A DNA stretch of 64,000 bases, taken from sequence record LC739536.1, one strand, 5' to 3'. The notes below the pieces were generated by a model. That model ran no database searches. It was not told the DNA's origin and saw nothing but the letters and a program-made list of their open reading frames with translations. Below are positions 1 to 64,000 of the stretch, piece after piece. Made by a program: the position numbers and the translations under genes. The DNA is from Escherichia phage phiWec187. Positions within the stretch are counted from its first letter, which is position 1. Every line of letters starts with the position of its first letter.

Positions 1-1
1 G

Positions 2-1837
2 ATGATCAATGAAGAAATTCGTTGTGTTATTACGACTAATCAATCGAATACAACCCCGCTAACTTGGCCTGTTGTGAAGTCTAGAATGTTTGATCCTAAG
101 TTTTGGACAATAGATTCTCAAGCAACAGAAAGTTGTTCTATTATCTCTAATGGTGATTCTTTCACAGCAAGAATGGTTAATAGGACAGTGGCTGGTCTTG
201 CTGGGATTATTTGGTCAACTTACGATAAATATGATCACAAAGGATTAGGCTACCAAGAACATTCTGATTTAAGTAAAGAAAAACTTTGGTTTAAAATGGA
301 ACTTAGTCAAGGTGTTCCTGGATTAAAAGAAGAAAAATTAATGCCATCCTTAACAGTGACACTGAAGGATGAAACAGTTCATTATATATCTCTAAACTTT
401 TATGCAGAAGAAGTTTCAGAGGACGGTAAAACAGCAATAATCAAATTAGATTTCTCAAATTTAAAATCTGGGCCAGAAAATGATATTGTTGTTGACACTA
501 CACAGATAGATAACATGTTCTTCTCCTTGATTTCCGCAAGGTATCAAGAAATTGAAGATGTTATACCAGTAGACAATATAGATCTTTCCTTTAAGTTTAC
601 CATACTAGAGCCTGATACTGGTTACAGTATGATGAATATGGGTAATTTAAATGTTCCGGCGCACACCATAAGAATGTGTACATCTTATGATGATATGTAT
701 AACCTAACCCCAGAGCGAGTTATTTCTAACACCTATAGATTAGGTTATAGAGATATGATTAACCATTATAATGGTATGTCACACTATTATCAATTTAGTT
801 GGGATGCTGGATCTAATAAATGGGCTTTGAACAGAACAGAATATTTAAACCCAGCAACAGAGGCCTGGTTTGATAATTTCCACGCTAATGCAAAAGCTAT
901 GGGCTACACAGTAATGAACTCCTTAAGTTTTGAAATTATGAGTACAGTGTGTCCTGTAGAATGGGTACAACATACTTGGAATGATGATCTGGCTGCTACA
1001 GGTTATGAGCCACCAAGTTATGTTTTATCTCCTTCAATTGATGAAGGGATGAATTATTTACAAGGTGTAATAAATAAGATAGCTTCTATATCCGCTGCTA
1101 ATGATCTTCCGGTTATTATTCAGGTTGGTGAACCGTGGTGGTGGTATAACACAGCTACCAATCTCCCGTGTATTTATGATTATGCAACCAAAGTTGCATT
1201 TAATAATGAAACTGGATTATATGCACAAGATGTTGGTACAGTTAAGAATTATAAAACTGGTACACCATATGATGAATATTATGCATTCTTATCTAAAACA
1301 TTAGGACTGCGTGTTGCTAAATTTGCAACAGATACTAGATTAGCATATCCTGGAGCAAAAGTTACATTGTTACCATTTGTACCATCCATCTTAGGTAACG
1401 GTATGATGGAATTTGTTAACTTCCCTAAAGATTATTATATCCCAGAAAACTTTGACTTTTATTGTTCAGAATGTTATGACTGGTTGTTGGAAGGTCAGAT
1501 GGAAAGATCTTTCGATGCTATCACAATACCTAATGAACAATTAGGTTTTAGTTATGATAAGATACATTATCTTGCAGGGTTTGTTCCAGATGCAACTCTA
1601 GCACCATTATATGGCTTTGATCCTGAATCAGACTACAGAACATATTTGTGGAAAATGATTATAGGTAATATTGTATTGAATGACCAGAGGTTTGTTGGTT
1701 TGTATCAATACATATGGGCTTATCCACAAATTATGGCAGATTCATTAACTGTTCTTAATTCAAAATCCCAAGTTTTTTATATGGGTAACGTACCTCTGAA
1801 TGTCTTTTTACAAGATACAGTATATGTTTCTTCTTAA
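2..1837 (+). CDS. virion structural protein, putative tail/baseplate component; may be 5'-truncated by the window edge
   Basis: 611-aa ORF heading a co-oriented block of tail-fibre and baseplate-like genes; no recognisable catalytic motif; ATG at 2 may be internal. Confidence 0.45.
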   Translation: MINEEIRCVITTNQSNTTPLTWPVVKSRMFDPKFWTIDSQATESCSIISNGDSFTARMVNRTVAGLAGIIWSTYDKYDHKGLGYQEHSDLSKEKLWFKMELSQGVPGLKEEKLMPSLTVTLKDETVHYISLNFYAEEVSEDGKTAIIKLDFSNLKSGPENDIVVDTTQIDNMFFSLISARYQEIEDVIPVDNIDLSFKFTILEPDTGYSMMNMGNLNVPAHTIRMCTSYDDMYNLTPERVISNTYRLGYRDMINHYNGMSHYYQFSWDAGSNKWALNRTEYLNPATEAWFDNFHANAKAMGYTVMNSLSFEIMSTVCPVEWVQHTWNDDLAATGYEPPSYVLSPSIDEGMNYLQGVINKIASISAANDLPVIIQVGEPWWWYNTATNLPCIYDYATKVAFNNETGLYAQDVGTVKNYKTGTPYDEYYAFLSKTLGLRVAKFATDTRLAYPGAKVTLLPFVPSILGNGMMEFVNFPKDYYIPENFDFYCSECYDWLLEGQMERSFDAITIPNEQLGFSYDKIHYLAGFVPDATLAPLYGFDPESDYRTYLWKMIIGNIVLNDQRFVGLYQYIWAYPQIMADSLTVLNSKSQVFYMGNVPLNVFLQDTVYVSS

Positions 1838-1848
1838 GGATCTCTAGT

Positions 1849-2094
1849 ATGAGAAAATTTTTAATAGGTATGTTTTGTACATATCCTGATAATAAAGTCA
1901 GTTCTACTAAAGTTTGGAATGCTATTGGTATGATTGTTATGTCCAGTATGTTTATTTATTTGGGAATTGATAAAGAAATTCCTGAATGGATGGGCTGGGC
2001 TTTTGTTTTTATGATCACACCATCCAGACTGATGAAGAATTTAATAGATTTACGTTGGGGCAGATCACCTGCCCCTGATAAGGAGGATAACTAA
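1849..2094 (+). CDS. small hydrophobic protein
   Basis: 81-aa ORF with a hydrophobic core (MIVMSSMFIYLGI, WMGWAFVFMI); stop overlaps the next start (TAATG). Confidence 0.35.
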   Translation: MRKFLIGMFCTYPDNKVSSTKVWNAIGMIVMSSMFIYLGIDKEIPEWMGWAFVFMITPSRLMKNLIDLRWGRSPAPDKEDN

Positions 2095-3581
2095 TGGCAG
2101 ATTATGGTTTAACAGATGCTGGTTTTGTCATTCCAACGTTTGATGATATTTTAAATAATTATATGACAGCATTGAAAAACACTTTCGGTGCAGATACAGC
2201 TACATCTGAAGATACTGTCTTTGGTCAACTGTTTCGTATTATTGCATATACAGATTACACCCTTTGGGAAGGTATGCAAGGTGTTTACAATACCCAAACC
2301 TTAGATGGTGCAGAAGGTATTTATCTTGATGAAATTTTCTCTAAAAGGGGTTTTTATCGTAAAGCTGCTTCTGCTGGTAGTGGTTATGCTTATGTTAAAT
2401 CTAACAATAAGGCAGCTTGGACTTATGAGCTAAGCACAGATGTTTATTTTAATGCCGATAACGATTTGACATATTATGTCAGTGCACCAACAATGTTGAA
2501 TGCTAAGATTGGAGCATATACCATTTCTAAAGCAAACGCAACAGCTTCTGGTGAAACTTCTATTACTTTCTACATTCAAAGTGCTATTGACGGTGGTCTT
2601 AACAGTAAAACACTAAGTCCTAGCAATACAAACTTTATTTTAGATCTCACGAATTTCATTAAAGCTAACGTATCAACAACAGATCGTGCTTTAGTATGGA
2701 ATGATGCTAGTAATGTTTACATGGGTTATAATCCAGAAGATAATGTTAACCCAATAGGTTTAGTAACACCAGTGAAATTTTACGCATCTATTGCAATAGG
2801 TACAAAATGGAGTGAAATTCCAGTTACGTGTTCAGACGTTGGTTATAATCCAGTAGGTACAGAAAGTATCACAGGTATTTCTTCAACGTTTACAGGCTTT
2901 TTAGATACAGGTAACTTCTATCCATTCTCTCCAGGTACAGATGTTGAAACAGATGCAGAATTCCGTTCTCGTTTCAATGATAATATGGATGAAGCTAATG
3001 CTGCTACTCGTGCTGCTATTGTTAAAGCTCTGCTACTGACAGATGGTGTGACAAAGGTTAAGATTTATGATAACCCTACATTACATGATCAGGAACATGC
3101 TCCAGCTATGACATTCCAGACTATTGTGTATGGTGGTACAGCAGAAGAAGTTGCACAGGTTATTTATAATACTAAACCTATTAACACCTTAACCTATGGT
3201 ACAACAGCAATTACTATCGTAACAGAAGATGGCGGTCAAGAAGTAATTCGTTTTTCTCCTGGTGACAATGCTGAATATTCACTTAAACTGATATATCAAA
3301 CTGGCAATGGTAGTGTGTTAAGTACAACAGAAAGAGAAAATATTGTTTCTGCTCTTTCAAACCTACAGGCTTATTTTGAGTTAGGGTCAACAGTAACTAA
3401 CGATCAGATAAAAGGTGTAATTTATTCTGCACTTGCGTTCGGACGCTTGACTTCTCTCCGTGTTTATGTTAAACTTAATACTGAGGATGACAGTAAATAT
3501 AATGAGGGAGATATCACTCCAGCGTACAATGTTGTACCATCCTTTGACCTTGATAATATTTCCTACGAGTACGGAGTCTAA
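2094..3581 (+). CDS. putative baseplate protein (gpJ/gp6-like position)
   Basis: 495-aa ORF directly upstream of the fibre genes, translationally coupled; assigned by position only. Confidence 0.4.
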   Translation: MADYGLTDAGFVIPTFDDILNNYMTALKNTFGADTATSEDTVFGQLFRIIAYTDYTLWEGMQGVYNTQTLDGAEGIYLDEIFSKRGFYRKAASAGSGYAYVKSNNKAAWTYELSTDVYFNADNDLTYYVSAPTMLNAKIGAYTISKANATASGETSITFYIQSAIDGGLNSKTLSPSNTNFILDLTNFIKANVSTTDRALVWNDASNVYMGYNPEDNVNPIGLVTPVKFYASIAIGTKWSEIPVTCSDVGYNPVGTESITGISSTFTGFLDTGNFYPFSPGTDVETDAEFRSRFNDNMDEANAATRAAIVKALLLTDGVTKVKIYDNPTLHDQEHAPAMTFQTIVYGGTAEEVAQVIYNTKPINTLTYGTTAITIVTEDGGQEVIRFSPGDNAEYSLKLIYQTGNGSVLSTTERENIVSALSNLQAYFELGSTVTNDQIKGVIYSALAFGRLTSLRVYVKLNTEDDSKYNEGDITPAYNVVPSFDLDNISYEYGV

Positions 3582-3583
3582 AA

Positions 3584-4213
3584 ATGGCAGTGAGTGTTGA
3601 CCATGTGACAACGTGGGATAGTATCAATGAAGATGTTAAAGACCTACTGATTGAAGATTTTAAATCTTCTCCGAACATTGTCAAACTACTCTATATCATT
3701 TCTAGCGAAAAACAAAAGATAGATCAGGCAATGATCTATCTTGCCAAACACCGCTTGATCTCTACTGCAACTGGTAAGTATTTAGATCTTATTGGTGAAG
3801 AGATGGGGATGGAAAGAAATGGTGCTACAGATGAAGAGTATCGTACAATATTAAAAATCAGGGCTTATCGTGTTGCGTCTTCTGGTACGCGAGATGATAT
3901 CATTGATATGTTCGCTCGTTTTACAGGAACAGAAAAAGAAACGATCAATACATACGTTGGATTAAATAAAACATTCGACGTATTCTTTTATAATTTGTGT
4001 CTACAATCCGATCAGGCAGTAGCACAGTTACTTAACGTTTTCCCGATCCTAAGTAGTTATCGCTTAGGTGCGAAAGCGGGTTCAGCCTTTGGTTTCACTT
4101 CCTATTATGCCACAACTCCACCTCATGGCATAGGTGGTTTAGGTTCTCTTTACACAGAGGCTGAAGGAGATGATACAGGGCGAATGACTATGCTGATAGC
4201 TCAAATAGAATAA
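3584..4213 (+). CDS. putative baseplate/tail protein
   Basis: 209-aa ORF 3 nt after the preceding stop; sits between baseplate-like and fibre genes. Confidence 0.4.
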   Translation: MAVSVDHVTTWDSINEDVKDLLIEDFKSSPNIVKLLYIISSEKQKIDQAMIYLAKHRLISTATGKYLDLIGEEMGMERNGATDEEYRTILKIRAYRVASSGTRDDIIDMFARFTGTEKETINTYVGLNKTFDVFFYNLCLQSDQAVAQLLNVFPILSSYRLGAKAGSAFGFTSYYATTPPHGIGGLGSLYTEAEGDDTGRMTMLIAQIE

Positions 4214-4226
4214 GGAGTTACCCTTA

Positions 4227-5207
4227 ATGGCAAAGCCACAATACTACCCTGACTGGGCGACACAAACAGTAACCCTCCCAGGAACGGGAAACACAAACAA
4301 GATTAGACCAAAAGAAACCATCCGTAATGTTGGTATGGACTTTGGTCAGATTATGACTTGTGAAGAAATGAACTGGATCTTAAACAATATTGGGTCTTGG
4401 ATTCGCTATATGCAAGATGAATTCTTCCCAACATTGCCTACTACATATCTTCCTATAGTCGGTACTAAAATTACAATGGCAGGTGATGCTACAGGTGAAG
4501 TTACATGGAATGGTAATGCTGCTGTAACATTATCTATTCAAGTAGTAGATAACAGTCATAATCACTTATCAGCTAACATTACAGACGCAACATCGAACCA
4601 AGTTGTAGGAAATGTCCTTGTTAAGCGTGATAATGGTGGTGCTATCTATGCAGGTGATATTTACACTTGTGGTACAGGTGCTACAGATCCTGCAACATTA
4701 TTTTTTAGAAACTATAATGGACAAACAGTAGGCAATATGTCTTCTGAACCAGGTGCAGGTGGTCAACTCTATATTTATAGAATAAATCCATCTACTGGAG
4801 GAACATCTTGTGGAGTCCGTTTGTATGATGCAGGTTATGTTTTAATAGACAATCCTCGTTCTAATTCTGGTCAAGATACTGGCAATGGTAATGCTCTTGT
4901 AAGATTAGATTATCTTAACTCAAGACTAAACTCATTGCAAAGTACACTGCAAAATAATATTAACAACGTTAATAGCAACTTGCAAGGCCAAATTAATAAC
5001 ATTAACAATAGAGTTTCTTCTGTTGTGTCTTCTATCCGTCTAGGTACACGTATTAAAGCTGGTGTATCTGAATCTCCTTTCTATGCTGGTCACGTGATCA
5101 CAGGTTGGGGTTTTGGTGATAAGAAAGAACTTCGTGGTGCTTGGTATTGGTCTGCTCCGCTACAATATTACATTAATGGTAGGTGGATAACAGTAACCAA
5201 CGTTTAG
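4227..5207 (+). CDS. tail fibre protein (short fibre)
   Basis: Gly/Thr/Asn-rich beta-type sequence with a C-terminal heptad-like segment (LNSRLNSLQSTLQNNINNVNSNLQGQINNINNRV); RBS AAGGAG upstream. Confidence 0.5.
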   Translation: MAKPQYYPDWATQTVTLPGTGNTNKIRPKETIRNVGMDFGQIMTCEEMNWILNNIGSWIRYMQDEFFPTLPTTYLPIVGTKITMAGDATGEVTWNGNAAVTLSIQVVDNSHNHLSANITDATSNQVVGNVLVKRDNGGAIYAGDIYTCGTGATDPATLFFRNYNGQTVGNMSSEPGAGGQLYIYRINPSTGGTSCGVRLYDAGYVLIDNPRSNSGQDTGNGNALVRLDYLNSRLNSLQSTLQNNINNVNSNLQGQINNINNRVSSVVSSIRLGTRIKAGVSESPFYAGHVITGWGFGDKKELRGAWYWSAPLQYYINGRWITVTNV

Positions 5208-5219
5208 TAAGGAGAACAC

Positions 5220-5771
5220 ATGAAAAAAGATGTTATTTACACTGGCTTTGAACTATATCAACCAGAATTGACAGAAGAAAATGTCATCTATCTTTCAATA
5301 GGTGCTGGTTTTCTTAAAGATAAAGATGGTAATGATTGGTACGAAATTCAGAAATATTTATCCAAAAATTACCCTGATGCCTATTTCTTAACTCTAGATC
5401 ACAACAATGTAGTTGTTGCAGCTACGAAAGATGTTTCTACATATTTTCCCGCTGGTCTTACTGTTCTTGTAACATACAATGTTCCAGATAAAATAGAAGA
5501 AGAAAGCAACCTAGGGTCGTGGAGATATGACAATGGTAAGTTTATTTCTCATAATGGGTTTGCAATAGAAGATGCCAACCTTAAAATGGAAAAAGAATTA
5601 ACTTGGGCCACAAATCAAATATCTGCAATTCAAGATTTAGAGGAATTACAAGGTTTATCTGAAGAACAAAAAGATTGGTTAGGAAAAGTTAAACTCTATC
5701 GTGCAACATTAATTCAAATTAACGTTGAAGATGCACCTAATATAACTTGGCCTACAAGACCTAAGAAATAG
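5220..5771 (+). CDS. tail fibre assembly chaperone (Tfa-like)
   Basis: C-terminal DWLGKVKLYRATLIQINVEDAPNITWPTRP matches the Tfa C-terminal signature (W..YR..L..V......WP..P); directly follows a fibre gene. Confidence 0.6.
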   Translation: MKKDVIYTGFELYQPELTEENVIYLSIGAGFLKDKDGNDWYEIQKYLSKNYPDAYFLTLDHNNVVVAATKDVSTYFPAGLTVLVTYNVPDKIEEESNLGSWRYDNGKFISHNGFAIEDANLKMEKELTWATNQISAIQDLEELQGLSEEQKDWLGKVKLYRATLIQINVEDAPNITWPTRPKK

Positions 5772-5780
5772 GGGCAATGT

Positions 5781-6122
5781 ATGGAGCTAACAGAAGTATG
5801 GGATATCGCTAAAGAGGCGATTATCCCTCTTATTGGCGTAATCTGGGTGGTCTTCAAACAGAAGATAGATGATATGGCAAGTGATTTGGATAAAATGGAA
5901 GACAAATACCGCGAACTAGAAAAGAAGTTGGTGTTTGTTGAATCCACTTATGCTACCAAAGCAGAACTTGCTCAAATGCTTAACCAGATCAACTCTACAT
6001 TAATGGCAAATAATACTGCCTTAGAACAGAAGATTGAAAAAATAATGGATTTAAAAAATGCTCCTGTTCAATTAATGCTAGAGGAGATTACAAAGCGCAC
6101 ACAAAGTAAGGACAAAAATTAA
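5781..6122 (+). CDS. hypothetical protein (N-terminal hydrophobic helix plus coiled coil)
   Basis: 113-aa ORF; IIPLIGVIWVVF hydrophobic stretch then charged helical region; stop overlaps next start. Confidence 0.4.
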   Translation: MELTEVWDIAKEAIIPLIGVIWVVFKQKIDDMASDLDKMEDKYRELEKKLVFVESTYATKAELAQMLNQINSTLMANNTALEQKIEKIMDLKNAPVQLMLEEITKRTQSKDKN

Positions 6123-8536
6123 TGGCGAATTTTCCAACATATCCTGCTACGACACTAGAACAAGGTGTTGATCTGGTTATATTCTCGTCTAACCAGATGC
6201 ATGATGTTATTAATGGGGATGCTACAGCAACTGTAGAAACCGAAACAGGTTTAATACCTACACTGCGTAAAGCACTTGTTGATAACTTCTTCTTTAAGAG
6301 TCCTGTTGCTTGGTCAGCAGGATCAACTGAAACTGTATTTAACCAGTTACGTTATTTTGAAAACGGTATCTTGAGTGGGTACTATTATGCCCCATCTGCC
6401 ACTACTGCGAACCCTGTACCTATGCAGGGCACACCTGTAGGGGACAGTAACTGGACTCTGTACGCTCTTAAAACTGAACAGTTAGCTTCAGATGTGTATC
6501 CTTGGTATTTTAAAGGTGCTACAGGATATGAAACAGAAATCAGTCCTCCTTATATCTTTGATAATGCTATTGTCACCATTAACGGTGTAATTCAGATTCA
6601 AGGTGAAGCATTTACTATCAAAGATAGTAAAATTATTCTGGCAGAACCATTAGGTTTAGATCCGTCTACTGGTCTACCTAACAAATTGTTTGCTTTTATT
6701 GGTAAAACAACAGCTTCTACTTCTTACGTAGAGAAAAACCTTTTGTCATCTACTACTGGTGCAGCAATGGTTGGTCTTCCATCTGGAGGCAACCTGTTAC
6801 AAGCTCAATACTTTGTAACGCCTGAGCAGTTTGGTGCAATTGGTGATGGAGTTACCGATGATACTCAAGCAATTTTAAAAACTATCACTTTCGCTAACAC
6901 GAATAACATTCAAGTACGTGCAGATAAGAATTATAGATTCACAAGCTCAATTGCTATGTCTGGTATTCGTTGGTATGGTGGTACATTCACTGGTAACGGT
7001 GGAACAATGATTTCTACTGTGTCCTGTTGGATGGAAAACGTTCGCTTTGAAAAATGTTATGTTAAGATGTTAGGTGGTGATTGCCGATTCTATCGTAATA
7101 TCTTCTCCAACGCAACATCTACAGCAGCATTCTTAATGCAAGCAATGACAAGTGAAGGTACGTTGGACTTCAGTTACAACGAAATGTATGGTTGTAAATA
7201 TGCGATCCTGCAACAAGGTACTGGAGAAGTAATGACCTACGGGCGTTACTCTAACAACTATATTCACGATATCAAAGGTGATGCTATTGAACTTAACGTA
7301 GTTCAAAAACACTACACTGAAGGTTTGATTATCGAGAATAACCACATTGCTAACGTAGATGCTTCTGGACAAGGTGCAAACTGGGGTATTGGTATTGGTG
7401 TAGCAGGTAGTGGCCCATATGGTGTTGATGTTCCTGATTCACAATATGTACGTAATTTCAGTATCGTTGGGAATAGGGTTTACAATTGCCGTCAATGTTT
7501 ACACGTTGAAATGGGTAAAAACTTCACAATACGTGATAATGAAGTTTATCCTAACACAGCAGTTTCAACAGGTACAGGTTTAACTACTTGTGGTGTTGCA
7601 TTATACGGATGCCAAGATTTTGAAGTTGATGGTTTAACTGGTTATCTGCTCAATGATCCGTCTGTTTCAACACGTATGGTCTTTATTGACTGGGGTGTTA
7701 ACAGTGGAAGATATGCGGGGCCACCAATTAACTTTACAATTAAGAATTTGGATATTCCAGAATCTTCAATTGAGATTGCAACATCTGGATCAGATGCCTG
7801 GGAAAACTCTACAATTGTTAGTAATATCAATTGTAATATTTTTAAATGGCGTGGGCTACCATCTAGCTCTACCTTTAATAATATTCGTTGCCGTAGTATT
7901 GACTTTATTGGTCAACACGGAAGCGGAGAAGGAAGTGGTGGCGGTTTCTATACTCGCAGCCAATTCACGTATATGAAGTGGGTAGGATGTACAGCACTTA
8001 GCGGAGATGAAACAACAGTTTCTTTTGCTAAAATCTACACTGATCGTTGCGATCAGGTTGGAAATAACTTTGGTGTTCCAACTGCTGTTGATGGTACAGG
8101 TCATCGTGGGCCAGTTTTAACTACTATTTCTGAACAATATTTTACAGCTTATGATGAATTCCCAGGTGGGCGTGAATTCCCTACTGGAACAGTTATTCAT
8201 TGTGCAAGCGGTAAAAAACATGTTGTTACAGTAGGTGGTGCTTTCTTTAGTGACAACGAGAAAATAAAAGCAACTGTTACAGGTCAAACCTATCTACAGT
8301 CTAATGCTTTAAACTGGGCTAGTAATGGCTACGCTAAAGCAGCAGGTACTAAGATTGTTATTCCAGGTGCAGGTGCAAATGGCGGCGATCTTGTGACAAC
8401 TATAGCACGTGCTACATATGTGACAAATAGTTTGTACACAATAGATATTGCAGATCCAATTGTAACACCTACAGCAGAGAATACACAAATTAAAGCTCTG
8501 AATCCTGTTACTTTTGTTACTGTCAATAATGCTTAA
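6122..8536 (+). CDS. tailspike with right-handed parallel beta-helix (putative polysaccharide depolymerase)
   Basis: 804 aa; repeated beta-helix-like turns (NNHIANVDASGQGANWGIGIGVAGSG, VGNRVYNCRQCLHVEMGKNFTIRDNEVY); terminator follows. Confidence 0.7.
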   Translation: MANFPTYPATTLEQGVDLVIFSSNQMHDVINGDATATVETETGLIPTLRKALVDNFFFKSPVAWSAGSTETVFNQLRYFENGILSGYYYAPSATTANPVPMQGTPVGDSNWTLYALKTEQLASDVYPWYFKGATGYETEISPPYIFDNAIVTINGVIQIQGEAFTIKDSKIILAEPLGLDPSTGLPNKLFAFIGKTTASTSYVEKNLLSSTTGAAMVGLPSGGNLLQAQYFVTPEQFGAIGDGVTDDTQAILKTITFANTNNIQVRADKNYRFTSSIAMSGIRWYGGTFTGNGGTMISTVSCWMENVRFEKCYVKMLGGDCRFYRNIFSNATSTAAFLMQAMTSEGTLDFSYNEMYGCKYAILQQGTGEVMTYGRYSNNYIHDIKGDAIELNVVQKHYTEGLIIENNHIANVDASGQGANWGIGIGVAGSGPYGVDVPDSQYVRNFSIVGNRVYNCRQCLHVEMGKNFTIRDNEVYPNTAVSTGTGLTTCGVALYGCQDFEVDGLTGYLLNDPSVSTRMVFIDWGVNSGRYAGPPINFTIKNLDIPESSIEIATSGSDAWENSTIVSNINCNIFKWRGLPSSSTFNNIRCRSIDFIGQHGSGEGSGGGFYTRSQFTYMKWVGCTALSGDETTVSFAKIYTDRCDQVGNNFGVPTAVDGTGHRGPVLTTISEQYFTAYDEFPGGREFPTGTVIHCASGKKHVVTVGGAFFSDNEKIKATVTGQTYLQSNALNWASNGYAKAAGTKIVIPGAGANGGDLVTTIARATYVTNSLYTIDIADPIVTPTAENTQIKALNPVTFVTVNNA

Positions 8537-8540
8537 TTAA

Positions 8541-8562
8541 AAAGGGGCGAAAGCCCCTTTAT
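8541..8562 (+). terminator. rho-independent terminator after the tailspike gene
   Basis: aggggc-gaaa-gcccct hairpin followed by TT/A-rich tract. Confidence 0.6.
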
Positions 8563-8577
8563 AAAAGGAGTAGTAAA

Positions 8578-10539
8578 GTGATTTTAACACGTCCAAATAG
8601 TGCCATTGCAGACATGGTAGAGTCTCGCTATAGAAAGCGTAGAAGTTTTGCAAGTGGTTTTACCTTAAGAGATGCTCGTGAAGCATTGCTCTTTGAAACT
8701 GACGGTAACTACTATCAGTGGAAAGGTTCTCTACCTAAAGTTGTACCTGCTAACTCTACTCCTACATCTACTGGAGGGATTTCAGATACAGCTTGGAAAA
8801 ATGTGGGTAATGCAGATGACATTGCTCAAATAGAATCAGAATTAGATGCTATTGAAGCTGAAATTGAAGATCTTAGAGAATCCATTCCAGAGGCTGGTAA
8901 ATCAGCTTACCAGATTGCCGTAGACAATGGTTTCCAAGGTACTGAGACAGAGTGGTTGGCTTCTTTAAAAGGTGATCCAGGTGCTCCATTAAAGCTACTA
9001 GGGACGCTATCTAATACCAACCAATTACCTACAACTGGAAACAATGCAGGGGATGCATGGATTGTAGGCGAGAATATGTATGCTTGGGATGGTACTGCTT
9101 GGAGAAAAGTAAACTCACAGGGGCCAGAAGGTAAATCTGCTTATGAAGTATGGCTTGCAGCAGGAAACGAAGGTACAGAACTAGATTATCTTGCCGCAAT
9201 TAAAGGTGATAAAGGGGAGCCTGGCCCAGAGGGGCCACAAGGTGTGCCAGGTAATAATGCTAATGGTTTTGATTACCAAGGCGCAGCTAATTCCGTTTCA
9301 GATCTTCCTTCTGCATCTCCTGGAAACACATCTCAAGCATGGAGTATTGGTACATATCTATACGTGTCAAACGGTGTAGAATGGATCAATATGGGCGCTA
9401 TAGTGGGGCCAAAAGGAGATAAAGGCGACAAAGGAGATAAGGGTAACACTGGTGATTCAGCTTATCAAGTCTGGTTAAATGCTGGTAACGTTGGTACTAT
9501 TGACGAATATATTGCCTCTCTGAAAGGAGAAAAAGGTGATAAGGGAGACAAGGGTGATCAAGGTGAACAGGGTATACAAGGCTTGACGGGGCCAACTGGT
9601 GCAGGGTTGACCATTATTGACATTCTGACTAGCACTTCTGAACTACCACAAACTGGAGAAGATGGCGATGGTTATCTGATCAATAATGAACTTTGGGTCT
9701 GGTTGCAAGGAGCCACAGAGTGGACAAATGTTGGTCGTTTAGCTGGTACTCCAATCACTGCAAAAGGACACGTTGCGTCTGCAAGTGCACTTCCTCCTAC
9801 AGCCAATTACGGTGATGCTTATCTGACGGAAGATACAGGTCATCTTTACATTTACACCTATGATGAACAAACTCAAACTGCTGAATATGTAGATATGGGT
9901 AGTTTGAAAGGTGATAAGGGTGAAAAAGGTGACGCTGGTACTAACGGTACAGACGGTGCAACTTGGATTGTTAAAACAACAGATCCAATCTCTAGTGATG
10001 GTAAACAAGGTGATTATGCCTTTAATATCTCCACTGGCGAGGTGTTCTTAAAAACATCTGCAACTATCTGGACTTCTCAAGGTACACTACCTAGTATCAC
10101 AGATGCACCTAGTGATGGTAAGACTTATGCTCGTAAAGATGGAGCATGGGAAGAACTCACTAATTCTGTAGATGGTCAAGATATAGTTCCAACAAAAGTA
10201 ACAACTAATTTTATAGAGGTTACAGCATATACTAACAATTCTGTTACAGGGGACTGGACACCTCCAGGAACACATAACATGAATGTGTTGAATCTTACTG
10301 GTAACTCTACTATAAAAGCATGGCCTGGTGTCGAAGATAGCACAAAACCTAAACCATTCTCTGCAATAGTTTATCTTATCCAAGATGCCACTGGAGGTCG
10401 TACTGTTACTTTAGATCCATCTTACAAAGTAATTGGTTCCAGTGATATTAATACAGATCCTAACGGAGTAACAATACTACAACTAACATATTGTGGTGTT
10501 GGCGATTACGTGGATGCTATTGTTGCTAAACGCACATAA
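8578..10539 (+). CDS. tail fibre with collagen-like G-X-Y repeats and phage fibre repeats
   Basis: GDKGEPGPEGPQGVPG, GPKGDKGDKGDKGNTGDS, GEKGDKGDKGDQGEQGIQGLTGPTG; three copies of the SAYQVWL..G..GT..EY.ASLKG unit; GTG start after AAAAGGAG. Confidence 0.75.
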   Translation: MILTRPNSAIADMVESRYRKRRSFASGFTLRDAREALLFETDGNYYQWKGSLPKVVPANSTPTSTGGISDTAWKNVGNADDIAQIESELDAIEAEIEDLRESIPEAGKSAYQIAVDNGFQGTETEWLASLKGDPGAPLKLLGTLSNTNQLPTTGNNAGDAWIVGENMYAWDGTAWRKVNSQGPEGKSAYEVWLAAGNEGTELDYLAAIKGDKGEPGPEGPQGVPGNNANGFDYQGAANSVSDLPSASPGNTSQAWSIGTYLYVSNGVEWINMGAIVGPKGDKGDKGDKGNTGDSAYQVWLNAGNVGTIDEYIASLKGEKGDKGDKGDQGEQGIQGLTGPTGAGLTIIDILTSTSELPQTGEDGDGYLINNELWVWLQGATEWTNVGRLAGTPITAKGHVASASALPPTANYGDAYLTEDTGHLYIYTYDEQTQTAEYVDMGSLKGDKGEKGDAGTNGTDGATWIVKTTDPISSDGKQGDYAFNISTGEVFLKTSATIWTSQGTLPSITDAPSDGKTYARKDGAWEELTNSVDGQDIVPTKVTTNFIEVTAYTNNSVTGDWTPPGTHNMNVLNLTGNSTIKAWPGVEDSTKPKPFSAIVYLIQDATGGRTVTLDPSYKVIGSSDINTDPNGVTILQLTYCGVGDYVDAIVAKRT

Positions 10540-10542
10540 TCA

Positions 10543-10567
10543 AAGCCCCTTCTGGGGCTTATTATTT
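10543..10567 (+). terminator. rho-independent terminator after the collagen-like fibre gene
   Basis: aagcccc-ttct-ggggctt followed by attattt. Confidence 0.6.
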
Positions 10568-10578
10568 AAGGAGATTAA

Positions 10579-13398
10579 ATGTATCCTATTCCTTTATTTA
10601 TGTCAACAACATCAGCTTCAGTAGTAACAGCTACATCTATAACTACTTCCTCTATTGGTATTGCAATAGTTGGTGGTAAAAAACAACTGACATACACAGT
10701 TACACCGGAAGATGGTGCATTATTTGATATAGCTTTTTCATCTTCAGATAATACCAAAATGGTTATAGATAATAGTGGTATGATGGAGTTTGTTGCCGAA
10801 GGTGGTTTTGATGCAATAATGACAGCTAAAAATAATTTAGGTGCTGTCTTAACTGATCAATCTGGTGGTTATGCTTCAGAATTAAGTGTGTACACTGAAA
10901 GTCTATCGGCTATGGATGTAGGCACTACTCAACAGTTGGTTGCTACAATCAGTCCAGAAGGTGCTAAAGACCTTCCAGATATGGTAATTACATACACCAC
11001 AACAGATCCAGAAGTAGCTACTGTAAGCCCTACAGGGTTAATAACTGCTCTTAAAGATGGCGGTTGCCGTATAGGTTGTACTGCAACGTATCAAGGAACA
11101 GTTGTGGCCTCTGATAGGTCTTATTTAGGTGTTAATGCTATTCCTGTTATTTCTAATGTAACAGCCGTGGCAAACAGTTATGGAGACGTTCGTGTTGCTT
11201 GGGATGTAACTGATCCGCTAGACGGTGATACTTATACTGTAGAAGTATTAGATTTAAGTAATAATAGTGTTCAGTGGACTACAACAACCACGAATACTTA
11301 CGCTTACTTTGATATCTCTGACTCTATTCCTCTTTATGGGTTTGCTCCAACATACCTTAAAATTAGCGTTAAGAGCACCAAAGCAGCAGCCGTTATCTTT
11401 AATAACTCAATAGCTACAGATGATTCGTTCATTAAAGAAGTTATTGTCTTTGCTGGACAAGATAACGTAAATGCACACTTTACAGAACTATCTGGTGCAA
11501 ATAAAGCAGCAATGAGTAGCACAACAGCCCGTAATGCATATGCCACGCAACGTGGTTTAGCAAATGCTGAAGTTCTTCCGTTAAATACAGCTTCTGGATC
11601 ATCAGCAGCAGATAAATATGCAGATGATAAAGCCGGAACAGGAACACCAGACAACTACTGGTATGATCTGGATAACACAGCAGATGGGCCATGCTTAACT
11701 AACTTTATCACTAAAGTCACACCTTATGCAAGTAAGGTTAAAGCCATTATTTGGGGACAAGGTGAAAATGATGCTGTATCAGCATCTTCGACTGTTGCAG
11801 GTAGGTACAGTAACACTACACGTTACCATGATGCTACGATAGCCATCTTTGATAAGATGCGTACAATAGTTCCTGCTTCTCAAGCAAAAATTGTTTGGCA
11901 GATCCTAGGACGTTCTTATTTATATGGTGTAGAAGTTAATGGTGTGGATTGGCAGAAGTACAGAAATGTACAAAGAACCATCTCTACAGCACGTGATGAT
12001 GTTATCATTGGTTCTTGGGTAGATGGTGCTGAACGTTACAGTGGTTATGTTTATGAAGAAGGTATTGATGGTCGTATCCATTATATTTCTTCTGTATACC
12101 AAACAGCAGCTACAAAACTTGCTAAATCAGCAGCAGACGGTACAGACTTAACATCAACGTCACCTGTTTGGGTTGATATGGCTGTTCCAACTGGAGCAAC
12201 AGCTACTTCCCAATCTAATCAAGATACAATTTTAGCATGGGATGCTCAAGGCTATAGTAAACACTACTTCCGTAATATTAACGTCTTAACCGCATCTGTA
12301 TTAACTGAACAAACGCTTAATACGAACAGTTATACGTTTACCTATGCAGATCAAGTAGCACAATATGGCTTTGCAGCAGGAACTACTATATTTGATGTTG
12401 CATATTATGACGAAGCAAATGATGTGTTATCTCCTTTAGTACGTTTTAATGTTAACGTTACAGCAGGAACCGTAGAAGATAAACCTGTAGTGATGGATTA
12501 TGATTTAACACAAGAAACTCTTCCATCAGATGTTAAGGTTAATGGTGGGAACTCTTTTGCTCGTACTTCTGGAGATACACTTGTAGCCACTAACACCTTG
12601 GTTGCTCCGTTGGAGTATATTGGTACTACCCCTGTAGGTAGACGTGTAACAGCTAACACAGCTACACAAATTTTTGTCAACAACGCCTTAACAAGTGCAA
12701 GCCCGTGGGTAAAGACCAACTTAACTGTTGCAGCTTCATCTGATAACTCTCCGGTTGGAACTACTGCTAATGTATTCAAATTAACTCCGACTACAACCTC
12801 TGGTAGTCATATCTTAACTGCAACATATACTAACGCGTACAACATATCTGCCGGACGTAACTGGTCTGCCTCTGTTTTCTTGAAAGCGAACGGGATTACT
12901 AAGGCCAAACTAAGATTAAAAGCAGGAACTGAAGTTAATGAGGGTACTTTTGATTTAGCAGCAGGTACATTCACAGGAAGTGAAGCTAATATTATATCTA
13001 TGGGCAACGGTTGGTATCGTGCTATTCTGCATAAAACAGGGATAGCCAAACAGTCCTCCATAAGTTTTGAAATAATTGCCTTGGATGCAACTGGTGCGGA
13101 GATTTTCGCTGGAGATGGTACTAGTAACCTTGCAGTTTGGTTGCCACAGCTTGAAGGTGCTTCTACAGGAGAAACATCAAAAGCTGGATCGCCTTATGTC
13201 TGCACATATCCTGGAAATTTAGGAGGAGTATCCTTCACTATACCAAGGAACGGACATACTGGTGTGGATGTTTACTATTCCAACGGAGACGTTGTTCGTG
13301 ACGTATTCTCTGGTACGGCATCTACTTGGACAATAAACTACTCCAGCTTGTACGATTGGGGATCAGTCTTTATTACAGGTTTGAAATATTACGACTAA
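10579..13398 (+). CDS. large tail fibre/receptor-binding protein with Ig-like (Big_2-type) domain and putative esterase-like domain
   Basis: 939 aa; Big_2-like segment (TQQLVATISPEGAKDLPDMVITYTTTDPEVATVSPTGLITALKDGGCRIGCTATY); IIWGQGENDA resembles SGNH/sialate-O-acetylesterase-type motifs (weak); terminator follows. Confidence 0.55.
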   Translation: MYPIPLFMSTTSASVVTATSITTSSIGIAIVGGKKQLTYTVTPEDGALFDIAFSSSDNTKMVIDNSGMMEFVAEGGFDAIMTAKNNLGAVLTDQSGGYASELSVYTESLSAMDVGTTQQLVATISPEGAKDLPDMVITYTTTDPEVATVSPTGLITALKDGGCRIGCTATYQGTVVASDRSYLGVNAIPVISNVTAVANSYGDVRVAWDVTDPLDGDTYTVEVLDLSNNSVQWTTTTTNTYAYFDISDSIPLYGFAPTYLKISVKSTKAAAVIFNNSIATDDSFIKEVIVFAGQDNVNAHFTELSGANKAAMSSTTARNAYATQRGLANAEVLPLNTASGSSAADKYADDKAGTGTPDNYWYDLDNTADGPCLTNFITKVTPYASKVKAIIWGQGENDAVSASSTVAGRYSNTTRYHDATIAIFDKMRTIVPASQAKIVWQILGRSYLYGVEVNGVDWQKYRNVQRTISTARDDVIIGSWVDGAERYSGYVYEEGIDGRIHYISSVYQTAATKLAKSAADGTDLTSTSPVWVDMAVPTGATATSQSNQDTILAWDAQGYSKHYFRNINVLTASVLTEQTLNTNSYTFTYADQVAQYGFAAGTTIFDVAYYDEANDVLSPLVRFNVNVTAGTVEDKPVVMDYDLTQETLPSDVKVNGGNSFARTSGDTLVATNTLVAPLEYIGTTPVGRRVTANTATQIFVNNALTSASPWVKTNLTVAASSDNSPVGTTANVFKLTPTTTSGSHILTATYTNAYNISAGRNWSASVFLKANGITKAKLRLKAGTEVNEGTFDLAAGTFTGSEANIISMGNGWYRAILHKTGIAKQSSISFEIIALDATGAEIFAGDGTSNLAVWLPQLEGASTGETSKAGSPYVCTYPGNLGGVSFTIPRNGHTGVDVYYSNGDVVRDVFSGTASTWTINYSSLYDWGSVFITGLKYYD

Positions 13399-13403
13399 TA
13401 AAA

Positions 13404-13430
13404 AAGGAGCCATTAGGCTCCTTTTCTTTT
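13404..13430. terminator. bidirectional terminator between convergent genes
   Basis: aaggagcc-atta-ggctcctt followed by ttctttt; lies between a plus-strand gene end (13398) and a minus-strand gene end (13434). Confidence 0.6.
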
Positions 13431-13433
13431 ATC

Positions 13434-13865
13434 TTAATCAGTGAAAATTACGCTCACATCTTCTTTAGAGAAGAGTTTATGATCTTCACCTTTTGTCTCA
13501 AGAGTTTCATACAGGTTAAGAAGTTCTGAAACATCTTTCTCTACCAGTTTCTTCAATGTTGCAATTTTCTGTTTGCGATTCTTAATACGTTCAGCTACAA
13601 CCTTACGTTGGTATCCGGCAGTACGATAACCTGAGAAAGTTACACCAGTAAGACTTGCAGTTACAGGATCGTAGTGACGTTCAATCTGAAATTTATTAAA
13701 AGGTACAGCGTCATCACGAATAATCTTACCGCCATTACTTACTTGACGAAGACCAGTAACTTGCTCAAGTCGTGCCATAGAAATCTTTGGAGACAGACCA
13801 GAATCCAGGTTCATACCGTTGTTAATCAGTGCTTTCAGGGTGATTTTGCTGTTCAGTGTACTCAT
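13434..13865 (-). CDS. hypothetical protein
   Basis: 143-aa ORF co-oriented with and just downstream of the methyltransferase; listed start overlaps the MTase 3' end, true start may be the internal Met at 13814. Confidence 0.4.
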   Translation of the reverse strand: MSTLNSKITLKALINNGMNLDSGLSPKISMARLEQVTGLRQVSNGGKIIRDDAVPFNKFQIERHYDPVTASLTGVTFSGYRTAGYQRKVVAERIKNRKQKIATLKKLVEKDVSELLNLYETLETKGEDHKLFSKEDVSVIFTD

Positions 13866-14553
13866 TTAGTCGTTCCTCCGCTTGCTTAAAAATATTTACA
13901 TCGGCTTCACAGCCTAAGTATTCTCTACCTGTTAAAAGTGCCGCAACTTGTGTTGTTGCACTTCCAGAGAAGAAGTCTAAGACTACATCTCCTTCGTTGG
14001 TGTGTATATTAATAAGGTCACAAAACAAAGTCAAGTGTTTTTGTGTTGGATGAAAACGATCTGCTCCTTGATAGATAGGATACTCGAACACACCCTTATG
14101 GTAGGAAGCATTGAAGGTTGGCTTCGAACCTTTAACACAAACAATAGCCATCTCTTTAGCGTTACTAAGGTAGTTAACACCACTGTTGATGGGTACAGGG
14201 TTTGTTTTAATCCATTCAATAGTACGGAACATACGAAAACCAAGCGGTTCAAGGATTTCACGTAGCTCCTGGATCTTCCAGATATCATACCAAACTATAC
14301 AAGTACCACCTTTTCTAAGCACCCTGTAGGCTTCTTTGAATACTTCTTTAAAGTAAGGAATATCTACAACATCCCAATCACCAAAGTTGTAAGATACACG
14401 GAATCTATCCGTATCTTTTCCAGTCGGCTCTCCAGATTGAAAATTTGTGTCACGAGAAATAGCATATGGTGGGTCAGTAAGAATCAAATCTACACTATTG
14501 CTTTCGAGGGTTTGCAGGTAGTTTAACGCGGTGTTGTTTACAAATTCGCTCAT
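13822..14553 (-). CDS. DNA methyltransferase (N6-adenine or N4-cytosine, beta class)
   Basis: DPPY motif (LILTDPPYAI) preceding an AdoMet-binding-like FFSGSATT segment, the order typical of beta-class amino-MTases. Confidence 0.8.
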   Translation of the reverse strand: MSEFVNNTALNYLQTLESNSVDLILTDPPYAISRDTNFQSGEPTGKDTDRFRVSYNFGDWDVVDIPYFKEVFKEAYRVLRKGGTCIVWYDIWKIQELREILEPLGFRMFRTIEWIKTNPVPINSGVNYLSNAKEMAIVCVKGSKPTFNASYHKGVFEYPIYQGADRFHPTQKHLTLFCDLINIHTNEGDVVLDFFSGSATTQVAALLTGREYLGCEADVNIFKQAEERLNEYTEQQNHPESTD

Positions 14554-14571
14554 TATATCTCCTTCAAAGAA

Positions 14572-14591
14572 AAGGAGCCGTTAGGCTCCTT
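14572..14591 (-). terminator. hairpin/terminator upstream of the MTase gene, near-identical to the one at 13404
   Basis: aaggagcc-gtta-ggctcctt; same stem as 13404-13423. Confidence 0.5.
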
Positions 14592-14613
14592 ATATTTACA
14601 CAATATTTAACTA

Positions 14614-15561
14614 TTAGAAACAGTGCAGGAAGTTTCGACCATACTGCAAACCAATAGGAGCAAATGGGATATCATCATCGAAATCTTGAACAACAGGTTC
14701 TGGCTCTTTCGGTGCTGGCTCTTTCTTCTCTACTTTTTTAGTTTCTTTCTTAACTTCTTGTACCGGGGTAGACATTCCACGGATAGCAGCAGCTACTTTA
14801 TCAGACAAAGCAAGAACTTCACGAGCAGCTTCAATAATCTCTTCTGCCGTTACAGTCTTACCTGTATGATCACGACAAGCGTTAAGAATTGCGTGTCCAA
14901 CTGAAGCACCAAGATCATAGTCAGTCACATCAACGCCACGATCTTTAGCAATTTCTGCTTTCAGAGTAACAGTTGCAGATTGTACCACACCAGCCAAGTC
15001 GAAAGCATCACCTTTCACACCAGCACGTAGAAGCTCCAGAGCGCCGTTCACAGCGTGTCCTGTTTCAATCCCCACGGTATCACGTTTTTTGTAGTTAGGC
15101 TTGTTACCGTCATTATTAGATGGCTTATTTCCACCTTTTGAAGAGGATTGCGCTTGCTGAACACCTTCTGTTGAAAGAATAGTGATTTTACCTTTAGAGG
15201 AATTGTAGTATGTTTTGCCATTCCATTCAGAAGGTTTAACATCCATAGTTAGTTCTACACCTTTTTCGATAGTAACCCACTTGTCACCATCTTTAACTTG
15301 CAGGTTTTCATGTTCTGGATGCAGTTTAACTTCACCTAGGCTAACCCAAACACCTTTATCATCAGCACTAGCACCTTTCTCTTTAATAAGCAGAGATGCT
15401 TTGTGAGTTGATTCAATTTTCTTATCTGGCTGACCTGCAACCTTAATATAAGAGACTTTCATTTCATCAAACTTATCCAGTTTGACATATTCAACGATAC
15501 CTTCAGCCCAGAATGCTTCTTTTTTAGTACGACGGTCGATTTCAGAATTAATTACTGGCAT
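14614..15561 (-). CDS. SSB-like protein carrying an E. coli SSB-type acidic tip motif
   Basis: 315 aa; DFDDDIPF (identical to the bacterial SSB C-terminal tip) lies 15 residues before the stop; Gly/Asn/Lys-rich linker upstream; OB-fold not verifiable by eye. Confidence 0.45.
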   Translation of the reverse strand: MPVINSEIDRRTKKEAFWAEGIVEYVKLDKFDEMKVSYIKVAGQPDKKIESTHKASLLIKEKGASADDKGVWVSLGEVKLHPEHENLQVKDGDKWVTIEKGVELTMDVKPSEWNGKTYYNSSKGKITILSTEGVQQAQSSSKGGNKPSNNDGNKPNYKKRDTVGIETGHAVNGALELLRAGVKGDAFDLAGVVQSATVTLKAEIAKDRGVDVTDYDLGASVGHAILNACRDHTGKTVTAEEIIEAAREVLALSDKVAAAIRGMSTPVQEVKKETKKVEKKEPAPKEPEPVVQDFDDDIPFAPIGLQYGRNFLHCF

Positions 15562-15577
15562 AAATTCTCCTCTATAA

Positions 15578-15976
15578 TTACATTACTTTAACACAAAACT
15601 CTCGTAAAAGAGTAGCGTCAGTTTCTTCCAACAGGTATTTACCAAGACCAATACCAAATCCTATTTCACCACTTTCGAAATGGAGGATTTGTATCTTTTC
15701 TCCACCAAGGTTAATTACTTTTGCTTTTCCAGGATTATCCAAAACATCTCGTATTGTATCCTGTAGTAGCATTAGTTCACGTTTTGTGATAGTGGTTTCA
15801 GATATCTCTTTGTTTTCTACTCTCACTGTTAAACGGTTGTATCCACCAAAGAGACATAGTATTTGAATAAAAAAGGTATTATCTTGAGGTTCAACATCTT
15901 TTTTAGTTAACTCAAGACGATTAGTTTCTCTACTATAGAACGTCTCGACTAAGATTTTAGAACGATTATCTGTCAT
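15578..15976 (-). CDS. hypothetical protein
   Basis: 132-aa ORF in the replication block. Confidence 0.4.
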   Translation of the reverse strand: MTDNRSKILVETFYSRETNRLELTKKDVEPQDNTFFIQILCLFGGYNRLTVRVENKEISETTITKRELMLLQDTIRDVLDNPGKAKVINLGGEKIQILHFESGEIGFGIGLGKYLLEETDATLLREFCVKVM

Positions 15977-16019
15977 TCAAGTCCTCATAATAACACATAA
16001 TTATAATGTTTGTCAACAC

Positions 16020-16613
16020 TTAAATTTTAAATTCTTCACTGTTAAATGAATCCAGTGTACGTACTTCTGGTTCTTTGGGAATGAAAACGTCTTTTACAAA
16101 GCGGAACATAGGGAAACGTTCTGCCATTTTACGGACGTGTGCTTCTTTACCTGTGTATCGGTGATTAATAGTACAAATATTAGTTTTCAGTGCAAATTCA
16201 AAATCTGGATGATATACATAATTTTGACCATCCCAGTAACACAAGCAAATAGCTACATCAAAGTTCCATACGATTTCACTGCGTACACCTTCTTCCATAA
16301 TCATAAAGTTAAACTTAAGATCTTTATAGTATGCTTCAAATACCCATTTCAAATGCGGTAGTTCGGCATAAGTGTGTTCTGTTTGCTTAGTAAGTTGTTT
16401 AACATTACGTGCACCAACACCCAACATCAAAAATTTCTCTACTAATACGATTGTATTGTGGTTAGGCATACGCAAGTAAATATCAATATCTTGCGCAGGT
16501 TTCTCTAATCGCCAATCACGTACAGCGCCGCCAGCTACAATTGCAAACGGATCTACCAGTTGGCACATACGTAATACTTCTAAAGCTCGTACTTTTTGAT
16601 CTTCAATATTCAT
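16020..16613 (-). CDS. minimal nucleotidyltransferase (CCA-adding/poly(A) polymerase head-domain-like)
   Basis: AGGAVRDWRL followed by DIDIY, matching the GGxVRD...DxD signature of the Pol-beta-type tRNA nucleotidyltransferase head domain; only 197 aa. Confidence 0.5.
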   Translation of the reverse strand: MNIEDQKVRALEVLRMCQLVDPFAIVAGGAVRDWRLEKPAQDIDIYLRMPNHNTIVLVEKFLMLGVGARNVKQLTKQTEHTYAELPHLKWVFEAYYKDLKFNFMIMEEGVRSEIVWNFDVAICLCYWDGQNYVYHPDFEFALKTNICTINHRYTGKEAHVRKMAERFPMFRFVKDVFIPKEPEVRTLDSFNSEEFKI

Positions 16614-16750
16614 ATTTTCTCCTATCTCTTATGGTCTTTGCGTTATTCTAGATGTTCAAACATCTAATTATGAAATGGTTTAAAAGTGCGGAACAACCTT
16701 GGCAATTACAGATTGTTCCACATAAAAACTCCTTTAAAATCAAAGATTTG

Positions 16751-19700
16751 TCAATGACAACTAGCCCATGAGTTACCAACATCGTAACCAGCAGTGAGAG
16801 GTACATTAAGATTGTAATACTCACCAGCTTTATTAACAGCGATAGATGCTAATTCTCCAGCACGACTGTAGGCTGTAAACCAACCACCTTTCGGAGATTC
16901 ATGTACGTTAGCCCAAATCTTGCCAGTACGTTTCTCTTCCTCTTCTTTCCAGGTATTAACTTTATCCAAACATTCTTTATCAATTTTCTTTTGTTCTTCT
17001 GGATCATCAACTTGAGTCCAACCTAAAGATTCTTTAGAGAACCATTTAAAATGCACCAGATCACGAGTTACTTCAAGCTGTGCTTCATCGTGATATGCAA
17101 TCATTTGTTGAACGAATGACTTATTTTTCCAGTCATCAACAAAAAAGTCAACAGCTAATCCTTCTTCTTCGATAAGATCGTCGTAGATAACCATTGCTCT
17201 TTTTGCACAAATAACACCACCACTCTGGAACAGAGAGTTAAGTATTGCGTGTGCAGATCGTGTAGGTACTTTTCTACCATCAATACCGAGAATGTATTTC
17301 TTACCTGTTTTAACCCAAAAATCATGCAGACGTTCTTTAAGAAGCGCAAGAGGTTTTGCAGCTTCCCAGAAAGCATCGTATACAAGCTGTCCTGTATACA
17401 TATCACTACCTATAGTTTTTGCTACTTTTGCAGCTTGAGCGCCGTACGTGCAGTTACCTGTCAACGTGATAAAACCATTCTGACGCATAACAAAAGATTC
17501 ATTCTTGGTTGAGATACAGAATACATCTGTTACTCGTGAAAAAGCTCTTGTCAACCTCTGTCCTGAAATAGTTTGTCCGTTATTGATTGCCAACGTTAAC
17601 ATGCCATCTTTTTGAACAGAACCATACGCAATATTACCTGTCATATTGATAGCCAAAGAAACAGCGTCGCTAATCTTACCTTTCTTTTGACGGATAACAA
17701 GACTGCCGTTTGGACGCTTATGACCATCTGCCATCCAGAATGCCTCTAAGAATGCTTCCAACACAGCTTGACCTTGATTAGCAATTAATGTAGACCAGTC
17801 CACTTCGTGCTTATTTTGACCCACTTCAACGCCACATTTAGTCAAAAATTCCCTAAACTGACTCTTATTAGGACGTAATGAATGCATCGTTCCAGATACA
17901 TACTCGTCAAATGTGAAGATATCTCCCACAGCCTCACGTGCTTCTTCTAAGAATTTTTTCTCATCTTGATCTACCGTGACTGTAATACCCATTACTTTAT
18001 TTCTGGCTTTGCCAGACCACTTATAGTAGCCATCCGAAAGAAGCCAGCCTAAGAAACGACCTTCTTCCACTGTTAGAGTAGACACCACACCAGATCGCCC
18101 TGCTGCAATTATGTTTGACTCCGAGTTTAAATCCTCTGTAGATCTACGCTCCACTTGCATATACTTAACATTGTTACCATCTGATCGCATAGTTTTTCTC
18201 TGTGCGTTAATCCACATATGATCGTTAGTAACTTCTACTTTGAACCACTTGTTACCGAGAGAGACAACTTCTGCATCGTTATAGTCCCACAGCTTAAGAA
18301 TAGGGGTATATTCGTAAAGAGCGGTGTGAGTATTATAAGATAAAACTTCATCCCCTACAAAAAGATCTTTACGTTTCTTCCAACCCGTTCTTGTTAACAC
18401 TTCCGTATTATCTACAGGTACACAACCGTATTTAACGCTCTTAGCAGGACCACGTTCAAACTTACGTCCAATAATATCAGTAATATGTTTTGCCATCATA
18501 GTATGCACATCGTTTGGTTTTTCTAACAGAAGTGCATTACAGTAAGCATGATCAGGATTATCATATCTCCACGTATAATGCGACTCAATCTTCGCCTCTA
18601 ATGAATCAAAGTCATAACCAATCTGGAAGTATTTAGGAACCTCTACACCAAATAAGTTACGCATTTCATATCCGTACAGAGATGTTACACGTGGGATATT
18701 TGCTACTAACCTATGTTTCATACGAGATGTAGCTGCATCACACGTTGCAGCAGGAGTTGGTATACGACCATCAGCCCTTACTGCTGCCAGATAACCTTTA
18801 TCGTAATCCTCTTCTTCTTCCCAATCAGCACCACCCCCTAGAATAGAGTTCCTACGGTGTTTATACGTAAGATACTGCACAACCTGCGTAGCATAAGGAA
18901 ACTTTTCACCTAGTGCTTCCAAGTTAGGACAAATATCTTTCTCTTGCCCTTTTGTAAAGGAAGGGTTAGTAAGCACTTTAACACCACGACCTTTAGCTTT
19001 AGCAATACGATCTCTTAGTTTCCATTCCAAAGTTTCTGGTGTGCACTCCAGATGATCACATCTGTCCTGGCAGAAATTAGATGCTAATGTTTGATCAACA
19101 TAGTCACGAATGGCTTTCTCCATTTGTGCTTCATCTTTCTTAATCTTAGTGCCAGATTTAAGAGTGATATCTTTATCTTTATATTCAGATGGACTCCAAC
19201 CTAAACCAACTAACCAATTTTTAATATGTGTTGTGTCGTCTAAAGTAGCAGGTACTGTAGGATCACAAATAGGTTCTTCTGCTGGAATAGGTAGTTTAAA
19301 CTCTTTACCTAATGCAAATAACCACCAACCATCTTCTTTTTGTACAAGTTCACCAGAATGTTTCTCTGCAAACTTTATCATGTTACTTGAAGGTTCACCA
19401 TTCTTTTTAAACTGTAGTTTAGGTGGAATGAATGATTTCAAATAACCTTTAGTAGCAGGTTTAGGAGGTAGCACAGGTTCTGCCTCTAAACGACATGCTT
19501 CCATTCGAGCATCCAGATCACGAATATTATCTTCTGCTTGTTTCATGTTGAAAGCAAAGCCACGGTGCTCTTGACGTGTAATAATATCAGCTACACGTTG
19601 TTCTAAGTTAAATGGTTCAGACCACTTATTATAATCACCCCACTCTTCCATCAAATAACGGAACACTGCGGTGTTAGCTTTGTTATCGTAAATACAGTAA

Positions 19701-20299
19701 TACAGCATATCTGCTGCAAATGTTCTAAATCTTTCAGTTTCAGGGATGTTTTTTCTGAAATCAATTTTAACATCCCCTCCAGCTTTCTTAGATAACTCTG
19801 CCAGACTATGACCACCGAAGCGATCAGGGTTTAGTGTCTTACTTAAGATCATAGTATCACAAATTTCAATGTTACTATTACCCCAAGTATTGTACTTAAT
19901 ACTGTAGTTGAGTTTAAAAAATAATTTAATTGCCAGTAAGTCGAAGTTAATGATGTTGTGTCCAACTACTTTGGTAATTTTATAGTTTGAATTACCTTTA
20001 AATTTACCTGTTCCGTTTACAAAATCAGGAAAATCTTTAAGAGGGAAATGGGTATATTCTAAATGCTCATATTCCTCCAGTCGGTATTCATACTTTCCGT
20101 CAGTCTCAACATACGGACGACCATCGAAAAGATATTTATCACCATCATGGAAAGCAATAATCTCTCCAGTATCATGACTTTCGCACACAATACAGTGCAT
20201 TGCAAAACTATCTTTTAAACGATATGGACTTGCCAAGTAATCTACACTTTCGTCATTAAGCAAGTTGTTACTTTCAATGTCGAAAGTAAAAGCTCCCAT
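16751..20299 (-). CDS. family A DNA polymerase with N-terminal 3'-5' exonuclease, interrupted by an intein
   Basis: Motif B region RGPAKSVKYG...CTYGAQAAK split by a 324-aa insert; motif C AYHDEAQLE; N-terminal exonuclease-like FDIESN. Confidence 0.85.
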   Translation of the reverse strand: MGAFTFDIESNNLLNDESVDYLASPYRLKDSFAMHCIVCESHDTGEIIAFHDGDKYLFDGRPYVETDGKYEYRLEEYEHLEYTHFPLKDFPDFVNGTGKFKGNSNYKITKVVGHNIINFDLLAIKLFFKLNYSIKYNTWGNSNIEICDTMILSKTLNPDRFGGHSLAELSKKAGGDVKIDFRKNIPETERFRTFAADMLYYCIYDNKANTAVFRYLMEEWGDYNKWSEPFNLEQRVADIITRQEHRGFAFNMKQAEDNIRDLDARMEACRLEAEPVLPPKPATKGYLKSFIPPKLQFKKNGEPSSNMIKFAEKHSGELVQKEDGWWLFALGKEFKLPIPAEEPICDPTVPATLDDTTHIKNWLVGLGWSPSEYKDKDITLKSGTKIKKDEAQMEKAIRDYVDQTLASNFCQDRCDHLECTPETLEWKLRDRIAKAKGRGVKVLTNPSFTKGQEKDICPNLEALGEKFPYATQVVQYLTYKHRRNSILGGGADWEEEEDYDKGYLAAVRADGRIPTPAATCDAATSRMKHRLVANIPRVTSLYGYEMRNLFGVEVPKYFQIGYDFDSLEAKIESHYTWRYDNPDHAYCNALLLEKPNDVHTMMAKHITDIIGRKFERGPAKSVKYGCVPVDNTEVLTRTGWKKRKDLFVGDEVLSYNTHTALYEYTPILKLWDYNDAEVVSLGNKWFKVEVTNDHMWINAQRKTMRSDGNNVKYMQVERRSTEDLNSESNIIAAGRSGVVSTLTVEEGRFLGWLLSDGYYKWSGKARNKVMGITVTVDQDEKKFLEEAREAVGDIFTFDEYVSGTMHSLRPNKSQFREFLTKCGVEVGQNKHEVDWSTLIANQGQAVLEAFLEAFWMADGHKRPNGSLVIRQKKGKISDAVSLAINMTGNIAYGSVQKDGMLTLAINNGQTISGQRLTRAFSRVTDVFCISTKNESFVMRQNGFITLTGNCTYGAQAAKVAKTIGSDMYTGQLVYDAFWEAAKPLALLKERLHDFWVKTGKKYILGIDGRKVPTRSAHAILNSLFQSGGVICAKRAMVIYDDLIEEEGLAVDFFVDDWKNKSFVQQMIAYHDEAQLEVTRDLVHFKWFSKESLGWTQVDDPEEQKKIDKECLDKVNTWKEEEEKRTGKIWANVHESPKGGWFTAYSRAGELASIAVNKAGEYYNLNVPLTAGYDVGNSWASCH
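17453..18424 (-). mobile_element. intein with LAGLIDADG-type homing endonuclease inside DNA polymerase motif B
   Basis: Begins CVPVDNTEVL (intein block A), ends ...LTGN with +1 Cys; internal GWLLSDGYY and LEAFWMADGH resemble the two LAGLIDADG helices; removal restores K-x3-YG-x2-YG. Confidence 0.75.
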
Positions 20300-20392
20300 T
20301 CTCCCTCCTTAAAATATTTCTAAAGTCTTAATTTGTTAATACTGTACCATAAATTAATTGTTTTGTAAAGGGGCTTTCGCCCCTTCTTGTTA

Positions 20393-20785
20393 TTAATTGT
20401 CAGCACTTAGTTGTACTTTAATAAGGCAATTAGGGACACCATTGGTATTTCTCAAGCCTACACGGTCAATTTTAACTGTCCCTGTTAAGCCACTAAAAGT
20501 GGAAACAATGTTATTAATGTTTTCATCCTTACTAGCGATATCAAGAACAACTTTATCACTAACATTTTTCAGCATACGATCTACAAGCTCTCCCACAAAA
20601 CCACCGGTAGTTTGAATGAGAAGGTATAGGCAACCATCCTCAAACCACAAATGTTCACCATAAGCATAACCGTATGGTTCTAACTCCGATCCATCTTGAA
20701 ATTTAAACTTAGCAACAGTTTTCGTATAATCATACCCTAACGCAGAAGGGGATACCCCATAGAGGATATTTTCGTTGTCTTTCAT
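20393..20785 (-). CDS. hypothetical protein
   Basis: Start set at the internal ATG (20785) preceded by AAGGAGA; the longer listed ORF would overlap the primase gene. Confidence 0.5.
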   Translation of the reverse strand: MKDNENILYGVSPSALGYDYTKTVAKFKFQDGSELEPYGYAYGEHLWFEDGCLYLLIQTTGGFVGELVDRMLKNVSDKVVLDIASKDENINNIVSTFSGLTGTVKIDRVGLRNTNGVPNCLIKVQLSADN

Positions 20786-20795
20786 ATTTCTCTCC

Positions 20796-22568
20796 TTAAT
20801 AAAAACCATCAGGAATATTCTCTGGGTTACTTGTGTATTGATCGTAATCGTGAAGTGTAGCTGTTTTAATCTCATAGAAGAAACTACCTGCTGCACCAGT
20901 CTCTGAGAACTCACGGTTCTTTAGAATGTAGCAATATGTGCGGTTACGTTCCATAGGATCTTCAGCTTGTTTATCACGCTCCAGCGCAATTGTGATACCA
21001 GCACCTTTAGCAAGGAAGCTACTACCCATTGCATCATCTTCTACAATATGTTCATTACTATTGTTAGAAGACTTTTTAACGTGTGAAATTACAACAATGG
21101 TAATTGCGTACTCTTTCATAATGCGTTTGAGCCACGTCGCAAGTTCCTCTTGTTGTGACACGTCCATACCAGAAAGCAAGTCAGAATAAGGGTCGATAAC
21201 AAGAATGGTTACTCCGAAATAAATAATCATTTCCAGAACCTTCTCTTTAATCACATCTACGTTAGCCCCACGATCATCACAAACATAGAAACGTGGTGTT
21301 CCATCTTCTCGTTCGTAAAAATCACGAATCTTTTCTTCATTATCTTTTAAAATCTTTTCCTTCTCTTCTTTTGTTTTACGGTGAAGAGGGATGTGCAAGA
21401 ATGAAGACAGTAAGTTACGAGAATACTTCTTATACGTTGCCTCCAAAGATAAAATACCAAGAGTATGTTCTGGGTGTGCAAGAATAATGTGCTTCGTAAT
21501 CTCGTTAACCAACAGTGTTTTACCGATACTTGTTTTTGCAAGTATAACAGTAATTTCTTCTTCTACCAAGCCTCCACCTAACATATTAGAAGCAACACGC
21601 ATGAATGGAGGAAGGGTGATCATTTTAGCTTCCAGGCATTCCAAGGCTGCTTCATACAGTACGTTAGAAGCATAAACACCAGCAGGTGTGTACAGTTTAG
21701 CTTTGAAAAAGCGATCAAGAAAGTGATCAATTTTTCCTTCTACTAGTGCCTGGTTAGGATCTTTAACATCCGTTAGTTCCATCACGTAAACTTTATTACG
21801 TGGTAAGATTTTAACACATTTCTCAACTGCTGCACGTCCAGCTTCATCATTATCCATACACAGAACAATCTTTTTAAATTGATCTAAGAATTTATAACGA
21901 TGTTGAAGCTGCTTATGCAGAGATGTTTCGCCACAAGTGCCAGATACTACAGCAGGAACAGGATATTTACCGCCCTTGTTATAATCTTTTAGCATCTGTG
22001 TTGCAGCCAGCATATCGTGTTCACCACCAACGATTAGAATAGTACCGCTGTGGTTACGATATTTAAACTCACCAAAAAGATCACAATCCTTTCCTGTTTC
22101 ACCGATAGGATGCGAAAAATCTTTTGGATCAATACGTTGTTTATACCCAGCAATATTGTAATCTTTAGTTGTAGGGTATAGTGTTGAAATTACTTCGCCA
22201 GTAGCTTCATCGTACATATAGCGTACACCGAAAGGTTTAGAGATATCTTCACGAATACCGCGATAACCTTTTGGATTAGTTCCAGTGCTGGCTTTTAGTT
22301 TATCATGTACTTCTGGATTAAACTCACTACCCAAGATATCCTCCTCTTCAATTTCTTCGCCGTGTGCATTTAACCATTTTTGATCAGGGATAGTAAAGCC
22401 ACAAGAAAAACAATGTGCTCCTCGATGGTCTTCATCGGCATCTAAGCCATATACCATCAAATTGTTTTGTGATCGATCACGCCCTCCTTTCATACAACGA
22501 GGACACCCAGTATGTCCTTCTTGACTTAAATCAATGTTATACCCATATTTATTTACAACATAAGACAC
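20796..22568 (-). CDS. bifunctional DNA primase-helicase (T7 gp4-like)
   Basis: N-terminal Cys4 zinc ribbon (CPRCMKGG...HCFSCGF), central TOPRIM-like region, C-terminal Walker A (AKTSIGKT) helicase domain. Confidence 0.8.
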   Translation of the reverse strand: MSYVVNKYGYNIDLSQEGHTGCPRCMKGGRDRSQNNLMVYGLDADEDHRGAHCFSCGFTIPDQKWLNAHGEEIEEEDILGSEFNPEVHDKLKASTGTNPKGYRGIREDISKPFGVRYMYDEATGEVISTLYPTTKDYNIAGYKQRIDPKDFSHPIGETGKDCDLFGEFKYRNHSGTILIVGGEHDMLAATQMLKDYNKGGKYPVPAVVSGTCGETSLHKQLQHRYKFLDQFKKIVLCMDNDEAGRAAVEKCVKILPRNKVYVMELTDVKDPNQALVEGKIDHFLDRFFKAKLYTPAGVYASNVLYEAALECLEAKMITLPPFMRVASNMLGGGLVEEEITVILAKTSIGKTLLVNEITKHIILAHPEHTLGILSLEATYKKYSRNLLSSFLHIPLHRKTKEEKEKILKDNEEKIRDFYEREDGTPRFYVCDDRGANVDVIKEKVLEMIIYFGVTILVIDPYSDLLSGMDVSQQEELATWLKRIMKEYAITIVVISHVKKSSNNSNEHIVEDDAMGSSFLAKGAGITIALERDKQAEDPMERNRTYCYILKNREFSETGAAGSFFYEIKTATLHDYDQYTSNPENIPDGFY

Positions 22569-22580
22569 ATGATTCTCCTA

Positions 22581-22850
22581 CTAAAATGATTCGTTTGTCT
22601 CCATAATATATTGCATTTCCAAATCTTCCATATGTTTCTTAAATTGGTAAACAATTTCCGATGGGGAAATATCTATATCAAAAAGTTCTTTTGTACCAGA
22701 ATAAAACCTAATACCGTCAACAATAAGGCCACCATAATAATCCCAATCACTTTCTCGTGAGAAAGGATTAGGTTCTTCATAATAGTAATCTACTTCAACA
22801 ATAATAGGTTCTTTATTATCTTGTTTATACTCAAAATCAAAAGTGTTCAT
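22581..22850 (-). CDS. hypothetical protein
   Basis: 89-aa acidic ORF. Confidence 0.35.
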   Translation of the reverse strand: MNTFDFEYKQDNKEPIIVEVDYYYEEPNPFSRESDWDYYGGLIVDGIRFYSGTKELFDIDISPSEIVYQFKKHMEDLEMQYIMETNESF

Positions 22851-23794
22851 TATAAATCCTCGATAAGCAGTCTGCGGGTTTCATTTAAATCATCAATATT
22901 GTAGTTATCTCTTACATACTTAGCAAGAGCCAATCCTTTCTCAATACAAACATCAGGAGATTCGATTAAGTATTCTACAATATCTTTCCACTCTTTAACT
23001 GAATCAGCAAAGAAGATTAGATCTTTAAATTCTTCAGTATAATAGTTCTCTCGTGGTGAACAAACGAGTGGCAAACCTTTAGCACCAGCTTCAAGAATTT
23101 TTAAATTACTTTTGGCATTATTAAAATGATTATTTACTAACGGAGCTATGGAGATTTGATGACCATCGTATGCTTCCATATAACACTCATAAGGACGAAT
23201 ACCTTCATAAACACAATCTGGTTGAATATCTTCTTTAATTTGCAACCATTGAGCACTACTTAACTCTTCGTGATCTCTACGAAATCCACATAAAGTTAAA
23301 TCTTTACCAAAAGCAGGAAGAATTGCTAAATCATGTTTATGGGTTTCACTTCCCGCCCAAACCAGTGGGCTTTTAGAATAACGATCTTTAGTAAGAACAA
23401 ACTGCCCTTCATCAAAAGGTAGTCCGTTAGGCACAATATGTACATTATCATTGTATTGGCTTAATTCGACCTTTAATGCTGGAGTTGTTGTAGTTACAAG
23501 ATCGCTTCTTTCAAGGAACCATTTTAGGTCATCTCGGATTTGATTTTCAAATAATCCTTCCAGCATATGCCCTTCAGGAATAATTAAAGAATCATCCAGA
23601 TCCATTACCAATTTAAACCCAAGTTGTTTAAGAGCCAGGAAACCTGGCTTTCCACGTGTTGGTACTCCATTGAACACAAAAATATTATGCTTAGGATTAA
23701 TGGTCAGTTTGCGTTTATATGGCAAAATGATTCTATGAAAATCACATACACTATACTTTTCATTTCCGCGTGTGTCAAGAATAATATTAGGCAT
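22850..23794 (-). CDS. glycosyltransferase (GT-B/GT1-like), paralog A
   Basis: C-terminal KSNLKILEAGAKGLPLVCSP resembles the GT1/GT4 sugar-donor binding region; paralogous to the adjacent gene. Confidence 0.5.
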   Translation of the reverse strand: MPNIILDTRGNEKYSVCDFHRIILPYKRKLTINPKHNIFVFNGVPTRGKPGFLALKQLGFKLVMDLDDSLIIPEGHMLEGLFENQIRDDLKWFLERSDLVTTTTPALKVELSQYNDNVHIVPNGLPFDEGQFVLTKDRYSKSPLVWAGSETHKHDLAILPAFGKDLTLCGFRRDHEELSSAQWLQIKEDIQPDCVYEGIRPYECYMEAYDGHQISIAPLVNNHFNNAKSNLKILEAGAKGLPLVCSPRENYYTEEFKDLIFFADSVKEWKDIVEYLIESPDVCIEKGLALAKYVRDNYNIDDLNETRRLLIEDL

Positions 23795-23805
23795 ATAACT
23801 CCTTG

Positions 23806-24780
23806 TTAAAGACTTTCAATAACTTGACGACGCAGTTCATTGGCATCTGCAAGATTATAATTAAGACGAACGTGTTCTGCAAGCATCATACCACGATCTT
23901 CTGTGTATCTAGGGTTCCTCATTAGCTTGACAACTTCATAATGCCAAGATGCTTTAGAGTCTGCATAGATAACAGCCTTTGCATCTACCGGATTGAAGTA
24001 CGGCAGCACAGGAGAACAGATAATAGGAAGACCCTTTGCACCTGCTTCCAAAATCTTCAAATTGCTTTTACAGTTGTTGAAGTCATTATCTACCAGAGGA
24101 GCAATTGCAATACTGTGACCGTCATACACAGACATATACTCACCTAAATTTTTAATAGCTGGTTTATACTGTGCATTTGGAATTTTACGTTTTACTTTAA
24201 CCCACTCCGCAGTAGTTAGATACTGACTATTATTTCCAACAGGTGCAGAAGGATACACTTCATACCCTGCAATTGTCAATAGCGTATCATCAAATGTATT
24301 AGCTACAAGAGATAAATCAGGTTCATGGCTTGCTCCTCCCGCCCAAATAATAGGCGTGTCAGAATAACGGTCTTTTGTCAAAGTAAATTGACCTTCGTCG
24401 TAAGGTAGTGCGTTTCTAATAACGACAACATTACGATTTAAATGACGAATTTTGTAAGCTAGGTATTCTGTTGTTACAGTAACCACATCTGCTAACTTAA
24501 TCATCTCTACAATAGTCTTTGAGTGATTAGTAAATACGCCAGCCATATAATGTTCAGGATTAAGCGAATAAAAATCATCTAAATCAACAATAATCTTAAC
24601 ACCTTGTGCCTTCAGGCGTTTAACCTCGTCTGATCCACGAGAATACACTCTATTAAAAACTAAAACGTCTTTCTTAGGTTTAAACGTATTTCCAGCAAAT
24701 GGCATTACAATACGATGGTAATCACAACCACTGCCTAACTTATTATCACACTTAAGTACAGGAGTATTAGGATTTACCAT
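23806..24780 (-). CDS. glycosyltransferase (GT-B/GT1-like), paralog B
   Basis: KSNLKILEAGAKGLPIICSP and shared DLDD/IAPLV blocks with paralog A; start set at ATG 24780 after AGGAGG. Confidence 0.5.
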   Translation of the reverse strand: MVNPNTPVLKCDNKLGSGCDYHRIVMPFAGNTFKPKKDVLVFNRVYSRGSDEVKRLKAQGVKIIVDLDDFYSLNPEHYMAGVFTNHSKTIVEMIKLADVVTVTTEYLAYKIRHLNRNVVVIRNALPYDEGQFTLTKDRYSDTPIIWAGGASHEPDLSLVANTFDDTLLTIAGYEVYPSAPVGNNSQYLTTAEWVKVKRKIPNAQYKPAIKNLGEYMSVYDGHSIAIAPLVDNDFNNCKSNLKILEAGAKGLPIICSPVLPYFNPVDAKAVIYADSKASWHYEVVKLMRNPRYTEDRGMMLAEHVRLNYNLADANELRRQVIESL

Positions 24781-25453
24781 ATTTTTGAGCCTCCTCATAA
24801 GAGATAAAAGTTTTACCATTGCGAAGATCCTCCAGTGATTGTTTATATTGTTCCCAGTTTACACCAATCCCCTGTTCTTTCTCTTCTTTTGACAGATTTG
24901 CAAAAGGTAAAGGATTGTCTCCAAACACATCGTCAGGATGGATAAACGCCATAATTCGAATAGGACATGGTACGCCGTGAATACCTCGGTTCAAACCTGC
25001 AAGTGGAACGCGCTGAATCCACTCTGCATCTTCATATCCATAACCGTGGGTGTATGAGCGGAAATAGCCAGCTTTCTCAATAACTGCACGGGAATACATA
25101 CCAAACTGGCACATGCCTAGCTCCCAAATAACTACTTCTCCTTCAATACCTTTTACTTTATCTTTAAAGTATTCAGGCATACCAAAGAAATCCCAACCAT
25201 TTTCCTTCGCCTGTTTTACAAAATATGTTTCCCAACCTGGAACAACAGGATAACAATCATCATCAAAAATAAACCAGTAGTCATACCCTTCATCATAAAA
25301 CTTTTTCATCAGTTCATTACGGGCATATGCAACACCTTTTCGTTCACGATCATACTGTACAACAAAAGTAGCATTAGGATCAGTTACAAGATAATCTTTA
25401 AGAGGACGCTTACCTACAGTAATAACACCAACACCAATTTTTGTATTTTCCAA
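24767..25453 (-). CDS. glycosyltransferase (GT-A/GT2-like)
   Basis: WFIFDDD (DxD-type) and GYGYEDAEW motifs typical of GT-A fold transferases. Confidence 0.55.
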   Translation of the reverse strand: MENTKIGVGVITVGKRPLKDYLVTDPNATFVVQYDRERKGVAYARNELMKKFYDEGYDYWFIFDDDCYPVVPGWETYFVKQAKENGWDFFGMPEYFKDKVKGIEGEVVIWELGMCQFGMYSRAVIEKAGYFRSYTHGYGYEDAEWIQRVPLAGLNRGIHGVPCPIRIMAFIHPDDVFGDNPLPFANLSKEEKEQGIGVNWEQYKQSLEDLRNGKTFISYEEAQKYGKS

Positions 25454-25462
25454 AATAACTCC

Positions 25463-26026
25463 TTAAATAATTTTATTCATGTCTTGACAATGTAAAAGGT
25501 GTGAAACAGCTTTTCTAGGATCATCATTACCTAAACGGTATGTGTGAAATAAATATAACCCACGTAGTAAACCTAGCCTTTTATTGTTAGCGTGCAATGC
25601 TTTAGAGAAAATTATATCAAACTGTATTGATCTTTCCTCAAAAGGAATTTCATTCCACAGACTCTTACGAAAGAGAAGAAAGAATCCTGCTAAGATAGCA
25701 TCTGTAGGTACTTCCTCTATTGAGTTTCCCCATTCTAGATGTGCTCTTTTTGCAATCTCAATGTGGTGTAATATATTCGGATCTTCACTTCTTTCATTAT
25801 TAAATAATTGATATGTTGATCCCAATCTGTTACAAGATGCACCAAGAACATCAAAATCAGGATTTGAACGGACAATTGATTCCAGCCAAGCAGGTTGTTC
25901 TGGAAGAAGAAACATTGTATCAATGTCTCTTAGGCAAATCCAACTATCTTCTGGTAAGACACTTATTGTGTCATTGATACCTTTTCCAATATCTCCAGAA
26001 AGATAGGGAGTTATGTGAAATATCAT
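25463..26026 (-). CDS. hypothetical protein, possible GT-A-like transferase
   Basis: 187 aa; CLRDIDTMFL could be a DxD-type motif; weak. Confidence 0.3.
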   Translation of the reverse strand: MIFHITPYLSGDIGKGINDTISVLPEDSWICLRDIDTMFLLPEQPAWLESIVRSNPDFDVLGASCNRLGSTYQLFNNERSEDPNILHHIEIAKRAHLEWGNSIEEVPTDAILAGFFLLFRKSLWNEIPFEERSIQFDIIFSKALHANNKRLGLLRGLYLFHTYRLGNDDPRKAVSHLLHCQDMNKII

Positions 26027-26083
26027 ACTCCCTCCGTATTATTACTTTAGCATTTTTAGACTAAAAAGTCCAAATGGTTTTAC

Positions 26084-26278
26084 CTATTGATTACGTTTTG
26101 CGAGTTCCATTTGGATAGCTAAACTGTGATCTCGTGCTTCCATATACTCTTTATATGTTTCATTAAGATGATCACGACAAACATCACGCAGTTTAATCAG
26201 TTTATCTGTAGGGATACCACTAAGATCATCCCAAGATTTTACAACTTCACCAGTATCATTGATCCCAATGGTTTTCAT
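26084..26278 (-). CDS. hypothetical small protein
   Basis: 64-aa ORF. Confidence 0.3.
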   Translation of the reverse strand: MKTIGINDTGEVVKSWDDLSGIPTDKLIKLRDVCRDHLNETYKEYMEARDHSLAIQMELAKRNQ

Positions 26279-26486
26279 CTACAACCTCCTTAATTGCTAC
26301 AGCACAGTTTTTGCAGATACACTGCCCTTTACCTTTAGAAATCTGGATGTAAGGTTCATTTTCATTTTCGCCCTTACGTGAGTCATATATTACAGAATTG
26401 AAGCACACAACGCAAATATTTTTTAAGATTGTATACTTATCAACTTTCTTTTTTGTTTTAAAGTTAACTTCAATAACATCAGCCAT
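26256..26486 (-). CDS. hypothetical small Cys-containing protein
   Basis: CVVCFN...CICKNC pattern; start moved to the internal Met to avoid overlap. Confidence 0.3.
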   Translation of the reverse strand: MADVIEVNFKTKKKVDKYTILKNICVVCFNSVIYDSRKGENENEPYIQISKGKGQCICKNCAVAIKEVVDENHWDQ

Positions 26487-26764
26487 CAGTGTAACACTCC
26501 CAGTATGTTGCTTTGTGACATAACCATAGAACATTCAACATTATCGTGACTACGTGAAAAACGTTCCCAAACATCTTCATCGACTCGTAAAGCTATACAA
26601 GGATAGACGTTATCATTGATCATTTCAATTGAATAAACATCCACATTGTCTTCGTCTTCGATGAACATCATTGCAAACTGTTCTAAATGTTTCCTAATGT
26701 AATGTACATCCTCTTCTGTAAGACCAATAACAAGATAACTTGCAACGATAACGCCATCTTTCAT
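26486..26764 (-). CDS. hypothetical protein
   Basis: 92-aa ORF. Confidence 0.35.
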   Translation of the reverse strand: MKDGVIVASYLVIGLTEEDVHYIRKHLEQFAMMFIEDEDNVDVYSIEMINDNVYPCIALRVDEDVWERFSRSHDNVECSMVMSQSNILGVLH

Positions 26765-26774
26765 CTATATCTCC

Positions 26775-27284
26775 TTAGCGATAGAATTGATGTTCTTTGT
26801 AGCGGTACACTAGAACCATATCTTTTTCCCAGTGTGCTCTTATTGTAGATTTTTTAAAGTATAATGCTCCTTTTGTAATATCTAATGCAATTCGTAATTC
26901 TGGAAAATGCGTATCGAGATAAAGTAGACGTTCTGCTATAGCCTTAGCTTCCTTCCACTTATCACGTTCCATAACGTTGAATGTCTTTGTGTAAGAGAAT
27001 TGTCCTTTTTGAAACAAAACTTCTTTTATAGTATCAGGGAAATATGAATCTCTAGCCCTATTCAATACTACATTACCAACAGCAGACATACCGCGCTTTC
27101 CTTGATTACGACTTTCTGCATAGATTGCACAAGCTAATAGATTTTCTTTACTATCACGCTTTGTACACTTGTGAACTACTTTAGCAGTTTTTACGTTTGC
27201 AGCTTCGGCTTGCGCCACAACAGGTGTAAATGTAAAAGCAGTTAAGGATAGTAACGCAATTGCGACAAAGGTTTTTATTGACAA
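26775..27284 (-). CDS. secreted cell-wall hydrolase (SleB/CwlJ-like)
   Basis: N-terminal signal peptide (MSIKTFVAIALLSLTAFTFTPVVAQA); AIYAESRNQGKRGMSAVGNVVLNRARDSYFPDTIKEVLFQKGQFS matches the SleB-type hydrolase core. Confidence 0.55.
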   Translation of the reverse strand: MSIKTFVAIALLSLTAFTFTPVVAQAEAANVKTAKVVHKCTKRDSKENLLACAIYAESRNQGKRGMSAVGNVVLNRARDSYFPDTIKEVLFQKGQFSYTKTFNVMERDKWKEAKAIAERLLYLDTHFPELRIALDITKGALYFKKSTIRAHWEKDMVLVYRYKEHQFYR

Positions 27285-27377
27285 ACTTGCCTCCTATTTT
27301 GTTAAACGAACTTTTATTGTAACACAGAAGAGGCTGTTTTGCAAGTGGAGGGGGGATTATCCCCCTCTTACACTCTG

Positions 27378-27980
27378 TTAGATATTGTAAACCTTCGTAT
27401 GAGTTACTACACCATCTTCTACAAAATCAATACGTTCTTGATCCGTAACTAGTGCAGACAACACTTTAAATTTAATTTTTACACGTTCAAAAGCTGGTTG
27501 ACCATCTTTAAGATAATTATGTTCGGTTGTCACTGTCTTGTTTACAAAATCAACTTTCGCTTTACCGTTTTCGCGTAGGTGGAATGTTTTTCCTGCTTTG
27601 TACACAATTTCAACATTACCTTCGAGAATAATTCCTTCAAAAAGTTCACCCTCTTCTTCATTTTCTTCACTTTTGAACAGACGACGAAACTCTTCCATAT
27701 CAAGATAAACAACATCTTCAGAATAACTATCAGTAAGGTATGTCTTACCATCCATTAACCCGAAATATTGCCAGATCGCAGAATAAACATCACTAGTTGA
27801 TCCAAGGGTTTCTCTGAGTTTAGTTCCACGGATTACTTCATAAACTTCAAAATTGAAACCAGACTGCAAAGCATCAAACAGTACATCACTAACTTCTACA
27901 GCATAATCTTGATTGTTGTCAACATCCACAAGAAAATTGCCGCTACGAATAAGTTTTTGACCTTCTAAAGTAATACCCAT
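27378..27980 (-). CDS. hypothetical protein
   Basis: 200-aa ORF adjacent to TerD. Confidence 0.4.
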   Translation of the reverse strand: MGITLEGQKLIRSGNFLVDVDNNQDYAVEVSDVLFDALQSGFNFEVYEVIRGTKLRETLGSTSDVYSAIWQYFGLMDGKTYLTDSYSEDVVYLDMEEFRRLFKSEENEEEGELFEGIILEGNVEIVYKAGKTFHLRENGKAKVDFVNKTVTTEHNYLKDGQPAFERVKIKFKVLSALVTDQERIDFVEDGVVTHTKVYNI

Positions 27981-27999
27981 TGTTTTCTCCTCTTTTATT

Positions 28000-28024
28000 T
28001 AAAATATGCGCCCCGAAGGGCGCT
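28000..28024 (-). terminator. rho-independent terminator after the TerD gene
   Basis: gcgccc-cgaa-gggcgc hairpin followed by a U-run on the minus strand. Confidence 0.55.
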
Positions 28025-28032
28025 ATGATTTA

Positions 28033-28629
28033 TTACTCGAACCAATCGTCGCCAGCGCCAAACGCTTTAACTACATCGTAAATGTCAAGCCCAGCTTTAC
28101 CCACACCATACGCTTTCAGTTTCCATTCGCTATCTTCTCGCACCAGGGAGGCAACGTGGCAAATGGTGTTACCTGCAAGTTCTGGAGCCAAGAAGTCAAA
28201 GTCCAGCAGTTCAACATTACGTTCATCATCGAAGATTTTAAGGAAACCTTCGGTAGCGTGACCAAGGCGTTTCTTACCCGTTTCGTCATCAATAGTAATT
28301 ACGAATGCAATTTCCTGTGCTTCAGCAGAGATATTATCCAGTGTAACATCAATCTGCTCCATCTGTCCTACACCATCACGAACATCTTCACCTGCAAAAG
28401 TAGAACGTTCAGGATCAAATTTCTGCGCGTAGCACACCAGGTGACGAGGAGACAACAGTTCCGGCAGACCAGATGCATTGTGTCGGCAAATCAGAGCACT
28501 AACATCCAGATCCAGTTTTTCGTTAGATTTCCAAGAGAATTCCAGACGAATGCGTTTCAGTGCTGGTGCAATCTTTTTCAGAGAAACTTTTTCGCTAGAA
28601 CCTTTTTTCAGGGAAATTTTCTGAGTCAT
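28033..28629 (-). CDS. terD: TerD-family protein
   Basis: Aligns by eye along its length to TerD: SLKKGSSEKVSLKK, LDLDVSALIC, IAFVITIDD, SEWKLKAYGVGKAG against SLSKGGNVSLSK, FDLDASAFLL, IIFVVTIHD, GEWKFRAVGQGYAG. Confidence 0.8.
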   Translation of the reverse strand: MTQKISLKKGSSEKVSLKKIAPALKRIRLEFSWKSNEKLDLDVSALICRHNASGLPELLSPRHLVCYAQKFDPERSTFAGEDVRDGVGQMEQIDVTLDNISAEAQEIAFVITIDDETGKKRLGHATEGFLKIFDDERNVELLDFDFLAPELAGNTICHVASLVREDSEWKLKAYGVGKAGLDIYDVVKAFGAGDDWFE

Positions 28630-28701
28630 AATTTATTATCTCCTTTGTTGTTAATTTACGTTGTCTATTTTACTAATCTTTTCTACAAAGTCAAGCGTTT
28701 T

Positions 28702-29496
28702 TTACGCTTTTGCTCCAAATTTTTTAACCCACTCACCAAACTCTTCGGATAGCAGTTTATCGTAAAGTTCTTCGTCAGACAAGGACAAATCTGCAATACC
28801 GATAAAATCAACATTATCGTATTCTTTTGCCAAGTCTTTCAGGAATTTAAAGTTTGCATTACCTACACCAACCATAAACCAGTAAACAGGCGTATTGCGG
28901 TGTTTGTTCAGTAAGCTACGTACTGCTGAAGTATCCATGTTCTCCCCGTCAGTTTGGAAGAAAATCATTGCAGGAGTACGATCAACTTGTGCATCAGTAT
29001 CTACAACCTGTTCTACAACAGTACGTGTTACTTCTACAAGTTCTTTTTTACCAGTTAGTTTAGCAAGGAAACCTTTAGCCGGAACTTCTTCATACTCAAC
29101 GACTTCGCGTGTAATATTTTTCATAGGTACACTACCGAAGTATGTATCATAGATCTCTTGCATTACTGGAGCATAAGCAGTACCACCGTTGATGCAAACA
29201 TTAGACATGCAAGAGCCGACATAATCATCATACACATCAGCCGTTGCAGGAGGCAGTTCAAAAGAAGAACTATTGAAAGCCCACATGTCAATCTGTGCAT
29301 TATCATCAAACTTCATACCAAACGGCAGTAGCTTACCTACAAAATCACTGACAGTGCCATCACGATATAGCTCACACATACTACCCGAAATATCTAAGGC
29401 GCTACCGACACGAAGAACAACATCGTTAATCTTTTTCTTACGCAGAGATACAGTAAGAGTCTCTTGACGTTTTTTAAGACTGATTTTATTGGACAT
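28702..29496 (-). CDS. vWA-domain protein (TerY-like)
   Basis: MIDAS motif DISGSM plus downstream FFQTDGENMD (TDG motif); N-terminal ISLKK..LTVSLRKK resembles the TerD N-terminus. Confidence 0.6.
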   Translation of the reverse strand: MSNKISLKKRQETLTVSLRKKKINDVVLRVGSALDISGSMCELYRDGTVSDFVGKLLPFGMKFDDNAQIDMWAFNSSSFELPPATADVYDDYVGSCMSNVCINGGTAYAPVMQEIYDTYFGSVPMKNITREVVEYEEVPAKGFLAKLTGKKELVEVTRTVVEQVVDTDAQVDRTPAMIFFQTDGENMDTSAVRSLLNKHRNTPVYWFMVGVGNANFKFLKDLAKEYDNVDFIGIADLSLSDEELYDKLLSEEFGEWVKKFGAKA

Positions 29497-29497
29497 A

Positions 29498-29767
29498 TTA
29501 TTTCTCCTTTTTGACTGTAATGTTAGTAACTTCTAAATCCACTTCTACCACTTCTATATCATATAAAATACAGTTAAGTTGACCTCTTTGTGAACCGTTC
29601 AGACACATTGCTTGGTTTGTATTAACCTTAATAAACACTAAGTTTCTGAACGTATCTAAACCAGCATCTTGATAGGCAAAATAATATACAAATGTATCAC
29701 CTGCGTCAAGTTCTCCAAAACATTTAGGTTCATATGATTCGTCGTCTTTGATATTAAATTTAAGCAC
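29498..29767 (-). CDS. hypothetical protein
   Basis: 89-aa ORF. Confidence 0.35.
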   Translation of the reverse strand: MLKFNIKDDESYEPKCFGELDAGDTFVYYFAYQDAGLDTFRNLVFIKVNTNQAMCLNGSQRGQLNCILYDIEVVEVDLEVTNITVKKEK

Positions 29768-30323
29768 TATCTTCTCCTTTACCTACTTTCAAGCCTAAAT
29801 AGAAAGCCTCTCTAGTGATTTTTTGCAACTCGTTTAAAGAGATAGTTACAACTAAATCATCTTCAATTTCTAGCTTTGAGTCTTCTTCTGTCTCAATGCA
29901 AGTATTATGCACTTTGTGGTAAGGATTGTCAACACGTTTAAATTTATTATTTTCAGTGCTGAAGAAGCAATCTGGATCTTCTTCCACATCACCCCAACCC
30001 TGGTTAGGATCTTCTTCAGATCTTTCTGTTGGGATCTCACCTGTAAAGTGCTCTTCTAATACCAGAGCAATCCCATCTCCAGGATCGGAAGAGAACATCA
30101 AATTACAAACTTCTTCCCAAGGCATAGACCACTTAAATCTTTTACGATTGCCATGTTTATCTTCTTCGTTAGAGAAAACACTACCATAGCTATCATAATT
30201 CCCATACATCTCTTCGACAACCTTACCACCTTTCAAAAGAAATAGGTAGCAAGGAGAGCCATCGAAAGAGGTAGAAAGAGCAGCATTACCAGACTCTTTG
30301 CACAAGAAACTAAAACACCCCAT
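29760..30323 (-). CDS. hypothetical acidic protein
   Basis: 187-aa ORF. Confidence 0.35.
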   Translation of the reverse strand: MGCFSFLCKESGNAALSTSFDGSPCYLFLLKGGKVVEEMYGNYDSYGSVFSNEEDKHGNRKRFKWSMPWEEVCNLMFSSDPGDGIALVLEEHFTGEIPTERSEEDPNQGWGDVEEDPDCFFSTENNKFKRVDNPYHKVHNTCIETEEDSKLEIEDDLVVTISLNELQKITREAFYLGLKVGKGEDSA

Positions 30324-30523
30324 TATACACCAGCCTTAAGATCAATTAAAGCCAAAGTTGTTTCAGAGTGTGTTTGCTCGTCTACAGGTGCAGTCATATG
30401 ATAATACAAAAAATCTTCGGCATCATACCAATCTGATTCTTGACCTTGTTTCCAACCATCAATGAAAGCATCTTCCATAATGGTTTGCAATTCTTCACGA
30501 GTTAAGTGAATATCTTTACTCAT
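30323..30523 (-). CDS. hypothetical small protein
   Basis: 66-aa ORF, translationally coupled. Confidence 0.3.
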   Translation of the reverse strand: MSKDIHLTREELQTIMEDAFIDGWKQGQESDWYDAEDFLYYHMTAPVDEQTHSETTLALIDLKAGV

Positions 30524-30756
30524 TACACATTCTCCTCTTTTACCAAGTCCATCGTTGAACTATCAAAACCATCTTTAGAAGAATAGGTATAGACAGAACG
30601 TAGTTCTCGCAGGACAGTGAATACATTAGGATCATCTAACCAAGCATCCTGGAGGAGAACATAACGATCTTCATTGTCATACTGAACAGCAATCATAGAA
30701 CCAGACAGTTTGTAAATTTTAATATTCATAATATATTTCTCCTTAAAGTAGACCAC
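30523..30756 (-). CDS. hypothetical small protein
   Basis: 77-aa ORF. Confidence 0.3.
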   Translation of the reverse strand: MVYFKEKYIMNIKIYKLSGSMIAVQYDNEDRYVLLQDAWLDDPNVFTVLRELRSVYTYSSKDGFDSSTMDLVKEENV

Positions 30757-31846
30757 GTTTAACAGTTTGAATCATACCATCTTCAAGAGATTGCACTTCT
30801 TGAATGTAATCAATACGCGCAGCACGGGCTTCAGTGTTGATTCGGTTAGTTTCTTCCAACATTTTAACTAAGTTTTCTTGATCGCGACGTAATGTTTCAA
30901 TATCCAATACTTGACGATTAGCAAGTTGTGTAGCTTCAATTTGGTTTTGTGCAGCCAGATCACTACCCATTGCAATAGCAGCATTAAATTCATTCAGCAC
31001 ATTGTTCTGTGTATCGGCTGCTTTCTTCTGGCGTAGACTTTCAATATACATAGAAAAGTTTGCAGAGTAAGCAGGGATAACATTATTCACAATATTACGG
31101 GCTGATCGCATCAAACTTGCAGATACTTTCTGCATACTTTGTACACGTGGCCCCATCTGAACACACAGTAAACGCAAGGCTTTCAGGTCTGCAATACGAA
31201 TTTCAAGCAGATCCATAGTATCACGAGTACGTTGACGCTCTTCTACTTCATTTTCAGGTAGTGTATTAAGGCGAACTTCTTCTTTTTCATAAGTAGCTGT
31301 TAGAAGCTCTATATCCCTGTTTAAGCTAAGAGCATATTTTGCAATAGCCTCTTCTAAACGTTGCAGATATCGTAAAGAATCTTCTTCTTTTTTCAAGTCT
31401 GTTTGTAGTGTCTTTACCAAACCTTCAATACGATTATTGATGGTGTCAAATTCACCAAACAAATCTTCTTTCATACCTAATACTTTCTTAACCAGTTTAC
31501 CTAAGCCTTTAGATTGTTTAATAGAGTTAGGATCAAGTTGCTTTGCTTGCTTAATAAGTGCAGTTAAACGTTCACTCATTTCATCCCCCTGAGATGAACG
31601 CTGGTGTTTAAGCACTTCAGCATTAAGGTTACGAAGAGTAAGTCCTGCATCAGCACCAACTTGTTCAATCTCTTCACGAGACATTGGAGGCAGCATTTGT
31701 ACAGGTCGTGCAACAGCAGGGGCATATACAGGGCTTGCATCCATAGCACTTGGAGCAAACAAAGACTTACTTTTTTCTGTTGTTGCCGTGAATACACTCA
31801 TTTCAGACGGTTTGCTTTTTACGGCACTGATAAAAGGACTGGACAT
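30743..31846 (-). CDS. coiled-coil protein, possibly TelA-like
   Basis: 367 aa, mostly helical/coiled-coil; size and neighbourhood (TerD, vWA, TerC) fit TelA but no motif was verified. Confidence 0.3.
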   Translation of the reverse strand: MSSPFISAVKSKPSEMSVFTATTEKSKSLFAPSAMDASPVYAPAVARPVQMLPPMSREEIEQVGADAGLTLRNLNAEVLKHQRSSQGDEMSERLTALIKQAKQLDPNSIKQSKGLGKLVKKVLGMKEDLFGEFDTINNRIEGLVKTLQTDLKKEEDSLRYLQRLEEAIAKYALSLNRDIELLTATYEKEEVRLNTLPENEVEERQRTRDTMDLLEIRIADLKALRLLCVQMGPRVQSMQKVSASLMRSARNIVNNVIPAYSANFSMYIESLRQKKAADTQNNVLNEFNAAIAMGSDLAAQNQIEATQLANRQVLDIETLRRDQENLVKMLEETNRINTEARAARIDYIQEVQSLEDGMIQTVKRGLL

Positions 31847-31914
31847 TCAATTTCCTCCGTATTCTTTAGTAGATGGTGATACCTCTGTACCACCATCATA
31901 ACACAAATTAAGTA

Positions 31915-32766
31915 TTAAACAAACATATCTAAATAATTTGTAGTAATAAATGCTCCATCTGCTTCCAGATTAACATAACCAGTAGCATTAGTGGTTAAGA
32001 AATCCAGATCGAAGGACTCTTTAACACCCCGTACCTCAACACGAGAGATATCGAATACAGGTAGTGTAACAGCCTCTTCGTGCAATACCGTACCTTTGTA
32101 GGTTGCCTTAATGATAAACTTGATATTACCCGTTCCAGCATCATACAAAACACTTTCAAACCCTTTGAGAGTATACTTATCACCAGAAGTGAAGTGCAAA
32201 GTTGCTTTGTTTACAGTACGTTTTTTACGAGGAGTTCCTTTCACACGTTTATGATCACTACGTTTTTTGTATTTAGGAATGAATACAAACGATACATTGT
32301 GAAGAAAGGTATCAACATCAAGGATTTTAATATCCTCTGTTGCAGCAAATTTTGAAGTTGTTGCATCAAAATGCTTTTCCCGGCGATCATACATAAAGAT
32401 ATCAAACCGATCTTCTAAATCAAACAAATTATGTATTTTAATTTCAGAATGCTTGCGCATTGCAGCAACCTTGAACTCTTCAAAACGTGGGTGTTCTACA
32501 AGTTCTTCAAGTTTTACACCAAAGACAGTATATTGCTTCGGAGTTTTTTCTGGTGTTGGCATTACAGAAGCATAATCACCGATTGCGCTCTTAAAGCAAA
32601 ATTGTTCTTGACCTGTATTTTTACCAACGAATTTACAGTATTCGTCATCGTGCATACTTTCCTGGGTAGTACCAACAAACTCAAAACCATCTTTATTCTT
32701 CTCAAGAATTTCTTGATTAAAGATCCAACCTTCCAGGCGATATACTTTACCAACTTCTAGTTTCAT
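31915..32766 (-). CDS. hypothetical protein
   Basis: 283-aa ORF. Confidence 0.4.
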   Translation of the reverse strand: MKLEVGKVYRLEGWIFNQEILEKNKDGFEFVGTTQESMHDDEYCKFVGKNTGQEQFCFKSAIGDYASVMPTPEKTPKQYTVFGVKLEELVEHPRFEEFKVAAMRKHSEIKIHNLFDLEDRFDIFMYDRREKHFDATTSKFAATEDIKILDVDTFLHNVSFVFIPKYKKRSDHKRVKGTPRKKRTVNKATLHFTSGDKYTLKGFESVLYDAGTGNIKFIIKATYKGTVLHEEAVTLPVFDISRVEVRGVKESFDLDFLTTNATGYVNLEADGAFITTNYLDMFV

Positions 32767-32801
32767 CTGTTTCTCCTTCTTATTTAATCTGTATTAAATT
32801 A

Positions 32802-33392
32802 TTAACGACGACGTGAGCTACTAAAACTACGTTTCGACGAAGAATAACTTTTCGAAGACTTACTATAAGAGCTAACAGGACTTGAGTAAGACTTACCAGC
32901 AGAGTAATCACTATTCACTTTTGTTGTTGATGGGCGTGAATACGTTTGTACACTTTGCTGCTTAATTGTGTTTTGTTTAGTGGTTGTATATGTATTTCCT
33001 TGTTTATCATAAAAACTATGCTTTTGTGTTGTATATGCTTTACTATTAGTTGTAGGAGCAGCGTTGTTATTGATAATTGTTGTATTGCTACCGCCATCTC
33101 TATAACCACCACCGCCACTATTACCACTCAACATATGACCAAGAAGCATACCTGTAGCGAACTCACCTACGCCAGAAGAACCACTGCCGCCTCCTTGAAC
33201 AACAACTGTTGAAGGTTGTGCAGGTGCTGCTTGAACAACTTGAGGTGCAGGCTGATTTACATATTGTTCATCTACCATCTGATTTGGTGTTTGTTGGTAA
33301 CGTTGGTTTTGTACATTTTCAGAATCATCACAACCTACCAGCAATGCACTACCTAATACAACTGCAACAATAAAAGATTTAATGTTTTTCAT
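32802..33392 (-). CDS. lipoprotein, low-complexity Ser/Gly/Thr-rich
   Basis: Start at MKNIKSF after GAGAGGG; signal peptide with lipobox LVGC; C-terminal Ser/Tyr/Lys-rich tail. Confidence 0.5.
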   Translation of the reverse strand: MKNIKSFIVAVVLGSALLVGCDDSENVQNQRYQQTPNQMVDEQYVNQPAPQVVQAAPAQPSTVVVQGGGSGSSGVGEFATGMLLGHMLSGNSGGGGYRDGGSNTTIINNNAAPTTNSKAYTTQKHSFYDKQGNTYTTTKQNTIKQQSVQTYSRPSTTKVNSDYSAGKSYSSPVSSYSKSSKSYSSSKRSFSSSRRR

Positions 33393-33585
33393 TTGTAACC
33401 CTCTCATTTAAAGTCTCAACACAATTTTTAAAATCTCTAGAGAAACAATACATCTGTTCTCCGTTCCTGTTGATAGTAATTGTATGGTTATCAATATATG
33501 TTGTCAAGATAAAAATCAAACAAAACAACCCTAGAGCAAAACAAATATTTTCAAACAGAATCCAAAGAACACGTAAAACCACCAT
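33379..33585 (-). CDS. small membrane protein
   Basis: 68 aa with hydrophobic stretch FALGLFCLIFILTTYI. Confidence 0.3.
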   Translation of the reverse strand: MVVLRVLWILFENICFALGLFCLIFILTTYIDNHTITINRNGEQMYCFSRDFKNCVETLNERVTNEKH

Positions 33586-33624
33586 CAGATCACCTCAATA
33601 AAGCCCCCGAAGGGGCTTAATGAA

Positions 33625-34602
33625 TTAAGCAACAGCCTGGTCTTCTTTTTCAGGGAAGATTAAACTTGCAATAACACCCAGCCCAAGAGTACCTAACACA
33701 ATATACATACTGATCGTCGGATCAATGTGTGCTGGTAGGAAACTCACTTTTGCGTGCAGAGTTTCTGCAAACGGATGATACATCAGTTTTACACCCACAA
33801 ATACCAGGACTACGATAACTGCTTTCTCCAGATGAACCAAATACTTCAGTGCAACACTAAGAACAAAGAACAGAGCACGTAAACCTAAGATAGCACAGAG
33901 CATCGAAGAGAACACCAGCAGAGGTTCTTGTGTCACTGCAATCACTGCTGGAACAGAGTCTACTGCAAAGATTACGTCAACCATTTCCATTACAAACACA
34001 CAAACCAGAGCCGGAGTTGCTACACGAACACCATTTTTGATTGTGAAGAACTTCTCACCATCCATCTGATCAGATACAGGGAACAGCTTACGAACAATGC
34101 GAGTAGCCCAGTGTTTAGAGTAATCAACTTCTGCATCATTATCTCCAGCGAATACCATTTTAGCCGCACAGAAAAGGATGACCGCACCGAAGAAGATATT
34201 AACATACCAGCCCAAACTCAACAAGTAAGTGCCTACTGCTACAAACACACCTCGGAAGACAATCGCACCTGCAATACCCCAAAGTAGAATCTTGTGCTGC
34301 AAGTGTGTGCTTTTAATACCAAAACTTGCGAATACTGCCACAAATACTACTAAGTTATCTACAGAAAGAGATTTCTCCAACACATACCCACTTAAGAACA
34401 AGCTCGCAAAATCAGCACCGTGTTGGAAGTATACAAAACCATAGTAGGCTAATGATACCCCAATCCAGAAAATTGACCAGCCAATTGCAGATTTAAATGA
34501 AATTTCTTTGTTTTCTCTGTGTCCAAAGAAATCAATACAAATCGACAAGACTAAAATACCCACTAAAACAACCACATCAATAATTGGGAAACCCAGTTGC
34601 AT
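33625..34602 (-). CDS. terC: TerC-family integral membrane protein
   Basis: Multiple TM helices plus the two TerC signature blocks LEKSLSVDNLVVFVAVF and VIFAVDSVPAVIAVTQEPLLVFSSMLCAILGLRAL. Confidence 0.8.
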   Translation of the reverse strand: MQLGFPIIDVVVLVGILVLSICIDFFGHRENKEISFKSAIGWSIFWIGVSLAYYGFVYFQHGADFASLFLSGYVLEKSLSVDNLVVFVAVFASFGIKSTHLQHKILLWGIAGAIVFRGVFVAVGTYLLSLGWYVNIFFGAVILFCAAKMVFAGDNDAEVDYSKHWATRIVRKLFPVSDQMDGEKFFTIKNGVRVATPALVCVFVMEMVDVIFAVDSVPAVIAVTQEPLLVFSSMLCAILGLRALFFVLSVALKYLVHLEKAVIVVLVFVGVKLMYHPFAETLHAKVSFLPAHIDPTISMYIVLGTLGLGVIASLIFPEKEDQAVA

Positions 34603-34679
34603 TCTTTTCTCCTCTTTAATGCGGAGGACAATCCTCCGCTCTATGTCTTATACTATAAACTGTTTTTAAAGAAAGTCAA

Positions 34680-34928
34680 CTAGTTCAGTTCTGTAATTTT
34701 AAGTTTATCTTCTTTGTTAATGATAGGGAAAGCTACAGCATCACCTACATCATCAATAAAGCAAATAGCAAGACCACCTTCCACTTTGCTAACCTGACCA
34801 TTAAAGGCATGATACGGGGCAGGAACTTCATCTCCATCTTCAATGAGAATAGCCTCGTAAACCTTGCCGATAGTACAATCACGGGTGTTTATAAATTTTT
34901 CAAGCACTTCAACATTTACTTTACGCAT
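34680..34928 (-). CDS. hypothetical protein
   Basis: 82-aa ORF. Confidence 0.35.
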   Translation of the reverse strand: MRKVNVEVLEKFINTRDCTIGKVYEAILIEDGDEVPAPYHAFNGQVSKVEGGLAICFIDDVGDAVAFPIINKEDKLKITELN

Positions 34929-34942
34929 ATAAAGATCCTCTC

Positions 34943-35149
34943 TTATTTGTTAGATTGAAAGATACCACGGAGTACCGCAAGAATGAACGTCACACAGACT
35001 ACACTCCAAAACGTTACAGGAACATGATGCCAGTCTAAGCCGATAATGTCAATCATATAATTGTATGCTAAAAGCAGTAGCCAACTAGGGATTAACACAA
35101 TCAAGAACACAACAATAAAACAACCTAATACTGCTAAAACACCTGCCAT
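34943..35149 (-). CDS. small membrane protein
   Basis: 68 aa, two predicted TM helices. Confidence 0.35.
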   Translation of the reverse strand: MAGVLAVLGCFIVVFLIVLIPSWLLLLAYNYMIDIIGLDWHHVPVTFWSVVCVTFILAVLRGIFQSNK

Positions 35150-35158
35150 ACTTTCTCC

Positions 35159-35875
35159 TTATTTCAGTTTGTAAACAATTACATTTAAACCTTTGTTTAC
35201 TAGAGTTTCTTCGATCATAAGTTTTACAATATTCCAAGAACCTCCAGCCAAACCACAACCAAGCATTGGTAAACCTACAATTTTACCGCCTGAAGATACA
35301 ACATCGTCTCCCATACTATCTAGCGCATTGTAGATAGCTTCATAATTCAGGTCACGCTTACCTTCCTCACGACGACTATAACCATATTGTCCATATAAAT
35401 TATAAATTGTCAAATTGTTTTCTGTATATTTGGTAAACGTACCTAATTTTTTATAATCACCACGTTTAGTGGCACAATCTGCTTTAAACGCACCAGGCCA
35501 CTTGCTTTTAATTTTTGGTGCAATACCACTACCCATAGTGCAAAAACAGTTACAGCAGTGTGCTATAGCGTCTATATCGCCTCTCTCGGCTGCTGCTAAA
35601 AGATCACCGTATACCTCAATGATACCTGCTGGATAACTTGTTACAATTTCATCTTCCCAGTACATTTTCTCTACACCACCGATCAGTGCAAAGTTTTGTG
35701 TAATGCGATCATCAATATAGTTAAGCCCTGAAACATACACAGCGTATTCATCCTGTGCTGTAATACCTTGCACACGAATTCTTAAGACACCATCTTTATC
35801 TGTTGCTACACGCCCAAAATCTTTTTCTGTAATATTGGTGATAGGATCTCCGAAAGTCATTACTTTATTAGACAT
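35159..35875 (-). CDS. macro-domain protein (ADP-ribose binding/processing)
   Basis: AIAHCCNCFCTMGSGIA and GLPMLGCGLAGG resemble the paired Gly-rich loops of macro domains; start at ATG 35875 after AAAGGGGA. Confidence 0.55.
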   Translation of the reverse strand: MSNKVMTFGDPITNITEKDFGRVATDKDGVLRIRVQGITAQDEYAVYVSGLNYIDDRITQNFALIGGVEKMYWEDEIVTSYPAGIIEVYGDLLAAAERGDIDAIAHCCNCFCTMGSGIAPKIKSKWPGAFKADCATKRGDYKKLGTFTKYTENNLTIYNLYGQYGYSRREEGKRDLNYEAIYNALDSMGDDVVSSGGKIVGLPMLGCGLAGGSWNIVKLMIEETLVNKGLNVIVYKLK

Positions 35876-36725
35876 AATAATCCCCTTTAACATTAGATTT
35901 GTTGATAATGTTGCTTTCAAAAAATTGACGTAGGAAATCAAAGTTCTCTTTGTATTTTTCAATGTTATTGTAACCTTCTGCAAGGCAACCAAAGAACAGT
36001 TGTTCTACATAATACAAAGGAAGTTGTGAAAGTGCAATTTTAAAATCAACTTCGCTTTGACTCATTAGATACTTAATAGGACGAACCAAACATTTAGCAT
36101 CAGTTTCTTGCTTAATCATTTTAATAAAAGCTGCCAGATTATTGATATAGTTGAAGTTAAGTGCAGCTTCGGTATTGGCTTCTGTACCTTCATACTTTGC
36201 AAAGTACAGGAAAAACGTATCGTTTTCAACACCTTCTTTGTCTAAAATTTCAATAAGTTTTTCTTCGTGTGTTCCTGTAATATTAACATCATCAATGAAA
36301 ATCAGAGTTTTATTACCCCAGAAATCACGATTGATAGAGAAAGTGTCACCATCGATCAAAGCCTTACGATCTTCTTTGCTAAGAAATCCATAATCATTGA
36401 TATAACTCACTTTACGATGAACGATATCCCACTCCACTGCTTTACCTCCTTTGATAGAGATTAGGTAGTTGAGGTGATCTACAAAATGCTCAGATAACAC
36501 TGTAGCTGCATTTTTCACATAATTATATGGAGATGGAATAACAACAAAACTTTCATTTACTAGTCGTTCTTCATATTTAGAAAAGAAACTTTCAGCTAGA
36601 ATGCGTCCCATTCTTTTTGCTGCCTGGTTACTGCCAAACTTTAGTTTGGAATAATCTGCAATGTTAAATTTTGCTTCCTTCAGGTTAGTAAAAGTATTAG
36701 CAAAATGTTGAATTTGATTACGCAT
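35868..36725 (-). CDS. phosphoribosyltransferase-like protein (type I PRTase fold)
   Basis: TLIFIDDVNITGTHEE matches the PRPP-binding motif (hydrophobic run, DD, xxTGxT). Confidence 0.5.
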   Translation of the reverse strand: MRNQIQHFANTFTNLKEAKFNIADYSKLKFGSNQAAKRMGRILAESFFSKYEERLVNESFVVIPSPYNYVKNAATVLSEHFVDHLNYLISIKGGKAVEWDIVHRKVSYINDYGFLSKEDRKALIDGDTFSINRDFWGNKTLIFIDDVNITGTHEEKLIEILDKEGVENDTFFLYFAKYEGTEANTEAALNFNYINNLAAFIKMIKQETDAKCLVRPIKYLMSQSEVDFKIALSQLPLYYVEQLFFGCLAEGYNNIEKYKENFDFLRQFFESNIINKSNVKGDYYV

Positions 36726-37392
36726 TAATAAGTTCCTCTTTTTTAAGTTTAGCCAACAAGTCTTCTGGATTAATAATATGACAGAACTTCATCCCTATGT
36801 CAACAGCTTTTCCATCATAAATCAAACTATCTCCAACGTGTAAAATCTCCTCTGGTGCGAGATCAAACGTTACCATTTCATCAAAAGAGAGTTTAAAAAA
36901 CCTAGGATCTGGTTTACACAAGCAAAACTCATCAGAAAAATGCATAAAGTCAAATGGTAATTTTGTTAAGCCAGAATATACAGCTAAGAAACTACCTGGT
37001 ACAAAATTAGTATTGCTCTTAATACTCAAAGAATAGGTTGAACTTAGCTCTTCCAACTTCTTGCAAAGTTCAGGGTTCAATATTGGAGGATGTTTTATAA
37101 ACATTGCTAAACAGTCTCTTTTTAACCCATCCACTTTATCAAGATCAATGTTCAAACGAGTAGAAAGTGTTTCCCAAGCATTCCTAGACGTTCCACAAAT
37201 GCCTTTTTCTGCTTTTAAATCCAGGAGAGTTTTTACCTCTTTATATACGGTAGCTGCTTCTGCCTCAGAACAAGAGGCATACTCGGCAATAACCTTGTTG
37301 CGTTCTTCTGCATACAAAGGATTAGCAGTAATAAGAGTATTCCATACATCAAAAGAAATATGCTTAACAGTCATTTTTAATCCTCCGTCCAA
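36718..37392 (-). CDS. HAD-like hydrolase
   Basis: N-terminal ISFDVWNTL (variant HAD motif I) and C-terminal ILHVGDSLIYDGKAV (GDxxxD motif). Confidence 0.4.
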   Translation of the reverse strand: MDGGLKMTVKHISFDVWNTLITANPLYAEERNKVIAEYASCSEAEAATVYKEVKTLLDLKAEKGICGTSRNAWETLSTRLNIDLDKVDGLKRDCLAMFIKHPPILNPELCKKLEELSSTYSLSIKSNTNFVPGSFLAVYSGLTKLPFDFMHFSDEFCLCKPDPRFFKLSFDEMVTFDLAPEEILHVGDSLIYDGKAVDIGMKFCHIINPEDLLAKLKKEELINA

Positions 37393-37543
37393 AAGAATAT
37401 CATCTGCTTAATTTTATTGATCTCTTGATGTAGTAACTTTCCAGCATGTGATTGATCTTTAATATTGACAGCAAGAATTTCAAGCTCCGTTAGTTTTTCC
37501 TGTATAGCTTTATATTCATCATCTGTAAGCATTTTCTTCCCCT

Positions 37544-37747
37544 TTAGAATGGTAATCTTTGTATGTCACTTATCCCCACACCAAGAAGTCTAGCAATATC
37601 CTTATCTAAAAGCAACTCTTTTTGTTCTAAAATGTTAATCAGATCCCCTAATACTTCTTTAATGTCACGATCATTTTTAACAACGTGACCACCTGCTGTA
37701 TCAACTTTATCTTTAAAAACAAAGTAATGATCCATAATACCCTCCAT
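37544..37747 (-). CDS. hypothetical small protein
   Basis: 67-aa ORF. Confidence 0.3.
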   Translation of the reverse strand: MEGIMDHYFVFKDKVDTAGGHVVKNDRDIKEVLGDLINILEQKELLLDKDIARLLGVGISDIQRLPF

Positions 37748-37777
37748 ATAAATAAAGGAGGCTTTCGCCTCCTTTTA
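37746..37777 (-). terminator. rho-independent terminator after the ATPase gene
   Basis: aaaggaggc-tttc-gcctccttt hairpin with U-run on the minus strand. Confidence 0.55.
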
Positions 37778-37781
37778 TCAC

Positions 37782-38942
37782 TTAGTAAGAACGACCACCA
37801 AACACATACTCTGTGTAGTTTTTACGTTCTTTGTTTTTAATAACAACTTCAATGTTGTTGCCTTTATCATCGGTGAACACAAAGTGATAACCGTCACCAC
37901 CCATTGTACGGATGTGTTTTTCATCATACGTCAGCAAGATACGGTCTACACCCCAGTAGTAGTCACCTTCTTCGTCTTTATCTTCTACGGTAACGACTCC
38001 TTCCATTTCAGGAAGATGCTCTTCTCCTGACTTATGATCTACAGCTACAACATAACGATTACCGCTAAACAAACCTTGTGCTGTCATACCGTCAATATCT
38101 GTATCTGACGAAACATCTCCTGTACGATCTACACCGTTAACTTTCAGAAGTTTAACTTCTTTTGCAGCATAGCGGTGTTCAGTAATACTGATACCCATTA
38201 ATGCAAGTGCATCAGAGAATTTGTCATTAGGGTAACGGTTAAGTTCTTCTACTAATGACTGAACAATATCAAAGTTCAAGTCCACGGAAAGATTATAAAG
38301 CGTTTCAAAATCTGGTAAAAAGGCTTTGTTCTCCAGATTTTTAGCCAGATAGTCATCCATAGTAGCTTTAGGTAGTTTCTTATAGCTAAAGCTGTAGAAA
38401 ATACGGCTAGGACGATTACGCAAAAATTCTGATACATAACCATCGTTTTTAGTCAATACAAACAGCTTGTCGTAGCCACCTACACCATCCAGCAGGGTAA
38501 GCAAGCCATCCTGTGCATCTTTTTCAGCATACAGTTTATCAAATTCATCGATCATAATCATCACAGGTTGTGTGATTTTAGACATAAAATTGATAAAGCC
38601 TTCGCCATTAAAAGCACTACCGATAGAAATAGTAGGAATACCCATTTCACGAAGAGCAGAAGACAGCATTTTAGCTTGCAAAGTTTTACCGCTACCCTTC
38701 GTACCCTCAAGGAGAACACCTGTGTTTTTACCTTTGCGGCTAAGGAACGTCTTGATAATACGTTCTGATTTATCATCAGTATCACCGTATGTTACTGAAG
38801 GGACTTCCATATCGTTTTTAGGATACAGGAAGAACTCACCACTTTGAGTAACACCTACACCAAAAGTTCCTGCTGGAATTTCTTCAATATCTGTACCAGA
38901 CTTCTGACGCAGGAAGATTTGATTGCCGAATACTGTAAACAT
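37782..38942 (-). CDS. P-loop ATPase, paralog 1
   Basis: Walker A GTKGSGKT, Walker B IMIDEFDK; clearly homologous along its length to the 54446-55573 ORF. Confidence 0.6.
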   Translation of the reverse strand: MFTVFGNQIFLRQKSGTDIEEIPAGTFGVGVTQSGEFFLYPKNDMEVPSVTYGDTDDKSERIIKTFLSRKGKNTGVLLEGTKGSGKTLQAKMLSSALREMGIPTISIGSAFNGEGFINFMSKITQPVMIMIDEFDKLYAEKDAQDGLLTLLDGVGGYDKLFVLTKNDGYVSEFLRNRPSRIFYSFSYKKLPKATMDDYLAKNLENKAFLPDFETLYNLSVDLNFDIVQSLVEELNRYPNDKFSDALALMGISITEHRYAAKEVKLLKVNGVDRTGDVSSDTDIDGMTAQGLFSGNRYVVAVDHKSGEEHLPEMEGVVTVEDKDEEGDYYWGVDRILLTYDEKHIRTMGGDGYHFVFTDDKGNNIEVVIKNKERKNYTEYVFGGRSY

Positions 38943-38962
38943 AGTTTTCTCCTCTATTTAAT

Positions 38963-39433
38963 TTAGTCAGATTCCCAAATGTTGTCTTTCTTAATCCACA
39001 TTCGTTGATTATCTGAACCTCTATAACGTTTCGTTGTTGGTTGATTCATATCATACTTACCATCTATCACTATGTCAACCAGTTTTTTAATTTTTTCTGG
39101 AATTTCCTCAAAAAGATATCCTGTATATAAGACAATATCTTTTTTGTTTCCAAAACAATCTCTTACCTTCTCAAGAACATACTCTACAGTGTCAATGTTC
39201 TCTTTGTCAAGAGGTTCACCACCTAAAACTGTTAATCCTTTAATGAAAGGTCGAGATAAATCTTTCAAGATAAGATCTAATGTTTCAGTAGTGAACTCTT
39301 GTCCGTGGTTATACGACCAGGCTTTCTGGTTAAAGCAGCCACGGCAACCGTGGCTACAACCGCTCACCCACAAAGAGCATCTTACACCGTCACCGTTGAG
39401 CATGTCAACAGGTTCATATCCGGCGTAATTCAA
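38963..39433 (-). CDS. nrdG: anaerobic ribonucleotide reductase activating protein (radical SAM)
   Basis: CSLWVSGCSHGCRGC Cys cluster near the N-terminus; 156 aa; immediately downstream of nrdD. Confidence 0.8.
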   Translation of the reverse strand: MNYAGYEPVDMLNGDGVRCSLWVSGCSHGCRGCFNQKAWSYNHGQEFTTETLDLILKDLSRPFIKGLTVLGGEPLDKENIDTVEYVLEKVRDCFGNKKDIVLYTGYLFEEIPEKIKKLVDIVIDGKYDMNQPTTKRYRGSDNQRMWIKKDNIWESD

Positions 39434-40371
39434 AAATGTTTCTCCCTTTCTAGTACCTCTTGCATTTTACCTTTATTATAGGGGCGAGAGTTAGGGGCAG
39501 AAAGGTATCCTGACACTCTTCTGATCACAGATATGGATTCTTCTTCATGATTGCCACAACTTGGACACTCGAAGCCTTTAGCCGTTGCTTTAAATTCACC
39601 ATGAAAACCACATTTGAAACACTGATCTACAGGTTGGTTCACACCAAAATAAGGAATTTTGTTGTAGGCATAATCTACAAGAGTTTCCAGTGCTTGCAAG
39701 TTATTTTTAAGGTTTGGTGTTTCTACATAACCTATGTTCCCACCATTACTGATTTGTGCAAAACCTTCCTCATAATCCCACTTTTGGAACGGGGTAGTGT
39801 GCATCCATACAGGTTGATGGAAAGAGTTTGTCAAGTAGTCACGATCAATAGAACCAGGATAGCGATCATTTAATGCTTTGGCAAATTTATAGCACAAGGA
39901 TTCTGCTGGTGTTCCATACAAACTAAAAGCTAAACCAGAACGTTCTTTAAATGTGCCACAGATATCCTTCATATATTGAAGGATGTTTTTACCCATTGCT
40001 TTTGTATTGGTGTTACCTGGGTATAAAATCTCCATAGCTTCTGCTAAACCTACATAACCGATACTAATAGAGGCATAACCACCTTCGAATAGTTTACCAA
40101 TCTCTTCATTAGCTTCTAGTCGAGCTAAAGCCCCTTCCATAAACAATGTAGGGTTTTGAGATGCTTTGGTATGTCTAATACGGTTAACACGTAGCATATG
40201 TGCCTTATACGCCATCTCCATATGTTGTTCCAACAGTTCAGTAAATAAGATGCCCTTTTCACGGGACTCTGCTGCAATGATAGGTAAGTTTAAAGAAACC
40301 ACGCCTAAGTTGAAACGACCATCATATTTTTCACCTTGCTCTGTTGCGTAGTATGACAAGAAACTTCTACA
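39430..40371 (-). CDS. nrdD: anaerobic ribonucleoside-triphosphate reductase, exon 2
   Basis: Begins CRSFL; contains C-terminal zinc ribbon (CFKCGFHGEF...CPSCGN) and glycyl-radical motif RRVSGYL. Confidence 0.8.
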   Translation of the reverse strand, partial: CRSFLSYYATEQGEKYDGRFNLGVVSLNLPIIAAESREKGILFTELLEQHMEMAYKAHMLRVNRIRHTKASQNPTLFMEGALARLEANEEIGKLFEGGYASISIGYVGLAEAMEILYPGNTNTKAMGKNILQYMKDICGTFKERSGLAFSLYGTPAESLCYKFAKALNDRYPGSIDRDYLTNSFHQPVWMHTTPFQKWDYEEGFAQISNGGNIGYVETPNLKNNLQALETLVDYAYNKIPYFGVNQPVDQCFKCGFHGEFKATAKGFECPSCGNHEEESISVIRRVSGYLSAPNSRPYNKGKMQEVLEREKHF

Positions 40372-41140
40372 CATTATGTTCAAAGTGGCTCGCAAGGCCA
40401 CTCCCGCACCATTACGTGCTGCTGCATGTCACCATGCAGATCAGACTATATCTTCATGCTTAAAGCATGTCTACCATTTGGGGTGTCATAGGCTTACACC
40501 CTACGCTGCTACATTCATCACAGCTAGTCGTTAGGCATTTCGTAACAGAACTCATAATCATAATTATTTGGTGCTCCTCGCTTTAAGATTGCAGATATTC
40601 TTTTTCTGTCCAACCCTAAAGCGTCAGCACAACATCTCAGACTTTTAAAGTAAAAAACTTCACCGGTAGCCTTATGAGTAGCTTTTACACTGTGACACCT
40701 TGTGTAGAAAGCATAACAGTTATTATCGTAACCCTCTTGCGTGTTGTCTGGACAAGATCCCCACTCAAGATTGTATACACTATTGTCTTTCCTATTGTCA
40801 CCTTTATGCTTCACATAAGGTAAATTGTCTGGATTGGGTAAAAACGCTTCAGCTACAAGTCTGTGCACCCGAAAGCAAACAGTTTTCTTGTTTTTACGTA
40901 TTCTGACAAGTTGGTATCCTGTGTTTATTTCTTCCCACGAGCGAAGGATTCTTTCATCCTTATACCTGGTACAATAAACATTTCCAAGCTCGTCAATTTC
41001 ATACCCTTCAAAATCACGAATTTGTTTTCTCATATCAGTACCCCCTTCTTCTGTGTTGGGAGTTCTGTTACGTTTAGCACGGGATTGTCTCGTTGAGAGT
41101 TCCCCCGTTTAGGCAGATTTTACATGAGCAGTTATAGTTT
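40372..41140 (-). mobile_element. group I intron (IA2-like) interrupting nrdD
   Basis: 769 nt; 5' exon ends CAUGGGU, which can pair with intron GCUCAUG (P1, U.G at the splice site); intron core AAACGGGGGAACUCUCAACGAGACAAUCCCGUGCUAAA closely resembles the T4 td intron core; intron ends in G; splicing rejoins ...TSMG|CRSFL... Confidence 0.8.
40524..41033 (-). CDS. intron-encoded HNH homing endonuclease
   Basis: 169-aa ORF inside the intron; VHRLVAEAF...HKGDNRKDNSVYNLEW is an HNH signature. Confidence 0.75.
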   Translation of the reverse strand: MRKQIRDFEGYEIDELGNVYCTRYKDERILRSWEEINTGYQLVRIRKNKKTVCFRVHRLVAEAFLPNPDNLPYVKHKGDNRKDNSVYNLEWGSCPDNTQEGYDNNCYAFYTRCHSVKATHKATGEVFYFKSLRCCADALGLDRKRISAILKRGAPNNYDYEFCYEMPND

Positions 41141-41998
41141 ACCCATGCTTGTGACGCGACCATCTGAAGATCCTGTAACTTCTTTGTTTAAAGGTACAGA
41201 GATAAAATCAGGATAAATGCGTTCAGCACAACACTCCATTGCCAGTTGCTTCAAATCATAGTTTGGATCGCCAGCTTTCATGTTAACACCATCTTCCAAG
41301 AAGAAGATAACTTTAGGAAACACAGGAGTTACCCTATCTTTTCCTAATCCTTGTTTGTGCACCATTAGGTAGTTTTTAGTGATCATTCTACCAAAAGCAG
41401 AGGTATCCAAGCCTAAACTAATTGTTATAAAAGGTGACTGACCATTTACACTCATTAGGGTGTTCACCTGGTAGATTAAAGTTTGCATTGCATCATAAAC
41501 CTGTTTATCTACCATACGCATAGCAATATCATAATCGCCAACATCGGCGTATATTTTATTAAAACTTGCTTTAACGTATTGACTAAGCCCAGTATCAATA
41601 TGTGCACAAGTTTGTCCACCATATTGGCTAGAAGCTACTGCTTGAATAATTTGAGTTAGGACAGTAGTTGCTACACCGATAGATTTTGGTTTTTCAATAT
41701 GTGCATTACCAATACGGAAACCGTTCTCAAGCATATCTTGGTAATTTACCAGGCAACAATTAGTTAGAGGTGAGAGTAAATAATCTAAATCGTGAATGTG
41801 ACCATACCCACTTTTATGCCATTCTGCCAGATCTTCCGGTAAAATATGGGTCATTGCCATGTGCTTGCTTAGGATACCTGCTAGTAAGTCTCGGTGAGTA
41901 TTAACAATCATTGCAGGTTTGTTTGCATTTTCACGAGTAAATTCTTCGGATGTTTGTTCGAGGAATCCGATTACATCCTCATATAGTTTTTGGGTCAT
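41141..41998 (-). CDS. nrdD: anaerobic ribonucleoside-triphosphate reductase, exon 1
   Basis: 286 codons ending ...GRVTSMG at the 5' splice site; the listed ORF reads 2 codons into the intron before a stop. Confidence 0.8.
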
Positions 41999-42009
41999 TA
42001 ATCCTCCGT

Positions 42010-42040
42010 GGAAAATAAAAGCCAGCTTAATGCTGGCTTT
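42010..42040 (-). terminator. rho-independent terminator
   Basis: aaagccagc-ttaa-tgctggcttt hairpin followed by U-run on the minus strand. Confidence 0.55.
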
Positions 42041-42087
42041 AGGGTGGATCTTTATTTTAAATCTTTTTCGTAAGATTGTCCTTGATC

Positions 42088-43038
42088 TTAGTCAAGGTTT
42101 TTGGTAATACGTGTACAACCGTCAGAAGTCAAACCGTCAACTTGAGTTTCCCAAGTACCATGAATATTTCGGAACAATGTTGTTACACCTTTTGGTTCAT
42201 TAATAATGATTGCCATAACAAGTTTAGGATCGATAACAGACATAATCTTTTCCTCAATACCCTCTGTAATAACATTATTGCGCACAATATTAATTGCATC
42301 TTCTTGTACAGTAAGAACACTTACGTTCTTAAGAGTATATACCTGCTGTGTAGTGTAAATAATACGAACATAACTTACAGAACGAGTAGGCACAGGTTTA
42401 CGCGGTCGGCGAAAACGTGGTTTTGGTGAAGATTCAGTCTTACTTTCATTTTTTGAATAATACTCCTCAAACAGTTTAGTAAATGTTTTTACATCAACTA
42501 CAAACCGATCTTTCCTATATGGAGAATTCTTATGTGCACCATTAATACCACTGTTTTCATCGAAGAAAGTAATGTTTTCTTCAGTTGAATACATTAGATA
42601 ATGCTCTGCATTTTTCCAATGTGGTTGTGGACAACGAGGATTACAAACGGAAAGCAAATAATTAATATTTTCTTCCGTGGCCTCAGTATCCAGGAAACAC
42701 GTATTATGCACAGTCAGTTGTACTTTTTCAGCCATATCCTTTTCTTTATCCTCATTGGTAAGATATTCAATACGAAGAATTTCCAGAAAATTTTCAGGTG
42801 TTACTTCCATAAATGTATATTCAGGATGAAGTTCCATATATTCAAATCCACAACCATCTAATTGCTGTAGAAAGTTAGGGTAGAAGAACAAATCATTAAC
42901 ACTGTGAATCAGATCATTGATTTCTGCTTCAGTTGTGTAACCAAAACTTTTGTGAATTGCCTCGTTAAGAATATGCAGGATACCCATCTCTTCTGCTGCT
43001 TTTTTAACTTCCAGTTTATTAGCGTAAAATGCAATCAT
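42088..43038 (-). CDS. hypothetical protein
   Basis: 316-aa ORF. Confidence 0.4.
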   Translation of the reverse strand: MIAFYANKLEVKKAAEEMGILHILNEAIHKSFGYTTEAEINDLIHSVNDLFFYPNFLQQLDGCGFEYMELHPEYTFMEVTPENFLEILRIEYLTNEDKEKDMAEKVQLTVHNTCFLDTEATEENINYLLSVCNPRCPQPHWKNAEHYLMYSTEENITFFDENSGINGAHKNSPYRKDRFVVDVKTFTKLFEEYYSKNESKTESSPKPRFRRPRKPVPTRSVSYVRIIYTTQQVYTLKNVSVLTVQEDAINIVRNNVITEGIEEKIMSVIDPKLVMAIIINEPKGVTTLFRNIHGTWETQVDGLTSDGCTRITKNLD

Positions 43039-43055
43039 TATGTTCTCCTTCTAAA

Positions 43056-43490
43056 TTAGTTTAAAATTTCTTTTGCAATGGTAGAAGCAAGTTTTCCATC
43101 ATATTGATTCGGATACTCTGCTTTAAGGTGTTTCATCATATCTGGCATTTTCTTGCCTGTCAAGGCAAATTCTTCGGCAATAGCTCGAAGATCATCTTCA
43201 GATAGCATTTCTGGTAAATATTTCTCCAGAGTGGTGATATCACGCATAGCTCTCTCACATTTGCTAAGGGAAGCATTAACTTTCTTAAGCGAGTCTAGTT
43301 CCTCTTTAGCGTGTGCAATACCAATCTTAACAATGTTAATCATAATATCGTCTTCTGATTTGTTTAGATTTGCCTTTTGAGTACGAGCAAGGTCAAACTC
43401 ACCAATAATATTAGTTAACAAAGCAAAAGCACCCTTATCGGTTGTACGTGCTAAGATACGATCTGCTTTCATTTGTGTCACAATAGACAT
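43056..43490 (-). CDS. GatB/YqeY-domain protein
   Basis: 144 aa; C-terminal LRAIAEEFALTGKKMPDMMKHLKAEYPNQYDGKLASTIAKEIL resembles the YqeY C-terminal domain. Confidence 0.45.
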   Translation of the reverse strand: MSIVTQMKADRILARTTDKGAFALLTNIIGEFDLARTQKANLNKSEDDIMINIVKIGIAHAKEELDSLKKVNASLSKCERAMRDITTLEKYLPEMLSEDDLRAIAEEFALTGKKMPDMMKHLKAEYPNQYDGKLASTIAKEILN

Positions 43491-43502
43491 TCTATTCTCC
43501 TC

Positions 43503-44075
43503 TTATTTGCTAATGCTTTGAGTCTTGTTTATAACACGGTTTATTGCCAGTGAAGCCCTAGGCTCCGCAATACCTGTTGCATAGATATAAGGATGACCTC
43601 TTGGAGACTCCCTCATACCGAATGAACCTAATTCTAAACCATATTCATCCTCTACGTCAACCCCAATATTAGTGGGTACTAAATATGTTTTAACTCCATA
43701 ATAAGTAGAGAAGAAACAGCGCATAGCGTTAGCATACTCTTCAATTGTAGCATCAGGGTAGAACTCAATCAACTCCAATTTCAAGAAAATATTAAAATGG
43801 GTATCATCTAAATTTTCTTCTGTACGGTAACATGGCGTTAGTGCCATATACGGATTACCTGCTGCAAATTCAAAACCATCCTTCTCCATTTGCAGGAAAG
43901 ATTGTTCTGCACTAGCTACATAGTATTTACCGTTAGGATGCCCTAATGGGCGATCCTCTTTATTTTCTGGTAGTGTGTACGCTAGTATATCAGCATCCAC
44001 GAGATATGGAACTTCTAACATTTGTGCAAATCGACCATAGTAATCAATAGCTTGAGCTATTACTGCAACATTCAT
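43503..44075 (-). CDS. class II aminoacyl-tRNA-synthetase-like catalytic core fragment
   Basis: ALTPCYRTEE...HFNIFLKLELIEFY resembles class II motif 2 (fRxE...EF..lE); only 190 aa. Confidence 0.35.
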   Translation of the reverse strand: MNVAVIAQAIDYYGRFAQMLEVPYLVDADILAYTLPENKEDRPLGHPNGKYYVASAEQSFLQMEKDGFEFAAGNPYMALTPCYRTEENLDDTHFNIFLKLELIEFYPDATIEEYANAMRCFFSTYYGVKTYLVPTNIGVDVEDEYGLELGSFGMRESPRGHPYIYATGIAEPRASLAINRVINKTQSISK

Positions 44076-44323
44076 GATCGACCTCCATTGCGGAATGCAC
44101 GTTTAGTAATGTTTGACATAGTGATCAAATCTTGAAGCGTCATATCAGGAAAATGCTGTTCAAGAACACCTTCAACAGCGCCTACAATATCTGATAACTC
44201 AATAAGTTGCATCAGCTTGCAGTCTTGATCAATAGCATCTTGAAGTTCATAAAGCTCTTCTTGAATCTTAGCAACAGAACCATATTCCTCTTTGCTAATC
44301 TCCTTCAAATGATACCCTGCCAC
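44072..44323 (-). CDS. MazG-like nucleotide pyrophosphohydrolase (small)
   Basis: IQEELYELQDAI...LIELSDIVGA fits the MazG EExxEL...ELxD pattern. Confidence 0.45.
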   Translation of the reverse strand: MAGYHLKEISKEEYGSVAKIQEELYELQDAIDQDCKLMQLIELSDIVGAVEGVLEQHFPDMTLQDLITMSNITKRAFRNGGRS

Positions 44324-44333
44324 TTTAACCCCC

Positions 44334-47108
44334 TTAGTTTACCAGTTTATTTATGTCTGGTAAAAGATTTATTTCACCTAAGAAATCACCTTCACCTTCC
44401 TCTAGCCAACTCTCATATGCTTGTGCATGATTATAGTTACCATCAAAAGAATCTGCAACAAATTTTTCTACAGTTTTTCGAGATGTGTCAGCGCCAAATA
44501 CACCAAGTTTAATACCATTGATAGGTAAAGTGGTGCTTGTGGGTACTTTCTCTGTTGCAACACGGTTGATATCTATAATCTCCTGTACGGTTGTGTTCCA
44601 TTGTAAGCATTTAACACAACGGGTGTGCGCTACATACAGTAGGTTTCGCTCTGCCTCTTCTAGTCCTACCCATTCACCAGTCTTTTTATCATAATTGGAA
44701 GGAAAATCATTAGCAACAATAACCTGATCCCACTCCAAACCTTTAGATTTGTGTGCTGTAGTCAATGTGACTTTTGCTGTAGGAGAATTTCTATGCGTTC
44801 TAAGTGTATGTGCTATAGTGTTTGCCTTACCAGAAACTACAATGTTTAACAAACGTTTAGCATCTGGATCAGCCTCTGCACACTCAACAAATTCATCCCA
44901 GTCTGCATAAGGTAATACAGTTTCATGTTTTACTTTCTCAATATCTCCTCTCCGAAGAGCATTAACACTATCTACCATAGAGATAAAATCCCTGGTATCT
45001 ACGTTAATAATAATTTCTTCCCCGTCTGCAATACGATCCATTGCCTCCATAAGCAAGGTTAAATTCTTGCGAAAGATGATAGTGTAAGGTTTTGTATAGT
45101 CTACAACATCTGATTTGTAGCTACCTACTACAGTATCAAAGCCTTTACCAACCAAAGGATGACGCAAAGGTTCTTTATCGCTTAAAATCATATTGGCAAT
45201 GTTTGCCACTTTGGGGCCAAAACGGAAGCAAGCAGTTAATGGAAGTTCTGCCCCATACTTAGCTGTTTCAATCATCATATTAGAGCTACCTCTAAATTGA
45301 TAAATGCAGTTGTGGCTAAGAATTTCATTGCCAAAGAAGTTAGCAGTATCCTCTACTTCAATATCATAATAGATACCCTCACTATCTACAATGTCCACAA
45401 TCTCTTCTGCCGTTACAGTATCACCATCTTTTACCAACACAGACATGCCTTTAAACAAACCCGCTGCCGGAATTAAGTTATATTTGGCACTGTTCACAGA
45501 GGACATGCATTCTTTTAAAGATGCAAACGGAACTATTTCAAGGATCTTTTGTGCAAAACTCAATGCTTCACGATAAGAATTGAAATATTTACGTACACGG
45601 TAACGACCTTCCAATTTAGCAGCACTTACGCTTACACCTGCTTTAATCAGTGAAGAATAGATCGGCATTTCACTTTCTGTCCACTCAAAACTAACTTGTG
45701 TTCCTTTACAACCTTGTGCTCGCAAAGTCACTGTTAGCATTTTTCTTTCATCTACTGCACAATTGATGCTGTGCCAGTGTGGATAAGCAAAATGATAATC
45801 TTTATCCTCTAAAAGTTTAAAACCATTTTGTCCGAATTGTTCAAAGATGTTATTGATCTTTTCTTGATTAATGCCGCGTGAACTTGCTTCAAATACACAA
45901 GTAGGCATGCCATATTGTAAACTGTAAGCCATTTCTTTTTCCATAGCAGCTTCACGGTTTTCAACAATATCCAACACCCATAATTTCTGTGCTTTTTCAG
46001 AACGTGTACGTTGCCCCAGTTTAGAAAAACCTTCTTTATCATCGAATTTGTTAGTGATCCCTACTCGGAAACCTAAATCTTTCCTCCACATTAGGTATAC
46101 CACCATCTGATCATCTTTCAGAACATAGGATGAAGCCCAAATACGATGGTTATGTGTCATATCTAAAGTTTTACCTGTGGCAGTAATAATATTCCTACCT
46201 TTTGTACGTGTAGATAAAGTCTTATTTGTTACTTTTCTAAATGTAATTTTACCATTAGAATAAGACTCTACCTTATCACCGATTTGTAGGTCTTTCATTG
46301 TAACCTGACCATTCTCGGTATTAAGTACCGTGTTTTCCGACACACATTGGAATTCATCGCCCACTACCACAATTTGTTTTGCAGATTTAGCATTTCGCAG
46401 AATAGACAAGAATGCAGGGTTAACATCCTGGAATTCATCACCAAAAATAATGTCATAACCAAGATCAGCACCTGATAATTCAAACAATTTTACATAGGTG
46501 TCATGCGTCATCAAAGTATCTGTGTTAGGATCGATGCGCTCTCGCCACAATTGTTTTGCATACTTAACCACTTCTGTAATTAGTTTATGTTCGTTAATAC
46601 CTTTTCTTTTAATATCTGCAAGATGTACACCAGGAAAATGTTTACGGCTGATAAAAGGATCATCCGAAAATTCAAACTTACCTACGGTTTGTTTGATCAT
46701 TAAACCAATCATAGCACGAGTTAACAGTGTTTTCCCTCGTTTATCAATAAGATTATTAATCTTAAATTTCTTTGCTATCTCGCTACCTGTACCTGCAACG
46801 TTAACATACTGTCCTTCTGGTCGTGACAGTTTTGCACGTAAACGATGATCCAGGAATTGATAGCAAATAGAATGCAATGTACGGCATTCTACATTTAGTG
46901 GCATCTTACGTCGTGCTTCTTCTGCCATGCTTTTATTGAAAGCTAAGTAAAGAATGCGATCTTCTGTACTGTTAGCCAGCAAATAAAGTGTTGACGTTTT
47001 GCCTGATCCAGATTTAGCTTGGATAGTTAAAAAGCGATGGTCTGGAAAAGCCTCCTTAATAGCTGTTTGCTCTTCTGTTGGAGTGAAGCTCAACTCTTTC
47101 TTAGCCAT
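44334..47108 (-). CDS. SF1 (UvrD/Dda-like) DNA helicase interrupted by an intein
   Basis: Walker A AKSGSGKT; motif II IIFGDEFQD; motif III VVVGDEFQ|CIYQFRGSS split by a 346-aa insert; start set at ATG 47108 (MAKKEL). Confidence 0.75.
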   Translation of the reverse strand: MAKKELSFTPTEEQTAIKEAFPDHRFLTIQAKSGSGKTSTLYLLANSTEDRILYLAFNKSMAEEARRKMPLNVECRTLHSICYQFLDHRLRAKLSRPEGQYVNVAGTGSEIAKKFKINNLIDKRGKTLLTRAMIGLMIKQTVGKFEFSDDPFISRKHFPGVHLADIKRKGINEHKLITEVVKYAKQLWRERIDPNTDTLMTHDTYVKLFELSGADLGYDIIFGDEFQDVNPAFLSILRNAKSAKQIVVVGDEFQCVSENTVLNTENGQVTMKDLQIGDKVESYSNGKITFRKVTNKTLSTRTKGRNIITATGKTLDMTHNHRIWASSYVLKDDQMVVYLMWRKDLGFRVGITNKFDDKEGFSKLGQRTRSEKAQKLWVLDIVENREAAMEKEMAYSLQYGMPTCVFEASSRGINQEKINNIFEQFGQNGFKLLEDKDYHFAYPHWHSINCAVDERKMLTVTLRAQGCKGTQVSFEWTESEMPIYSSLIKAGVSVSAAKLEGRYRVRKYFNSYREALSFAQKILEIVPFASLKECMSSVNSAKYNLIPAAGLFKGMSVLVKDGDTVTAEEIVDIVDSEGIYYDIEVEDTANFFGNEILSHNCIYQFRGSSNMMIETAKYGAELPLTACFRFGPKVANIANMILSDKEPLRHPLVGKGFDTVVGSYKSDVVDYTKPYTIIFRKNLTLLMEAMDRIADGEEIIINVDTRDFISMVDSVNALRRGDIEKVKHETVLPYADWDEFVECAEADPDAKRLLNIVVSGKANTIAHTLRTHRNSPTAKVTLTTAHKSKGLEWDQVIVANDFPSNYDKKTGEWVGLEEAERNLLYVAHTRCVKCLQWNTTVQEIIDINRVATEKVPTSTTLPINGIKLGVFGADTSRKTVEKFVADSFDGNYNHAQAYESWLEEGEGDFLGEINLLPDINKLVN
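45309..46346 (-). mobile_element. intein in helicase motif III
   Basis: Starts CVSENTVL (block A), ends ...EILSHN followed by Cys; 346 aa implies an embedded endonuclease of unclear type. Confidence 0.7.
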
Positions 47109-47109
47109 T

Positions 47110-47586
47110 TCAACCTCTCTTAATTTGTTTAACAAGCATAGGAACAAAATCTCGTTTTAAAATTTGTTCAATAATATGATCAGGTAGCTGTTGGAAATTA
47201 TAATTAAAAGCTACTGTCTCACCTTTAGGTGTTTCTACCCGCACATATAACATGTTACGAAGTTTATCCACTTGTGCTGTGTATTCTAAACCATGTAATT
47301 GATGTAATGCAAACATCAAATCATCAGTTTCAGTTTGGAATCTATCCCTTCCCTGCATCAAGGACAAGGAAAAAGGTAGATTTTCCCTAAGAGCCACCTT
47401 CTTAGGCACTAGTGAAGGGAAATACTCCCCAATAACTTCCTGTGTAAGCTGAATACACTCTTTTTCAAGCTGGTTTTGTTCCTTGAGTTCACAAACACTC
47501 TTTTGTAAAGTGTTAACCTCTTTTTGCAAAGCTGCTAGTTGAGCACTTAACTTTCTTTTTTGATTACGACCAAAACGTTTAGACAT
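47110..47586 (-). CDS. hypothetical protein
   Basis: 158-aa ORF; stop 1 nt before the helicase start. Confidence 0.4.
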   Translation of the reverse strand: MSKRFGRNQKRKLSAQLAALQKEVNTLQKSVCELKEQNQLEKECIQLTQEVIGEYFPSLVPKKVALRENLPFSLSLMQGRDRFQTETDDLMFALHQLHGLEYTAQVDKLRNMLYVRVETPKGETVAFNYNFQQLPDHIIEQILKRDFVPMLVKQIKRG

Positions 47587-47594
47587 ATTTCCCC

Positions 47595-48110
47595 CTAGTA
47601 AAACCCTTTAACAATCTGTATTAACTCGGCACAACGGTTGACCAACTTTTCCTCATACAATACACGTTGTGGCATATGTTGTATAATATACTCCATTTGC
47701 TCATGCCATGTCCACTTTTCTTTTTTGTCTGGGATAACATCACTAGCACGAGAATTATCTTTTAATGTTTGTATAATCCAATTGCTTGGAAAGTGCTCTC
47801 CACCTTTCTTAAATGGTTTATAGTGGCCTAGAGTGAATTGAGAATCCCCTGTTAGAGCACCCAATTTATTTAGATGGATAATCAAACTACGAAACACATA
47901 GTATTCATAGATGTTATCCACCGTATAGCAAGCATAATATTTCAAGATGCCCTTATCTCGCGGATACTTACCAACATCCAGATTGCACCAGTTGACATTT
48001 TCTGGATCATAGTGGTGTTCCTTAAGCCATATTTCTCTTTCATCAAAGTCTGGATATATTACCGCTCTGCTTACAGAGTCAACAAGTGGAGATTGAGCAT
48101 CAAAAAACAT
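47595..48110 (-). CDS. hypothetical protein
   Basis: 171-aa ORF. Confidence 0.4.
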   Translation of the reverse strand: MFFDAQSPLVDSVSRAVIYPDFDEREIWLKEHHYDPENVNWCNLDVGKYPRDKGILKYYACYTVDNIYEYYVFRSLIIHLNKLGALTGDSQFTLGHYKPFKKGGEHFPSNWIIQTLKDNSRASDVIPDKKEKWTWHEQMEYIIQHMPQRVLYEEKLVNRCAELIQIVKGFY

Positions 48111-48131
48111 TATATTTTCCTTATTGGTTTG

Positions 48132-48572
48132 TTAAACGTTTTCTAAATCTTTTAAGGCATTACCCAACGTTAGAACAATAACATCGTTTGCTGCCTCTTC
48201 CCCATTGATATTGGTGAAATTTGGTGTGACAAAAGTAACCATATAAAACTCGTCCACCTGGAAGATAGCAATAACACCATCCATCTTAACATCTTGACGA
48301 AAGGAAAAACCAATCATCTTCTCTTGCAAAGGCATATCCCCTTCCTTCATTACCGCTAGGGAGTTTTCAGGAATGTTATATTTATCTGCTCCGATGTAGA
48401 TGTACGTAATGTTATCTTTATCGTGATGATACAGGGTTGCTTTTTCCATATCTAAACCTGACAGATCAAATACGTTAATTTCTTGTGTAGTCTTCATAAA
48501 TATCCTCCCAAATCCAATAATCATCTGTGTAAGTAGGATGCCTTTTATCCCACTCTGTTCTAGCCCAAGCAA
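48132..48572 (-). CDS. hypothetical protein
   Basis: 146-aa ORF; 5' end overlaps the upstream gene so the true start is probably internal. Confidence 0.35.
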   Translation of the reverse strand: MLGLEQSGIKGILLTQMIIGFGRIFMKTTQEINVFDLSGLDMEKATLYHHDKDNITYIYIGADKYNIPENSLAVMKEGDMPLQEKMIGFSFRQDVKMDGVIAIFQVDEFYMVTFVTPNFTNINGEEAANDVIVLTLGNALKDLENV

Positions 48573-48810
48573 CCGCTGCTACCAACACATCACCATGACA
48601 AGGTTGAGGTGAGCAGAAGCAAACTAAGTCTTTCCCTTCTAATTCTAACAAATCCTCAAGAGTGATTTTACCACAATGAATTTGTTCCCACAACCACTCT
48701 TTATATCTTTGTATAGTTGATCCTCGTGGTTCATCATCCTTTAACTTAAAAGGATTTGCAAACTTTGAGGCTTTTAACCCCATATGAGGCATAGCTCTGC
48801 CAATGTACAC
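48475..48810 (-). CDS. hypothetical protein with conserved-looking Cys/His motif
   Basis: 111 aa; KDLVCFCSPQPCHGDVL. Confidence 0.4.
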   Translation of the reverse strand: MYIGRAMPHMGLKASKFANPFKLKDDEPRGSTIQRYKEWLWEQIHCGKITLEDLLELEGKDLVCFCSPQPCHGDVLVAAVAWARTEWDKRHPTYTDDYWIWEDIYEDYTRN

Positions 48811-48863
48811 TGCACCTTCAGGTATTACTTTACCTAAGTGGTAAAAAATTTAATACTTTCATA

Positions 48864-49214
48864 TTAACCCAAACACATTTGTGCAATCAAGCCCTGTATA
48901 AATTTATTAGCTTCTTTACTGTCGTAGTCAGTCTCTTCTGGATATCCATCTTCATCGTACACAACTGTACCTTCAATATACCCTGCCTCAATTAAGGCGC
49001 GGATCATATCAAATTGCCAGCATGAGTTACCAAATGGACGTTTACCATTAAAACACTCTTCTTCTCTCCATAACGTAGAGAGTAGTTGTCGGAAATATTC
49101 CCGTACAGTGACAGTACCAAGATCTGAATCCTCAAACATAACATCCAGGGCATCAGGATTGCTTTTCTCTACATAAGGGATATATTTAACACCATTAATA
49201 GTTACATCAAGCAT
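48864..49214 (-). CDS. hypothetical protein
   Basis: 116-aa ORF. Confidence 0.4.
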   Translation of the reverse strand: MLDVTINGVKYIPYVEKSNPDALDVMFEDSDLGTVTVREYFRQLLSTLWREEECFNGKRPFGNSCWQFDMIRALIEAGYIEGTVVYDEDGYPEETDYDSKEANKFIQGLIAQMCLG

Positions 49215-49577
49215 TTATTTCTCCTTATCATCATATTCTAAGAACATATCTGCACGATATGCTTTACGCTCTTCAAACTTAGCAGGATCTACAACAATAA
49301 GCAATACAAGGTTAACATCTAAATACTTCTTAACAAATAGAAATAAATCTTTTCCACAGTTAAAACCTACACCAGTATAGGCATCCCCATATTGATCTAC
49401 TGATTTAATCTTCTTACTAACCGTACACTCTATGCTATTCTTTTCTTCTTGGTATAAGGCTTTCCCACCCCAATATGTAAAGAATTTAGTACCGTCAGCA
49501 CCAAGTTTAAAACCTTCTGTTGCATGTCCCGCAAATGAAAGTAAACATAACCAAGTGATCATCAGGTACTTTAGCAT
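49215..49577 (-). CDS. secreted hypothetical protein
   Basis: Start at internal Met; signal-peptide-like MLKYLMITWLCLLSFAGHA. Confidence 0.4.
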   Translation of the reverse strand: MLKYLMITWLCLLSFAGHATEGFKLGADGTKFFTYWGGKALYQEEKNSIECTVSKKIKSVDQYGDAYTGVGFNCGKDLFLFVKKYLDVNLVLLIVVDPAKFEERKAYRADMFLEYDDKEK

Positions 49578-49578
49578 T

Positions 49579-50061
49579 TTAACCACCCAATTGCAAATGT
49601 TTAGAAAGAACAATATCCCACTGATCACCACAACCGTTATCTATGCGGAACATAATGTACGTATCATCTTCTTCTACGACATATAATACCTCATAGGAAT
49701 TACAACAGCCTTCCCAATTTTTAACAGCCTCTGGTGTATCATGTGTAAAAATTTCATTACCATCATATAACCAAAACAAAGGGGTAAGGTTTTCGAAGGT
49801 CAGTGAAGTAGGGTTTACTTCATCTTTAACTGCTTCCTCATATTCTTTATGCGTTTGTACTGCTTTAGTTAGTGTACTCATGTCTATCTCCTTTTCTCCT
49901 TCTTGACTATGGAGGATAGCAAACTCTCTAAACTCCACTTCACGCCATGTTTTCAGGTAGTGCTTTATAATTTTATCAACATCTGCCTGTTCAACATTAC
50001 TTTTCAAGCAATAGTAATCATGGTCTTCGCCCATTCTACCCCATATGCTATACATTGTCAT
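49579..50061 (-). CDS. hypothetical protein
   Basis: 160-aa ORF. Confidence 0.4.
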   Translation of the reverse strand: MTMYSIWGRMGEDHDYYCLKSNVEQADVDKIIKHYLKTWREVEFREFAILHSQEGEKEIDMSTLTKAVQTHKEYEEAVKDEVNPTSLTFENLTPLFWLYDGNEIFTHDTPEAVKNWEGCCNSYEVLYVVEEDDTYIMFRIDNGCGDQWDIVLSKHLQLGG

Positions 50062-50329
50062 CTGATTGATCCTTTACATTGTTCGTGGTATACACAGGAA
50101 TAACATCATTGTGATCTTTATTACTTTCATCTGTTAAAGCCCAAAACAACTTACCTGCTGGATGTTTAAAGATGTAAGCAATAGGTTCCTCTTCCTGGGC
50201 TTCTTTGCTACGGATACCATCCCGCCAGGCAAGCCAAGTGTAGATCATCACTTCTTGACGTTCTTCTTCGTTAGGCCACATATGTGGTGGAAAGTTTTTA
50301 TCAAACCATTGCTTAAATTCTTCAGTCAT
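50048..50329 (-). CDS. hypothetical protein
   Basis: 93-aa ORF. Confidence 0.35.
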   Translation of the reverse strand: MTEEFKQWFDKNFPPHMWPNEEERQEVMIYTWLAWRDGIRSKEAQEEEPIAYIFKHPAGKLFWALTDESNKDHNDVIPVYTTNNVKDQSDDNV

Positions 50330-50564
50330 AGTCTACTCCTTAGCGTACAAAGTTAACTTCTGCTTCTTTCAGCTTTGACACTTCTACATAACCACCATGA
50401 TCATCTTTAATCCATTCTTTTCCTTTACGGATGATAACAGGATATGTAGAGTGAGTAAGTTTAGGTACAGATCTTTTTGTTTTAGTGATAGAAATGTTTT
50501 GCATAGTAGTCTCCTTAGTAAATTTTACATAGAGTCTAGATTATTTAGTAGATAGAGTCAATAA

Positions 50565-50831
50565 CTAATTACTGTTAGATCTGTATTCTGTCTTCCATTC
50601 ACAATGGTAAACTTCAACAGGTTCTAACTTCCAATGTTCAGGAACTAATTCAGGGCAATATCTACAAAAGAGAAATAGATAGATAACTAAGACAGGTATT
50701 AAATAGTAAAATGGTATACGATCATAACCATACTTACGAGATAACATGTAGACATATAGATAGGGTATAACAATTAATCCTATAACTATAAGTAAGAAGA
50801 GAAGTATAAACCTTAGTGTAGTAACATCCAT
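50565..50831 (-). CDS. small membrane protein
   Basis: 88 aa; two hydrophobic helices. Confidence 0.35.
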   Translation of the reverse strand: MDVTTLRFILLFLLIVIGLIVIPYLYVYMLSRKYGYDRIPFYYLIPVLVIYLFLFCRYCPELVPEHWKLEPVEVYHCEWKTEYRSNSN

Positions 50832-50995
50832 AGTATTCTCCTATACAGTAATATACTCTGTTCCTGCCCCTCCATGAGTGACAGGAACAATATCTATAGA
50901 GAATACTAACTCGCTTCGCTCGTCACCTTTCAGGTTTAGGGTAGCATGTTTTTCTGAAAAAGTCAATACTCTCCACAAAACTTTACAAAATACTT

Positions 50996-51268
50996 TTACA
51001 TAGGTACAACAGAGTCTGTTTTGAAGTCGTACATATGATTTACACCTGTGATTTTTGACATAGAGATCGCACGTTTAGCACCTGCAATTACCTGGTCTGT
51101 CTTCTTAATCTCTTCACGGAACTTACGTACAGTTAAAGAGAAGAAACGATGATCCATCCATTGACGATTCACACGATCACGCTTGAAGTGACGGAAATCT
51201 TCAATCTGTTTATTACGCAATCGGCGCAGTACATGTAATAGTTTATAGTAAGGGTGTTTATTTTTCAT
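50996..51268 (-). CDS. hypothetical basic protein
   Basis: 90-aa ORF. Confidence 0.35.
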   Translation of the reverse strand: MKNKHPYYKLLHVLRRLRNKQIEDFRHFKRDRVNRQWMDHRFFSLTVRKFREEIKKTDQVIAGAKRAISMSKITGVNHMYDFKTDSVVPM

Positions 51269-51271
51269 AAT

Positions 51272-51700
51272 TTATTCTCCAAATCGAAAATCGTCAATAT
51301 CATCAAACCATACACAATGGCGAGTCCTTTCTTTTTCTGTTGCAGACATTGTTTCAACAGCTTTAGGACTAAGCACAACAGGAATGTAACGAACAGGTCG
51401 TTCATAATAGTAGCCATACTTTTCTGTATTAGCTGCCTCAAAGACTTTACGGCGTTCTTCAAGATCTTCTATGGTGAATCCTACCATATAACCATCATGT
51501 TTGCTACCCCATCCTTCCTCACTTTCAACAATTGGGATATAAAAGCCGTTACGCGTCCCTGACGCTGGTTCTTCTTGAGCCTGAAGGCAAGCCTCCCATC
51601 CTGCTTTAAAGACGTTATAGAGCGATTTACGCACGTTATGAGTGCCGCTTTCGCTTGCTGGATAGAGTTCATTAAATTTATCTTGGATTTGTTGTGTCAT
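51272..51700 (-). CDS. hypothetical protein
   Basis: 142-aa ORF. Confidence 0.4.
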   Translation of the reverse strand: MTQQIQDKFNELYPASESGTHNVRKSLYNVFKAGWEACLQAQEEPASGTRNGFYIPIVESEEGWGSKHDGYMVGFTIEDLEERRKVFEAANTEKYGYYYERPVRYIPVVLSPKAVETMSATEKERTRHCVWFDDIDDFRFGE

Positions 51701-51843
51701 ACTCGCCCCTTAGTGATTATTTGACCAGCTAAACAAATAGCTTGTAGTACAATAAAGAAGTAGCCTAATTTTACACTACCCAATACCCAGAATGCAATGT
51801 TTGCAAACAAACAAAAAGCAATATTAAGTCTAAAGAATAACAT

Positions 51844-52110
51844 TTAATCCCCTTCATATTTAGGTAAAGGCATATATGCCACAATAGGAGGGTAATCAAA
51901 GTGAAAATGATGGTTCACCACAATAATCTTACCAGACATACTTTTATGCACTTCACAATACCCTTTTTCACCATCTTCCATTACCACCACATACTCACCT
52001 AGTGGAATATCATATGGATCTTCTACTTTTACCCATTCTGTCATTTTGTAAACTCCTCGTAGTAAGGTAAAGCCTTGATCAGTTGTTCTGAAGTGCCATT
52101 TTGCACCCAC
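51844..52110 (-). CDS. hypothetical protein
   Basis: 88-aa ORF. Confidence 0.35.
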   Translation of the reverse strand: MGAKWHFRTTDQGFTLLRGVYKMTEWVKVEDPYDIPLGEYVVVMEDGEKGYCEVHKSMSGKIIVVNHHFHFDYPPIVAYMPLPKYEGD

Positions 52111-52208
52111 GTAACACCATTGTCAACAGAAACATACCCTTTTTTGTCAATAAATTTACGCAGACAACCAGTGAACTTATTTTTGTAGATAACCATCCTT
52201 ACTCCTTG

Positions 52209-52562
52209 TTACATCCACAGGTTATGAAAATACTTAGCAAACAAAATGCGACCTTCTAAACGATCTTGCCGCTGTTTTTCATTAACTTCTTCTGGTGGAG
52301 TTGAGTCCTTAAAAGAAGACTCCATTTTTTCAAGAATTTCTAACCAGTGTTCTGCTGCTCGTTCTTCCATATAAGGTAGATAGTCACCTTTAGCGTGTGG
52401 GTACATCCGACGAAGTAACCCACTAGGAATTTTAACATTGTTTGTGGCTATCACTTTTGCACGATACGCAGAAAGTGCATTGTAGATCAGTTTACTTAGT
52501 GTCACATCTAGATCAAGAAGATCACTCTCTTCAAATTGAATTTCATCGTGTACAATTTTCAT
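52209..52562 (-). CDS. hypothetical protein
   Basis: 117-aa ORF. Confidence 0.4.
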   Translation of the reverse strand: MKIVHDEIQFEESDLLDLDVTLSKLIYNALSAYRAKVIATNNVKIPSGLLRRMYPHAKGDYLPYMEERAAEHWLEILEKMESSFKDSTPPEEVNEKQRQDRLEGRILFAKYFHNLWM

Positions 52563-52573
52563 ATCACTCTCCT

Positions 52574-52864
52574 TTATAGTAAAACACGTTTTGCACTGCT
52601 TGGTGCATTGTCGAACATGTCTATCACTTTGTCAAGTTTGTGTATTAACTCGTTCGTAATGTTCCACTCTTTGTATGATCTCCATTGTTTCTTATTCTCA
52701 CCTACCTGGTGTAAAACTTTGATTGGTGCATTCAAACGTACATTGCGTTCTTTGTCCTCTTCAAAAGAGGCTAACCATTTTTCGTTATGCCCATGAACAG
52801 CAATAATAATGCCAAAACCATCAAAAGTTTCTGTAATATTCTTAGTTGCTAGTGTGATGTTCAT
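52574..52864 (-). CDS. hypothetical protein
   Basis: 96-aa ORF; first gene of the minus-strand block. Confidence 0.4.
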   Translation of the reverse strand: MNITLATKNITETFDGFGIIIAVHGHNEKWLASFEEDKERNVRLNAPIKVLHQVGENKKQWRSYKEWNITNELIHKLDKVIDMFDNAPSSAKRVLL

Positions 52865-52923
52865 ATCTAACCTCTTTTGTTACGATACACACAGAGTACC
52901 AGAAACTAATTTCAGATCAAGTA

Positions 52924-52951
52924 TTGACATACTGTTTTATTGTGCTAATCT
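52924..52951 (+). promoter_or_regulatory. sigma70-like promoter in the divergent region
   Basis: TTGACA at 52924, 16-nt spacer, TAATCT at 52946. Confidence 0.45.
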
Positions 52952-52983
52952 TAATGCATACACAAATGAGAGGAGATAAACGA

Positions 52984-53535
52984 ATGCAAAACACCGATCT
53001 GACTTGGGTAGAAGCCAAAGAAGCAATGTTAAAAGGTAAACGTGTTAAACATAAATACTTTTGCGAAGGGGAATGGTTTGAAATGCGTAACCGATCCATT
53101 GTAGATGAAAAAGGGAATGACATGCAACAATGGTTCAAAAATGAAATTTGGCAGGGAACAGGTTGGTCTGTAGTTGAAGAGCAGCCTAGCTCAAGCGCAC
53201 TGTTTAGCCCTATTATGTATCGCGTTATCGGTGCTTTAGTTGTTGATCACGGGATTGCAGTGGAAAAAGAATGCTGGGAAGAGGTATCTTTTTTCAACCT
53301 GGCTTCTTATGCAAAAAGCCATATGCACTTGTTTGAAGAAGGGGATGAATTTGTTCTTCGTATGCGATATGGCAAAGAATTCAGATTACCACTTGATAAT
53401 GATGTAGACACTGTTGTAAAATGGTTAGCAGAGCATTACGCTTACGATGCAATTTGTGGTCGCAGCTTCGGCAACGAACGCTGGGACATGATTTGTGAAA
53501 AATATGATTTTGAGCCGGAGTACGGAGTTTTATAA
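52984..53535 (+). CDS. hypothetical protein
   Basis: Start at ATG 52984 after GAGGAG. Confidence 0.4.
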   Translation: MQNTDLTWVEAKEAMLKGKRVKHKYFCEGEWFEMRNRSIVDEKGNDMQQWFKNEIWQGTGWSVVEEQPSSSALFSPIMYRVIGALVVDHGIAVEKECWEEVSFFNLASYAKSHMHLFEEGDEFVLRMRYGKEFRLPLDNDVDTVVKWLAEHYAYDAICGRSFGNERWDMICEKYDFEPEYGVL

Positions 53536-53786
53536 TGTTAAGTATCAAACCTAAAATGATAACAGCAGATGAAGCAGACTTTATTTTCAAATGTGGACGT
53601 GTATGGAGAGAATTCACAAAAGGGAATGAAGTGGTTGTTGTTGTCGAACACAAGATATCTATCCAGGATCTGTTTGGACAATATGTTGATGTTATTAAAT
53701 TAGGTATTGACAAGGGTTTAGTTGAGGTGTTAACATTAGATCAAGTTGAAGCAGAGCACCTCGATAAAGTGGTGGTTGAATTTTAA
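53535..53786 (+). CDS. hypothetical protein
   Basis: 83-aa ORF, start overlaps the previous stop. Confidence 0.35.
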   Translation: MLSIKPKMITADEADFIFKCGRVWREFTKGNEVVVVVEHKISIQDLFGQYVDVIKLGIDKGLVEVLTLDQVEAEHLDKVVVEF

Positions 53787-53994
53787 AATACAGACGGGAG
53801 AAAGGTATGAGTTTCTTTGTTACAGTATTTATGGCTATCTGGATTGTAGTCTCACTCGTTCTTTTCCTGGTGGGTTGTCTGGAAGAGATTAAGAAAGCGG
53901 TTATTTGCGGTTTCTTTGGCTTTATTATCTCTCCTGCCTGGATGTGGTTCTTCATTATGATTGGTTTCCTTAAAAGGTAAGTGAGGAATAAAGA

Positions 53995-54432
53995 ATGAGT
54001 AAAACAAACGCAATCGCAGATAAAGCAACGGATGTACTTCTGAACATGGTTAACGTCACTATTCAAACAATGAGTGATGTTGTGGAGTTTGGAAAACAAC
54101 AAATTCCAGAAGTAATCCATCAATTATTAGTGTGGAAAGCAGTATCCGCAGGTTTATGGCAACTTTTTAGTATTTGCTTTATGTTTATTACTTTTATTGC
54201 TGTGCGGAACCTCATAAAAGCAATTAAAGATAAAGAATGTCTGTGGTCACGAGATCGCTATGGTGAGGTATCTGCTTTGCCTATTGTTGGTCTTGTTGTC
54301 TGTGCTTTCTTTTTCTTTTTAGGATTTGTTATTTTCTTTTCGAATTTCGATTGGCTAAAAATTATTATTGCACCAAAAGTGTATCTGATTGAATTTGCTG
54401 CTGATTTAATTCGTTCATCTCAACAAAGATAA
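53995..54432 (+). CDS. membrane protein
   Basis: 145 aa with several hydrophobic helices. Confidence 0.4.
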   Translation: MSKTNAIADKATDVLLNMVNVTIQTMSDVVEFGKQQIPEVIHQLLVWKAVSAGLWQLFSICFMFITFIAVRNLIKAIKDKECLWSRDRYGEVSALPIVGLVVCAFFFFLGFVIFFSNFDWLKIIIAPKVYLIEFAADLIRSSQQR

Positions 54433-54445
54433 AAGGGGGTTTAAA

Positions 54446-55573
54446 ATGAAATACACGATTTATGGTGATATTGTAAGTGTAAATAAAGATATGGGCGTGG
54501 AATCTAACTATCTTCCACCTGGATTCTATACTGTTAGTCGTGATCCCCTTGGCAATTATTTTTTAAGCCGTGGTAATCTGACAGGTGTACCGGATGTTCT
54601 GTATGGTGAAACAGAAAAACGAGCAAATCACGTTATCCGTACATTCCATCGCCGGAGTGCACAAGGTAAAAACACAGGCTTGCTTCTGACAGGAACTAAG
54701 GGCAGTGGTAAAACTATGTTAGCCAAACTCATTAGTCGTGACCTTGTAGAAGAAGGTATTCCAACTATTATGGTTACTCAAGCCTACAGTGATGCTAATT
54801 TCATTGAACTTATTAGCAAGATCACCGACAAAGCAGTGATTATTTTTGACGAGTTTGATAAAGTGTATGAGAAGAAACAAGATCAAGAAGCACTTCTCAC
54901 TTTGTTAGATGGTACTGGCAGTGGTAATAAACTGTTTATTCTGACTAAAAACAGTGGTTTTATTTCTGAATTCTTTTTAAATCGTCCTAGTCGTGTGTTT
55001 TATAATTTTAATTATGATAAAATCTCACTAGAAACTATGATTGACTATTTAGATAAAAACCTAGATAACAAAGCACACTTTGATAATTTCCAAAGACTTT
55101 GGGATGTAAGTTTAGAGTTGTCCTTTGATGTGATCCAAGGTATAGTAGAAGAACTTAATTTCTACCCTGATTTATCCTTTAAAGAATGCATCTCTATGAT
55201 GGGCGTTTCTTTGGGTGGTGGTAATAAGTGGGATATCAGCAGCGTTGTTATTAATGGGAAACTTCAGAAAGTTAGCTGGGTATCTAGTTGGCATAACTTC
55301 ACACCTGCAATCTTTTTAGGTGGTTCGTGCACACTGGACGTGTACTTGTCATCTCCAAGTGATGCAGATTCTAAAGAAGCCCTTGCTAATAGCTCTTACG
55401 TGGTTTTTGATGATGAAGGCGATGCTCGAATTCCATTGAATGCGACAAAAATGAAAGCAGATCTTATTACAGGCGGTAAAATCGTTGTGTTTAGTGATGA
55501 TCCAGAAGATTCTTTCCGTATTGTTCTGGAACCAACTATCACCAATGGTGCAACTTTGGCAAGTGTGTTTTAA
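54446..55573 (+). CDS. P-loop ATPase, paralog 2
   Basis: Walker A GTKGSGKT, Walker B IIFDEFDK; homologous throughout to 37782-38942; terminator follows. Confidence 0.6.
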   Translation: MKYTIYGDIVSVNKDMGVESNYLPPGFYTVSRDPLGNYFLSRGNLTGVPDVLYGETEKRANHVIRTFHRRSAQGKNTGLLLTGTKGSGKTMLAKLISRDLVEEGIPTIMVTQAYSDANFIELISKITDKAVIIFDEFDKVYEKKQDQEALLTLLDGTGSGNKLFILTKNSGFISEFFLNRPSRVFYNFNYDKISLETMIDYLDKNLDNKAHFDNFQRLWDVSLELSFDVIQGIVEELNFYPDLSFKECISMMGVSLGGGNKWDISSVVINGKLQKVSWVSSWHNFTPAIFLGGSCTLDVYLSSPSDADSKEALANSSYVVFDDEGDARIPLNATKMKADLITGGKIVVFSDDPEDSFRIVLEPTITNGATLASVF

Positions 55574-55587
55574 GTAAGCCAGCAAAT

Positions 55588-55612
55588 AAAAACCCGCTCC
55601 GGCGGGTTTTCT
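55588..55612 (+). terminator. rho-independent terminator
   Basis: aacccgc-tccg-gcgggtt followed by tttc. Confidence 0.6.
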
Positions 55613-55647
55613 TGTATTGATGCCAGATTTAATAAAAGGAGTAGTAG

Positions 55648-56637
55648 ATGGCAGCACCAAAATCATGGGAACAATATAAAGAAGAGTGTATACCAATAGC
55701 AGAGAGTAAGCAAATCCAAATCTTAGGATGGACGGGACAATGGAAAGGGGTCCACACAAAACTTGATTTGTTGTGCCATTGTGGTTATAAATGGGATACT
55801 ACAAGTATTAACAGTTTTAAATGTGGTAGCGGTTGTCCACAATGTAGGAGGAAGAATATAAGGAAGTCACAAACAATGTCCGACGATCAACATATTGCAG
55901 ATTTCTTTTCTACAGGGAAATTTAAGGAAGGCACTATCTTCACTAACACAGGAACACGGGGTAAAGGATGTAGGAATATTATCTGGATGGTTGAATGTCC
56001 TGTTTGCTCTCATGATGAATATGTTCAAGCAGGTGTTTGTGATGGTAAATTTTACTCTGAAGGAGATAACCTTAAACGAGGGTATATTCCGTGTCGTTGT
56101 GGGAACTATCGGTATACAGAAGACCAGATCACCTATAGGGTAAAAAAGGAAGTAGAAGGGAAAGGGTATGTCTGGGTAGATTGGATTACCAAACCCTCTT
56201 CTATAGGTAAGTTTAAATATCTTTGTCTTGTGCATGGGGAGCAGATAGGGAGTGCTCATAATTTATTAAGCCTCGGTCGAGGTTGTCCTATGTGTGCTGG
56301 TCATAGTCAGCAGCAGTTATATATTAATATTGTTAAGGATGATAATATTATAGTTGCTCTTAAGTTTGGTATAGCTAAAGATAGTGATAGACGATTAAAA
56401 ATTCAAAATAGCCGTAATATGTTTCCTATGGAGCGTATTTGTTTATATGATTTTAGCACAGTAAAACAATGTAAGGCTGCTGAAAGAGCTATAAAGAAAA
56501 AATTAAAAACTGGTATTTTAACGGAAAGAGAGTTGAAAGACGGTTATACAGAAACAGTAAGTGTTTCTGATTTGGAAAATCTTCAAAAAATTATTACACA
56601 ATATGGTGGCAAATTAGTATACAGTAAGGAGATGTAA
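55648..56637 (+). CDS. zinc-ribbon-rich protein, possible nuclease
   Basis: Repeated CxxC pairs (CGSGCPQC, CPVCSH, CRCGNY, GRGCPMC); C-terminal YINIV...KFGIAKD is weakly GIY-YIG-like. Confidence 0.35.
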   Translation: MAAPKSWEQYKEECIPIAESKQIQILGWTGQWKGVHTKLDLLCHCGYKWDTTSINSFKCGSGCPQCRRKNIRKSQTMSDDQHIADFFSTGKFKEGTIFTNTGTRGKGCRNIIWMVECPVCSHDEYVQAGVCDGKFYSEGDNLKRGYIPCRCGNYRYTEDQITYRVKKEVEGKGYVWVDWITKPSSIGKFKYLCLVHGEQIGSAHNLLSLGRGCPMCAGHSQQQLYINIVKDDNIIVALKFGIAKDSDRRLKIQNSRNMFPMERICLYDFSTVKQCKAAERAIKKKLKTGILTERELKDGYTETVSVSDLENLQKIITQYGGKLVYSKEM

Positions 56638-57189
56638 ATGCGGATTACTGATAAGTATGTGTTCTTCTTTTCAGCAAAAGATGAATTTAGCAACTGGTAT
56701 CTATCATCTTTTATTGAACCTTTAGCACCCAAGTATAATAATTCTATTACAAGTTCTGTTGAATTTACTTGTGTGGAACAATATATGATGTGGAGAAAAG
56801 CATGTTTGTTTTATGATTACAGTATTGCATCTTCTATTTTAACCGGAGATCTAAGATATACAGGAGAAAAAGAACAAGCATATTATAAGCGACTAGGCAG
56901 ATTAGTTAAAGATTATGATGAAGATACCTGGACTTCTTTACGGGAGAAGATTGTCAAACGTGGTTTGTATCTTAAATACACACAAAATGAAGATCTCAAA
57001 AATAAACTTATAGCTTACGCAGATAAGGAGTTTGTAGAGGCAAGTCCTTATGATTCTATTTATGGTATCAAAATGGGGATGTGGGATCGGGACGTGGAAA
57101 ATAAGGATTGTTGGAAAGGACAAAATCTTTTAGGAAAATGGCATACAGACCTTGCTGTTTATCTAAAAGCCCACTCTGATATTTCCTGA
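56638..57189 (+). CDS. NADAR-domain protein (YbiA-like)
   Basis: FFFS...FSNW, EQYMMWRKA, EASPYDSIYGIKMG and GQNLLGK blocks match the NADAR/YbiA pattern. Confidence 0.6.
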   Translation: MRITDKYVFFFSAKDEFSNWYLSSFIEPLAPKYNNSITSSVEFTCVEQYMMWRKACLFYDYSIASSILTGDLRYTGEKEQAYYKRLGRLVKDYDEDTWTSLREKIVKRGLYLKYTQNEDLKNKLIAYADKEFVEASPYDSIYGIKMGMWDRDVENKDCWKGQNLLGKWHTDLAVYLKAHSDIS

Positions 57190-57405
57190 TATTTTGAAAA
57201 TTTTTATTTTTATAAAAAGGGGTGTGGGTTTCATGTACGGAAATTCACCCTCTGAATAATATATTCAGAGTAAATATTATTTTGTACTCTGTTAATAAAC
57301 TATTTAATTTGTTTGTTGGATTATGATATCTGGTTTTTAAAAGGCATACTATCTCTTAACTACTATTTATAACAGAACAGTAAAATCATTTTTATAAAAA
57401 GGACA

Positions 57406-57610
57406 AAATTATTTAAAGTTTTTACAGATTTTTGGATACAAATTTTGAAAATGAAAAGTTCAAGTTTGGTCAAAATTATTTAAAGTTTTTGTATGTATTT
57501 CTATCCAGATTTTGAAAATGAAAACTTCAATTTTTTAAAAATTCCCCAGTTTATTTAAAGTTTTTTTGCCTTTTTCCGTAGAAAAATCAAAAATGAAAAG
57601 TTCAATTTCG
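57406..57610. repeat. three tandem ~65-75-bp direct repeats
   Basis: Each unit carries tatttaaagttttt then, about 20 nt later, tttgaaaatgaaaagttcaa. Confidence 0.7.
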
Positions 57611-57629
57611 TGTTTTTATAGGTGTGCGT

Positions 57630-57745
57630 ATGATAATCATTCTCATTTGTAAATGAGAATGATTATCATTTAATTATGTAAGTGATAATCATTCTCACTA
57701 AGAGAATGAGAATCATTAGCAAATGAGAATTTTTCTCATTTATAG
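57630..57745. promoter_or_regulatory. cluster of Fur-box-like palindromes
   Basis: Perfect 19-bp inverted repeat atgataatcattctcattt / aaatgagaatgattatcat (57630-57669) containing AATGATAATCATT, an exact 13-nt match to the core of the E. coli Fur box GATAATGATAATCATTATC; two more partial copies to 57745. Confidence 0.5.
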
Positions 57746-58001
57746 AATAACGCGCAGGGGTGGTGTTTGTCTCGCGCTCCCGTGTCCCCTCGCCATACAA
57801 TAAGAATAGCATAACTAACAACAAAAGCAAGCAATTATTTTTATCTTTACATTTCTTTACAAATTTATTTTAGACGAGCTACCGGCGATCAACCTTCCAA
57901 CCAGTGCCCCCTGGTATGTTAGCCCCGCCTTTACGCCGTGGGGTGGCGTTTCCTCTTCTGTATGTAAAACAGTATAAGCCCGATCCCTGGGCTTGTCAAG
58001 A

Positions 58002-58268
58002 TTATTTTTTGTTTTCTTGCCAGGATAGGACACCTAACCAAAAATACATGTCGCCCCGCGCCCCTGGCGGGATCTTGCTTTCCCCGCCGCCACTGCAAGC
58101 CCATAGATAACCATTAGCGAACGGATCAAAGTGATCTATTTCTTCCACCTTATGATCGCCCAGGTTGAGAACGGTTTCAACCTTTAAGCCCGTTGCGCTT
58201 GCTACCTGGTGCGCCGTGCCGCCTTGCCAGCCTAATGAGTGCATGAGGTGTAGAGTAGTATTTGTCAT
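58002..58268 (-). CDS. hypothetical small protein encoded in a GC-rich island
   Basis: 88-aa ORF with its own promoter and 5' hairpin-RBS architecture (gcgcc-ctggtt-ggcgc, then caaagaaaggg...ATG); GC content far above the flanks. Confidence 0.45.
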   Translation of the reverse strand: MTNTTLHLMHSLGWQGGTAHQVASATGLKVETVLNLGDHKVEEIDHFDPFANGYLWACSGGGESKIPPGARGDMYFWLGVLSWQENKK

Positions 58269-58315
58269 GGTATCGCCCTTTCTTTGATGTGCGCCCTGGT
58301 TGGCGCGGTAGAAAG

Positions 58316-58344
58316 ATAATAGCCCTTTCCTTTATAGATAGCAA
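58316..58344 (-). promoter_or_regulatory. sigma70-like promoter for the 58268 gene
   Basis: Minus-strand TTGCTA, 17-nt spacer, TATTAT. Confidence 0.45.
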
Positions 58345-58380
58345 GCAAAAAAAAGAAATGAAAAAAGATTAAAAAAGGGG

Positions 58381-58409
58381 TTGACGTTCCTCACCTGGTA
58401 GCGTATTAT
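58381..58409 (+). promoter_or_regulatory. sigma70-like promoter (divergent partner)
   Basis: TTGACG, 17-nt spacer, TATTAT. Confidence 0.5.
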
Positions 58410-58536
58410 TCATCTTGTCGAGGGGGGCGAGGCACAACGACAATAAACAAAAGGAGGGCGCAATGTAGGACGGGCAAAGGTGAGGATCTCCATAATCCAC
58501 CGTCACAATAACATTACTTATAAAAGGTTGATAACG

Positions 58537-58632
58537 ATGATCAAGAAAGAAAACAGCTTGACGGTTGGAACGATTAACGCTATCATTCTTGCCGTTCCAT
58601 TTTGGATTGTAGTTGCGGTTATTATTTTTTAA
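58537..58632 (+). CDS. small hydrophobic peptide (31 aa)
   Basis: MIKKENSLTVGTINAIILAVPFWIVVAVIIF; below the ORF-track length cutoff; weak RBS. Confidence 0.3.
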   Translation: MIKKENSLTVGTINAIILAVPFWIVVAVIIF

Positions 58633-58640
58633 AAATATTC

Positions 58641-58668
58641 TTGACAACGTTTTTTAATCTGATAAGAT
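58641..58668 (+). promoter_or_regulatory. early promoter
   Basis: TTGACA, 16-nt spacer, TAAGAT; followed by the 58681-58696 hairpin. Confidence 0.6.
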
Positions 58669-58720
58669 GTATCACATAGGGCGGCAATAGTGCCGCTCAT
58701 AACAGAAGAGAGAAATAATC

Positions 58721-58993
58721 ATGGCATCATATAGCGCATCAATGATCGTAATGGGCATCACTGGTAAACCTATGCGCGGTGGCGGATCTTTCGCTAACAT
58801 CAATATTGATGGGCGTTTATCCCTGGATGCAGCGATCACCGTGGCACGGGAAACATTTAAAAAAGAATGCAATTTCAATAAACAAGATTATCTCGGTTTC
58901 GCTATTGAAAAAACCGCGCGCTTTGTGGATTATAAAAGCCCGAAAATGATCGACACTACACTAAAAGCGCAAGATGTAGCGTTTTTGCTTTAA
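58721..58993 (+). CDS. early protein, hypothetical
   Basis: 90-aa ORF with promoter, 5' stem-loop and RBS. Confidence 0.5.
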   Translation: MASYSASMIVMGITGKPMRGGGSFANINIDGRLSLDAAITVARETFKKECNFNKQDYLGFAIEKTARFVDYKSPKMIDTTLKAQDVAFLL

Positions 58994-58996
58994 GGC

Positions 58997-59024
58997 TTGA
59001 CACTGAAAAATAATTTAGTAATAT
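58997..59024 (+). promoter_or_regulatory. early promoter
   Basis: TTGACA, 16-nt spacer, TAATAT; hairpin ggcgggg...cccgcc at 59036-59057. Confidence 0.6.
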
Positions 59025-59079
59025 ATACCACGTAAGGCGGGGAAATGATTTCCCGCCAAATCAAAGAAAGGGTAATGCA

Positions 59080-59442
59080 ATGAGCAAGCAAATCAATACT
59101 ATCATGTTTAATCTGGTATCTTTCCGCGATGACGTGAAAAACCTTTCGCGTGATGCAGTGGATGCACGGATCGAAAGCTATCGCACACAGATCGCAACGT
59201 TACCGCTGAAACGTGATCAACATGCCGCTAATATGATGCTTGATGCTATGATTAAAAAGATGATTCAATGTGATCTTACCCTGGCTTATGAATATGCTGG
59301 CGATCTTTTTGTAACGTATAATAAGCCCGTTCCAGGTATGAGCACCACGGAAGAATTGCATGCCTTAAATCTGCGACAAGATGCATGGGATAACATGCGC
59401 CGTGTTATGGTATGGGTAGAAAGCGGTAAAATTTACGAATAA
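59080..59442 (+). CDS. early protein, hypothetical
   Basis: 120-aa ORF with promoter/hairpin/RBS. Confidence 0.5.
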   Translation: MSKQINTIMFNLVSFRDDVKNLSRDAVDARIESYRTQIATLPLKRDQHAANMMLDAMIKKMIQCDLTLAYEYAGDLFVTYNKPVPGMSTTEELHALNLRQDAWDNMRRVMVWVESGKIYE

Positions 59443-59448
59443 AAACGG

Positions 59449-59476
59449 TTGACATTGCACTAAAACCTGATAAGCT
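59449..59476 (+). promoter_or_regulatory. early promoter
   Basis: TTGACA, 16-nt spacer, TAAGCT; hairpin gcgggaa-ttg-ttcccgc at 59485-59501. Confidence 0.55.
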
Positions 59477-59520
59477 ATCTTAAAGCGGGAATTGTTCCCG
59501 CTTACATAGGATAAAACTTT

Positions 59521-59667
59521 ATGAAACAATATGTAATGAGTATTCACACCAAAAACGGCGCTACTGTTACGACTCCGGCACGGTTTGCACTTGTAAACCG
59601 CTGCAAGAGACTAAAACGAGAGCTAAAAAACAACCGTGCAACGGGCTTTAAACGCTGGGGAGGATAA
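59521..59667 (+). CDS. early small basic protein (48 aa)
   Basis: MKQYVMSIHTKNGATVTTPARFALVNRCKRLKRELKNNRATGFKRWGG; below the ORF-track cutoff. Confidence 0.4.
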   Translation: MKQYVMSIHTKNGATVTTPARFALVNRCKRLKRELKNNRATGFKRWGG

Positions 59668-59669
59668 TC

Positions 59670-59930
59670 TTGTTTTTTCTAAAAGTTTTTGATAATGTGA
59701 TCGCTTTTGAACATGCTACAACGTTCGACCTGGCGAGATACGCTATCAGGTTTAAAGATAATGTTTATCCCCGTGCTGGCGGCGGTTACACTATTTTTAA
59801 TCATCGTAACGCTCAATTAACGGATATAACTAATCCAGGCCCTGGAGTGTATCGCATAGGCTGGCTACCGTCAAAAGACGCGGCAAGCATGTTTAAGGTA
59901 TGTAAACTACTAACAGAAGAGGCGAACTAA
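59670..59930 (+). CDS. early protein, hypothetical (TTG start)
   Basis: 86-aa ORF starting at TTG 8 nt after GGGGAGG, translationally coupled to the preceding small ORF. Confidence 0.4.
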   Translation: MFFLKVFDNVIAFEHATTFDLARYAIRFKDNVYPRAGGGYTIFNHRNAQLTDITNPGPGVYRIGWLPSKDAASMFKVCKLLTEEAN

Positions 59931-59931
59931 C

Positions 59932-60486
59932 ATGGGGCGTGAATATGTGATCCAGTCCTGGGTAAAGCATGATGCTAATGATCCGCGCATAATACCAGAT
60001 GACATGATCGATCACATGGTAGGGTATAGCGGGGAGCAGATAGGAAATCGAGCGGCAAAGAGCAACGGCAACACAAAGGCGCGATCCGTTCGCCCTGGTT
60101 GGCTGGCAAATGGTAACGCTGACATTGCAAGCGCCGCAGATCCAAGCGATGACGCTAAAAATAATCCCTTATACAGCATTGATCCGGCTTTTAAGGTGTT
60201 AGAAGAATATCCCGCTAAATTAGCCGCACTAGATAAGGCATACGAAGAAAAGCGCATGGCATGGACTGTATACAACACCGCTAAAATGGTGCTAGATGCA
60301 AAATTGATTAAAGCCCAGGAGAAGATCAATAAACTTGTTGCAGTAGCGCAAGAGGAAGACCAGGACGACCAGGAGGAAGAGGAAGAAATCATGCCTACCC
60401 TGGAAGAGGAAGAGATCCAGCCATACACGCCGACAGAAGAGGAAAAAATACAAGCCTTAAAAAATTATAAAAATTGTATTGTGTAA
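59932..60486 (+). CDS. early protein with highly acidic C-terminus
   Basis: 184 aa; EEDQDDQEEEEEIMPTLEEEEIQ tail. Confidence 0.45.
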   Translation: MGREYVIQSWVKHDANDPRIIPDDMIDHMVGYSGEQIGNRAAKSNGNTKARSVRPGWLANGNADIASAADPSDDAKNNPLYSIDPAFKVLEEYPAKLAALDKAYEEKRMAWTVYNTAKMVLDAKLIKAQEKINKLVAVAQEEDQDDQEEEEEIMPTLEEEEIQPYTPTEEEKIQALKNYKNCIV

Positions 60487-60489
60487 GGC

Positions 60490-60518
60490 TTGACATATGC
60501 AAACAAGCCCCGTAATAT
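60490..60518 (+). promoter_or_regulatory. early promoter
   Basis: TTGACA, 17-nt spacer, TAATAT. Confidence 0.55.
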
Positions 60519-60567
60519 GTACCACATAGAGCGGGGCAACCCCCTCAAAGGTGAAATAAAAAATCAC

Positions 60568-60595
60568 TTGACAACTGAAATCAGTAAGCTATAAT
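60568..60595 (+). promoter_or_regulatory. early promoter with consensus elements
   Basis: TTGACA, 16-nt spacer, TATAAT (both hexamers perfect). Confidence 0.65.
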
Positions 60596-60632
60596 GCTTA
60601 TATAAATTAAAGCGTTACTAAGGAATAAAATC

Positions 60633-60998
60633 ATGGCTAAAAATATCAATGTTTCTGCTTATGCTACCCTGGCTAACACTGCTAAAATTGAACTATCCAG
60701 CATTGAAGCGGTACATATTAGCGCCCGTCGCTGGTTTCAAAAGTCTTATGGTAATACTTATTTCTCTTTGATGGTTGACGTTGAGATCGGCGGTAAACTG
60801 ATTGAAGTCGTTAACGTTCCGTTTCAATATGGTTATGGTGATCATTTTGATACCGTCGCCCTGGAAGAGTTTAGCAAGGTTATCAACCTGGAAGGTAAAG
60901 ACTTTTCAAATTATGCTTACCTTTCCCGTTTTTGCCGTGATAATGGGATCGCTGTATACAGTCATGCAAGCGATGTTAAACGTAAAAAAGATTTATAA
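60633..60998 (+). CDS. early protein, hypothetical
   Basis: 121-aa ORF downstream of tandem promoters. Confidence 0.5.
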   Translation: MAKNINVSAYATLANTAKIELSSIEAVHISARRWFQKSYGNTYFSLMVDVEIGGKLIEVVNVPFQYGYGDHFDTVALEEFSKVINLEGKDFSNYAYLSRFCRDNGIAVYSHASDVKRKKDL

Positions 60999-61004
60999 AA
61001 AGCA

Positions 61005-61032
61005 TTGACAGCACGAATAAAAAGCATATAAT
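61005..61032 (+). promoter_or_regulatory. early promoter
   Basis: TTGACA, 16-nt spacer, TATAAT; hairpin gcgggaa-tag-ttcccgc at 61046-61061. Confidence 0.65.
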
Positions 61033-61086
61033 ACTTATATCGAGAGCGGGAATAGTTCCCGCCTCACTGAAAAAGAGATTAACATC

Positions 61087-61326
61087 ATGGCTAAATCTAA
61101 AATGTTCTTAGGTCACAAAAACAAAACTCATTGGAATGTAAGCCTTTGGATCAACAACGATGAAGGTTTTTATAATCTTGCGCGTGAATTTATCGCAGCT
61201 AACACCAATAAGAATGACGCAGCGCGTGATATGATGTTATTTCTTGAAAGTATGGATCAAGATAAAACGCCAGACGGTTACAAGTTCAGTAAAACTGCAA
61301 TCCGTGCCGCTATGGTAGGAATGTAA
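61087..61326 (+). CDS. early protein, hypothetical
   Basis: 79-aa ORF with promoter/hairpin/RBS. Confidence 0.5.
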   Translation: MAKSKMFLGHKNKTHWNVSLWINNDEGFYNLAREFIAANTNKNDAARDMMLFLESMDQDKTPDGYKFSKTAIRAAMVGM

Positions 61327-61335
61327 TAAAAGCAG

Positions 61336-61363
61336 TTGACAACGTTTTTTAATCTGGTATAGT
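61336..61363 (+). promoter_or_regulatory. early promoter, near-duplicate of the one at 58641
   Basis: TTGACA, 16-nt spacer, TATAGT; first ~24 bp (ttgacaacgttttttaatctg) identical to 58641-58661; hairpin ggcgggaaa-tgg-tttcccgcc at 61375-61395. Confidence 0.6.
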
Positions 61364-61417
61364 TTATCACATAGGGCGGGAAATGGTTTCCCGCCAAATC
61401 AAAGAAAGGTTATCATT

Positions 61418-61645
61418 ATGGCTATCGTTATTGTTCGCGTATCCGGTACGGTTGGAAGCTCCCAGGTAGTAGCAGTTATCACCGAGAAGAAAGGGGATGA
61501 TCTTCACTCTTCCTTGAATAGCTGGGCGGTCGCTAACTTCGGGCAATGGTCGAGCGTTGAGTACATCGAATCCTACCAGGTGCCAACGATTAGCCTAACC
61601 GATCTGAATGTTGATCGCTTGTTGTGCCTGGATGGATTAAACTAA
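61418..61645 (+). CDS. early protein, hypothetical
   Basis: 75-aa ORF. Confidence 0.5.
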   Translation: MAIVIVRVSGTVGSSQVVAVITEKKGDDLHSSLNSWAVANFGQWSSVEYIESYQVPTISLTDLNVDRLLCLDGLN

Positions 61646-61653
61646 AAATAATA

Positions 61654-61681
61654 TTGACAAGATAACTAAAATCAGTAAAAT
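61654..61681 (+). promoter_or_regulatory. early promoter
   Basis: TTGACA, 16-nt spacer, TAAAAT; hairpin gggcggca-atag-tgccgccc at 61692-61712. Confidence 0.6.
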
Positions 61682-61732
61682 GTAATGCATAGGGCGGCAA
61701 TAGTGCCGCCCCTAGTGAGAGAGATTATCAAC

Positions 61733-61948
61733 ATGGCTAATATCCGCACCTTGTTAAAAAATGCAAAGCAAGTTTTATTTTCAGATGACGAATATTTTAA
61801 TAAAGATATTACAGGCGTGAAAAATTTAAAAGACGTGAAGGATGTTATCGGTATCCGTGGATCTTTACGTAAAGGTGACATATACGGTAACAAGGTGCAG
61901 TATAAACTGTCAAAAGATTATGATTTTACTTTGACAATTATTTCATAA
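61733..61948 (+). CDS. early protein, hypothetical
   Basis: Start at the internal ATG after the 5' hairpin; the listed longer ORF would begin inside the promoter/hairpin. Confidence 0.5.
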   Translation: MANIRTLLKNAKQVLFSDDEYFNKDITGVKNLKDVKDVIGIRGSLRKGDIYGNKVQYKLSKDYDFTLTIIS

Positions 61949-62038
61949 AACTACTTGCAAACCTGGTAAAATAAAGTAAACTATATTCATTAAGGCGGTG
62001 GAATAGCCCACCGCCTAACAAAGAGAAGAGGAAACATC

Positions 62039-62209
62039 ATGATCACTTTCGCTACCCGTGAAGCCGCTCGCAACGTTGCACGTAAAGTTAATGCCGCCAA
62101 CCTGGGCGCTACGCTTAAAGCCCCGGTAAAAGATGAATCAGGAAAATGGATCTTCCCTGGTCTGCGTCACGCTGATAAGCTGGGAACATTAACGTTAAAA
62201 AATAAATAA
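62039..62209 (+). CDS. early small protein (56 aa)
   Basis: MITFATREAARNVARKVNAANLGATLKAPVKDESGKWIFPGLRHADKLGTLTLKNK; preceded by hairpin ggcggtgg-aatagc-ccaccgcc (61994-62015) and RBS. Confidence 0.45.
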   Translation: MITFATREAARNVARKVNAANLGATLKAPVKDESGKWIFPGLRHADKLGTLTLKNK

Positions 62210-62216
62210 TATCCGC

Positions 62217-62245
62217 TTGACAGTAGCATGATTTATAAGTAAAGT
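62217..62245 (+). promoter_or_regulatory. early promoter
   Basis: TTGACA, 17-nt spacer, TAAAGT; hairpin ggcgggaaa-tgg-tttcccgcc at 62255-62275. Confidence 0.55.
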
Positions 62246-62295
62246 AACAACAACGGCGGGAAATGGTTTCCCGCCATCAATAAAGAGATAAGATT

Positions 62296-62655
62296 ATGAA
62301 ATCAGTAAAAGCAATTAAAACTTACATTGTGTCGGCTATTTCTTTTGAAGGTACTACAACAGAAAAAGAAAAGATCACCGAACTGATGCGCCGTTTTAAG
62401 TCTGAATACTGGTATACCGATAATCAAAAACGTTACAATCATAACATGACCAAGGCGATAGCCTCATGGTTACAAGGTTTACCGTCAGAAATCAATATTG
62501 CTTTTGATTATAACGAGATCGATCACTTGTTAATCGAATGGAAGTATATAAAAGAAACAAGCAAAGAAACAACCGTTACCCGTGAGCGGGAAAATTATTG
62601 GTTATATATTGCAAGCATGATCGTAACTTTGGCAAAATATCATAAAGTAGCGTAA
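62296..62655 (+). CDS. early protein, hypothetical
   Basis: 119-aa ORF. Confidence 0.5.
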   Translation: MKSVKAIKTYIVSAISFEGTTTEKEKITELMRRFKSEYWYTDNQKRYNHNMTKAIASWLQGLPSEINIAFDYNEIDHLLIEWKYIKETSKETTVTRERENYWLYIASMIVTLAKYHKVA

Positions 62656-62669
62656 TTAAGAGGAAAAAC

Positions 62670-62807
62670 ATGAACGCATCACAGCAGATCGAAAAATTCA
62701 ACCGCAACAAAGCGCGTAAAGATTGGAACGAAGAGATCACCAAGAAAGGCGACAAGCGGAACAAAACAAAGAGAGATCGCAGCACAAAAAGATACTGGAA
62801 CGAATAA
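62670..62807 (+). CDS. early small basic protein (45 aa)
   Basis: MNASQQIEKFNRNKARKDWNEEITKKGDKRNKTKRDRSTKRYWNE; RBS AAGAGGAAAAAC; terminator follows. Confidence 0.4.
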   Translation: MNASQQIEKFNRNKARKDWNEEITKKGDKRNKTKRDRSTKRYWNE

Positions 62808-62812
62808 CAAGA

Positions 62813-62840
62813 AAGGGCGCAATAAGCGCCCTTTTAGCTT
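62813..62840 (+). terminator. rho-independent terminator
   Basis: aagggcgc-aata-agcgccctt followed by ttagctt. Confidence 0.6.
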
Positions 62841-62925
62841 ATATAGAGGCTTGTTACCCATAGGCAATGGTAACGCCAGGATAAGCCTATAAACCACGTT
62901 AGACAGCTTTACAGGAGCTTTAAAA

Positions 62926-63108
62926 ATGAAATTAGACGAAATAAGCAAGGCACTAGCCCAGGGGCAAAGGTTATGCGCCCGATATCGTGATCAATATGGC
63001 TTCATAACTAGCGGCGTGATCCTGGGGATTGAAGGCAATAAGATTTTTATTGACACGTTGAAAAACGTTGTATATAGTGACAATATAATCTCAATAAAAC
63101 ATATATGA
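62926..63108 (+). CDS. hypothetical small protein
   Basis: 60-aa ORF; its 3' end contains a promoter-like TTGACA-N17-TATAGT. Confidence 0.3.
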   Translation: MKLDEISKALAQGQRLCARYRDQYGFITSGVILGIEGNKIFIDTLKNVVYSDNIISIKHI

Positions 63109-63116
63109 GGCAAGAA

Positions 63117-63518
63117 ATGAAAAAATTATTGATCGCTGGTTTACTCTCTTTTGGCATGGTTGGAACATCTAGCGCGGCGATATCCTCCACAGTAGCAGAA
63201 TTAAGCGCCGTTGATGCAATGGAAAACGTCATGCTTATTAATAATGCGATCCCCGATGAAATCATGGAGGATTTACACATGATCGCTTATGGTGCTGTTA
63301 CACAACTAACGGCAAAAATAGATAAATCTATTGTTAATGGCTTAAATGAAGATGTACCATGTGAAATTATTACCAGTGTGCTGACTACTCAAAATTTTAC
63401 GCCGTGGCTAAAAAGTATTCAAAAGGTGCATAGTGCAGCCGCAGATCGTAGCAATGAAAAACTAGTGTCAGCACTTGCAACGTATACCCTAGCAAAATGC
63501 ACCGAGATAAAAGATTGA
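63117..63518 (+). CDS. secreted/periplasmic hypothetical protein
   Basis: Start at MKKLLIAGLLSFGMVGTSSA (signal peptide). Confidence 0.45.
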   Translation: MKKLLIAGLLSFGMVGTSSAAISSTVAELSAVDAMENVMLINNAIPDEIMEDLHMIAYGAVTQLTAKIDKSIVNGLNEDVPCEIITSVLTTQNFTPWLKSIQKVHSAAADRSNEKLVSALATYTLAKCTEIKD

Positions 63519-63565
63519 CAACATAGAAAGCACGTTATAAGATACACACAACAAAGGAGAACTAC

Positions 63566-63868
63566 ATGAACGGCATAGCTAAAACGTTTTTTCTTTTTTC
63601 TGGTGTAAATGATCCATCAATAAAAGTCGATAGTGTAAAAGAAAACAATACTATCACCGCTAAATTGTTTCAAGATGAAACAAATAACGTGCTAATCATT
63701 AATCTTAAAGAAATAACGAAAGGTTATTATACTATTGCTTACCATGCAATTTATCATGCTGGTACTAGTGAGGAAGTGCAAACAAGCAACAACGAAAGCG
63801 CGGCGCTACCTGGTGATCTGGTGCTGGGCGTTATCAGTTTAATTGTCAATGATTTTTTTAAGGAGTAA
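63566..63868 (+). CDS. early protein, hypothetical
   Basis: 100-aa ORF after TTGACA-N15-TATAAG and RBS AAAGGAGA. Confidence 0.45.
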   Translation: MNGIAKTFFLFSGVNDPSIKVDSVKENNTITAKLFQDETNNVLIINLKEITKGYYTIAYHAIYHAGTSEEVQTSNNESAALPGDLVLGVISLIVNDFFKE

Positions 63869-64000
63869 AACCATGCCCTATTTACATTTATTTTTCGGTA
63901 TCTTATTGACAGGATCTTTTTTCTTCTGTATGCTTGTTTCTATTGTAAACCACGTTTTAAGACATTAAGGAAACAGCATGAAAATTATTCCCGTACAATA

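Follow-up and report, generated by a model that had tools for sequence, protein, structure and literature searches.

How many of the proteins encoded side by side at positions 4227-13398 of the 64,000-nucleotide stretch of Escherichia phage phiWec187 analysed here (record LC739536.1; hereafter the window) act as independent receptor-binding proteins? An earlier note had counted four in tandem, each followed by a terminator, and took them to point to a branched or multi-specificity adsorption apparatus. To judge from the sequence, the region holds the tail-fibre genes of a Justusliebigvirus (phi92-like) myophage and corresponds to phi92 genes 147-153. We consider it very probable that it forms the distal half of a baseplate/tail-fibre late operon, with the products described one by one below.

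A fibre cluster shared by phi92-like phages

Five ORFs of the region (4227-5207, 5220-5771, 6122-8536, 8578-10539 and 10579-13398, all on the + strand) were confirmed, and numerous phage genomes have CDSs annotated at the same places. A further ORF inside the cluster, of 113 aa at 5781-6122, had gone unmentioned. The features of the locus are as follows.

2-1837, +: gp142-like lateral fibre protein, C-terminal 611 aa (cut at the window start), 97.7% identical to phi92 gp142
2094-4213, +: baseplate wedge genes, homologues of phi92 gp145 (2094-3581) and gp146 (3584-4213), 99.5-99.8% identity
4227-5207, +: short tail fibre, 326 aa (phi92 gp147, fibre III), 99.4% identical to gp147
5220-5771, +: Tfa tail fibre assembly chaperone, 183 aa, 100% identical to phi92 gp148
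5781-6122, +: 113-aa protein (phi92 gp149), hydrophobic near its N terminus and containing a coiled coil, inside the cluster
6122-8536, +: colanic-acid-degrading beta-helix tailspike, 804 aa (phi92 gp150; PDB 6e0v_A, 1433 bits)
6155-6499, +: baseplate-anchor-like N-terminal domain of the tailspike, residues 12-126 (phiTE long-fibre match)
8537-8564, +: GC-rich hairpin with a GAAA loop, 3' of the tailspike gene (-14.5 kcal/mol, z -3.1)
8578-10539, +: collagen-like trimeric fibre, 653 aa, GTG start (phi92 gp151), 99.5% identical to gp151
10543-10560, +: 7-bp GC-rich hairpin with an interrupted T tail, 3' of the collagen fibre gene (-13.3 kcal/mol, z -1.9; found by the terminator scan)
10579-13398, +: 939-aa multidomain protein with Big_2, SGNH-like and CBM-like domains
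10681-11139, +: its Big_2 Ig-like region, about residues 35-187 (E 4e-11)
11431-12153, +: its SGNH-like domain, about residues 285-525 (Foldseek)
11461-11463, +: its Asp295, at the nucleophile position (block I reads GQDN)
12493-13389, +: its C-terminal CBM-like module, residues 639-937 (NF048003)
13402-13425, no strand assigned: strong hairpin with T-tracts on both sides, between convergent genes (-15.4 kcal/mol, z -3.8)

The cluster is collinear with phi92 gene by gene: the order is that of phi92 genes 141-153 (Justusliebigvirus, Stephanstirmvirinae), the intergenic layout agrees, and both operons terminate at the same convergent methyltransferase-side genes. The counterparts of gp145-gp151 are 99-100% identical at the protein level, the five proteins encoded 5' of the 939-aa gene are 96-100% identical to those of phi92, and the homologues of gp147, gp150 and gp151 are at least 99% identical to those of phi92. 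Unlike phi92, however, phiWec187 has no gp143 endosialidase gene, and nothing occupies the variable gp143 tailspike slot: the gp142-like gene stops at 1837 and a gp144-like gene starts directly after it, at 1849, as also in muut, arall, Eryne and inny. The last gene, broken in phi92, is intact here.

Such clusters are commonplace within the phi92-like group and already well known. The region is covered to at least 80% by 52 records, and inny, vB-Eco-KMB37 (KMB37), PHB05 and PaulScherrer (Bas60), among others, match it at 97-99% nucleotide identity with 100% coverage; these four and BME3 keep that identity across the whole 9.2 kb and have the same six ORFs, with the 939-aa gene intact. Among the relatives listed, DNA identity is at least 94.8% as far as the 3' part of the 939-aa gene, and variation between near-identical relatives is restricted to the C-terminal module of that gene. 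The five phages named differ only slightly from phiWec187: the Tfa of PaulScherrer is only 81% identical to the one here, and PaulScherrer and KMB37 have additional tailspike genes in the gp143 slot, where phiWec187 has none.

The count of four also falls short upstream. The gp142-like gene lies outside 4227-13398, yet it belongs to the same adsorption apparatus; its product matches the Pfam families NCTSP_N and TIM-barrel_NCTSP (E 6e-82) and, in BLASTP, N4 gp64 (E 1e-32) and the N terminus of N4 gp65 (E 1e-10). A counterpart of phi92 gene 141 would lie upstream of the window. The wedge genes at 2094-4213 have a Baseplate_J match, and both the wedge role and the fibre attachment sites of phi92 gp145 and gp146 are known from the phi92 cryo-EM.

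The short fibre, its chaperone and the colanidase tailspike

The pairing of a short fibre with a Tfa chaperone was borne out. The product of 4227-5207 belongs to phrog_4465 (tail fibre, E 4e-109), and its residues 2-72 resemble the N terminus of the phiTE short tail fibre (9cuy_c, E 2e-11), a part that has been modelled as bound to the wedge protein; the 5220-5771 ORF matches Caudo_TAP (E 3e-11) and phrog_136 (E 4e-44). In phi92, fibre III has been assigned to gp147, which is conserved, undergoes a large conformational change upon contraction, binds irreversibly and triggers contraction (PMC13450770). The short fibre was therefore rejected as an alternative specificity. Folded by Tfa and hanging from the wedge protein, it would bind a conserved cell-surface receptor irreversibly and bring about sheath contraction, as cryo-EM has shown for phi92 gp147. 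The short fibre and its chaperone are homologous to Mu GpS and GpU, and dependence on the LPS core has been reported (PMC8594841); by analogy with the genetics of relatives, the receptor may be LPS core glucose.

The 113-aa protein falls into phrog_15210 ('lipoprotein', E 2e-70) and has a weak Rz-like spanin match (E 5e-4). Residues 6-24 are its most hydrophobic 19-residue window, and its stop overlaps the tailspike ATG. This membrane/coiled-coil protein is not a receptor-binding protein.

The beta-helix tailspike was likewise recognized correctly: residues 180-804 are ~99% identical to the crystal structure of the catalytic part of phi92 gp150 (6E0V), the protein belongs to phrog_6117 (colanic acid degradation, E 7e-270), and a TSP_Ig-like domain occupies residues 704-792. 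The near-identical gp150 has colanic-acid hydrolase activity, as quoted in PMC13450770. Residues 12-126 resemble residues 15-130 of the phiTE long tail fibre (E 9e-18); in both the short fibre and the tailspike, the N-terminal domain thus matches a part of a phiTE fibre, short or long respectively, that is bound to the baseplate. Probably attached to the baseplate through its N-terminal domain, the tailspike would cut colanic acid exopolysaccharide and let the phage reach the surface.

The collagen-like fibre

The collagen-like character of the 653-aa protein rests on a Pfam Collagen match (E 8e-8) and 27 G-X-Y triplets in four runs (residues 210-227, 277-294, 317-343 and 445-462). It belongs to phrog_15437 (E 0), begins with a Tail_spike_N domain (residues 11-77, E 3e-21), contains three SAY..WL..G..GT motifs and, with a Fibritin_C match (E 1e-3), has a foldon-like motif at residues 504-529 and a C-terminal domain of ~120 aa. 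Collagen triplets and foldon-like motif would hold it together as a trimer. Tail_spike_N (PF18668) is common to CBA120 TSP1, TSP3, TSP4 and related spikes, and Ackermannviridae (CBA120 TSP1-4) and G7C (gp63.1/gp66) likewise encode several enzymatic or binding proteins in tandem. However, no T4 gp10-like branching (XD) domains were detected here, unlike in CBA120/G7C-type complexes, and most proteins of this cluster are conserved, not cassettes specific to a serotype.

A 939-aa protein built like N4 gp65

The 939-aa protein begins with a conserved peptide, MYPIPLF, followed by the predicted Big_2 region, which is closest to the Ig-like decorations of siphophage proteins that carry a major-tail-protein annotation (45-48% identical). 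A beta-sandwich domain lies on either side of the SGNH-like domain. The full-length AF2 model (mean pLDDT 57) has pLDDT mostly of 70-90, with dips, across residues 190-600, and is of low confidence outside this central domain. Foldseek placed N4 gp65 on top (E 3e-24), followed by GDSL esterases and PatB, and residues 192-632 match gp65 in sequence as well (E 1e-13, tblastn and BLASTP). The C-terminal module matches NF048003 (GTA_spike_fiber, E 6e-20, 72.5 bits against a curated cutoff of 36), a domain family that binds capsule in RcGTA (PMC10218006), and the C-terminal appendage of Sf11 gp17 (E 6e-20); its model (mean pLDDT 72) matches Pa193/E217 baseplate chains and CBMs. Across otherwise near-identical phages this module is present, absent or divergent, and Phapecoctavirus and Avunavirus homologues join the same N-terminal peptide to other cargo domains.

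The gp142-like protein matches N4 gp64 and the gp65 N terminus, and the central part of the 939-aa protein matches gp65. In N4, gp65 has been modelled as the partner of gp64 in a heterodimer of the non-contractile sheath that surrounds the tail, and N4, like phi92-like phages, needs the wecB/nfrB (NGR) glycan pathway on K-12. The setting differs: a myovirus baseplate here as against a podovirus sheath, with the homologous domains in two genes 8.7 kb apart and joined with Big_2 and CBM-like modules, and no homologue of the plug-binding domains D9-D10 of gp65 demonstrated. A classical trimeric fibre was rejected for the 939-aa protein, whose architecture resembles this N4 sheath/receptor-binding protein. 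We infer an accessory glycan-binding appendage, probably anchored by the short N-terminal peptide and extended by Ig-like spacers, in which the swappable CBM-like domain would bind polysaccharide. In the phi92 copy 218 nt are deleted, the frame changes a second time and the C-terminal module is missing, so that it is annotated as gp152 plus gp153; since phi92 propagates with it, the protein must be dispensable on at least one host.

Hairpins and transcript layout

A terminator after each protein was confirmed in part: stable hairpins follow only the genes of the tailspike, the collagen fibre and the 939-aa protein. The first unit has none (the gaps of 12 nt after the short fibre and 9 nt after Tfa hold no structure, and the next two ORFs overlap), so the argument of one terminator per gene fails. 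The 8537-8564 hairpin was missed by the terminator scan because its tail has fewer than five T; with so weak a U-tract, it may serve as an attenuator or a stabiliser and fall short of a full terminator. A proper U-tract is seen, among the three, only at 13402-13425, where a 10-bp stem is followed by CTTTTATCTT and none of 200 shuffles folds as well; a minus-strand ORF terminates at 13434. The fibre operon really ends at this hairpin. The first four ORFs (short fibre, Tfa, 113-aa protein and tailspike) are translationally packed without hairpins between them, and those that follow the last three genes most likely adjust transcript level or stability rather than delimit independent units.

Discussion

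A multivalent, partly branched adsorption apparatus was reportedly described for phi92 by Schwarzer et al. in 2012. The phi92-like phages have since been portrayed as carrying several co-expressed fibres and spikes, a 'nanosized Swiss army knife' (Maffei 2021, PMC8594841; Eryne announcement, PMC11984140), and the 2026 phi92 cryo-EM showed that each wedge bears three sets of fibres and that fibre II is joined to fibre I at the base of the latter (PMC13450770), which makes the apparatus branched. The multi-specificity idea, described in 2012 and 2026, is therefore right for the group as a whole and not new; four parallel specificities, on the other hand, are not what the evidence shows. The cluster products and the upstream gp141- and gp142-like fibres would together make up the multivalent, partly branched apparatus of phi92.

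That all four proteins are displayed together on the baseplate, as four independent specificities encoded in terminator-bounded units of a branched multi-host apparatus, appears rather unlikely. Such an arrangement would suit a group with co-expressed fibres and a broad host range, the branching of fibre II off fibre I, the several fibre proteins found in rV5 virions by proteomics, and the domains typical of host-binding proteins in each of the four. Yet only three fibre densities are seen per wedge, and within the gp147-gp153 set gp147 alone has been assigned a virion position (PMC13450770). Near-identical DNA in phages from different hosts does not behave like a set of host-range switches, and the near-identity of the five upstream proteins, including the homologues of gp147, gp150 and gp151, would usually be atypical of host-range-determining receptor binders. 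On K-12 these phages appear effectively monovalent and wecB/nfrB glycan-dependent, and both the missing terminators between the first four ORFs and the broken 939-aa gene of phi92 speak against this arrangement.

One or both of the collagen-like fibre and the 939-aa protein may instead sit away from the baseplate, since the Big_2 region resembles siphophage tail-protein decorations and gp151 reportedly resembles the head spike protein of Pa223 (PMC13450770). As head, neck or tail decorations (Hoc-, fibritin- or gpV-Ig-like) they would let the phage adhere weakly and non-specifically to glycans or mucus, or would act as environmental sensors. The foldon-like Fibritin_C motif, the 'GTA head spike fibre' family of the 939-aa C-terminal domain and the modular architecture shared with N4 gp65 fit this, as does the failure of AlphaFold models of gp150 and gp151 to fit the fibre II density of either 2026 or 2012 (PMC13450770). 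We nevertheless find it improbable: within the baseplate/fibre operon the two genes come directly after the tailspike gene, Tail_spike_N otherwise occurs in tailspikes of CBA120, G7C-type phages and Sf11, neither whiskers nor a collar nor head fibres are mentioned for the phi92 reconstructions, and the closest folds to the 939-aa C-terminal domain are chains from the baseplate/tail-fibre complexes of Pa193 and E217. Nor does the 939-aa protein look like an active carbohydrate O-acetyl-esterase that deacetylates a surface glycan like the G7C gp63.1 tailspike, which we also regard as unlikely. Of the 'Big_2/esterase-like' label, Big_2 stands and esterase-like holds for the fold only (SGNH/GDSL-like, Foldseek probability 1.0). 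KMB37 and ALITA copies are annotated as esterase, some GenBank records read 'tail carbohydrate esterase', and WGQGEND and a His (RIHY) are conserved; but the Pfam SASA match over the block-III region (E 0.008) scores 16 bits against a cutoff of 24.8, two of three closely related homologues of 645-647 aa have Gln in place of the His, and the nucleophile Ser is replaced by Asp295. Every Justusliebigvirus copy has GQDN in block I, and Avunavirus-type copies have GGDN, whereas N4 gp65 (GESQ) and metagenomic gp65-like proteins (GQSN, GQSH) retain Ser. Asp295 could conceivably serve in an unconventional catalytic arrangement; judging by this one residue, the domain probably binds rather than deacetylates.

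The preferred reading remains that of a phi92-type apparatus, in which several different fibres and spikes give a phi92-like phage its broad host range.

Identity and gene order of the locus

More than 50 phage genomes match the 9.2-kb region at 4227-13398 over its full length at 95-99% nucleotide identity, including Escherichia phages inny, vB-Eco-KMB37, PHB05, alia, PaulScherrer and BME3, and all of them are members of Justusliebigvirus (Stephanstirmvirinae), the genus typified by phi92. At 100% coverage, genus members reach 97-99% identity. A gene map was made by one-to-one protein comparison against the phi92 record, in a test that also took in the flanking convergent genes. The phi92 gene order is kept, and the counterparts of phi92 gene products gp145-gp151 are 99-100% identical.

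Genes of the locus and their phi92 counterparts, with protein identity
2094-3581: baseplate wedge, gp145 counterpart, 99.8%
3584-4213: baseplate wedge, gp146 counterpart, 99.5%
4227-5207: short fibre, gp147 counterpart, 99.4%
5220-5771: Tfa chaperone, gp148 counterpart, 100%
5781-6122: 113-aa ORF, gp149 counterpart, 99.1%
6122-8536: tailspike, gp150 counterpart, 99.6%
8578-10539: collagen-like fibre, gp151 counterpart, 99.5%
10579-13398: 939-aa protein, gp152 plus gp153 counterpart

The ORF positions in the earlier note, which described four receptor-binding proteins in tandem, were exact. All four proteins are encoded there, but the 113-aa ORF was missed. The set of fibre genes is also larger, with a gp142-like one that fills 2-1837 and extends past the window start. 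Assignment of this last ORF to the slot of phi92 gp143 (endosialidase) was rejected, since tblastn identified it as a gp142 homologue cut by the window edge; by the same search the gp143 slot is empty in phiWec187. The gp142-like stop at 1837 is followed, with 11 nt between, by a gp144-like start at 1849, where phi92 has its endosialidase gene 143, and the same gp142/gp144 junction is found in muut, arall, Eryne, inny and EmilieFrey. Farther along the window, a minus-strand ORF at 16751-20299 (1182 aa) occupies the place of the DNA polymerase gene; in PaulScherrer, the gene found there carries the annotation of a polymerase precursor with an intein.

Short fibre, chaperone and colanidase tailspike

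The 326-aa product of 4227-5207 is a tail fibre (phrog_4465, E 4e-109), and the next gene, which starts after a gap of 12 nt, encodes a Caudo_TAP chaperone (PF02413, 43.9 bits against a cutoff of 22.1; phrog_136). Together they form a fibre and Tfa pair of the Mu GpS/GpU type, and homology of this pair to Mu GpS/GpU has been reported (PMC8594841). The PaulScherrer Tfa (6994-7542 of its record) is just 81% identical to the phiWec187 chaperone, whereas the short fibre that it presumably serves is 98% identical, a split that is unexpected for a chaperone and its client.

Through residues 2-72 the short fibre matches the N-terminus of the short tail fibre of phiTE, and through residues 12-126 the tailspike matches that phage's long tail fibre (residues 15-130). 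Both phiTE segments have been modelled in the phiTE baseplate map, where the short fibre N-terminus is modelled as attached to the wedge. This supports direct attachment of the phiWec187 short fibre to the baseplate and suggests the same for the tailspike.

The 804-aa tailspike is nearly the same protein as the crystallised colanidase tailspike gp150 of phi92 (PDB 6E0V, chain 6e0v_A; 1433 bits), from which residues 180-804 differ at just four positions in the printed alignment. According to the work quoted in PMC13450770, gp150 hydrolyses the beta-1,4 Glc-Fuc bond of colanic acid. Judged by its sequence, the phiWec187 tailspike is a colanidase of the phi92 gp150 type, with its activity predicted from that of gp150. 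In its catalytic region (residues 358-553, 7193-7780), the tailspike is also similar to WcaM, a protein of the host colanic-acid cluster (TIGR04004, E 5e-29, far under the equivalog cutoff).

Between the chaperone and the tailspike lies the 113-aa ORF, whose stop overlaps the tailspike ATG. In its product, a hydrophobic segment near the N-terminus (residues 6-24) is combined with a long coiled coil. Across the three relatives that were compared (PaulScherrer, KMB37 and phi92) conservation is 99-100%, and the PHROG matches, to a 'lipoprotein' and an Rz-like spanin, are weak.

Collagen-like fibre

The 653-aa product of 8578-10539 contains four G-X-Y runs of 6, 6, 9 and 6 triplets, 27 in all, and matches the Pfam Collagen family (PF01391) with 32.4 bits against a cutoff of 27.2. 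It also carries a foldon-like motif, DAPSDGKTYARKDGAWEEL, which Fibritin_C matches just under its cutoff (E 1e-3), so that both the triplet runs and the trimerisation element of a collagen-like tail fibre are found. The foldon-like motif argues for a trimer. In this fibre a Tail_spike_N domain (residues 11-77) stands almost at the very start of the chain, whereas in Sf11 and in the spikes of CBA120 the domain is placed after an anchoring segment.

A gp65-like protein with a variable C-terminal module

The 939-aa protein, the least characterised part of the locus, contains a Big_2 domain. Its AF2 model, built from 12 homologues, has a mean pLDDT of 57, with values mostly of 70-90, interrupted by dips, over residues 190-600; the model is poor outside this central domain, and the N-terminal region was therefore not read structurally. 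The closest structures are those of the N4 sheath/receptor-binding protein gp65 (9lc0 and 9yf5, E about 1e-24), a homology confirmed by sequence searches, followed by GDSL/SGNH esterases and PatB. The central domain, with a pLDDT mostly of 70-90, adopts an SGNH alpha/beta fold in the model, matching GDSL esterases and PatB with a Foldseek probability of 1.0 and target-normalised TM-scores of 0.5-0.67. Yet the block-I nucleophile Ser is missing, the motif reading FAGQDN with Asp295, and the SASA family (PF03629) stays below its gathering threshold (16.2 bits against 24.8), with profile positions 105-164 alone matched. The description 'esterase-like' in the earlier note thus holds for the fold but not for the canonical active site, which is not intact. 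Among relatives, block I reads GESQ in N4 gp65, GQSN or GQSH in metagenomic gp65-like proteins, and GGDN, with Asp as well, in Avunavirus-type homologues. A literature search on PDB 9h4u, a 'diluted triad' deacetylase that Foldseek matched weakly, gave nothing relevant.

In a sheath/receptor-binding protein of the N4 gp65 type (NCTSP), the domains NCTSP_N and TIM-barrel_NCTSP would be expected in one chain. Pfam finds neither in the 939-aa protein, which shares just the downstream gp65 domains, and places both in the separate gp142-like protein. The latter has matches in N4 gp64 (E 1e-32) and in the N-terminal part of N4 gp65; the matches of the 939-aa protein fall in the later gp65 domains. 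Some metagenomic proteins (P0036, P0037, P0041 and P0044) have TIM-barrel and SGNH-like parts in a single chain.

Pfam at relaxed thresholds gave nothing in the C-terminal 320 aa, and it took NCBIfam and a targeted search for homologues to identify the C-terminal module. The distal tail protein of Sf11 has a C-terminal appendage that residues 639-937 match (E 6e-20), and residues 694-863 match the GTA head-spike-fibre domain NF048003 (72.5 bits against a curated cutoff of 36), the RcGTA counterpart of which binds capsule (PMC10218006). A separate AF2 model of the module (pLDDT 72) has the fold of a CBM-like jelly roll and lies nearest to chains from the baseplate/fibre complexes of Pa193 and E217, followed by many carbohydrate-binding modules. 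Clear variation in the region is confined to this module, which Eryne, outra, arall, muut and PD06 lack and which in another subgroup is about 86% identical. The phi92 copy (16321-17983 of its record) is disrupted: a deletion has removed 218 nt (window 11169-11386), the frame changes a second time near residue 335, and the C-terminal module is missing. It is annotated as gp152 and gp153, with the block-I region falling between the two. Either decay during laboratory passage or a sequencing artefact could account for this.

At the other end of the protein, the peptide M[YF]P[IF]P..F (10579-10602) is common to the proteins P0032, P0035-P0050, P0116 and P0118, and Phapecoctavirus and Avunavirus proteins share it. 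The cargo behind it differs fully (Big_2 with an SGNH-like domain, an RCC1 propeller, or Big_2 with a CBM). The peptide is likely a virion anchor, and the pattern points to a docking peptide that these proteins share and whose cargo can be exchanged.

Terminators and promoters

The claim that each of the four genes is followed by a terminator failed. The gaps of 12 nt and 9 nt after the short fibre (5207) and Tfa (5771) genes are unstructured, and stable hairpins occur just at 8537-8564, 10543-10560 and 13402-13425. The first two have poor U-tracts, and that at 13402-13425, between convergent genes, alone has a convincing one; not every gene ends in an intrinsic terminator. Promoter-like matches are no commoner than in shuffled sequence (56 versus 51.6 ± 8.4), which leaves separate promoters unsupported, as is the idea that the hairpins bound separate transcription units.

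Discussion

The locus is an ordinary one, near-identical to the one reported in 2012 and found in dozens of phages with sequenced genomes, and multivalence is textbook knowledge for the group: in papers citing Schwarzer 2012, phi92-like phages appear as the classic case of a 'multivalent adsorption apparatus' or 'nanosized Swiss army knife'. The earlier observation was largely right. Its idea of a multi-specificity apparatus was correct in spirit, but over-specific and already published. Conservation is high over most of the locus, and on K-12 these phages behave as effectively monovalent (PMC8594841); phi92-like phages require wecB/nfrB, in other words the NGR glycan, which N4 uses too. The 2026 cryo-EM study of phi92 shows three fibre sets per baseplate wedge, to which gp147 alone of the proteins in this region has been assigned: it is fibre III, which points down, undergoes a strong rearrangement on contraction and has been proposed as an irreversibly binding fibre. 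For fibre I, gp143 was inferred to form the tip, and fibre II sits on the base of fibre I, with AlphaFold models of gp150 and gp151 misfitting its density (PMC13450770).

Our best reading is that of a conserved core with accessory binders. Among these, the short fibre, folded with its own chaperone, would bind irreversibly, and the tailspike would act as a colanic-acid depolymerase. The collagen-like fibre would be a trimer, and the 939-aa protein a glycan-binding appendage of gp65-like build whose CBM tip can be swapped. With the upstream gp141-like and gp142-like fibres, these proteins would make up the known multivalent apparatus. The stricter version in the earlier note, with four parallel specificities each on its own transcription unit, appears doubtful: three of the four genes are conserved, cryo-EM counts three fibre sets, the 939-aa gene is broken in phi92, and the terminators are missing. 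A second rival, which we consider unlikely, makes the collagen-like fibre or the 939-aa protein a decoration of head, neck or tail; in its favour are the foldon motif, the resemblances to head spikes that have been reported, and the Ig-like domains.

A more speculative proposal, which we consider unlikely, is that the 939-aa and gp142-like proteins represent the N4 sheath heterodimer gp64-gp65, dismantled and redistributed on a myovirus baseplate. The SGNH-like domain would then be a glycan-binding pseudo-esterase, made non-catalytic by the change of Ser to Asp, and the pair could be the phi92 'fibre II'. If true, this pair, rather than the tailspike or the collagen-like fibre, would explain the NGR/NfrB/WecB dependence common to phi92-like phages and N4.

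The remaining interest of the locus lies in the assignment of genes to fibres and in the gp65-like pseudo-esterase architecture of its last gene. The empty slot of the variable tailspike gp143 bears on the published inference that gp143 is the tip of fibre I; together with the intact 939-aa gene (broken in phi92), its gp65-like build with a lost nucleophile and its conserved N-terminal peptide, a likely anchor, this slot may guide fibre assignment. A gene-to-fibre map covering phi92 fibres I and II would help the engineering of broad-host-range therapeutic phages.

Follow-up and report, generated by a model that had tools for sequence, protein, structure and literature searches.

Bidirectional intrinsic terminators situated between convergent operons consist of a tetraloop on a GC-rich stem of 8–10 bp, which is preceded by an A-tract and followed by a T-tract. 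In T4-type phages, terminator stem-loops are also known as parts of PeSLs, composite promoter-plus-terminator motifs that are present in many copies in hyperplastic regions (PMC2839356, PMC4122927); there, repeated stem-loops surround non-essential genes and mosaic boundaries fall at the stem-loops. Phage morons are self-contained accessory transcription units located between conserved genes. Orphan methyltransferases of the beta class, represented by DpnA/M1.HpyAVI (5hek; PMC5173035), are proteins of ∼240 amino acids in which DPPY precedes FxGxG and which have no adjoining cognate restriction enzyme; M1.HpyAVI is a dimer methylating GAGG-type sites (PMC5173035). The phage locus described here resembles each of these systems in part. 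Its features are ordinary and largely annotated already in near-identical published genomes; no structural difference from the terminators of convergent operons was found, the sole oddity being that two neighboring terminators have the same stem word.

The locus lies within the window, that is, the whole stretch of 64,000 nucleotides analyzed (Escherichia phage phiWec187, LC739536.1). The last gene of the plus-strand tail block encodes a tail protein or lateral tail fiber (10579..13398; an ORF of 939 aa matching Pfam Big_2, annotated as a tail protein in relatives). The minus-strand replication block has an SSB-like gene as its last conserved member (gp156, 14614..15561; 315 aa, containing DFDDDIPF; phrog_4477; annotated as single-stranded DNA-binding protein in several relatives), and beyond it lie gp157, a nucleotidyltransferase, and the DNA polymerase. 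Just as the original prediction had it, a cassette is placed between the tail and the replication genes, with the content expected, namely a minus-strand gene for a DPPY methyltransferase (13822..14553; 243 aa) and a hypothetical gene, gp154 (13434..13865, minus strand; 143 aa), the two ORFs overlapping by 44 nt. The cassette is bracketed by two 20-mer hairpins, T1 at 13404–13423 (AAGGAGCC-atta-GGCTCCTT) and T2 at 14572–14591 (AAGGAGCC-gtta-GGCTCCTT), which are indeed one loop base apart. Megablast of the region 12400–15700 matched 90 phage records, the best of which (vB_Eco_J-01, alia, Antha, Paula, and PaulScherrer) were 98–99% identical over the full length; all belong to the phi92-like genus Justusliebigvirus (subfamily Stephanstirmvirinae). 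When up to two mismatches were allowed, the 20-mer matched three sites in the 64-kb window versus none in dinucleotide-preserving shuffles of it, the third site (two mismatches) being a separate terminator at 37755 (AAGGAGGC-tttc-GCCTCCTT). The exact hairpin, taken literally, did not recur at many other terminators across the genome; it was found only at the same two sites, in the window and in the complete, concatenated genome of alia (147,009 bp) alike.

T1 and T2 were the top two terminator-like sites in positions 1–20000, and both form the minimum-free-energy or centroid structure of their own RNAs (stems of 8–10 bp with 5 GC pairs; −13.3 to −19.1 kcal/mol; z −2.7 to −6.3 versus shuffles). 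T1 in its full extent (13402..13425; AAAAGGAGCC-atta-GGCTCCTTTT) is a 10-bp stem between an A-tract and a T-tract, so that a hairpin plus U-run is read on both strands, with the tail UUUUCUUUUAU after the stem on the plus strand and UUUUUUAUUA on the minus strand. Its fold energy is −15.7 kcal/mol for the plus-strand RNA (z −5.2) and −19.1 kcal/mol for the minus-strand RNA (z −6.3). The tail gene and gp154 converge on T1, their stop codons being 35 nt apart and lying 3–8 nt from the hairpin; in stem, tetraloop, A-tract, and T-tract, T1 matches the bidirectional terminators of convergent operons. The centroid fold of T2 (14572..14591, minus strand; −13.3 kcal/mol) is the hairpin AAGGAGCC-uaac-GGCUCCUU, followed by UUCUUUG. 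Since its tail is UUUUCUUUG on the minus strand and weak on the plus strand (AUAUUUAC), T2 appears to be a one-directional version, reading on the minus strand. It is located 22 nt after the SSB stop codon and 18 nt before the methyltransferase ATG. The record of phage Paula annotates both hairpins as terminators, T1 on both strands, and together with the terminator-like calls this bears out the initial view of the hairpins as terminators. Assignment to a known RNA family was rejected: Rfam gave nothing above threshold at the hairpins, and the sub-threshold sRNA matches that did appear were due to the terminator hairpin itself.

Across eight phi92-like genomes neither stem changes; T2 is constant throughout, while the T1 loop varies. 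Further afield, hairpins with other stems occupy the same positions (L003, L004, L011, L012, L137–L141, and L146). The orthologous stems of T1 are GGAGCC, GGGAGCC, GGGAACC, and GGGAGCCTC or GGGAACCTC, a compensatory change from G-C to A-T included, and those of T2 are GGAGCC, GGGGC, or GGGGCT. A terminator is found at the T2 position in all four diverged lineages that carry the module, and the order terminator, ribosome-binding site, ATG is common to all four as well. In the window, the Shine–Dalgarno sequence of the methyltransferase as read from the sequence, AAGGAG (14559..14564, minus strand), lies 7 nt after T2 and 5 nt before the ATG, where the phi92 record annotates an AGGAG ribosome-binding site. 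Among promoter-like sites with at least nine of 12 matches, none fell between T2 and the ATG, and none was listed on the minus strand in 14554–14640. The best promoter-like site in positions 1–20000 is a sigma-70-like TTGACA-18-TATTAT upstream of gp157 (15987..16016, minus strand; 11/12 matches with a TG extension; a consensus match only); the transcript that would end at, or read through, T2 probably starts here.

The reading that we prefer, with a probability of roughly 75%, is that both hairpins are Rho-independent terminators from a small repertoire of the phage, that T2 is probably an attenuator, and that their near-identity reflects the reuse of a resident word. The repertoire in question would be the A-tract/GC-stem/tetraloop/T-tract hairpins used throughout the phage genome. 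T1 would stop the plus-strand tail operon and, on the opposite strand, the transcript of the methyltransferase and gp154; T2 would end the minus-strand gp157–SSB transcript. Because the 18 nt between T2 and the ATG hold a ribosome-binding site and no promoter, we infer that the methyltransferase and the translationally overlapping gp154 are expressed by read-through, most likely at a reduced level set by T2 as an attenuator. What the comparisons establish are the structures, positions, conservation, and distribution; termination, attenuation, and the role of gp154 are predictions. A phage-specific promoter type, invisible to a sigma-70 scan, could also drive the methyltransferase. The unit is like a moron in that it is accessory, absent from sister genera, and has a terminator (T1) downstream; it differs in having no promoter between T2 and the methyltransferase, which makes it appear dependent on read-through from the upstream operon. 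A gp154-like gene in a related sequence (L146) has the full promoter-gene-terminator layout of a moron.

The likeness between T1 and T2 is nothing out of the ordinary here: other terminator families of the genome reappear at unlinked sites and are as similar or more so. Among the 18 strong alia terminators are the stem families GGGGC (four members), GCCCC (four), CCCGC (three), GGGCGC (two), and GGAGCC (two); the family AAAGGGGC has four copies, two of which are identical 20-mers 13 kb apart, AAGCCCC likewise four, and AAACCCGC three. When 34-nt windows around the 14 alia terminators with 4-nt loops were compared pairwise (91 pairs), the likeness of T1 and T2 (26/34) ranked seventh, six unlinked pairs being more alike. 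From the tally of 18, the chance that two random alia terminators share a family is ∼0.11, and neighbors share a family in ∼2 of 17 pairs versus ∼1.9 expected by chance; the statistical weight of the identical T1 and T2 stems is weak. A scan of IMG/VR for AAGGAGCC-N4-GGCTCCTT returned at least 120 unrelated contigs, and among the matches listed, 108 of 121 instances had a T-rich tail, with loops enriched for GNRA and UUCG tetraloops. The T-rich tails in unrelated phages therefore suggest that the AAGGAGCC word is a generic terminator solution.

The comparison of synteny that had been proposed as a check was run, and it showed the cassette to be variably present. It is absent from the SSB–tail junction of Phapecoctavirus ESCO13, Klebsiella phage phi1_175008, and a Seunavirus-like Salmonella phage (L011). 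In each of the three, the SSB and tail genes are directly convergent and separated by one hairpin, with a GGGAACC stem in ESCO13, a GGGAGCC stem in phi1_175008, and the sequence AAGGAGCC-gaaa-GGCTCCTT (also written AAGGAGCC-gaaa-GGCTCCTTTTCTTTTTA) in L011. In Mt1B1_P17, the junction contains an HNH endonuclease gene, after which comes AAGGAGCC-aaat-GGCTCCTT. The SSB–tail gap is a recombination-prone site, which in relatives is empty or occupied by an HNH endonuclease or by a gp154-like gene alone. In tblastn searches, the methyltransferase was found with at least 99% identity in 55 phi92-like records, the next best matches (35%) being in Streptococcus and Staphylococcus phages; gp154 had the same 55-record distribution, and the SSB-like gene was found in 345 records. 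The composition of the module gave no sign of a recent foreign origin: its GC content (0.38–0.42) equals that of the flanks.

Rare homologues of gp154 with 56–66% identity were detected in the contigs L137, L138, L139/L140, and L141. All have the layout SSB, hairpin, methyltransferase, overlapping gp154, hairpin, tail gene, and their proteins are 78–83% (methyltransferase), 55–60% (gp154), and 53–72% (SSB) identical to those of the window. At the T2 and T1 positions, respectively, L137 has AAGGGGC-ttcg-GCCCCTT and AAAGGGAGCCTC-ttgc-GAGGTTCCCTTT, and L139/L140/L141 have GGGGCT-gcttgt-AGCCCC and AAAAGGGAGCC-aa-TGGCTCCCTTTT. The T2 of L138 is identical to that of the window, U-tract and ribosome-binding site included, and at its T1 position stands AAAGGGAACCTC-gaaa-GAGGCTCCCTTT. 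In three of the four diverged lineages carrying the module, then, the two hairpins are unlike each other. Since the site of the module is shared by these lineages, a preserved insertion scar does not appear to explain why T1 and T2 are nearly identical; on the genomes compared, this near-identity is particular to the phi92 group. The suggestion that the locus is either a reused terminator or the footprint of an inserted module is accordingly half borne out. Its reused terminators and its accessory module stand; the near-identity as the mark of an insertion event lacks support, given the unlike hairpins of three lineages, the unlinked recurrence of other terminator families, and the generic nature of the word. 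The likeness of T1 and T2 would be the reuse of a terminator word long resident at the junction, with neither a mechanistic requirement nor an insertion scar behind it.

The conserved unit is the pair of genes, not the hairpins, because an unrelated phage-like contig (L147) also has the overlapping methyltransferase–gp154 pair (gp154 40% identical), placed between other genes and other stem-loops. The methyltransferase, a predicted beta-class DNA N6-adenine/N4-cytosine enzyme (phrog_67), matches Pfam N6_N4_Mtase (PF01555) over residues 21–227 of 243 (E 1.9e-30; 106.9 bits, the cut-off being 26.7); DPPY (motif IV) is N-terminal, at residues 27–30, and DFFSGSATT (motif I) is C-terminal, near residue 192. 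Its closest solved structure is M1.HpyAVI of H. pylori, deposited as “DpnA” (5hek; E 1.1e-28, end-to-end alignment). It is like this type in size, in motif order, and in having no adjoining cognate restriction enzyme, and differs from it by its low identity (the best tblastn match outside the genus being ∼35%) and by always being followed by an overlapping winged-helix-like gene, a partner not described for the solved homologue. Methyl transfer by the phage enzyme is a prediction, to which the GAGG-type specificity of M1.HpyAVI is not transferred. The BASEL study found phi92-like phages to be very sensitive to the restriction systems tested (PMC8594841), and for this reason the methyltransferase is presumably not a broad anti-restriction device.

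For the partner protein, gp154, the prediction is a winged-helix-like domain at the N-terminus and a long helix after it. AlphaFold modeled the protein with confidence (pLDDT 94.9), and a Foldseek search of the PDB gave nothing significant. The family comprises 28 cluster representatives among 1.84 billion proteins. The protein may plausibly serve the methyltransferase as a DNA-binding partner or as a regulator. In L144–L146, a gp154-like gene stands by itself; it lacks a methyltransferase partner and has a promoter of its own, TTGACG-17-TAATAT. Seven gp154-like stretches are also found in a protein of 1,452 aa (P0018), for which Pfam gives the Flg_new repeat only and no functional lead.

An alternative account of the near-identity, tentative yet deserving to be kept in mind, is that a single ancestral AAGGAGCC terminator at the SSB–tail junction was duplicated or recombined at insertion, which would make T1 and T2 paralogous flanking copies. 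L011, which has no insert, carries just such a hairpin, and in L144–L146 the gp154-like gene lies between two inverted copies of the L011-type ∼29-mer, which read AAGG(G)AGCC-gaaa-GGCTCCTTTTCTTTT and are one indel apart. In the window, T1 on the plus strand and T2 on the minus strand have the stem plus the tail GGCTCCTTTTCTTT in common. Because the GGAGCC stem is used at no other site in the 147-kb alia genome, local copying of a resident terminator is plausible, and because this stem is seen again at the junction in five or more diverged lineages (L011, Mt1B1_P17, L138, L146, and the phi92 group), descent by local duplication is a closer fit than a random choice among the repertoire. Against this, at the shared module site of L137 and L139/L140/L141 the upstream hairpin is of the GGGGC type and the downstream one of the GGGAGCC type, and the hairpins of L138 are unlike as well. 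The similarity of T1 and T2 is confined to the hairpin and U-tract, both of which are functionally constrained; it is exceeded by the six unlinked alia pairs, and unrelated phages often have this word as a terminator. On its upstream side, moreover, T2 is tied to the remnant of an HNH gene, with which it may have arrived. Local duplication of the terminator is possible, and the data fit it as they fit repeated replacement by recombination.

The apparent HNH remnant is the 22-nt spacer between T2 and the SSB gene (14592..14613, minus strand; TAG TTA AAT ATT GTG TAA ATAT). Homologous HNH genes directly follow the SSB gene in Mt1B1_P17, L141, and L138, the copy in L138 being degenerate. When the spacer was anchored at T2, 16 of 20 positions matched the last codons of the L138 HNH ORF, whose end is followed by the identical T2, U-tract, and ribosome-binding site. 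This match indicates that an HNH gene was once present in the window and has since been deleted. At the other end of the cassette, identity within the phi92 group is 97–99% on the cassette side of T1 versus ∼70%, or unalignable, in the tail gene, the allele of which switches exactly at T1.

It is doubtful, though worth stating, that the AAGGAGCC terminator serves phi92-like and related phages as the short homology by which accessory genes (gp154-like, methyltransferase, HNH) and tail-fiber alleles are swapped in and out of the SSB–tail site, the methyltransferase and its partner forming an undescribed two-protein modification unit. That the hairpins are recombination substrates in the manner of the PeSL cassettes of T4-type phages, mediating shuffling, excision, and mini-circles between co-infecting phages, we regard as unlikely. 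Besides the PeSL precedent (PMC2839356, PMC4122927), the change of tail-gene allele at T1 would agree with it, as would the comparison of L145 with L146, in which the upstream gene differs and identity resumes at the hairpin. The T1 arms of L137 and L138 resemble reciprocal chimeras (GGGAGCCTC/GAGGTTCCC and GGGAACCTC/GAGGCTCCC), with one non-Watson–Crick pair each, as a crossover in the loop would give, and the alia terminators at 74760 and 100540 share 27 nt, a non-functional tail included. The likeness to PeSLs extends to repeated terminator stem-loops around non-essential genes and may extend to mosaic boundaries, some of which fall at the stem-loops. However, PeSLs join a sigma-70 promoter to the stem-loop and form clusters of many copies, whereas no promoter adjoins T1 or T2 in the window and the word occurs just twice in the window and just twice in alia. 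Mosaic breakpoints at gene boundaries are expected from selection alone, 20 bp is a very short homology, and the HNH deletion has its boundary 20 nt away from T2, outside the hairpin. If the swap did take place in this way, it would represent a PeSL-like mechanism of mobile regulatory cassettes outside the T4-type phages.

A translational switch at T2, in which its 3′ arm (CUCCUU) would alternately pair with the Shine–Dalgarno sequence and link termination to translation of the methyltransferase, is highly improbable. The idea comes from a repeated hexamer, AAGGAG, which forms the 5′ arm of T2 and, 7 nt after the stem, the ribosome-binding site. The centroid fold, though, contains just the T2 terminator and leaves the ribosome-binding site unpaired, and the T2 stems of L137 and L139 (GGGGC types) cannot pair with their own ribosome-binding sites (GAGGAG or AAGGAGG); the alternative pairing, being neither the predicted fold nor conserved in L137 or L139, was rejected. 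Finally, that the hairpins are the ends (inverted repeats or a target-site duplication) of a transposon-like element carrying the methyltransferase is hardly credible and was dismissed, for although two near-identical 20-mers flank the 1.15-kb unit, it encodes only the methyltransferase and the 143-aa winged-helix-like protein and has no gene for a transposase, an integrase, or a recombinase, both repeats are palindromic terminators in their own right, complete with U-tract, the module is flanked by different hairpins in L137–L141 and L147, and its GC content equals that of the flanks.

On the preferred reading, in which T1 and T2 are reused terminators, this striking pair of repeats would be routine transcription punctuation in a well-sampled phage genus, with no need to pursue it as a new RNA device or mobile element. 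Of more interest for experiments would be the uncharacterized winged-helix-like protein that invariably accompanies the methyltransferase. In Stephanstirmvirinae-like phages, the SSB–tail junction is documented by these comparisons as a hot spot of insertion and recombination beside the host-range (tail-fiber) genes, knowledge of which may be useful for engineering therapeutic phages or for interpreting mosaic ones.

The methyltransferase gene and the overlapping gp154 recur together outside this group of phages. At 2804-3914 of L147, an unrelated phage-like contig, the same pair lies between the gene for a 337-aa protein and NT5C/ThyX genes, and the stem-loops around it differ from those in the window; thus, the two genes travel as a unit. 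At the junction between the SSB and tail genes of L146, a gp154-like gene is found without a methyltransferase (3380-3950), as is likewise the case in L144 and L145. The L146 gene is preceded by its own sigma-70-like promoter (TTGACG-17-TAATAT), and the hairpin AAGG(G)AGCC-gaaa-GGCTCCTTTTCTTTT borders it on both sides, the two copies being inverted relative to each other; this combination of a private promoter and flanking hairpins corresponds to the textbook layout of a moron. Similarity to gp154 (residues 38-104) was also observed in seven stretches of a 1452-aa protein, P0018, which additionally contains a Listeria-Bacteroides repeat (Flg_new).

The spacer between the stop codon of the SSB-like gene and the terminator hairpin T2 (22 nt; 14592-14613) resembles the final codons and the stop codon of an HNH endonuclease gene, with 16 of 20 positions agreeing with those in the relative L138. 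In L138, L141, and phage Mt1B1_P17, an HNH endonuclease gene is located at this very spot. Judged from this similarity, the phi92 group seems to have once had the HNH gene and to have since lost it, with only the stub remaining. The adjacent 3′ end of the SSB-like gene (14614-14661) encodes the SSB-type acidic motif DFDDDIPF, which is not the C-terminal end of gp156 because a further 15 residues, APIGLQYGRNFLHCF, come after it. The same extension is also present in Mt1B1_P17, in one Seunavirus-like phage, and in one rV5-like phage. The SSB of the Phapecoctavirus ESCO13, of Klebsiella phage phi1_175008, and of the loci L137-L139 and L146 (in L146 alone, the motif reads DFDDEIPF) ends directly after IPF, without an extension. 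Three GenBank records titled "Campylobacter phage A150/A145/A110a" (MG065639, MG065645, and MG065689) are close to the phi92-like coliphages considered here; amino acid identity is 98.1% for SSB of A150 and 99.3% for gp154 of A150, A145, and A110a. The records probably represent mislabeled or contaminant phages.

Further differences within the genus concern the DNA polymerase and its neighbor. The polymerase ORF of the window (16751-20299, minus strand) encodes 1182 aa and is thereby longer than its counterparts in phages Paula and alia (859 aa) and in phi92 (1104 aa); Pfam recognized its DNA_pol_A domain in part only. The extra internal block looks like an intein, since it starts with Cys, contains the LAGLIDADG-like motifs LLSDGYY and FWMADGH, and ends with "...TGN" followed by Cys. 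Because an ORF of ∼198 aa between the nucleotidyltransferase and polymerase genes of alia (37790-38386) and ESCO8 is absent from the window (16614-16750), it is a further small presence/absence difference inside the genus. The genus has another DNA methyltransferase gene besides the one at the SSB-tail locus; its product is annotated as a cytosine methyltransferase, and in alia it is found at 103463-104452, far from that locus and outside the region equivalent to the window.

Bracketing by one repeated terminator is not confined to the window. Two identical hairpins, AAGGAGCC-gaaa-GGCTCCTT, lie 3 kb apart on L081, an unrelated IMG/VR contig (889-908 and 3905-3924), and enclose a block of minus-strand ORFs, which demonstrates that this arrangement recurs elsewhere. 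In L137 and L138, the downstream hairpins (6394-6432, arms GGGAGCCTC/GAGGTTCCC, with one G-U pair; and 1861-1900, arms GGGAACCTC/GAGGCTCCC, with one A-C mismatch) are complementary chimeras, which is the outcome to be expected if two stem variants had crossed over within the loop. Across the complete alia genome (L133-L135), the terminators group into sequence families, and members of one family at distant sites may share 20-27 nt without a single difference, with the match reaching past the stem (for example, 74760 and 100540, or 112577 and 125664). Such identity hints at genome-wide copying or homogenization of the terminators of this phage.

Follow-up and report, generated by a model that had tools for sequence, protein, structure and literature searches.

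In bacterial genome maintenance, the C-terminal tip of SSB serves as the central hub for recruitment. In E. coli the SSB tail (...MDFDDDIPF-COOH) is the docking site for about 20 SSB-interacting proteins, and structural work on the ExoI, RecQ, chi and PriA complexes has identified the terminal carboxylate as a key contact; the textbook view holds that the last Phe has to be a free C-terminus. Several phage proteins are relevant to this system. The SSB of HK620 provides a precedent for a phage SSB tail tuned to a particular partner, in that its NDYPPF tail brings in the phage annealase Sak4, with the six terminal residues being those that count (PMC5928155); the motif there lies at the extreme C-terminus and no extension follows it. 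Bas52_0087 of the rV5-like phage RudolfGeigy is an SSB-like trigger of the DRT10 reverse-transcriptase defence, described as having two OB-fold domains and an oligomer interface that is predicted only (bioRxiv 10.64898/2026.04.29.721553). HK75 gp31, an SSB that will recur below, has been called uncharacterized (bioRxiv 10.64898/2026.07.10.737580).

Here we analyze an SSB-like gene in a 64,000-nucleotide stretch of Escherichia phage phiWec187 (LC739536.1), which we refer to as the window. The gene, a homologue of phi92 gp156, has an ATG start and encodes 315 amino acids before its stop (Table 1). Residues 293-300 are specified by GAT TTC GAT GAT GAT ATC CCA TTT and read DFDDDIPF, the octapeptide with which E. 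coli SSB ends; EPPMDFDDDIPF is the E. coli SSB C-terminus in PDB 1eqq. In E. coli SSB, however, the tip is terminal, whereas here it is followed by 15 sense codons (APIGLQYGRNFLHCF) and only then by TAA TAG, so that the tip Phe, F300, is not the last residue of the protein and has no free alpha-carboxylate. The preliminary description of this DNA had proposed both that the octapeptide is internal, 15 residues before the stop, and that it is identical to the bacterial SSB tip; the ORF list and our reading of the DNA bear out the one, and the match to 1eqq the other. It had also put a Gly/Asn/Lys-rich linker ahead of the tip. A G/N/K-rich stretch does exist at about residues 131-160, but it joins the OB and four-helix domains, while the segment directly before the tip (261-292) is rich in K, E and P.

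Table 1. Features of the SSB-like gene and its surroundings, in window positions
Feature	Position	Strand	Basis
SSB-like gene (phi92 gp156 homologue)	14614..15561	-	ORF list, PHROG 4477, Justusliebigvirus relatives
N-terminal beta domain, residues 1-130, OB fold (predicted)	15172..15561	-	
Disordered G/N/K/S-rich inter-domain linker, residues 131-160	15082..15171	-	pLDDT 45-64 and sequence
Four-helix domain, residues 161-260	14782..15081	-	Helices with pLDDT >90, near-invariant residues
K/E/P-rich disordered tail linker, residues 261-292	14686..14781	-	pLDDT 55-68
Internal SSB tip DFDDDIPF, residues 293-300	14662..14685	-	DNA read; E. coli SSB C-terminus identical
15-residue extension APIGLQYGRNFLHCF, residues 301-315	14617..14661	-	DNA read; one instance of the tail module
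+1-frame mini-ORF, ATG to TAA (MVETSCTVSNS, then stop), 11 codons, inside and just past the extension	14607..14642	-	Three-frame translation, window vs locus L001
Intrinsic terminator hairpin, directly 3' of the SSB gene	14572..14591	-	
Ribosome-binding site GAGGAG, 5 nt 5' of the ATG	15567..15572	-	Sequence; phi92 annotation has an RBS at this site
Sigma-70-like promoter candidate, upstream of the preceding ORF (15578-15976)	15987..16016	-	11/12 consensus match only

ORF132 and the SSB gene are possibly driven by the promoter candidate. Downstream of the SSB gene the window has the terminator and then a methyltransferase gene.

Since most homologues, as well as the PHROG 4477 and 7364 profiles, end at IPF, a sequencing or annotation error that hides a true stop at that point had to be considered. 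However, the region has 95-99% DNA identity in 55 phage records of the phi92 group (Justusliebigvirus), which come from many laboratories, and in the ten of these that we sampled, including phi92 gp156, the frame is the same and the proteins (96-99.7% identity to the window protein) align over residues 1-315 with the tail unchanged. The protein of BASEL phage JohannJBalmer has 99.7% identity. Between phi92 gp156 and the window protein 12 residues and 24 nucleotides differ, none of them in the tip or the extension, and more than 140 further loci have the same motif. A sequencing error, which the preliminary description had named as the finding that would undo it, is therefore excluded, and we consider the artefact reading refuted. 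The stretch of 15 residues behind DFDDDIPF is a genuine portion of the gene and is translated with it.

A Pfam search with the window protein gave no match, the PF00436 OB domain being undetectable by sequence, and a PADLOC search also gave none. PHROG 4477, a family of unknown function, matches at E = 4.6e-101 with a profile that ends at residue 300, the tip Phe. An AlphaFold2 model (37 homologues, mean pLDDT 83) has a beta domain, a disordered linker, a four-helix domain (helices 163-179, 186-208, 215-230 and 239-260, all with pLDDT >90) and a disordered tail (261-315). This architecture and the lack of a Pfam match indicate that the protein is an RPA32/SSB-like OB fold joined to a four-helix domain, and not a PF00436 SSB like that of E. 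coli. What it does share with canonical SSB is a disordered linker followed by the acidic tip. The extension itself has a pLDDT of about 50 and no contact to the folded domains in the model. The four-helix domain is the best-conserved part of the family, in which D161, G164, G168, H169, N172, G218 and G222 are nearly invariant. Bas52_0087 belongs here as well: it matches PHROG 4477 at 1.1e-173, has 33-42% identity over the OB and helical domains of the window protein, and carries the tip as FDDDIPF, and its escape mutation D252V aligns with the conserved D161. In contrast to the window protein, it is 408 aa long and ends exactly at IPF, with no extension.

The extension recurs well beyond the phi92 group. 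The homologue set of the window protein comprised 100 homologues and 98 clusters with a recognisable tip; 78 of the clusters stop at PF or one residue later, and the other 20 are extended. Almost all extended clusters follow one pattern (e.g., APIGLQYGRNFLHCF, APIGLQYGMNLLHAMP, APVGLQYARHAISALYA, SPLGLQYPNHSMYALYA, ASLGLQYASHAIHAIF, APIGLPYGRNFIHCI and APIGLMYNNAYIHCI), two are more divergent (AYAGLQY... and ANPMRLSAGLYLAI), and no unrelated read-through sequence was seen after the tip in any of the 98. We define the tail module as DD[IV]PF followed directly by A-P-[IV]-[GT]-L-x-[YF] and then by 7-9 residues with a hydrophobic end, the whole extension being 14-16 aa long. The window tail, DDDIPF-APIGLQY, fits this definition (tested with A-P-[IVLF]-[GT]-L-x-[YF]), and its 15-aa extension, ending in L-H-C-F, fits the 14-16 aa with a [IL]-x-[VCA]-[ILMF] end. 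A second copy of the motif was not found elsewhere in the window.

A DNA-pattern scan of IMG/VR for DD[ILV]PF-x-P-x-G-L-x-Y returned at least 120 loci. Among the matches listed, 111 proteins could be clustered, and these were 107 canonical SSBs (about 120-250 aa), three rV5-like proteins and one further scaffold of 155 aa. A 179-aa SSB of phrog_7364, a family whose profile likewise stops at IPF, has the tail PPMDFDDDIPF-APIGLQYGRNLLHVI. A profile search with a 42-aa tail alignment, which returned short fragments only and hence gives no census, detected further variants in E. coli, Salmonella and Klebsiella (APVTLPFPRHAIHAI and others), which trace to the PF00436 SSBs of HK75 (gp31), epsilon34 (gp35), mEp235, mEpX2 and their relatives, where the SSB gene sits in an Erf-SSB-Abc2 operon. 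HK75 gp31 and epsilon34 gp35 have the same kind of tail as the window protein, EPPMDFDDDIPF and then APVTLPFPRHAIHAI, although they come from temperate phages, their DNA-binding domain has no detectable similarity to that of the window protein, and the C-terminal half of the extension is different. When an evenly spaced sample of phage SSBs was taken, six of the 27 whose alignment reached the tail went past the tip; the extension was verified in BUCT618 and Vibrio K290, and Skarpretter, also checked, ends at IPF. One form, APIGLQYGKSRIYAL, occurs both on two rV5-like proteins and on an ORF of canonical length, with near-identical forms in BUCT618 and EmilHeitz. In all, the module is found on at least four scaffolds without detectable similarity outside the tail, namely PF00436 SSBs of lambdoid and other prophages, the phi92/rV5 family, phrog_7364 and one more. 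It is a conserved, selected and laterally mobile module common to many phage SSBs, and not an idiosyncratic read-through.

The PF00436 SSBs that carry the module are those of lambdoid and other prophages (HK75, epsilon34, Proteus and Vibrio). Variants of the C-terminal half of the extension fall into groups by host taxon, with ends such as PYPRHAIYVI and MYPRHLINVI in Proteus and Providencia, QYPALLNCM in Vibrio and Pseudoalteromonas, PFPRHAIHAI in the lambdoid phages of E. coli and Salmonella, and QYGRNF[LI]HC[FI] and QYGKSRIYAL in E. coli myophages. Phylogenetic inertia of the phages could be an alternative cause of this grouping.

We also looked for the module in cellular genomes. A scan of one genome per species over 185,579 species, which detects only the G-L-x-Y form of the motif and leaves other variants and other strains outside its reach, gave 19 matches, in Proteus, Providencia, Moellerella, Sodalis, Vibrio, Pseudoalteromonas, Oceanisphaera, Glaciecola and a few others. 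Seventeen of the 19 share neighbour genes with viral contigs and one, in Micrarchaeota, is a chance match; no uvrA-sized ORF lies beside any of the 19, and the bacterial-genome matches that we checked have prophage-like neighbourhoods. No cellular housekeeping ssb with the extension was found in the scan of 185,579 species for the G-L-x-Y form. In the collections searched, therefore, the module appears to be confined to phages and prophages, and it is probably incompatible with the essential hub function of a cellular SSB.

Several observations indicate that the extension is maintained as a peptide. For this analysis we used 83 distinct extension DNAs encoding 52 peptides, all of 14-16 aa, with Nei-Gojobori-type counts. 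Across the extension pN/pS was 0.32 in the SSB frame, vs 1.35 and 1.72 in the shifted frames; for the C-terminal codons not fixed by the search pattern the corresponding values were 0.54, vs 0.90 and 1.25. The residue after the tip Phe, whose codon the search pattern does not constrain, is Ala in 80 of the 83 DNAs, and all four codons are used (GCT, GCG, GCC and GCA, 27, 27, 18 and 8 times, respectively); position 3 is Ile in 74. All extension-bearing proteins that were detected through whole-protein homology have kept an intact tip, [DE]x[DE]D[IV]PF. Phage Mt1B1_P17 provides a particularly clear comparison, as all 15 residues of its extension are identical to those of the window, with six nucleotide differences that are all synonymous in the SSB frame. 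Third-position identity between the two is 0.67 in the extension and 0.56-0.70 in the rest of the gene, and amino acid identity is 57% in the OB domain and 44% in the tail linker. Because all 15 residues are kept while third positions have diverged as in the rest of the gene, the extension, together with the tip, is among the most constrained stretches of the protein. By these counts purifying selection acts on it at the protein level, in the frame of the SSB.

How the module moves is suggested by its association with HNH endonuclease genes. On a neighbour-joining tree of the 98 family clusters, the very patchy distribution of the extension over 20 of them takes at least 15 gains or losses to explain. 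Mt1B1_P17 and ukendt, which belong to the same genus and have nearly identical SSB bodies, differ by one insertion of about 520 bp right after the IPF codon. The insertion consists of the extension and a Zn-ribbon HNH endonuclease gene, and this cassette is the only local difference between the two phages; since near-identical phages exist with and without the extension, it is dispensable. A hairpin homologous to the window terminator is found 3' of the SSB gene in ukendt and 3' of the endonuclease gene in Mt1B1_P17. The real start of the HNH gene is the ATG within caA TAT Ggt, the codons for Q-Y-G, read in the +1 frame; this ATG lies about 29 codons 5' of the annotated start and is where the alignment with homologues begins. 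At no fewer than six loci on three SSB scaffolds, EmilHeitz among them, the endonuclease starts 28 nt before the SSB stop; at two further loci it also overlaps the extension and starts about 20 nt before the stop. HNH genes, related or other, abut extension-less SSB genes too (AV125, NDO71, Shigella 2KOFFS and three more loci). The arrangement resembles that of free-standing HNH homing endonucleases (T4 seg/mob type; I-KsaII-like), in that Zn-ribbon HNH genes lie at SSB 3' ends in many phages and co-vary with the extension in the phi92/rV5 family, where five of the six extension-bearing lineages compared as DNA also carry the endonuclease. Homing thus seems to favour the 3' ends of SSB genes, and the extension could plausibly have been carried along by gene conversion that the endonuclease drives, with homing activity itself inferred from the sequences; hitch-hiking of this kind adds to the spread of the extension.

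The window differs from these phages in that it has no HNH ORF at the SSB 3' end. It retains the endonuclease-type ATG inside the extension, yet only 11 codons can be read from it in the +1 frame. Homology to the cassette breaks off exactly at the SSB stop, and next comes the terminator usual in the family, so the window has the extension without the endonuclease. One could read this as a scar, the SSB frame having run into the 5' edge of an inserted HNH gene that was later lost from phi92-like phages, and the Mt1B1_P17/ukendt comparison speaks for such a scar. The shared position of the ATG on three scaffolds, its persistence in the window with 10 further codons, and the many HNH genes that adjoin SSB 3' ends all agree with it. 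However, most extension-bearing prophage SSBs have no endonuclease downstream; the DNA-pattern scan yielded more than 100 prophage SSBs that have this tail but lack the endonuclease. Selection acts on the SSB frame and not on that of the endonuclease, in which two of the window/Mt1B1_P17 extension differences are non-synonymous, and the break in homology falls precisely at the SSB stop codon. For the first two reasons the scar is largely refuted as a sole explanation, and we consider it very improbable that the extension is a mere passenger.

What, then, could the extension do? The preliminary description had offered three roles, namely that the extension is removed, that it masks the tip as a regulated or decoy form, or that the phage sequesters host SSB partners with the motif, and each of these is still a candidate. 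We suggest that the tip has been joined to a second short linear motif for interaction, the extension. The extension would put a peptide bond in place of the free Phe carboxylate and add a hydrophobic strand with a Pro kink (I-x-L-x-Y) and a short C-terminus that is amphipathic and hydrophobic. A docking tip that is generic and of host type would thereby become a bipartite epitope that selects its partners differently. Ordinary host SSB-interacting proteins, in so far as they dock through the carboxylate, would bind less well, and one host factor would be bound with more specificity and thus be either recruited or blocked on phage ssDNA. Such a factor would probably be an SSB-tip binder itself, for example a nuclease, a helicase or a defence sensor, and the module would be an optional accessory outside the core replication function. 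We put the probability of a bipartite linear motif that shifts the choice of partner by the SSB tail towards a host factor at roughly 40%. More tentatively, and with some doubt, we propose that tip and extension together form a phage-specific, SSB-tethered peptide in which the tip anchors and the extension gives specificity, capturing or blocking one host SSB-tip binder on phage ssDNA as a laterally mobile counter-defence or hijack module for any SSB scaffold.

Several points bear on the choice of partner. The module sits on folds without detectable sequence similarity, and therefore the SSB body is not its partner. The tip is conserved even though it is internal, which argues that it is still used, although it may be dead unless it is unmasked. 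By sequence inspection the genes beside extension-bearing SSBs are heterogeneous (Erf-, RecT-, Sak4- and RdgC-like recombinases, methyltransferases and integrases), and no common phage-encoded partner was found among them; given these varied neighbours, and since no gene has to be acquired along with the extension to account for the Mt1B1_P17/ukendt pair, the phages are unlikely to encode a dedicated partner. The grouping of the C-terminal half by host taxon, with the alternative cause given above, speaks for a host factor. An optional and patchy module of this kind resembles accessory host-interaction or counter-defence modules, by analogy. The low pLDDT and lack of domain contact in the model are what would be expected of a linear motif, but are not positive evidence for one. 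We know of no convincing fit of the extension to the beta-clamp-binding motif (QL[SD]LF), the PIP-box, the ClpX C-motifs or the FtsZ C-terminal peptide.

Other functions have to be weighed against this bipartite motif. The extension might be a removable cap, a pro-peptide under which the tip is inactive; cleavage of the F300-A301 bond by a protease of the host or the phage would then free the Phe carboxylate at the right time or place. CtpA removes a short piece of 8-16 aa from the C-terminus of the photosystem II D1 precursor and so exposes a functionally required carboxylate; the likeness, a short C-terminal extension hiding a carboxylate, is an analogy only, as the proteins and the compartment are unrelated. 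Conservation that peaks on both sides of the junction (DDIPF on one, APIGLxY on the other) and decays towards the C-terminus is as expected for a recognition site, and full conservation of an internal tip and the tightly held length of 14-16 aa are also in keeping with a cap. However, the carriers are as different as lambdoid prophages and 150-kb myophages and have no obvious protease in common, the sequences compared give no evidence of cleavage, and to our knowledge no cytoplasmic protease has a specificity for such an F-A junction. We therefore think a cap unlikely, though still worth serious consideration.

Distinctly less can be said for a C-terminal degron, in which the hydrophobic end ([IL]-x-[VCA]-[ILMF]-COOH) would send the phage SSB to an ATP-dependent protease and so limit the amount or lifetime of a competitor of the host SSB. 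The last four positions are consistently non-polar or small, some variants end in ...ALYA or ...YAL, recalling ssrA-like tails, and the module is optional and phage-specific, but the resemblance to ssrA-like tails is compositional only (a hydrophobic end), with no match to a defined ClpX C-motif shown, and a degron would leave the near-invariant A-P-I-G-L-x-Y abutting the tip, and its strict juxtaposition with F300, without explanation. It seems to us improbable. That the extension acts as a nascent peptide or a translational-coupling element, regulating the downstream gene and having no role in the mature protein, we find hardly credible: the tail is Pro-rich and downstream ORFs sometimes start inside the extension, but in the window a terminator follows directly, and most prophages have 10-100 nt between the stop and the start of the next gene, whose identity varies.

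A search of the literature available found no description of the extension, its function or its motif strings, and among PDB sequences there was no solved chain with the extension, every match ending at IPF; as far as these searches tell, the module has not been described so far. Annotation of these proteins is affected because the profiles of these SSB families stop at IPF. The clustering of HNH homing endonucleases at SSB 3' ends offers a possible mechanism by which tails are shuffled between unrelated SSB genes.

In roughly one fifth of the phage SSB genes in the samples examined, a perfect tip is buried under a conserved peptide of 14-16 residues, and no cellular SSB was found in this state. 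HK75, epsilon34 and JohannJBalmer are tractable phages that bear the tip-plus-extension tail. The finding bears on recombineering, which exploits the specificity of SSB tails, and on how SSB-sensing defence systems see phages, given that a relative of the window protein triggers DRT10. Buried phage tips point to an unrecognised re-programming, timing or sabotage of the SSB hub during infection.

The unit that contains the SSB gene of the window is closed by a GGAGCC-nnnn-GGCTCC hairpin, and the same hairpin ends the SSB unit in both phi92-like and Phapecoctavirus genomes. It is present with or without the extension (the residues that follow the DFDDDIPF tip) or an endonuclease gene, as seen in the window, in L001 (Mt1B1_P17) and in the compared record L002. 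On the downstream side, an N6/N4 DNA methyltransferase gene adjoins the terminator, and its 3' end is overlapped by a 143-aa ORF that had no match in the Pfam search. By sequence inspection, methyltransferase-like genes are also often next downstream of prophage SSBs that carry the extension. Upstream, the SSB gene is preceded by a nucleotidyltransferase-like ORF and a conserved 132-aa ORF, in the same order as in Phapecoctavirus genomes.

The family-A DNA polymerase of the window, for which PF00476 was the sole Pfam match, is 1182 aa long, versus ~865 aa annotated for its Mt1B1_P17 homologue. It contains an insertion of ~320 aa, beginning C-VPVDNTEVL... and ending ...LTGN|C, that looks like an intein. 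Elsewhere in the window, the 939-aa Big_2 protein probably forms part of a tail fibre or spike.

Post-tip extension variants are also found on canonical SSBs, in long-sequenced lambdoid and other phages: APVTLPFPRHAIHAI, ATIGLQYGKSRIYAL and APIGLQYPAIVHCM.

Features of the window and of compared phage loci
Feature	Sequence	Coordinates	Strand	Basis
Protein with Big_2 Ig-like domain	window	10579-13398	+	ORF list; domain match
143-aa ORF	window	13434-13865	-	
Methyltransferase gene	window	13822-14553	-	PF01555
Terminator hairpin + T-run	window	14572-14591		
Terminator hairpin + T-run	L002	~4905-4930		
Terminator hairpin + T-run	L001	~5405-5430		
132-aa ORF	window	15578-15976	-	
Nucleotidyltransferase-like ORF	window	16020-16613	-	weak PolyA_pol head-domain match
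Polymerase ORF	window	16751-20299	-	ORF list; weak PF00476 match
Region upstream of annotated gp117 start	L001	4905-4991		alignment of homologues
HNH gene at SSB 3' end	L001	4905-5399		
HNH gene at SSB 3' end	L003	2507-2938		
HNH gene at SSB 3' end	L004	2516-2941		
HNH gene at SSB 3' end	L005	2510-2902		
HNH gene at SSB 3' end	L006	2501-3124		
Extended canonical SSB, HK75 gp31	L181	2160-2666		
Extended canonical SSB, epsilon34 gp35	L182	1659-2165		
Extended canonical SSB, Vibrio K290	L184			
Extended canonical SSB, BUCT618	L185			

In Mt1B1_P17, the annotated start of the gp117 'endonuclease' is an internal ATG; the alignment of gp117 homologues begins ~29 codons further upstream, at a CxxC Zn-ribbon, and the true start likely lies within the SSB extension. 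In many unrelated phages, HNH (Zn-ribbon) homing-endonuclease genes directly adjoin an SSB gene at its 3' end or overlap that end, and besides the tabulated examples they are likewise placed in loci L100, L121, L129, L148, L162, L164 and L165. The conserved tip-coding DNA of SSB genes may serve as a homing target.

Follow-up and report, generated by a model that had tools for sequence, protein, structure and literature searches.

What does a nucleotidyltransferase that consists of a head domain alone do for a phage? The question is raised by one gene of Escherichia phage phiWec187 (sequence record LC739536.1), a phi92-like E. coli phage (Justusliebigvirus), of which a 64-kb stretch of DNA (hereafter the window) was analyzed. 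On the minus strand of the window, one ATG-started open reading frame (ORF; 16020-16613, 197 aa) reads MNIEDQKVRALEVLRMCQLVDPFAIVAGGAVRDWRLEKPAQDIDIYLRM... and had been predicted to encode a minimal CCA-type nucleotidyltransferase head domain that could repair tRNA 3' ends.

The gene and its sequence family

The motifs behind that prediction are both read straight from the sequence: GGAVRD (residues 28-33; 16515-16532, minus strand) is the first half of motif A, the holder of the NTP triphosphate, and DIDIY (residues 42-46; 16476-16490, minus strand) contains D42 and D44, the metal-binding catalytic carboxylates of the DxD motif. A ribosome-binding site, AGGAG (16619-16623, minus strand), lies 5 nt upstream of the ATG, and the same site is annotated in phi92. 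Across its full length, the surrounding DNA (window 15000-18000) is 98.5% identical to several phi92-like genomes; with phi92 itself, the same identity holds for the 81% of the query that can be aligned. The ORF is the equivalent of Phi92_gp158, for which the RefSeq product name is 'nucleotidyltransferase'; elsewhere it is recorded as 'putative tRNA nucleotidyl transferase/poly(A) polymerase'. The exact 197-aa sequence is present in NCBI as BDU13036.1 (Escherichia phage phiWec187), and 55 phage records contain the ORF at a protein identity of at least 95%. The gene is thus already annotated publicly as a nucleotidyltransferase.

Sequence searches assigned the protein to PHROG 1614 'nucleotidyltransferase' (E 4e-34, residues 7-193). 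Matches to the models of cellular enzymes were fainter: the Pfam head domain of poly(A) polymerases (PF01743) scored 19.2 bits (E 0.0016), below its gathering threshold of 23, and was matched at E < 0.01 by only 23 of 138 relatives, while the CCA equivalog models of NCBIfam were matched at sub-threshold level only. A further family, PF26128.2, is precomputed in Pfam for four close homologues (one of them 98% identical); the copy of Pfam scanned here did not report PF26128, and our literature search found no mention of it. When the single sequence was searched against the PDB, the best match was an Arabidopsis CCA enzyme at just E 0.55, so a family profile was required for significance: with the profile, CCA-adding enzymes were matched at E 3.5e-4, in a residue-by-residue alignment of the N-terminal helix and motif A (GGAVRD...DVD of the CCA-adding enzymes).

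Searched against 1.84 billion representative proteins, the profile found 1252 relatives at E <= 1e-3, nearly all of them stand-alone proteins of 175-240 aa. Among the longer homologues (250-400 aa) no domain fusion was found by Pfam, and the sole extra domain found by PHROGs was phrog_17589 (function undescribed), N-terminal in two of them. Since the ORF matches PHROG 1614, recurs in 55 phage records and has 1252 profile relatives, it is, on this evidence, a real gene rather than a fortuitous open frame. That it has no body and tail domains was borne out as well, both by the size of these relatives and by comparison with E. coli Cca (197 vs 412 aa).

A scan of species-representative genomes with one peptide pattern found 12 loci among 185,579, all on metagenome-assembled contigs, so the family looks phage-restricted. 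Phages with relatives include phi92-like, rV5-like, ICP1-like and T7-like ones, and structural matches extend to giant viruses. The homologue of Vibrio phage ICP1, ORF223 (137 aa; BFVD F1D1P7), is shortened and matches residues 3-126 only; its region (6001-6369 of the ICP1 locus) is recorded as two hypothetical proteins in some records, and ORF223 may be a decayed or split copy.

Anatomy of the head domain

A first structure model, built from five sequences, was poor (pLDDT 68) and was discarded for an AlphaFold model built from an alignment of 138 relatives, which are 21-54% identical to the query except for one near-identical sequence (pLDDT 91, pTM 0.84). [quoted passage not shown] In the viral structure library BFVD, the best matches were phage proteins of 167-224 aa, several of which bear the name 'Poly A polymerase head domain protein' or 'nucleotidyltransferase'; the truncated ICP1 ORF223 was matched too. 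The predicted secondary structure corresponds one for one to that of a class II head: helix A, beta-1, helix B, beta-2 with the DxD, helix C, beta-3 to beta-5 and a short helix are followed by beta-6 and beta-7, a helix, beta-8 and one final helix, and both the Pol-beta sheet and the two extra strands of class II heads are present in the predicted fold. Thus profile search and structure prediction both place the ORF with class II head domains, and the original prediction was right in its domain call.

Comparison with E. coli Cca and the Bst, Aquifex and Planococcus enzymes separated what the phage protein retains from what it has lost. Retained are motif A, the N-terminal helix, the catalytic sheet together with the pair of additional class II strands, and a single helix equivalent to the beginning of the neck. 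G28, G29, D42 and D44 are invariant in the 138 relatives, and Q6, A10, A27, A30, R32, D33, W34, Y82 and K162 are conserved in over 90%. Alignment beyond motif A was difficult: with E. coli Cca as the only partner, hhalign paired just 24 columns, all in motif A, and global hhalign against a four-sequence class II alignment gave a probability of 19% and was judged unreliable in its mid-section because beta-6 and beta-7 were skipped. The mid-section was therefore mapped by secondary-structure order, not by 3D superposition.

The long flexible loop of class II enzymes is absent, as are the neck beyond its first helix, the body and the tail. Motif B (RRD, ribose recognition), which reads KRRDLTINA or KRRDFTMNA in class II enzymes, is represented here by WNFDVAIC, and no Arg-Arg-Asp is conserved in the 138 relatives. 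Motif D, in which EDxxR acts as an amino-acid template for CTP and ATP (PMC11784652, also for the roles of the other class II motifs), is not conserved either. The helix aligned there reads KEAHVRKMAERF; the alignment by hhalign and by hand sets ...KEAHVRKMAERF against ...EDALRMMRAVRF, and of the class II pattern EDxxRxxRxxRF only the terminal R-F is common to KEAHVRKMAERF. The helix has no Glu there, its Asp position is acidic in just 50% of relatives, and its Arg position is hydrophobic. This C-terminal helix (residues 158-166), the counterpart of the motif D region and first neck helix of class II enzymes, does carry a Lys conserved in 93% of relatives (K162; 16128-16130, minus strand). Judged from the alignment, then, motif A, the site of NTP and metal binding, is intact and strictly conserved, whereas the elements for specificity and for measuring the tRNA are gone. 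The loss of motifs B and D is new here and worth following up.

The catalytic carboxylates gave a divided answer. The DxD, whose change to AxA inactivates E. coli Cca (PMC11784652), is present and invariant. The third acidic position, on the other hand, seems to be held by Asn in this protein and by Gln in most relatives: by secondary-structure register, N102 on strand beta-5 (16308-16310, minus strand) occupies the class II Glu position (E-V/F-x-T-x-R), which reads EVTTFK in the Bst and EFATAR in the Aquifex enzyme. Position 102 is Gln in 81%, Asn in 14% (Asn or Gln in ~96%) and Asp or Glu in 4% of the 138 relatives. A possible substitute is E93 on strand beta-4 (16335-16337, minus strand), expected across the hairpin from N102 and acidic in 70% of relatives (E 58%, D 12%). 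Positions 93 and 102 are weakly anti-correlated (Fisher p = 0.028), and 37 of the 138 relatives (27%) have no acidic residue at either. The chemistry of this phage subfamily may therefore differ, or its activity may be low; the Asn or Gln is an unexplained feature and not proof of inactivity. It, too, is new here and worth following up.

Gene neighbourhood and candidate functions

Directly upstream of the nucleotidyltransferase gene lies that of a family A DNA polymerase (16751-20299, minus strand; Pfam DNA_pol_A and phi92 annotation). Downstream follow a small gp157-like ORF (15578-15976, minus strand; 132 aa, phrog_16560, function undescribed, no Pfam match), a gp156 homologue, annotated as a single-stranded DNA-binding protein in some related phage records, and a methyltransferase. 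To describe this context across the family, 80 related IMG/VR loci were collected, genes were called, the nucleotidyltransferases were clustered at 70% identity into 50 lineages, and the neighbours were clustered. Within four genes of the nucleotidyltransferase, a family A DNA polymerase was found in 23 of the 50 lineages, a DnaB-like primase-helicase in 19, an HNH endonuclease in 10, a 5'-3' exonuclease in six, and any replication gene (polymerase, primase-helicase or exonuclease) in 31. Polymerase and helicase neighbours were always on the same strand, HNH neighbours in all cases but one. On contigs of at least 75 kb the replication association was seen in 11 of 23 lineages, against ~10-20% expected by chance (our own estimate). 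The gp157-like ORF accompanies the nucleotidyltransferase and a gp156-like protein in five of the 50 lineages. This strong, repeated linkage to DNA polymerase is new here and worth following up.

Two small elements flank the gene. A strong sigma-70-like promoter match (15987-16016, minus strand; TTGACA, 18 nt, TATTAT, extended TG; 11/12) separates the nucleotidyltransferase from the gp157-like ORF, immediately past the stop codon of the former, which suggests that a transcription unit shared with the polymerase ends with the nucleotidyltransferase; the count of promoter-like sites in the region was not above that of shuffled controls. In the 137-nt gap between polymerase stop and nucleotidyltransferase start, an 18-nt near-perfect palindrome, TAGATGTTCAAACATCTA (window 16649-16666), coincides in part with a weak promoter-like site (16674 to 16645, minus strand) and may serve as an operator or form an RNA hairpin.

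Our preferred reading, held tentatively at a probability of about 0.4, is that the protein would be an active but unspecific, template-independent 3'-end nucleotidyltransferase and not a true CCA-adding enzyme. It would add nucleotides at a free 3'-OH, RNA being the most probable acceptor, with no built-in CCA specificity or stop, so that its putative action would be more like that of poly(A) polymerase or the MenT toxins than of a CCA-adding enzyme; it would probably be made together with the DNA-replication genes, right after DNA polymerase, and its candidate targets are the 3' ends of host or phage RNAs, damaged tRNA ends included. We infer the preference for RNA over DNA, by analogy, only from the closest structural relatives; the conserved replication-gene neighbours point equally to a DNA-linked role.

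A remote relative with published toxicity is consistent with such an activity. Gp22 of Klebsiella phage fHe-Kpn01 (182 aa) is encoded directly after DNA polymerase, in the same order as here, and matches both PHROG 1614 (E 1.3e-39) and the family of the 197-aa protein (hhalign probability 85%, E 6.5e-6). Over-expressed in E. coli, it was toxic in growth curves and in two screening assays (PMC7291057, PMC8145870), which fits uncontrolled tailing better than harmless repair. Its authors reported a canonical acidic h[DE]h third motif (PMC7291057); the phi92 subfamily, with Gln or Asn, therefore differs at that site. Similar short proteins of T7-like and phiKMV-like phages (LKD16, PP2, DU_PP_II and Cd1), named 'nucleotidyltransferase' or 'poly A polymerase head domain' proteins, also belong to PHROG 1614, adjoin DNA polymerase, match the phiWec187 model in BFVD and resemble the phiWec187 protein in size (167-220 aa). 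Gp22 and the other T7-like and phiKMV-like proteins are, however, only ~19% identical to the phi92-type protein, and toxicity has been shown for Gp22 alone among them. In Pectobacterium T7-like phages such genes beside DNA polymerase have been called CCA-nucleotidyltransferases without functional tests (PMC7693777), and in phage KP34 no Gp22 homologue is annotated in the replication region. Our literature search found no characterized phage head-only nucleotidyltransferase beyond the Gp22 toxicity reports and comparative-genomics notes.

Other known systems were compared as well. Class II enzymes (E. coli Cca, PcnB, the Bst CCA enzyme 1MIV, the Aquifex A-adding enzyme 4WBY) are twice the size of the phage protein and have the flexible loop, RRD, EDxxR, motif E, body and tail that it lacks, and the phage family is found essentially in phages only. 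Streptococcus pneumoniae NP_344798.1 (PDB 2LA3), described as a 'CCA-adding enzyme head domain', is bacterial and forms a separate family, since it is 9% identical and undetected by sequence. A possible functional analogue is offered by the MenT and AbiEii (DUF1814) toxins, small Pol-beta-fold enzymes that extend the 3' ends of tRNAs although they have no body to measure the tRNA (PMC7450476, PMC11541572); the phage protein showed no DUF1814 membership by sequence or close fold and no adjacent antitoxin.

The original prediction went further than the domain and proposed tRNA 3'-end repair. As a dedicated enzyme of CCA repair or maturation, the head alone would put back a missing C, C or A after host nucleases or a tail-targeting defence have trimmed the tRNA. 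CCA- and A-adding enzymes are indeed the closest homologues by sequence and fold, and immunity of the tail-cutting kind exists in Cas12a3, which cleaves tRNA 3' tails (PMC12851939). The window contains no tRNA genes; a complete 98.5%-identical genome contains a cluster of 15, a point in favour of the idea, but all 15 encode the 3' CCA and the enzyme is therefore not needed for their maturation. Maturation of CCA-less phage tRNAs was accordingly rejected for this phage, and the inventory counts against a tRNA need. A different situation was met on an IMG/VR contig of 147.7 kb (region 9155-11108), where a distant relative (36% identity) lies 2.6 kb upstream of a 10-tRNA array in which nine tRNAs have no encoded CCA; this lends modest support to a connection with tRNA, though for that lineage alone. 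Across the family, tRNA genes were within 6 kb at only five of 60 loci, compared with replication genes within four genes in 31 of 50 lineages, and relatives also occur in T7-like phages, which to our knowledge generally have no tRNA genes. Moreover, the elements that such repair would call on (EDxxR, RRD, flexible loop, body and tail) are all missing, Cca is already present in the E. coli host, and the toxicity of Gp22 is unexpected for a repair enzyme. Thus, of the proposed relation to tRNA nucleotidyltransferases, fold and family stand, with motif A aligned residue for residue to class II, while repair of tRNA CCA ends, possible but without specific support, is an unlikely function here.

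The replication neighbours invite a second explanation, in which the protein would be an accessory DNA-replication enzyme that adds nucleotides to DNA 3' ends or primers together with the phage family A polymerase. Since the ribose-sensing motif is missing, deoxynucleotides are a possible substrate; yet similarity to the class II RNA enzymes is much stronger than that to family X polymerases, and no fusion to a replication protein was found by Pfam or PHROGs among the longer homologues. The replication region of T7-like genomes also houses many host-takeover genes, so proximity to the polymerase may reflect timing of expression and not function. We consider this role unlikely. Transfer of a nucleotidyl group to a protein or small molecule, for example to inactivate a host defence or metabolic factor, appears improbable: the nucleotidyltransferase matched no PADLOC defence model, our literature search gave no supporting report, and the best fold matches were all RNA 3'-end enzymes. 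Least probable would be a weak or inactive protein whose head fold binds nucleotides or RNA ends as a decoy or inhibitor. The third-carboxylate position, non-acidic in most relatives and without an acid at either candidate site in 27%, would suit such a binder, but that GG and DxD never vary, and R32 and D33 hardly do, among relatives at 21-54% identity is the pattern of an active enzyme. Unspecific 3'-end addition, most probably to RNA, stays the preferred reading.

A more speculative thought follows from the Gln or Asn at the third site taken together with adjacency to family A polymerase in unrelated phages, which suggests a new reaction: the family might be a phage-only class II branch that works in the DNA-replication module with chemistry new to the fold. 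We regard this as unlikely; if true, the candidate reactions would be extension of DNA ends or primers without a template, or attachment of a nucleotide to a factor of replication or defence, and not RNA tailing or repair. On present evidence, the polymerase linkage, the loss of motifs B and D and the third-site Gln/Asn together make no new kind of system. Protein, family and fold are already public (RefSeq name, PHROG 1614, Pfam family, a solved stand-alone head-domain structure and a published toxic relative), and the gene is an already catalogued family member.

The case has a bearing on annotation, as head-only nucleotidyltransferases are common in lytic phages (1252 cluster representatives in the profile search) and short phage head domains are routinely named 'tRNA nucleotidyltransferase' without evidence. 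That label, like the 'CCA-type' of the original prediction, over-reaches, because the protein has lost the elements that define CCA specificity and tRNA binding, and because the genes conserved around it serve DNA replication. Finding the real substrate would correct a widespread annotation, and a host-takeover or counter-defence activity could emerge, one relative being toxic to E. coli.

The insertion in the DNA polymerase

The neighbouring DNA polymerase is itself unusual in length: it comprises 1182 aa with an insertion of 325 aa (residues 626-950; window 17450-18424, minus strand), which is missing from a 98-99%-identical polymerase of 859 aa and from another of 852 aa. The Pfam scan of the polymerase ORF matched DNA_pol_A at residues 498-627 only. 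The insertion starts with Cys (CVPVDN...), a Cys comes directly after its end (...TLTGN), and within it are two LAGLIDADG-like motifs (FLGWLLSDGYY and FLEAFWMADGH); as far as sequence can tell, these features are characteristic of an intein that carries a homing endonuclease.

The insertion stretch has no counterpart in most phi92-like relatives. Four unannotated GenBank records named 'Campylobacter phage' (MG065639.1, MG065645.1, MG065656.1 and MG065689.1) are 98.5% identical to the 3-kb query over its full length, including this stretch. MG065639.1 is flagged UNVERIFIED and is classified under Justusliebigvirus in its own record, and the Campylobacter host label of this record and its three sister records looks doubtful.
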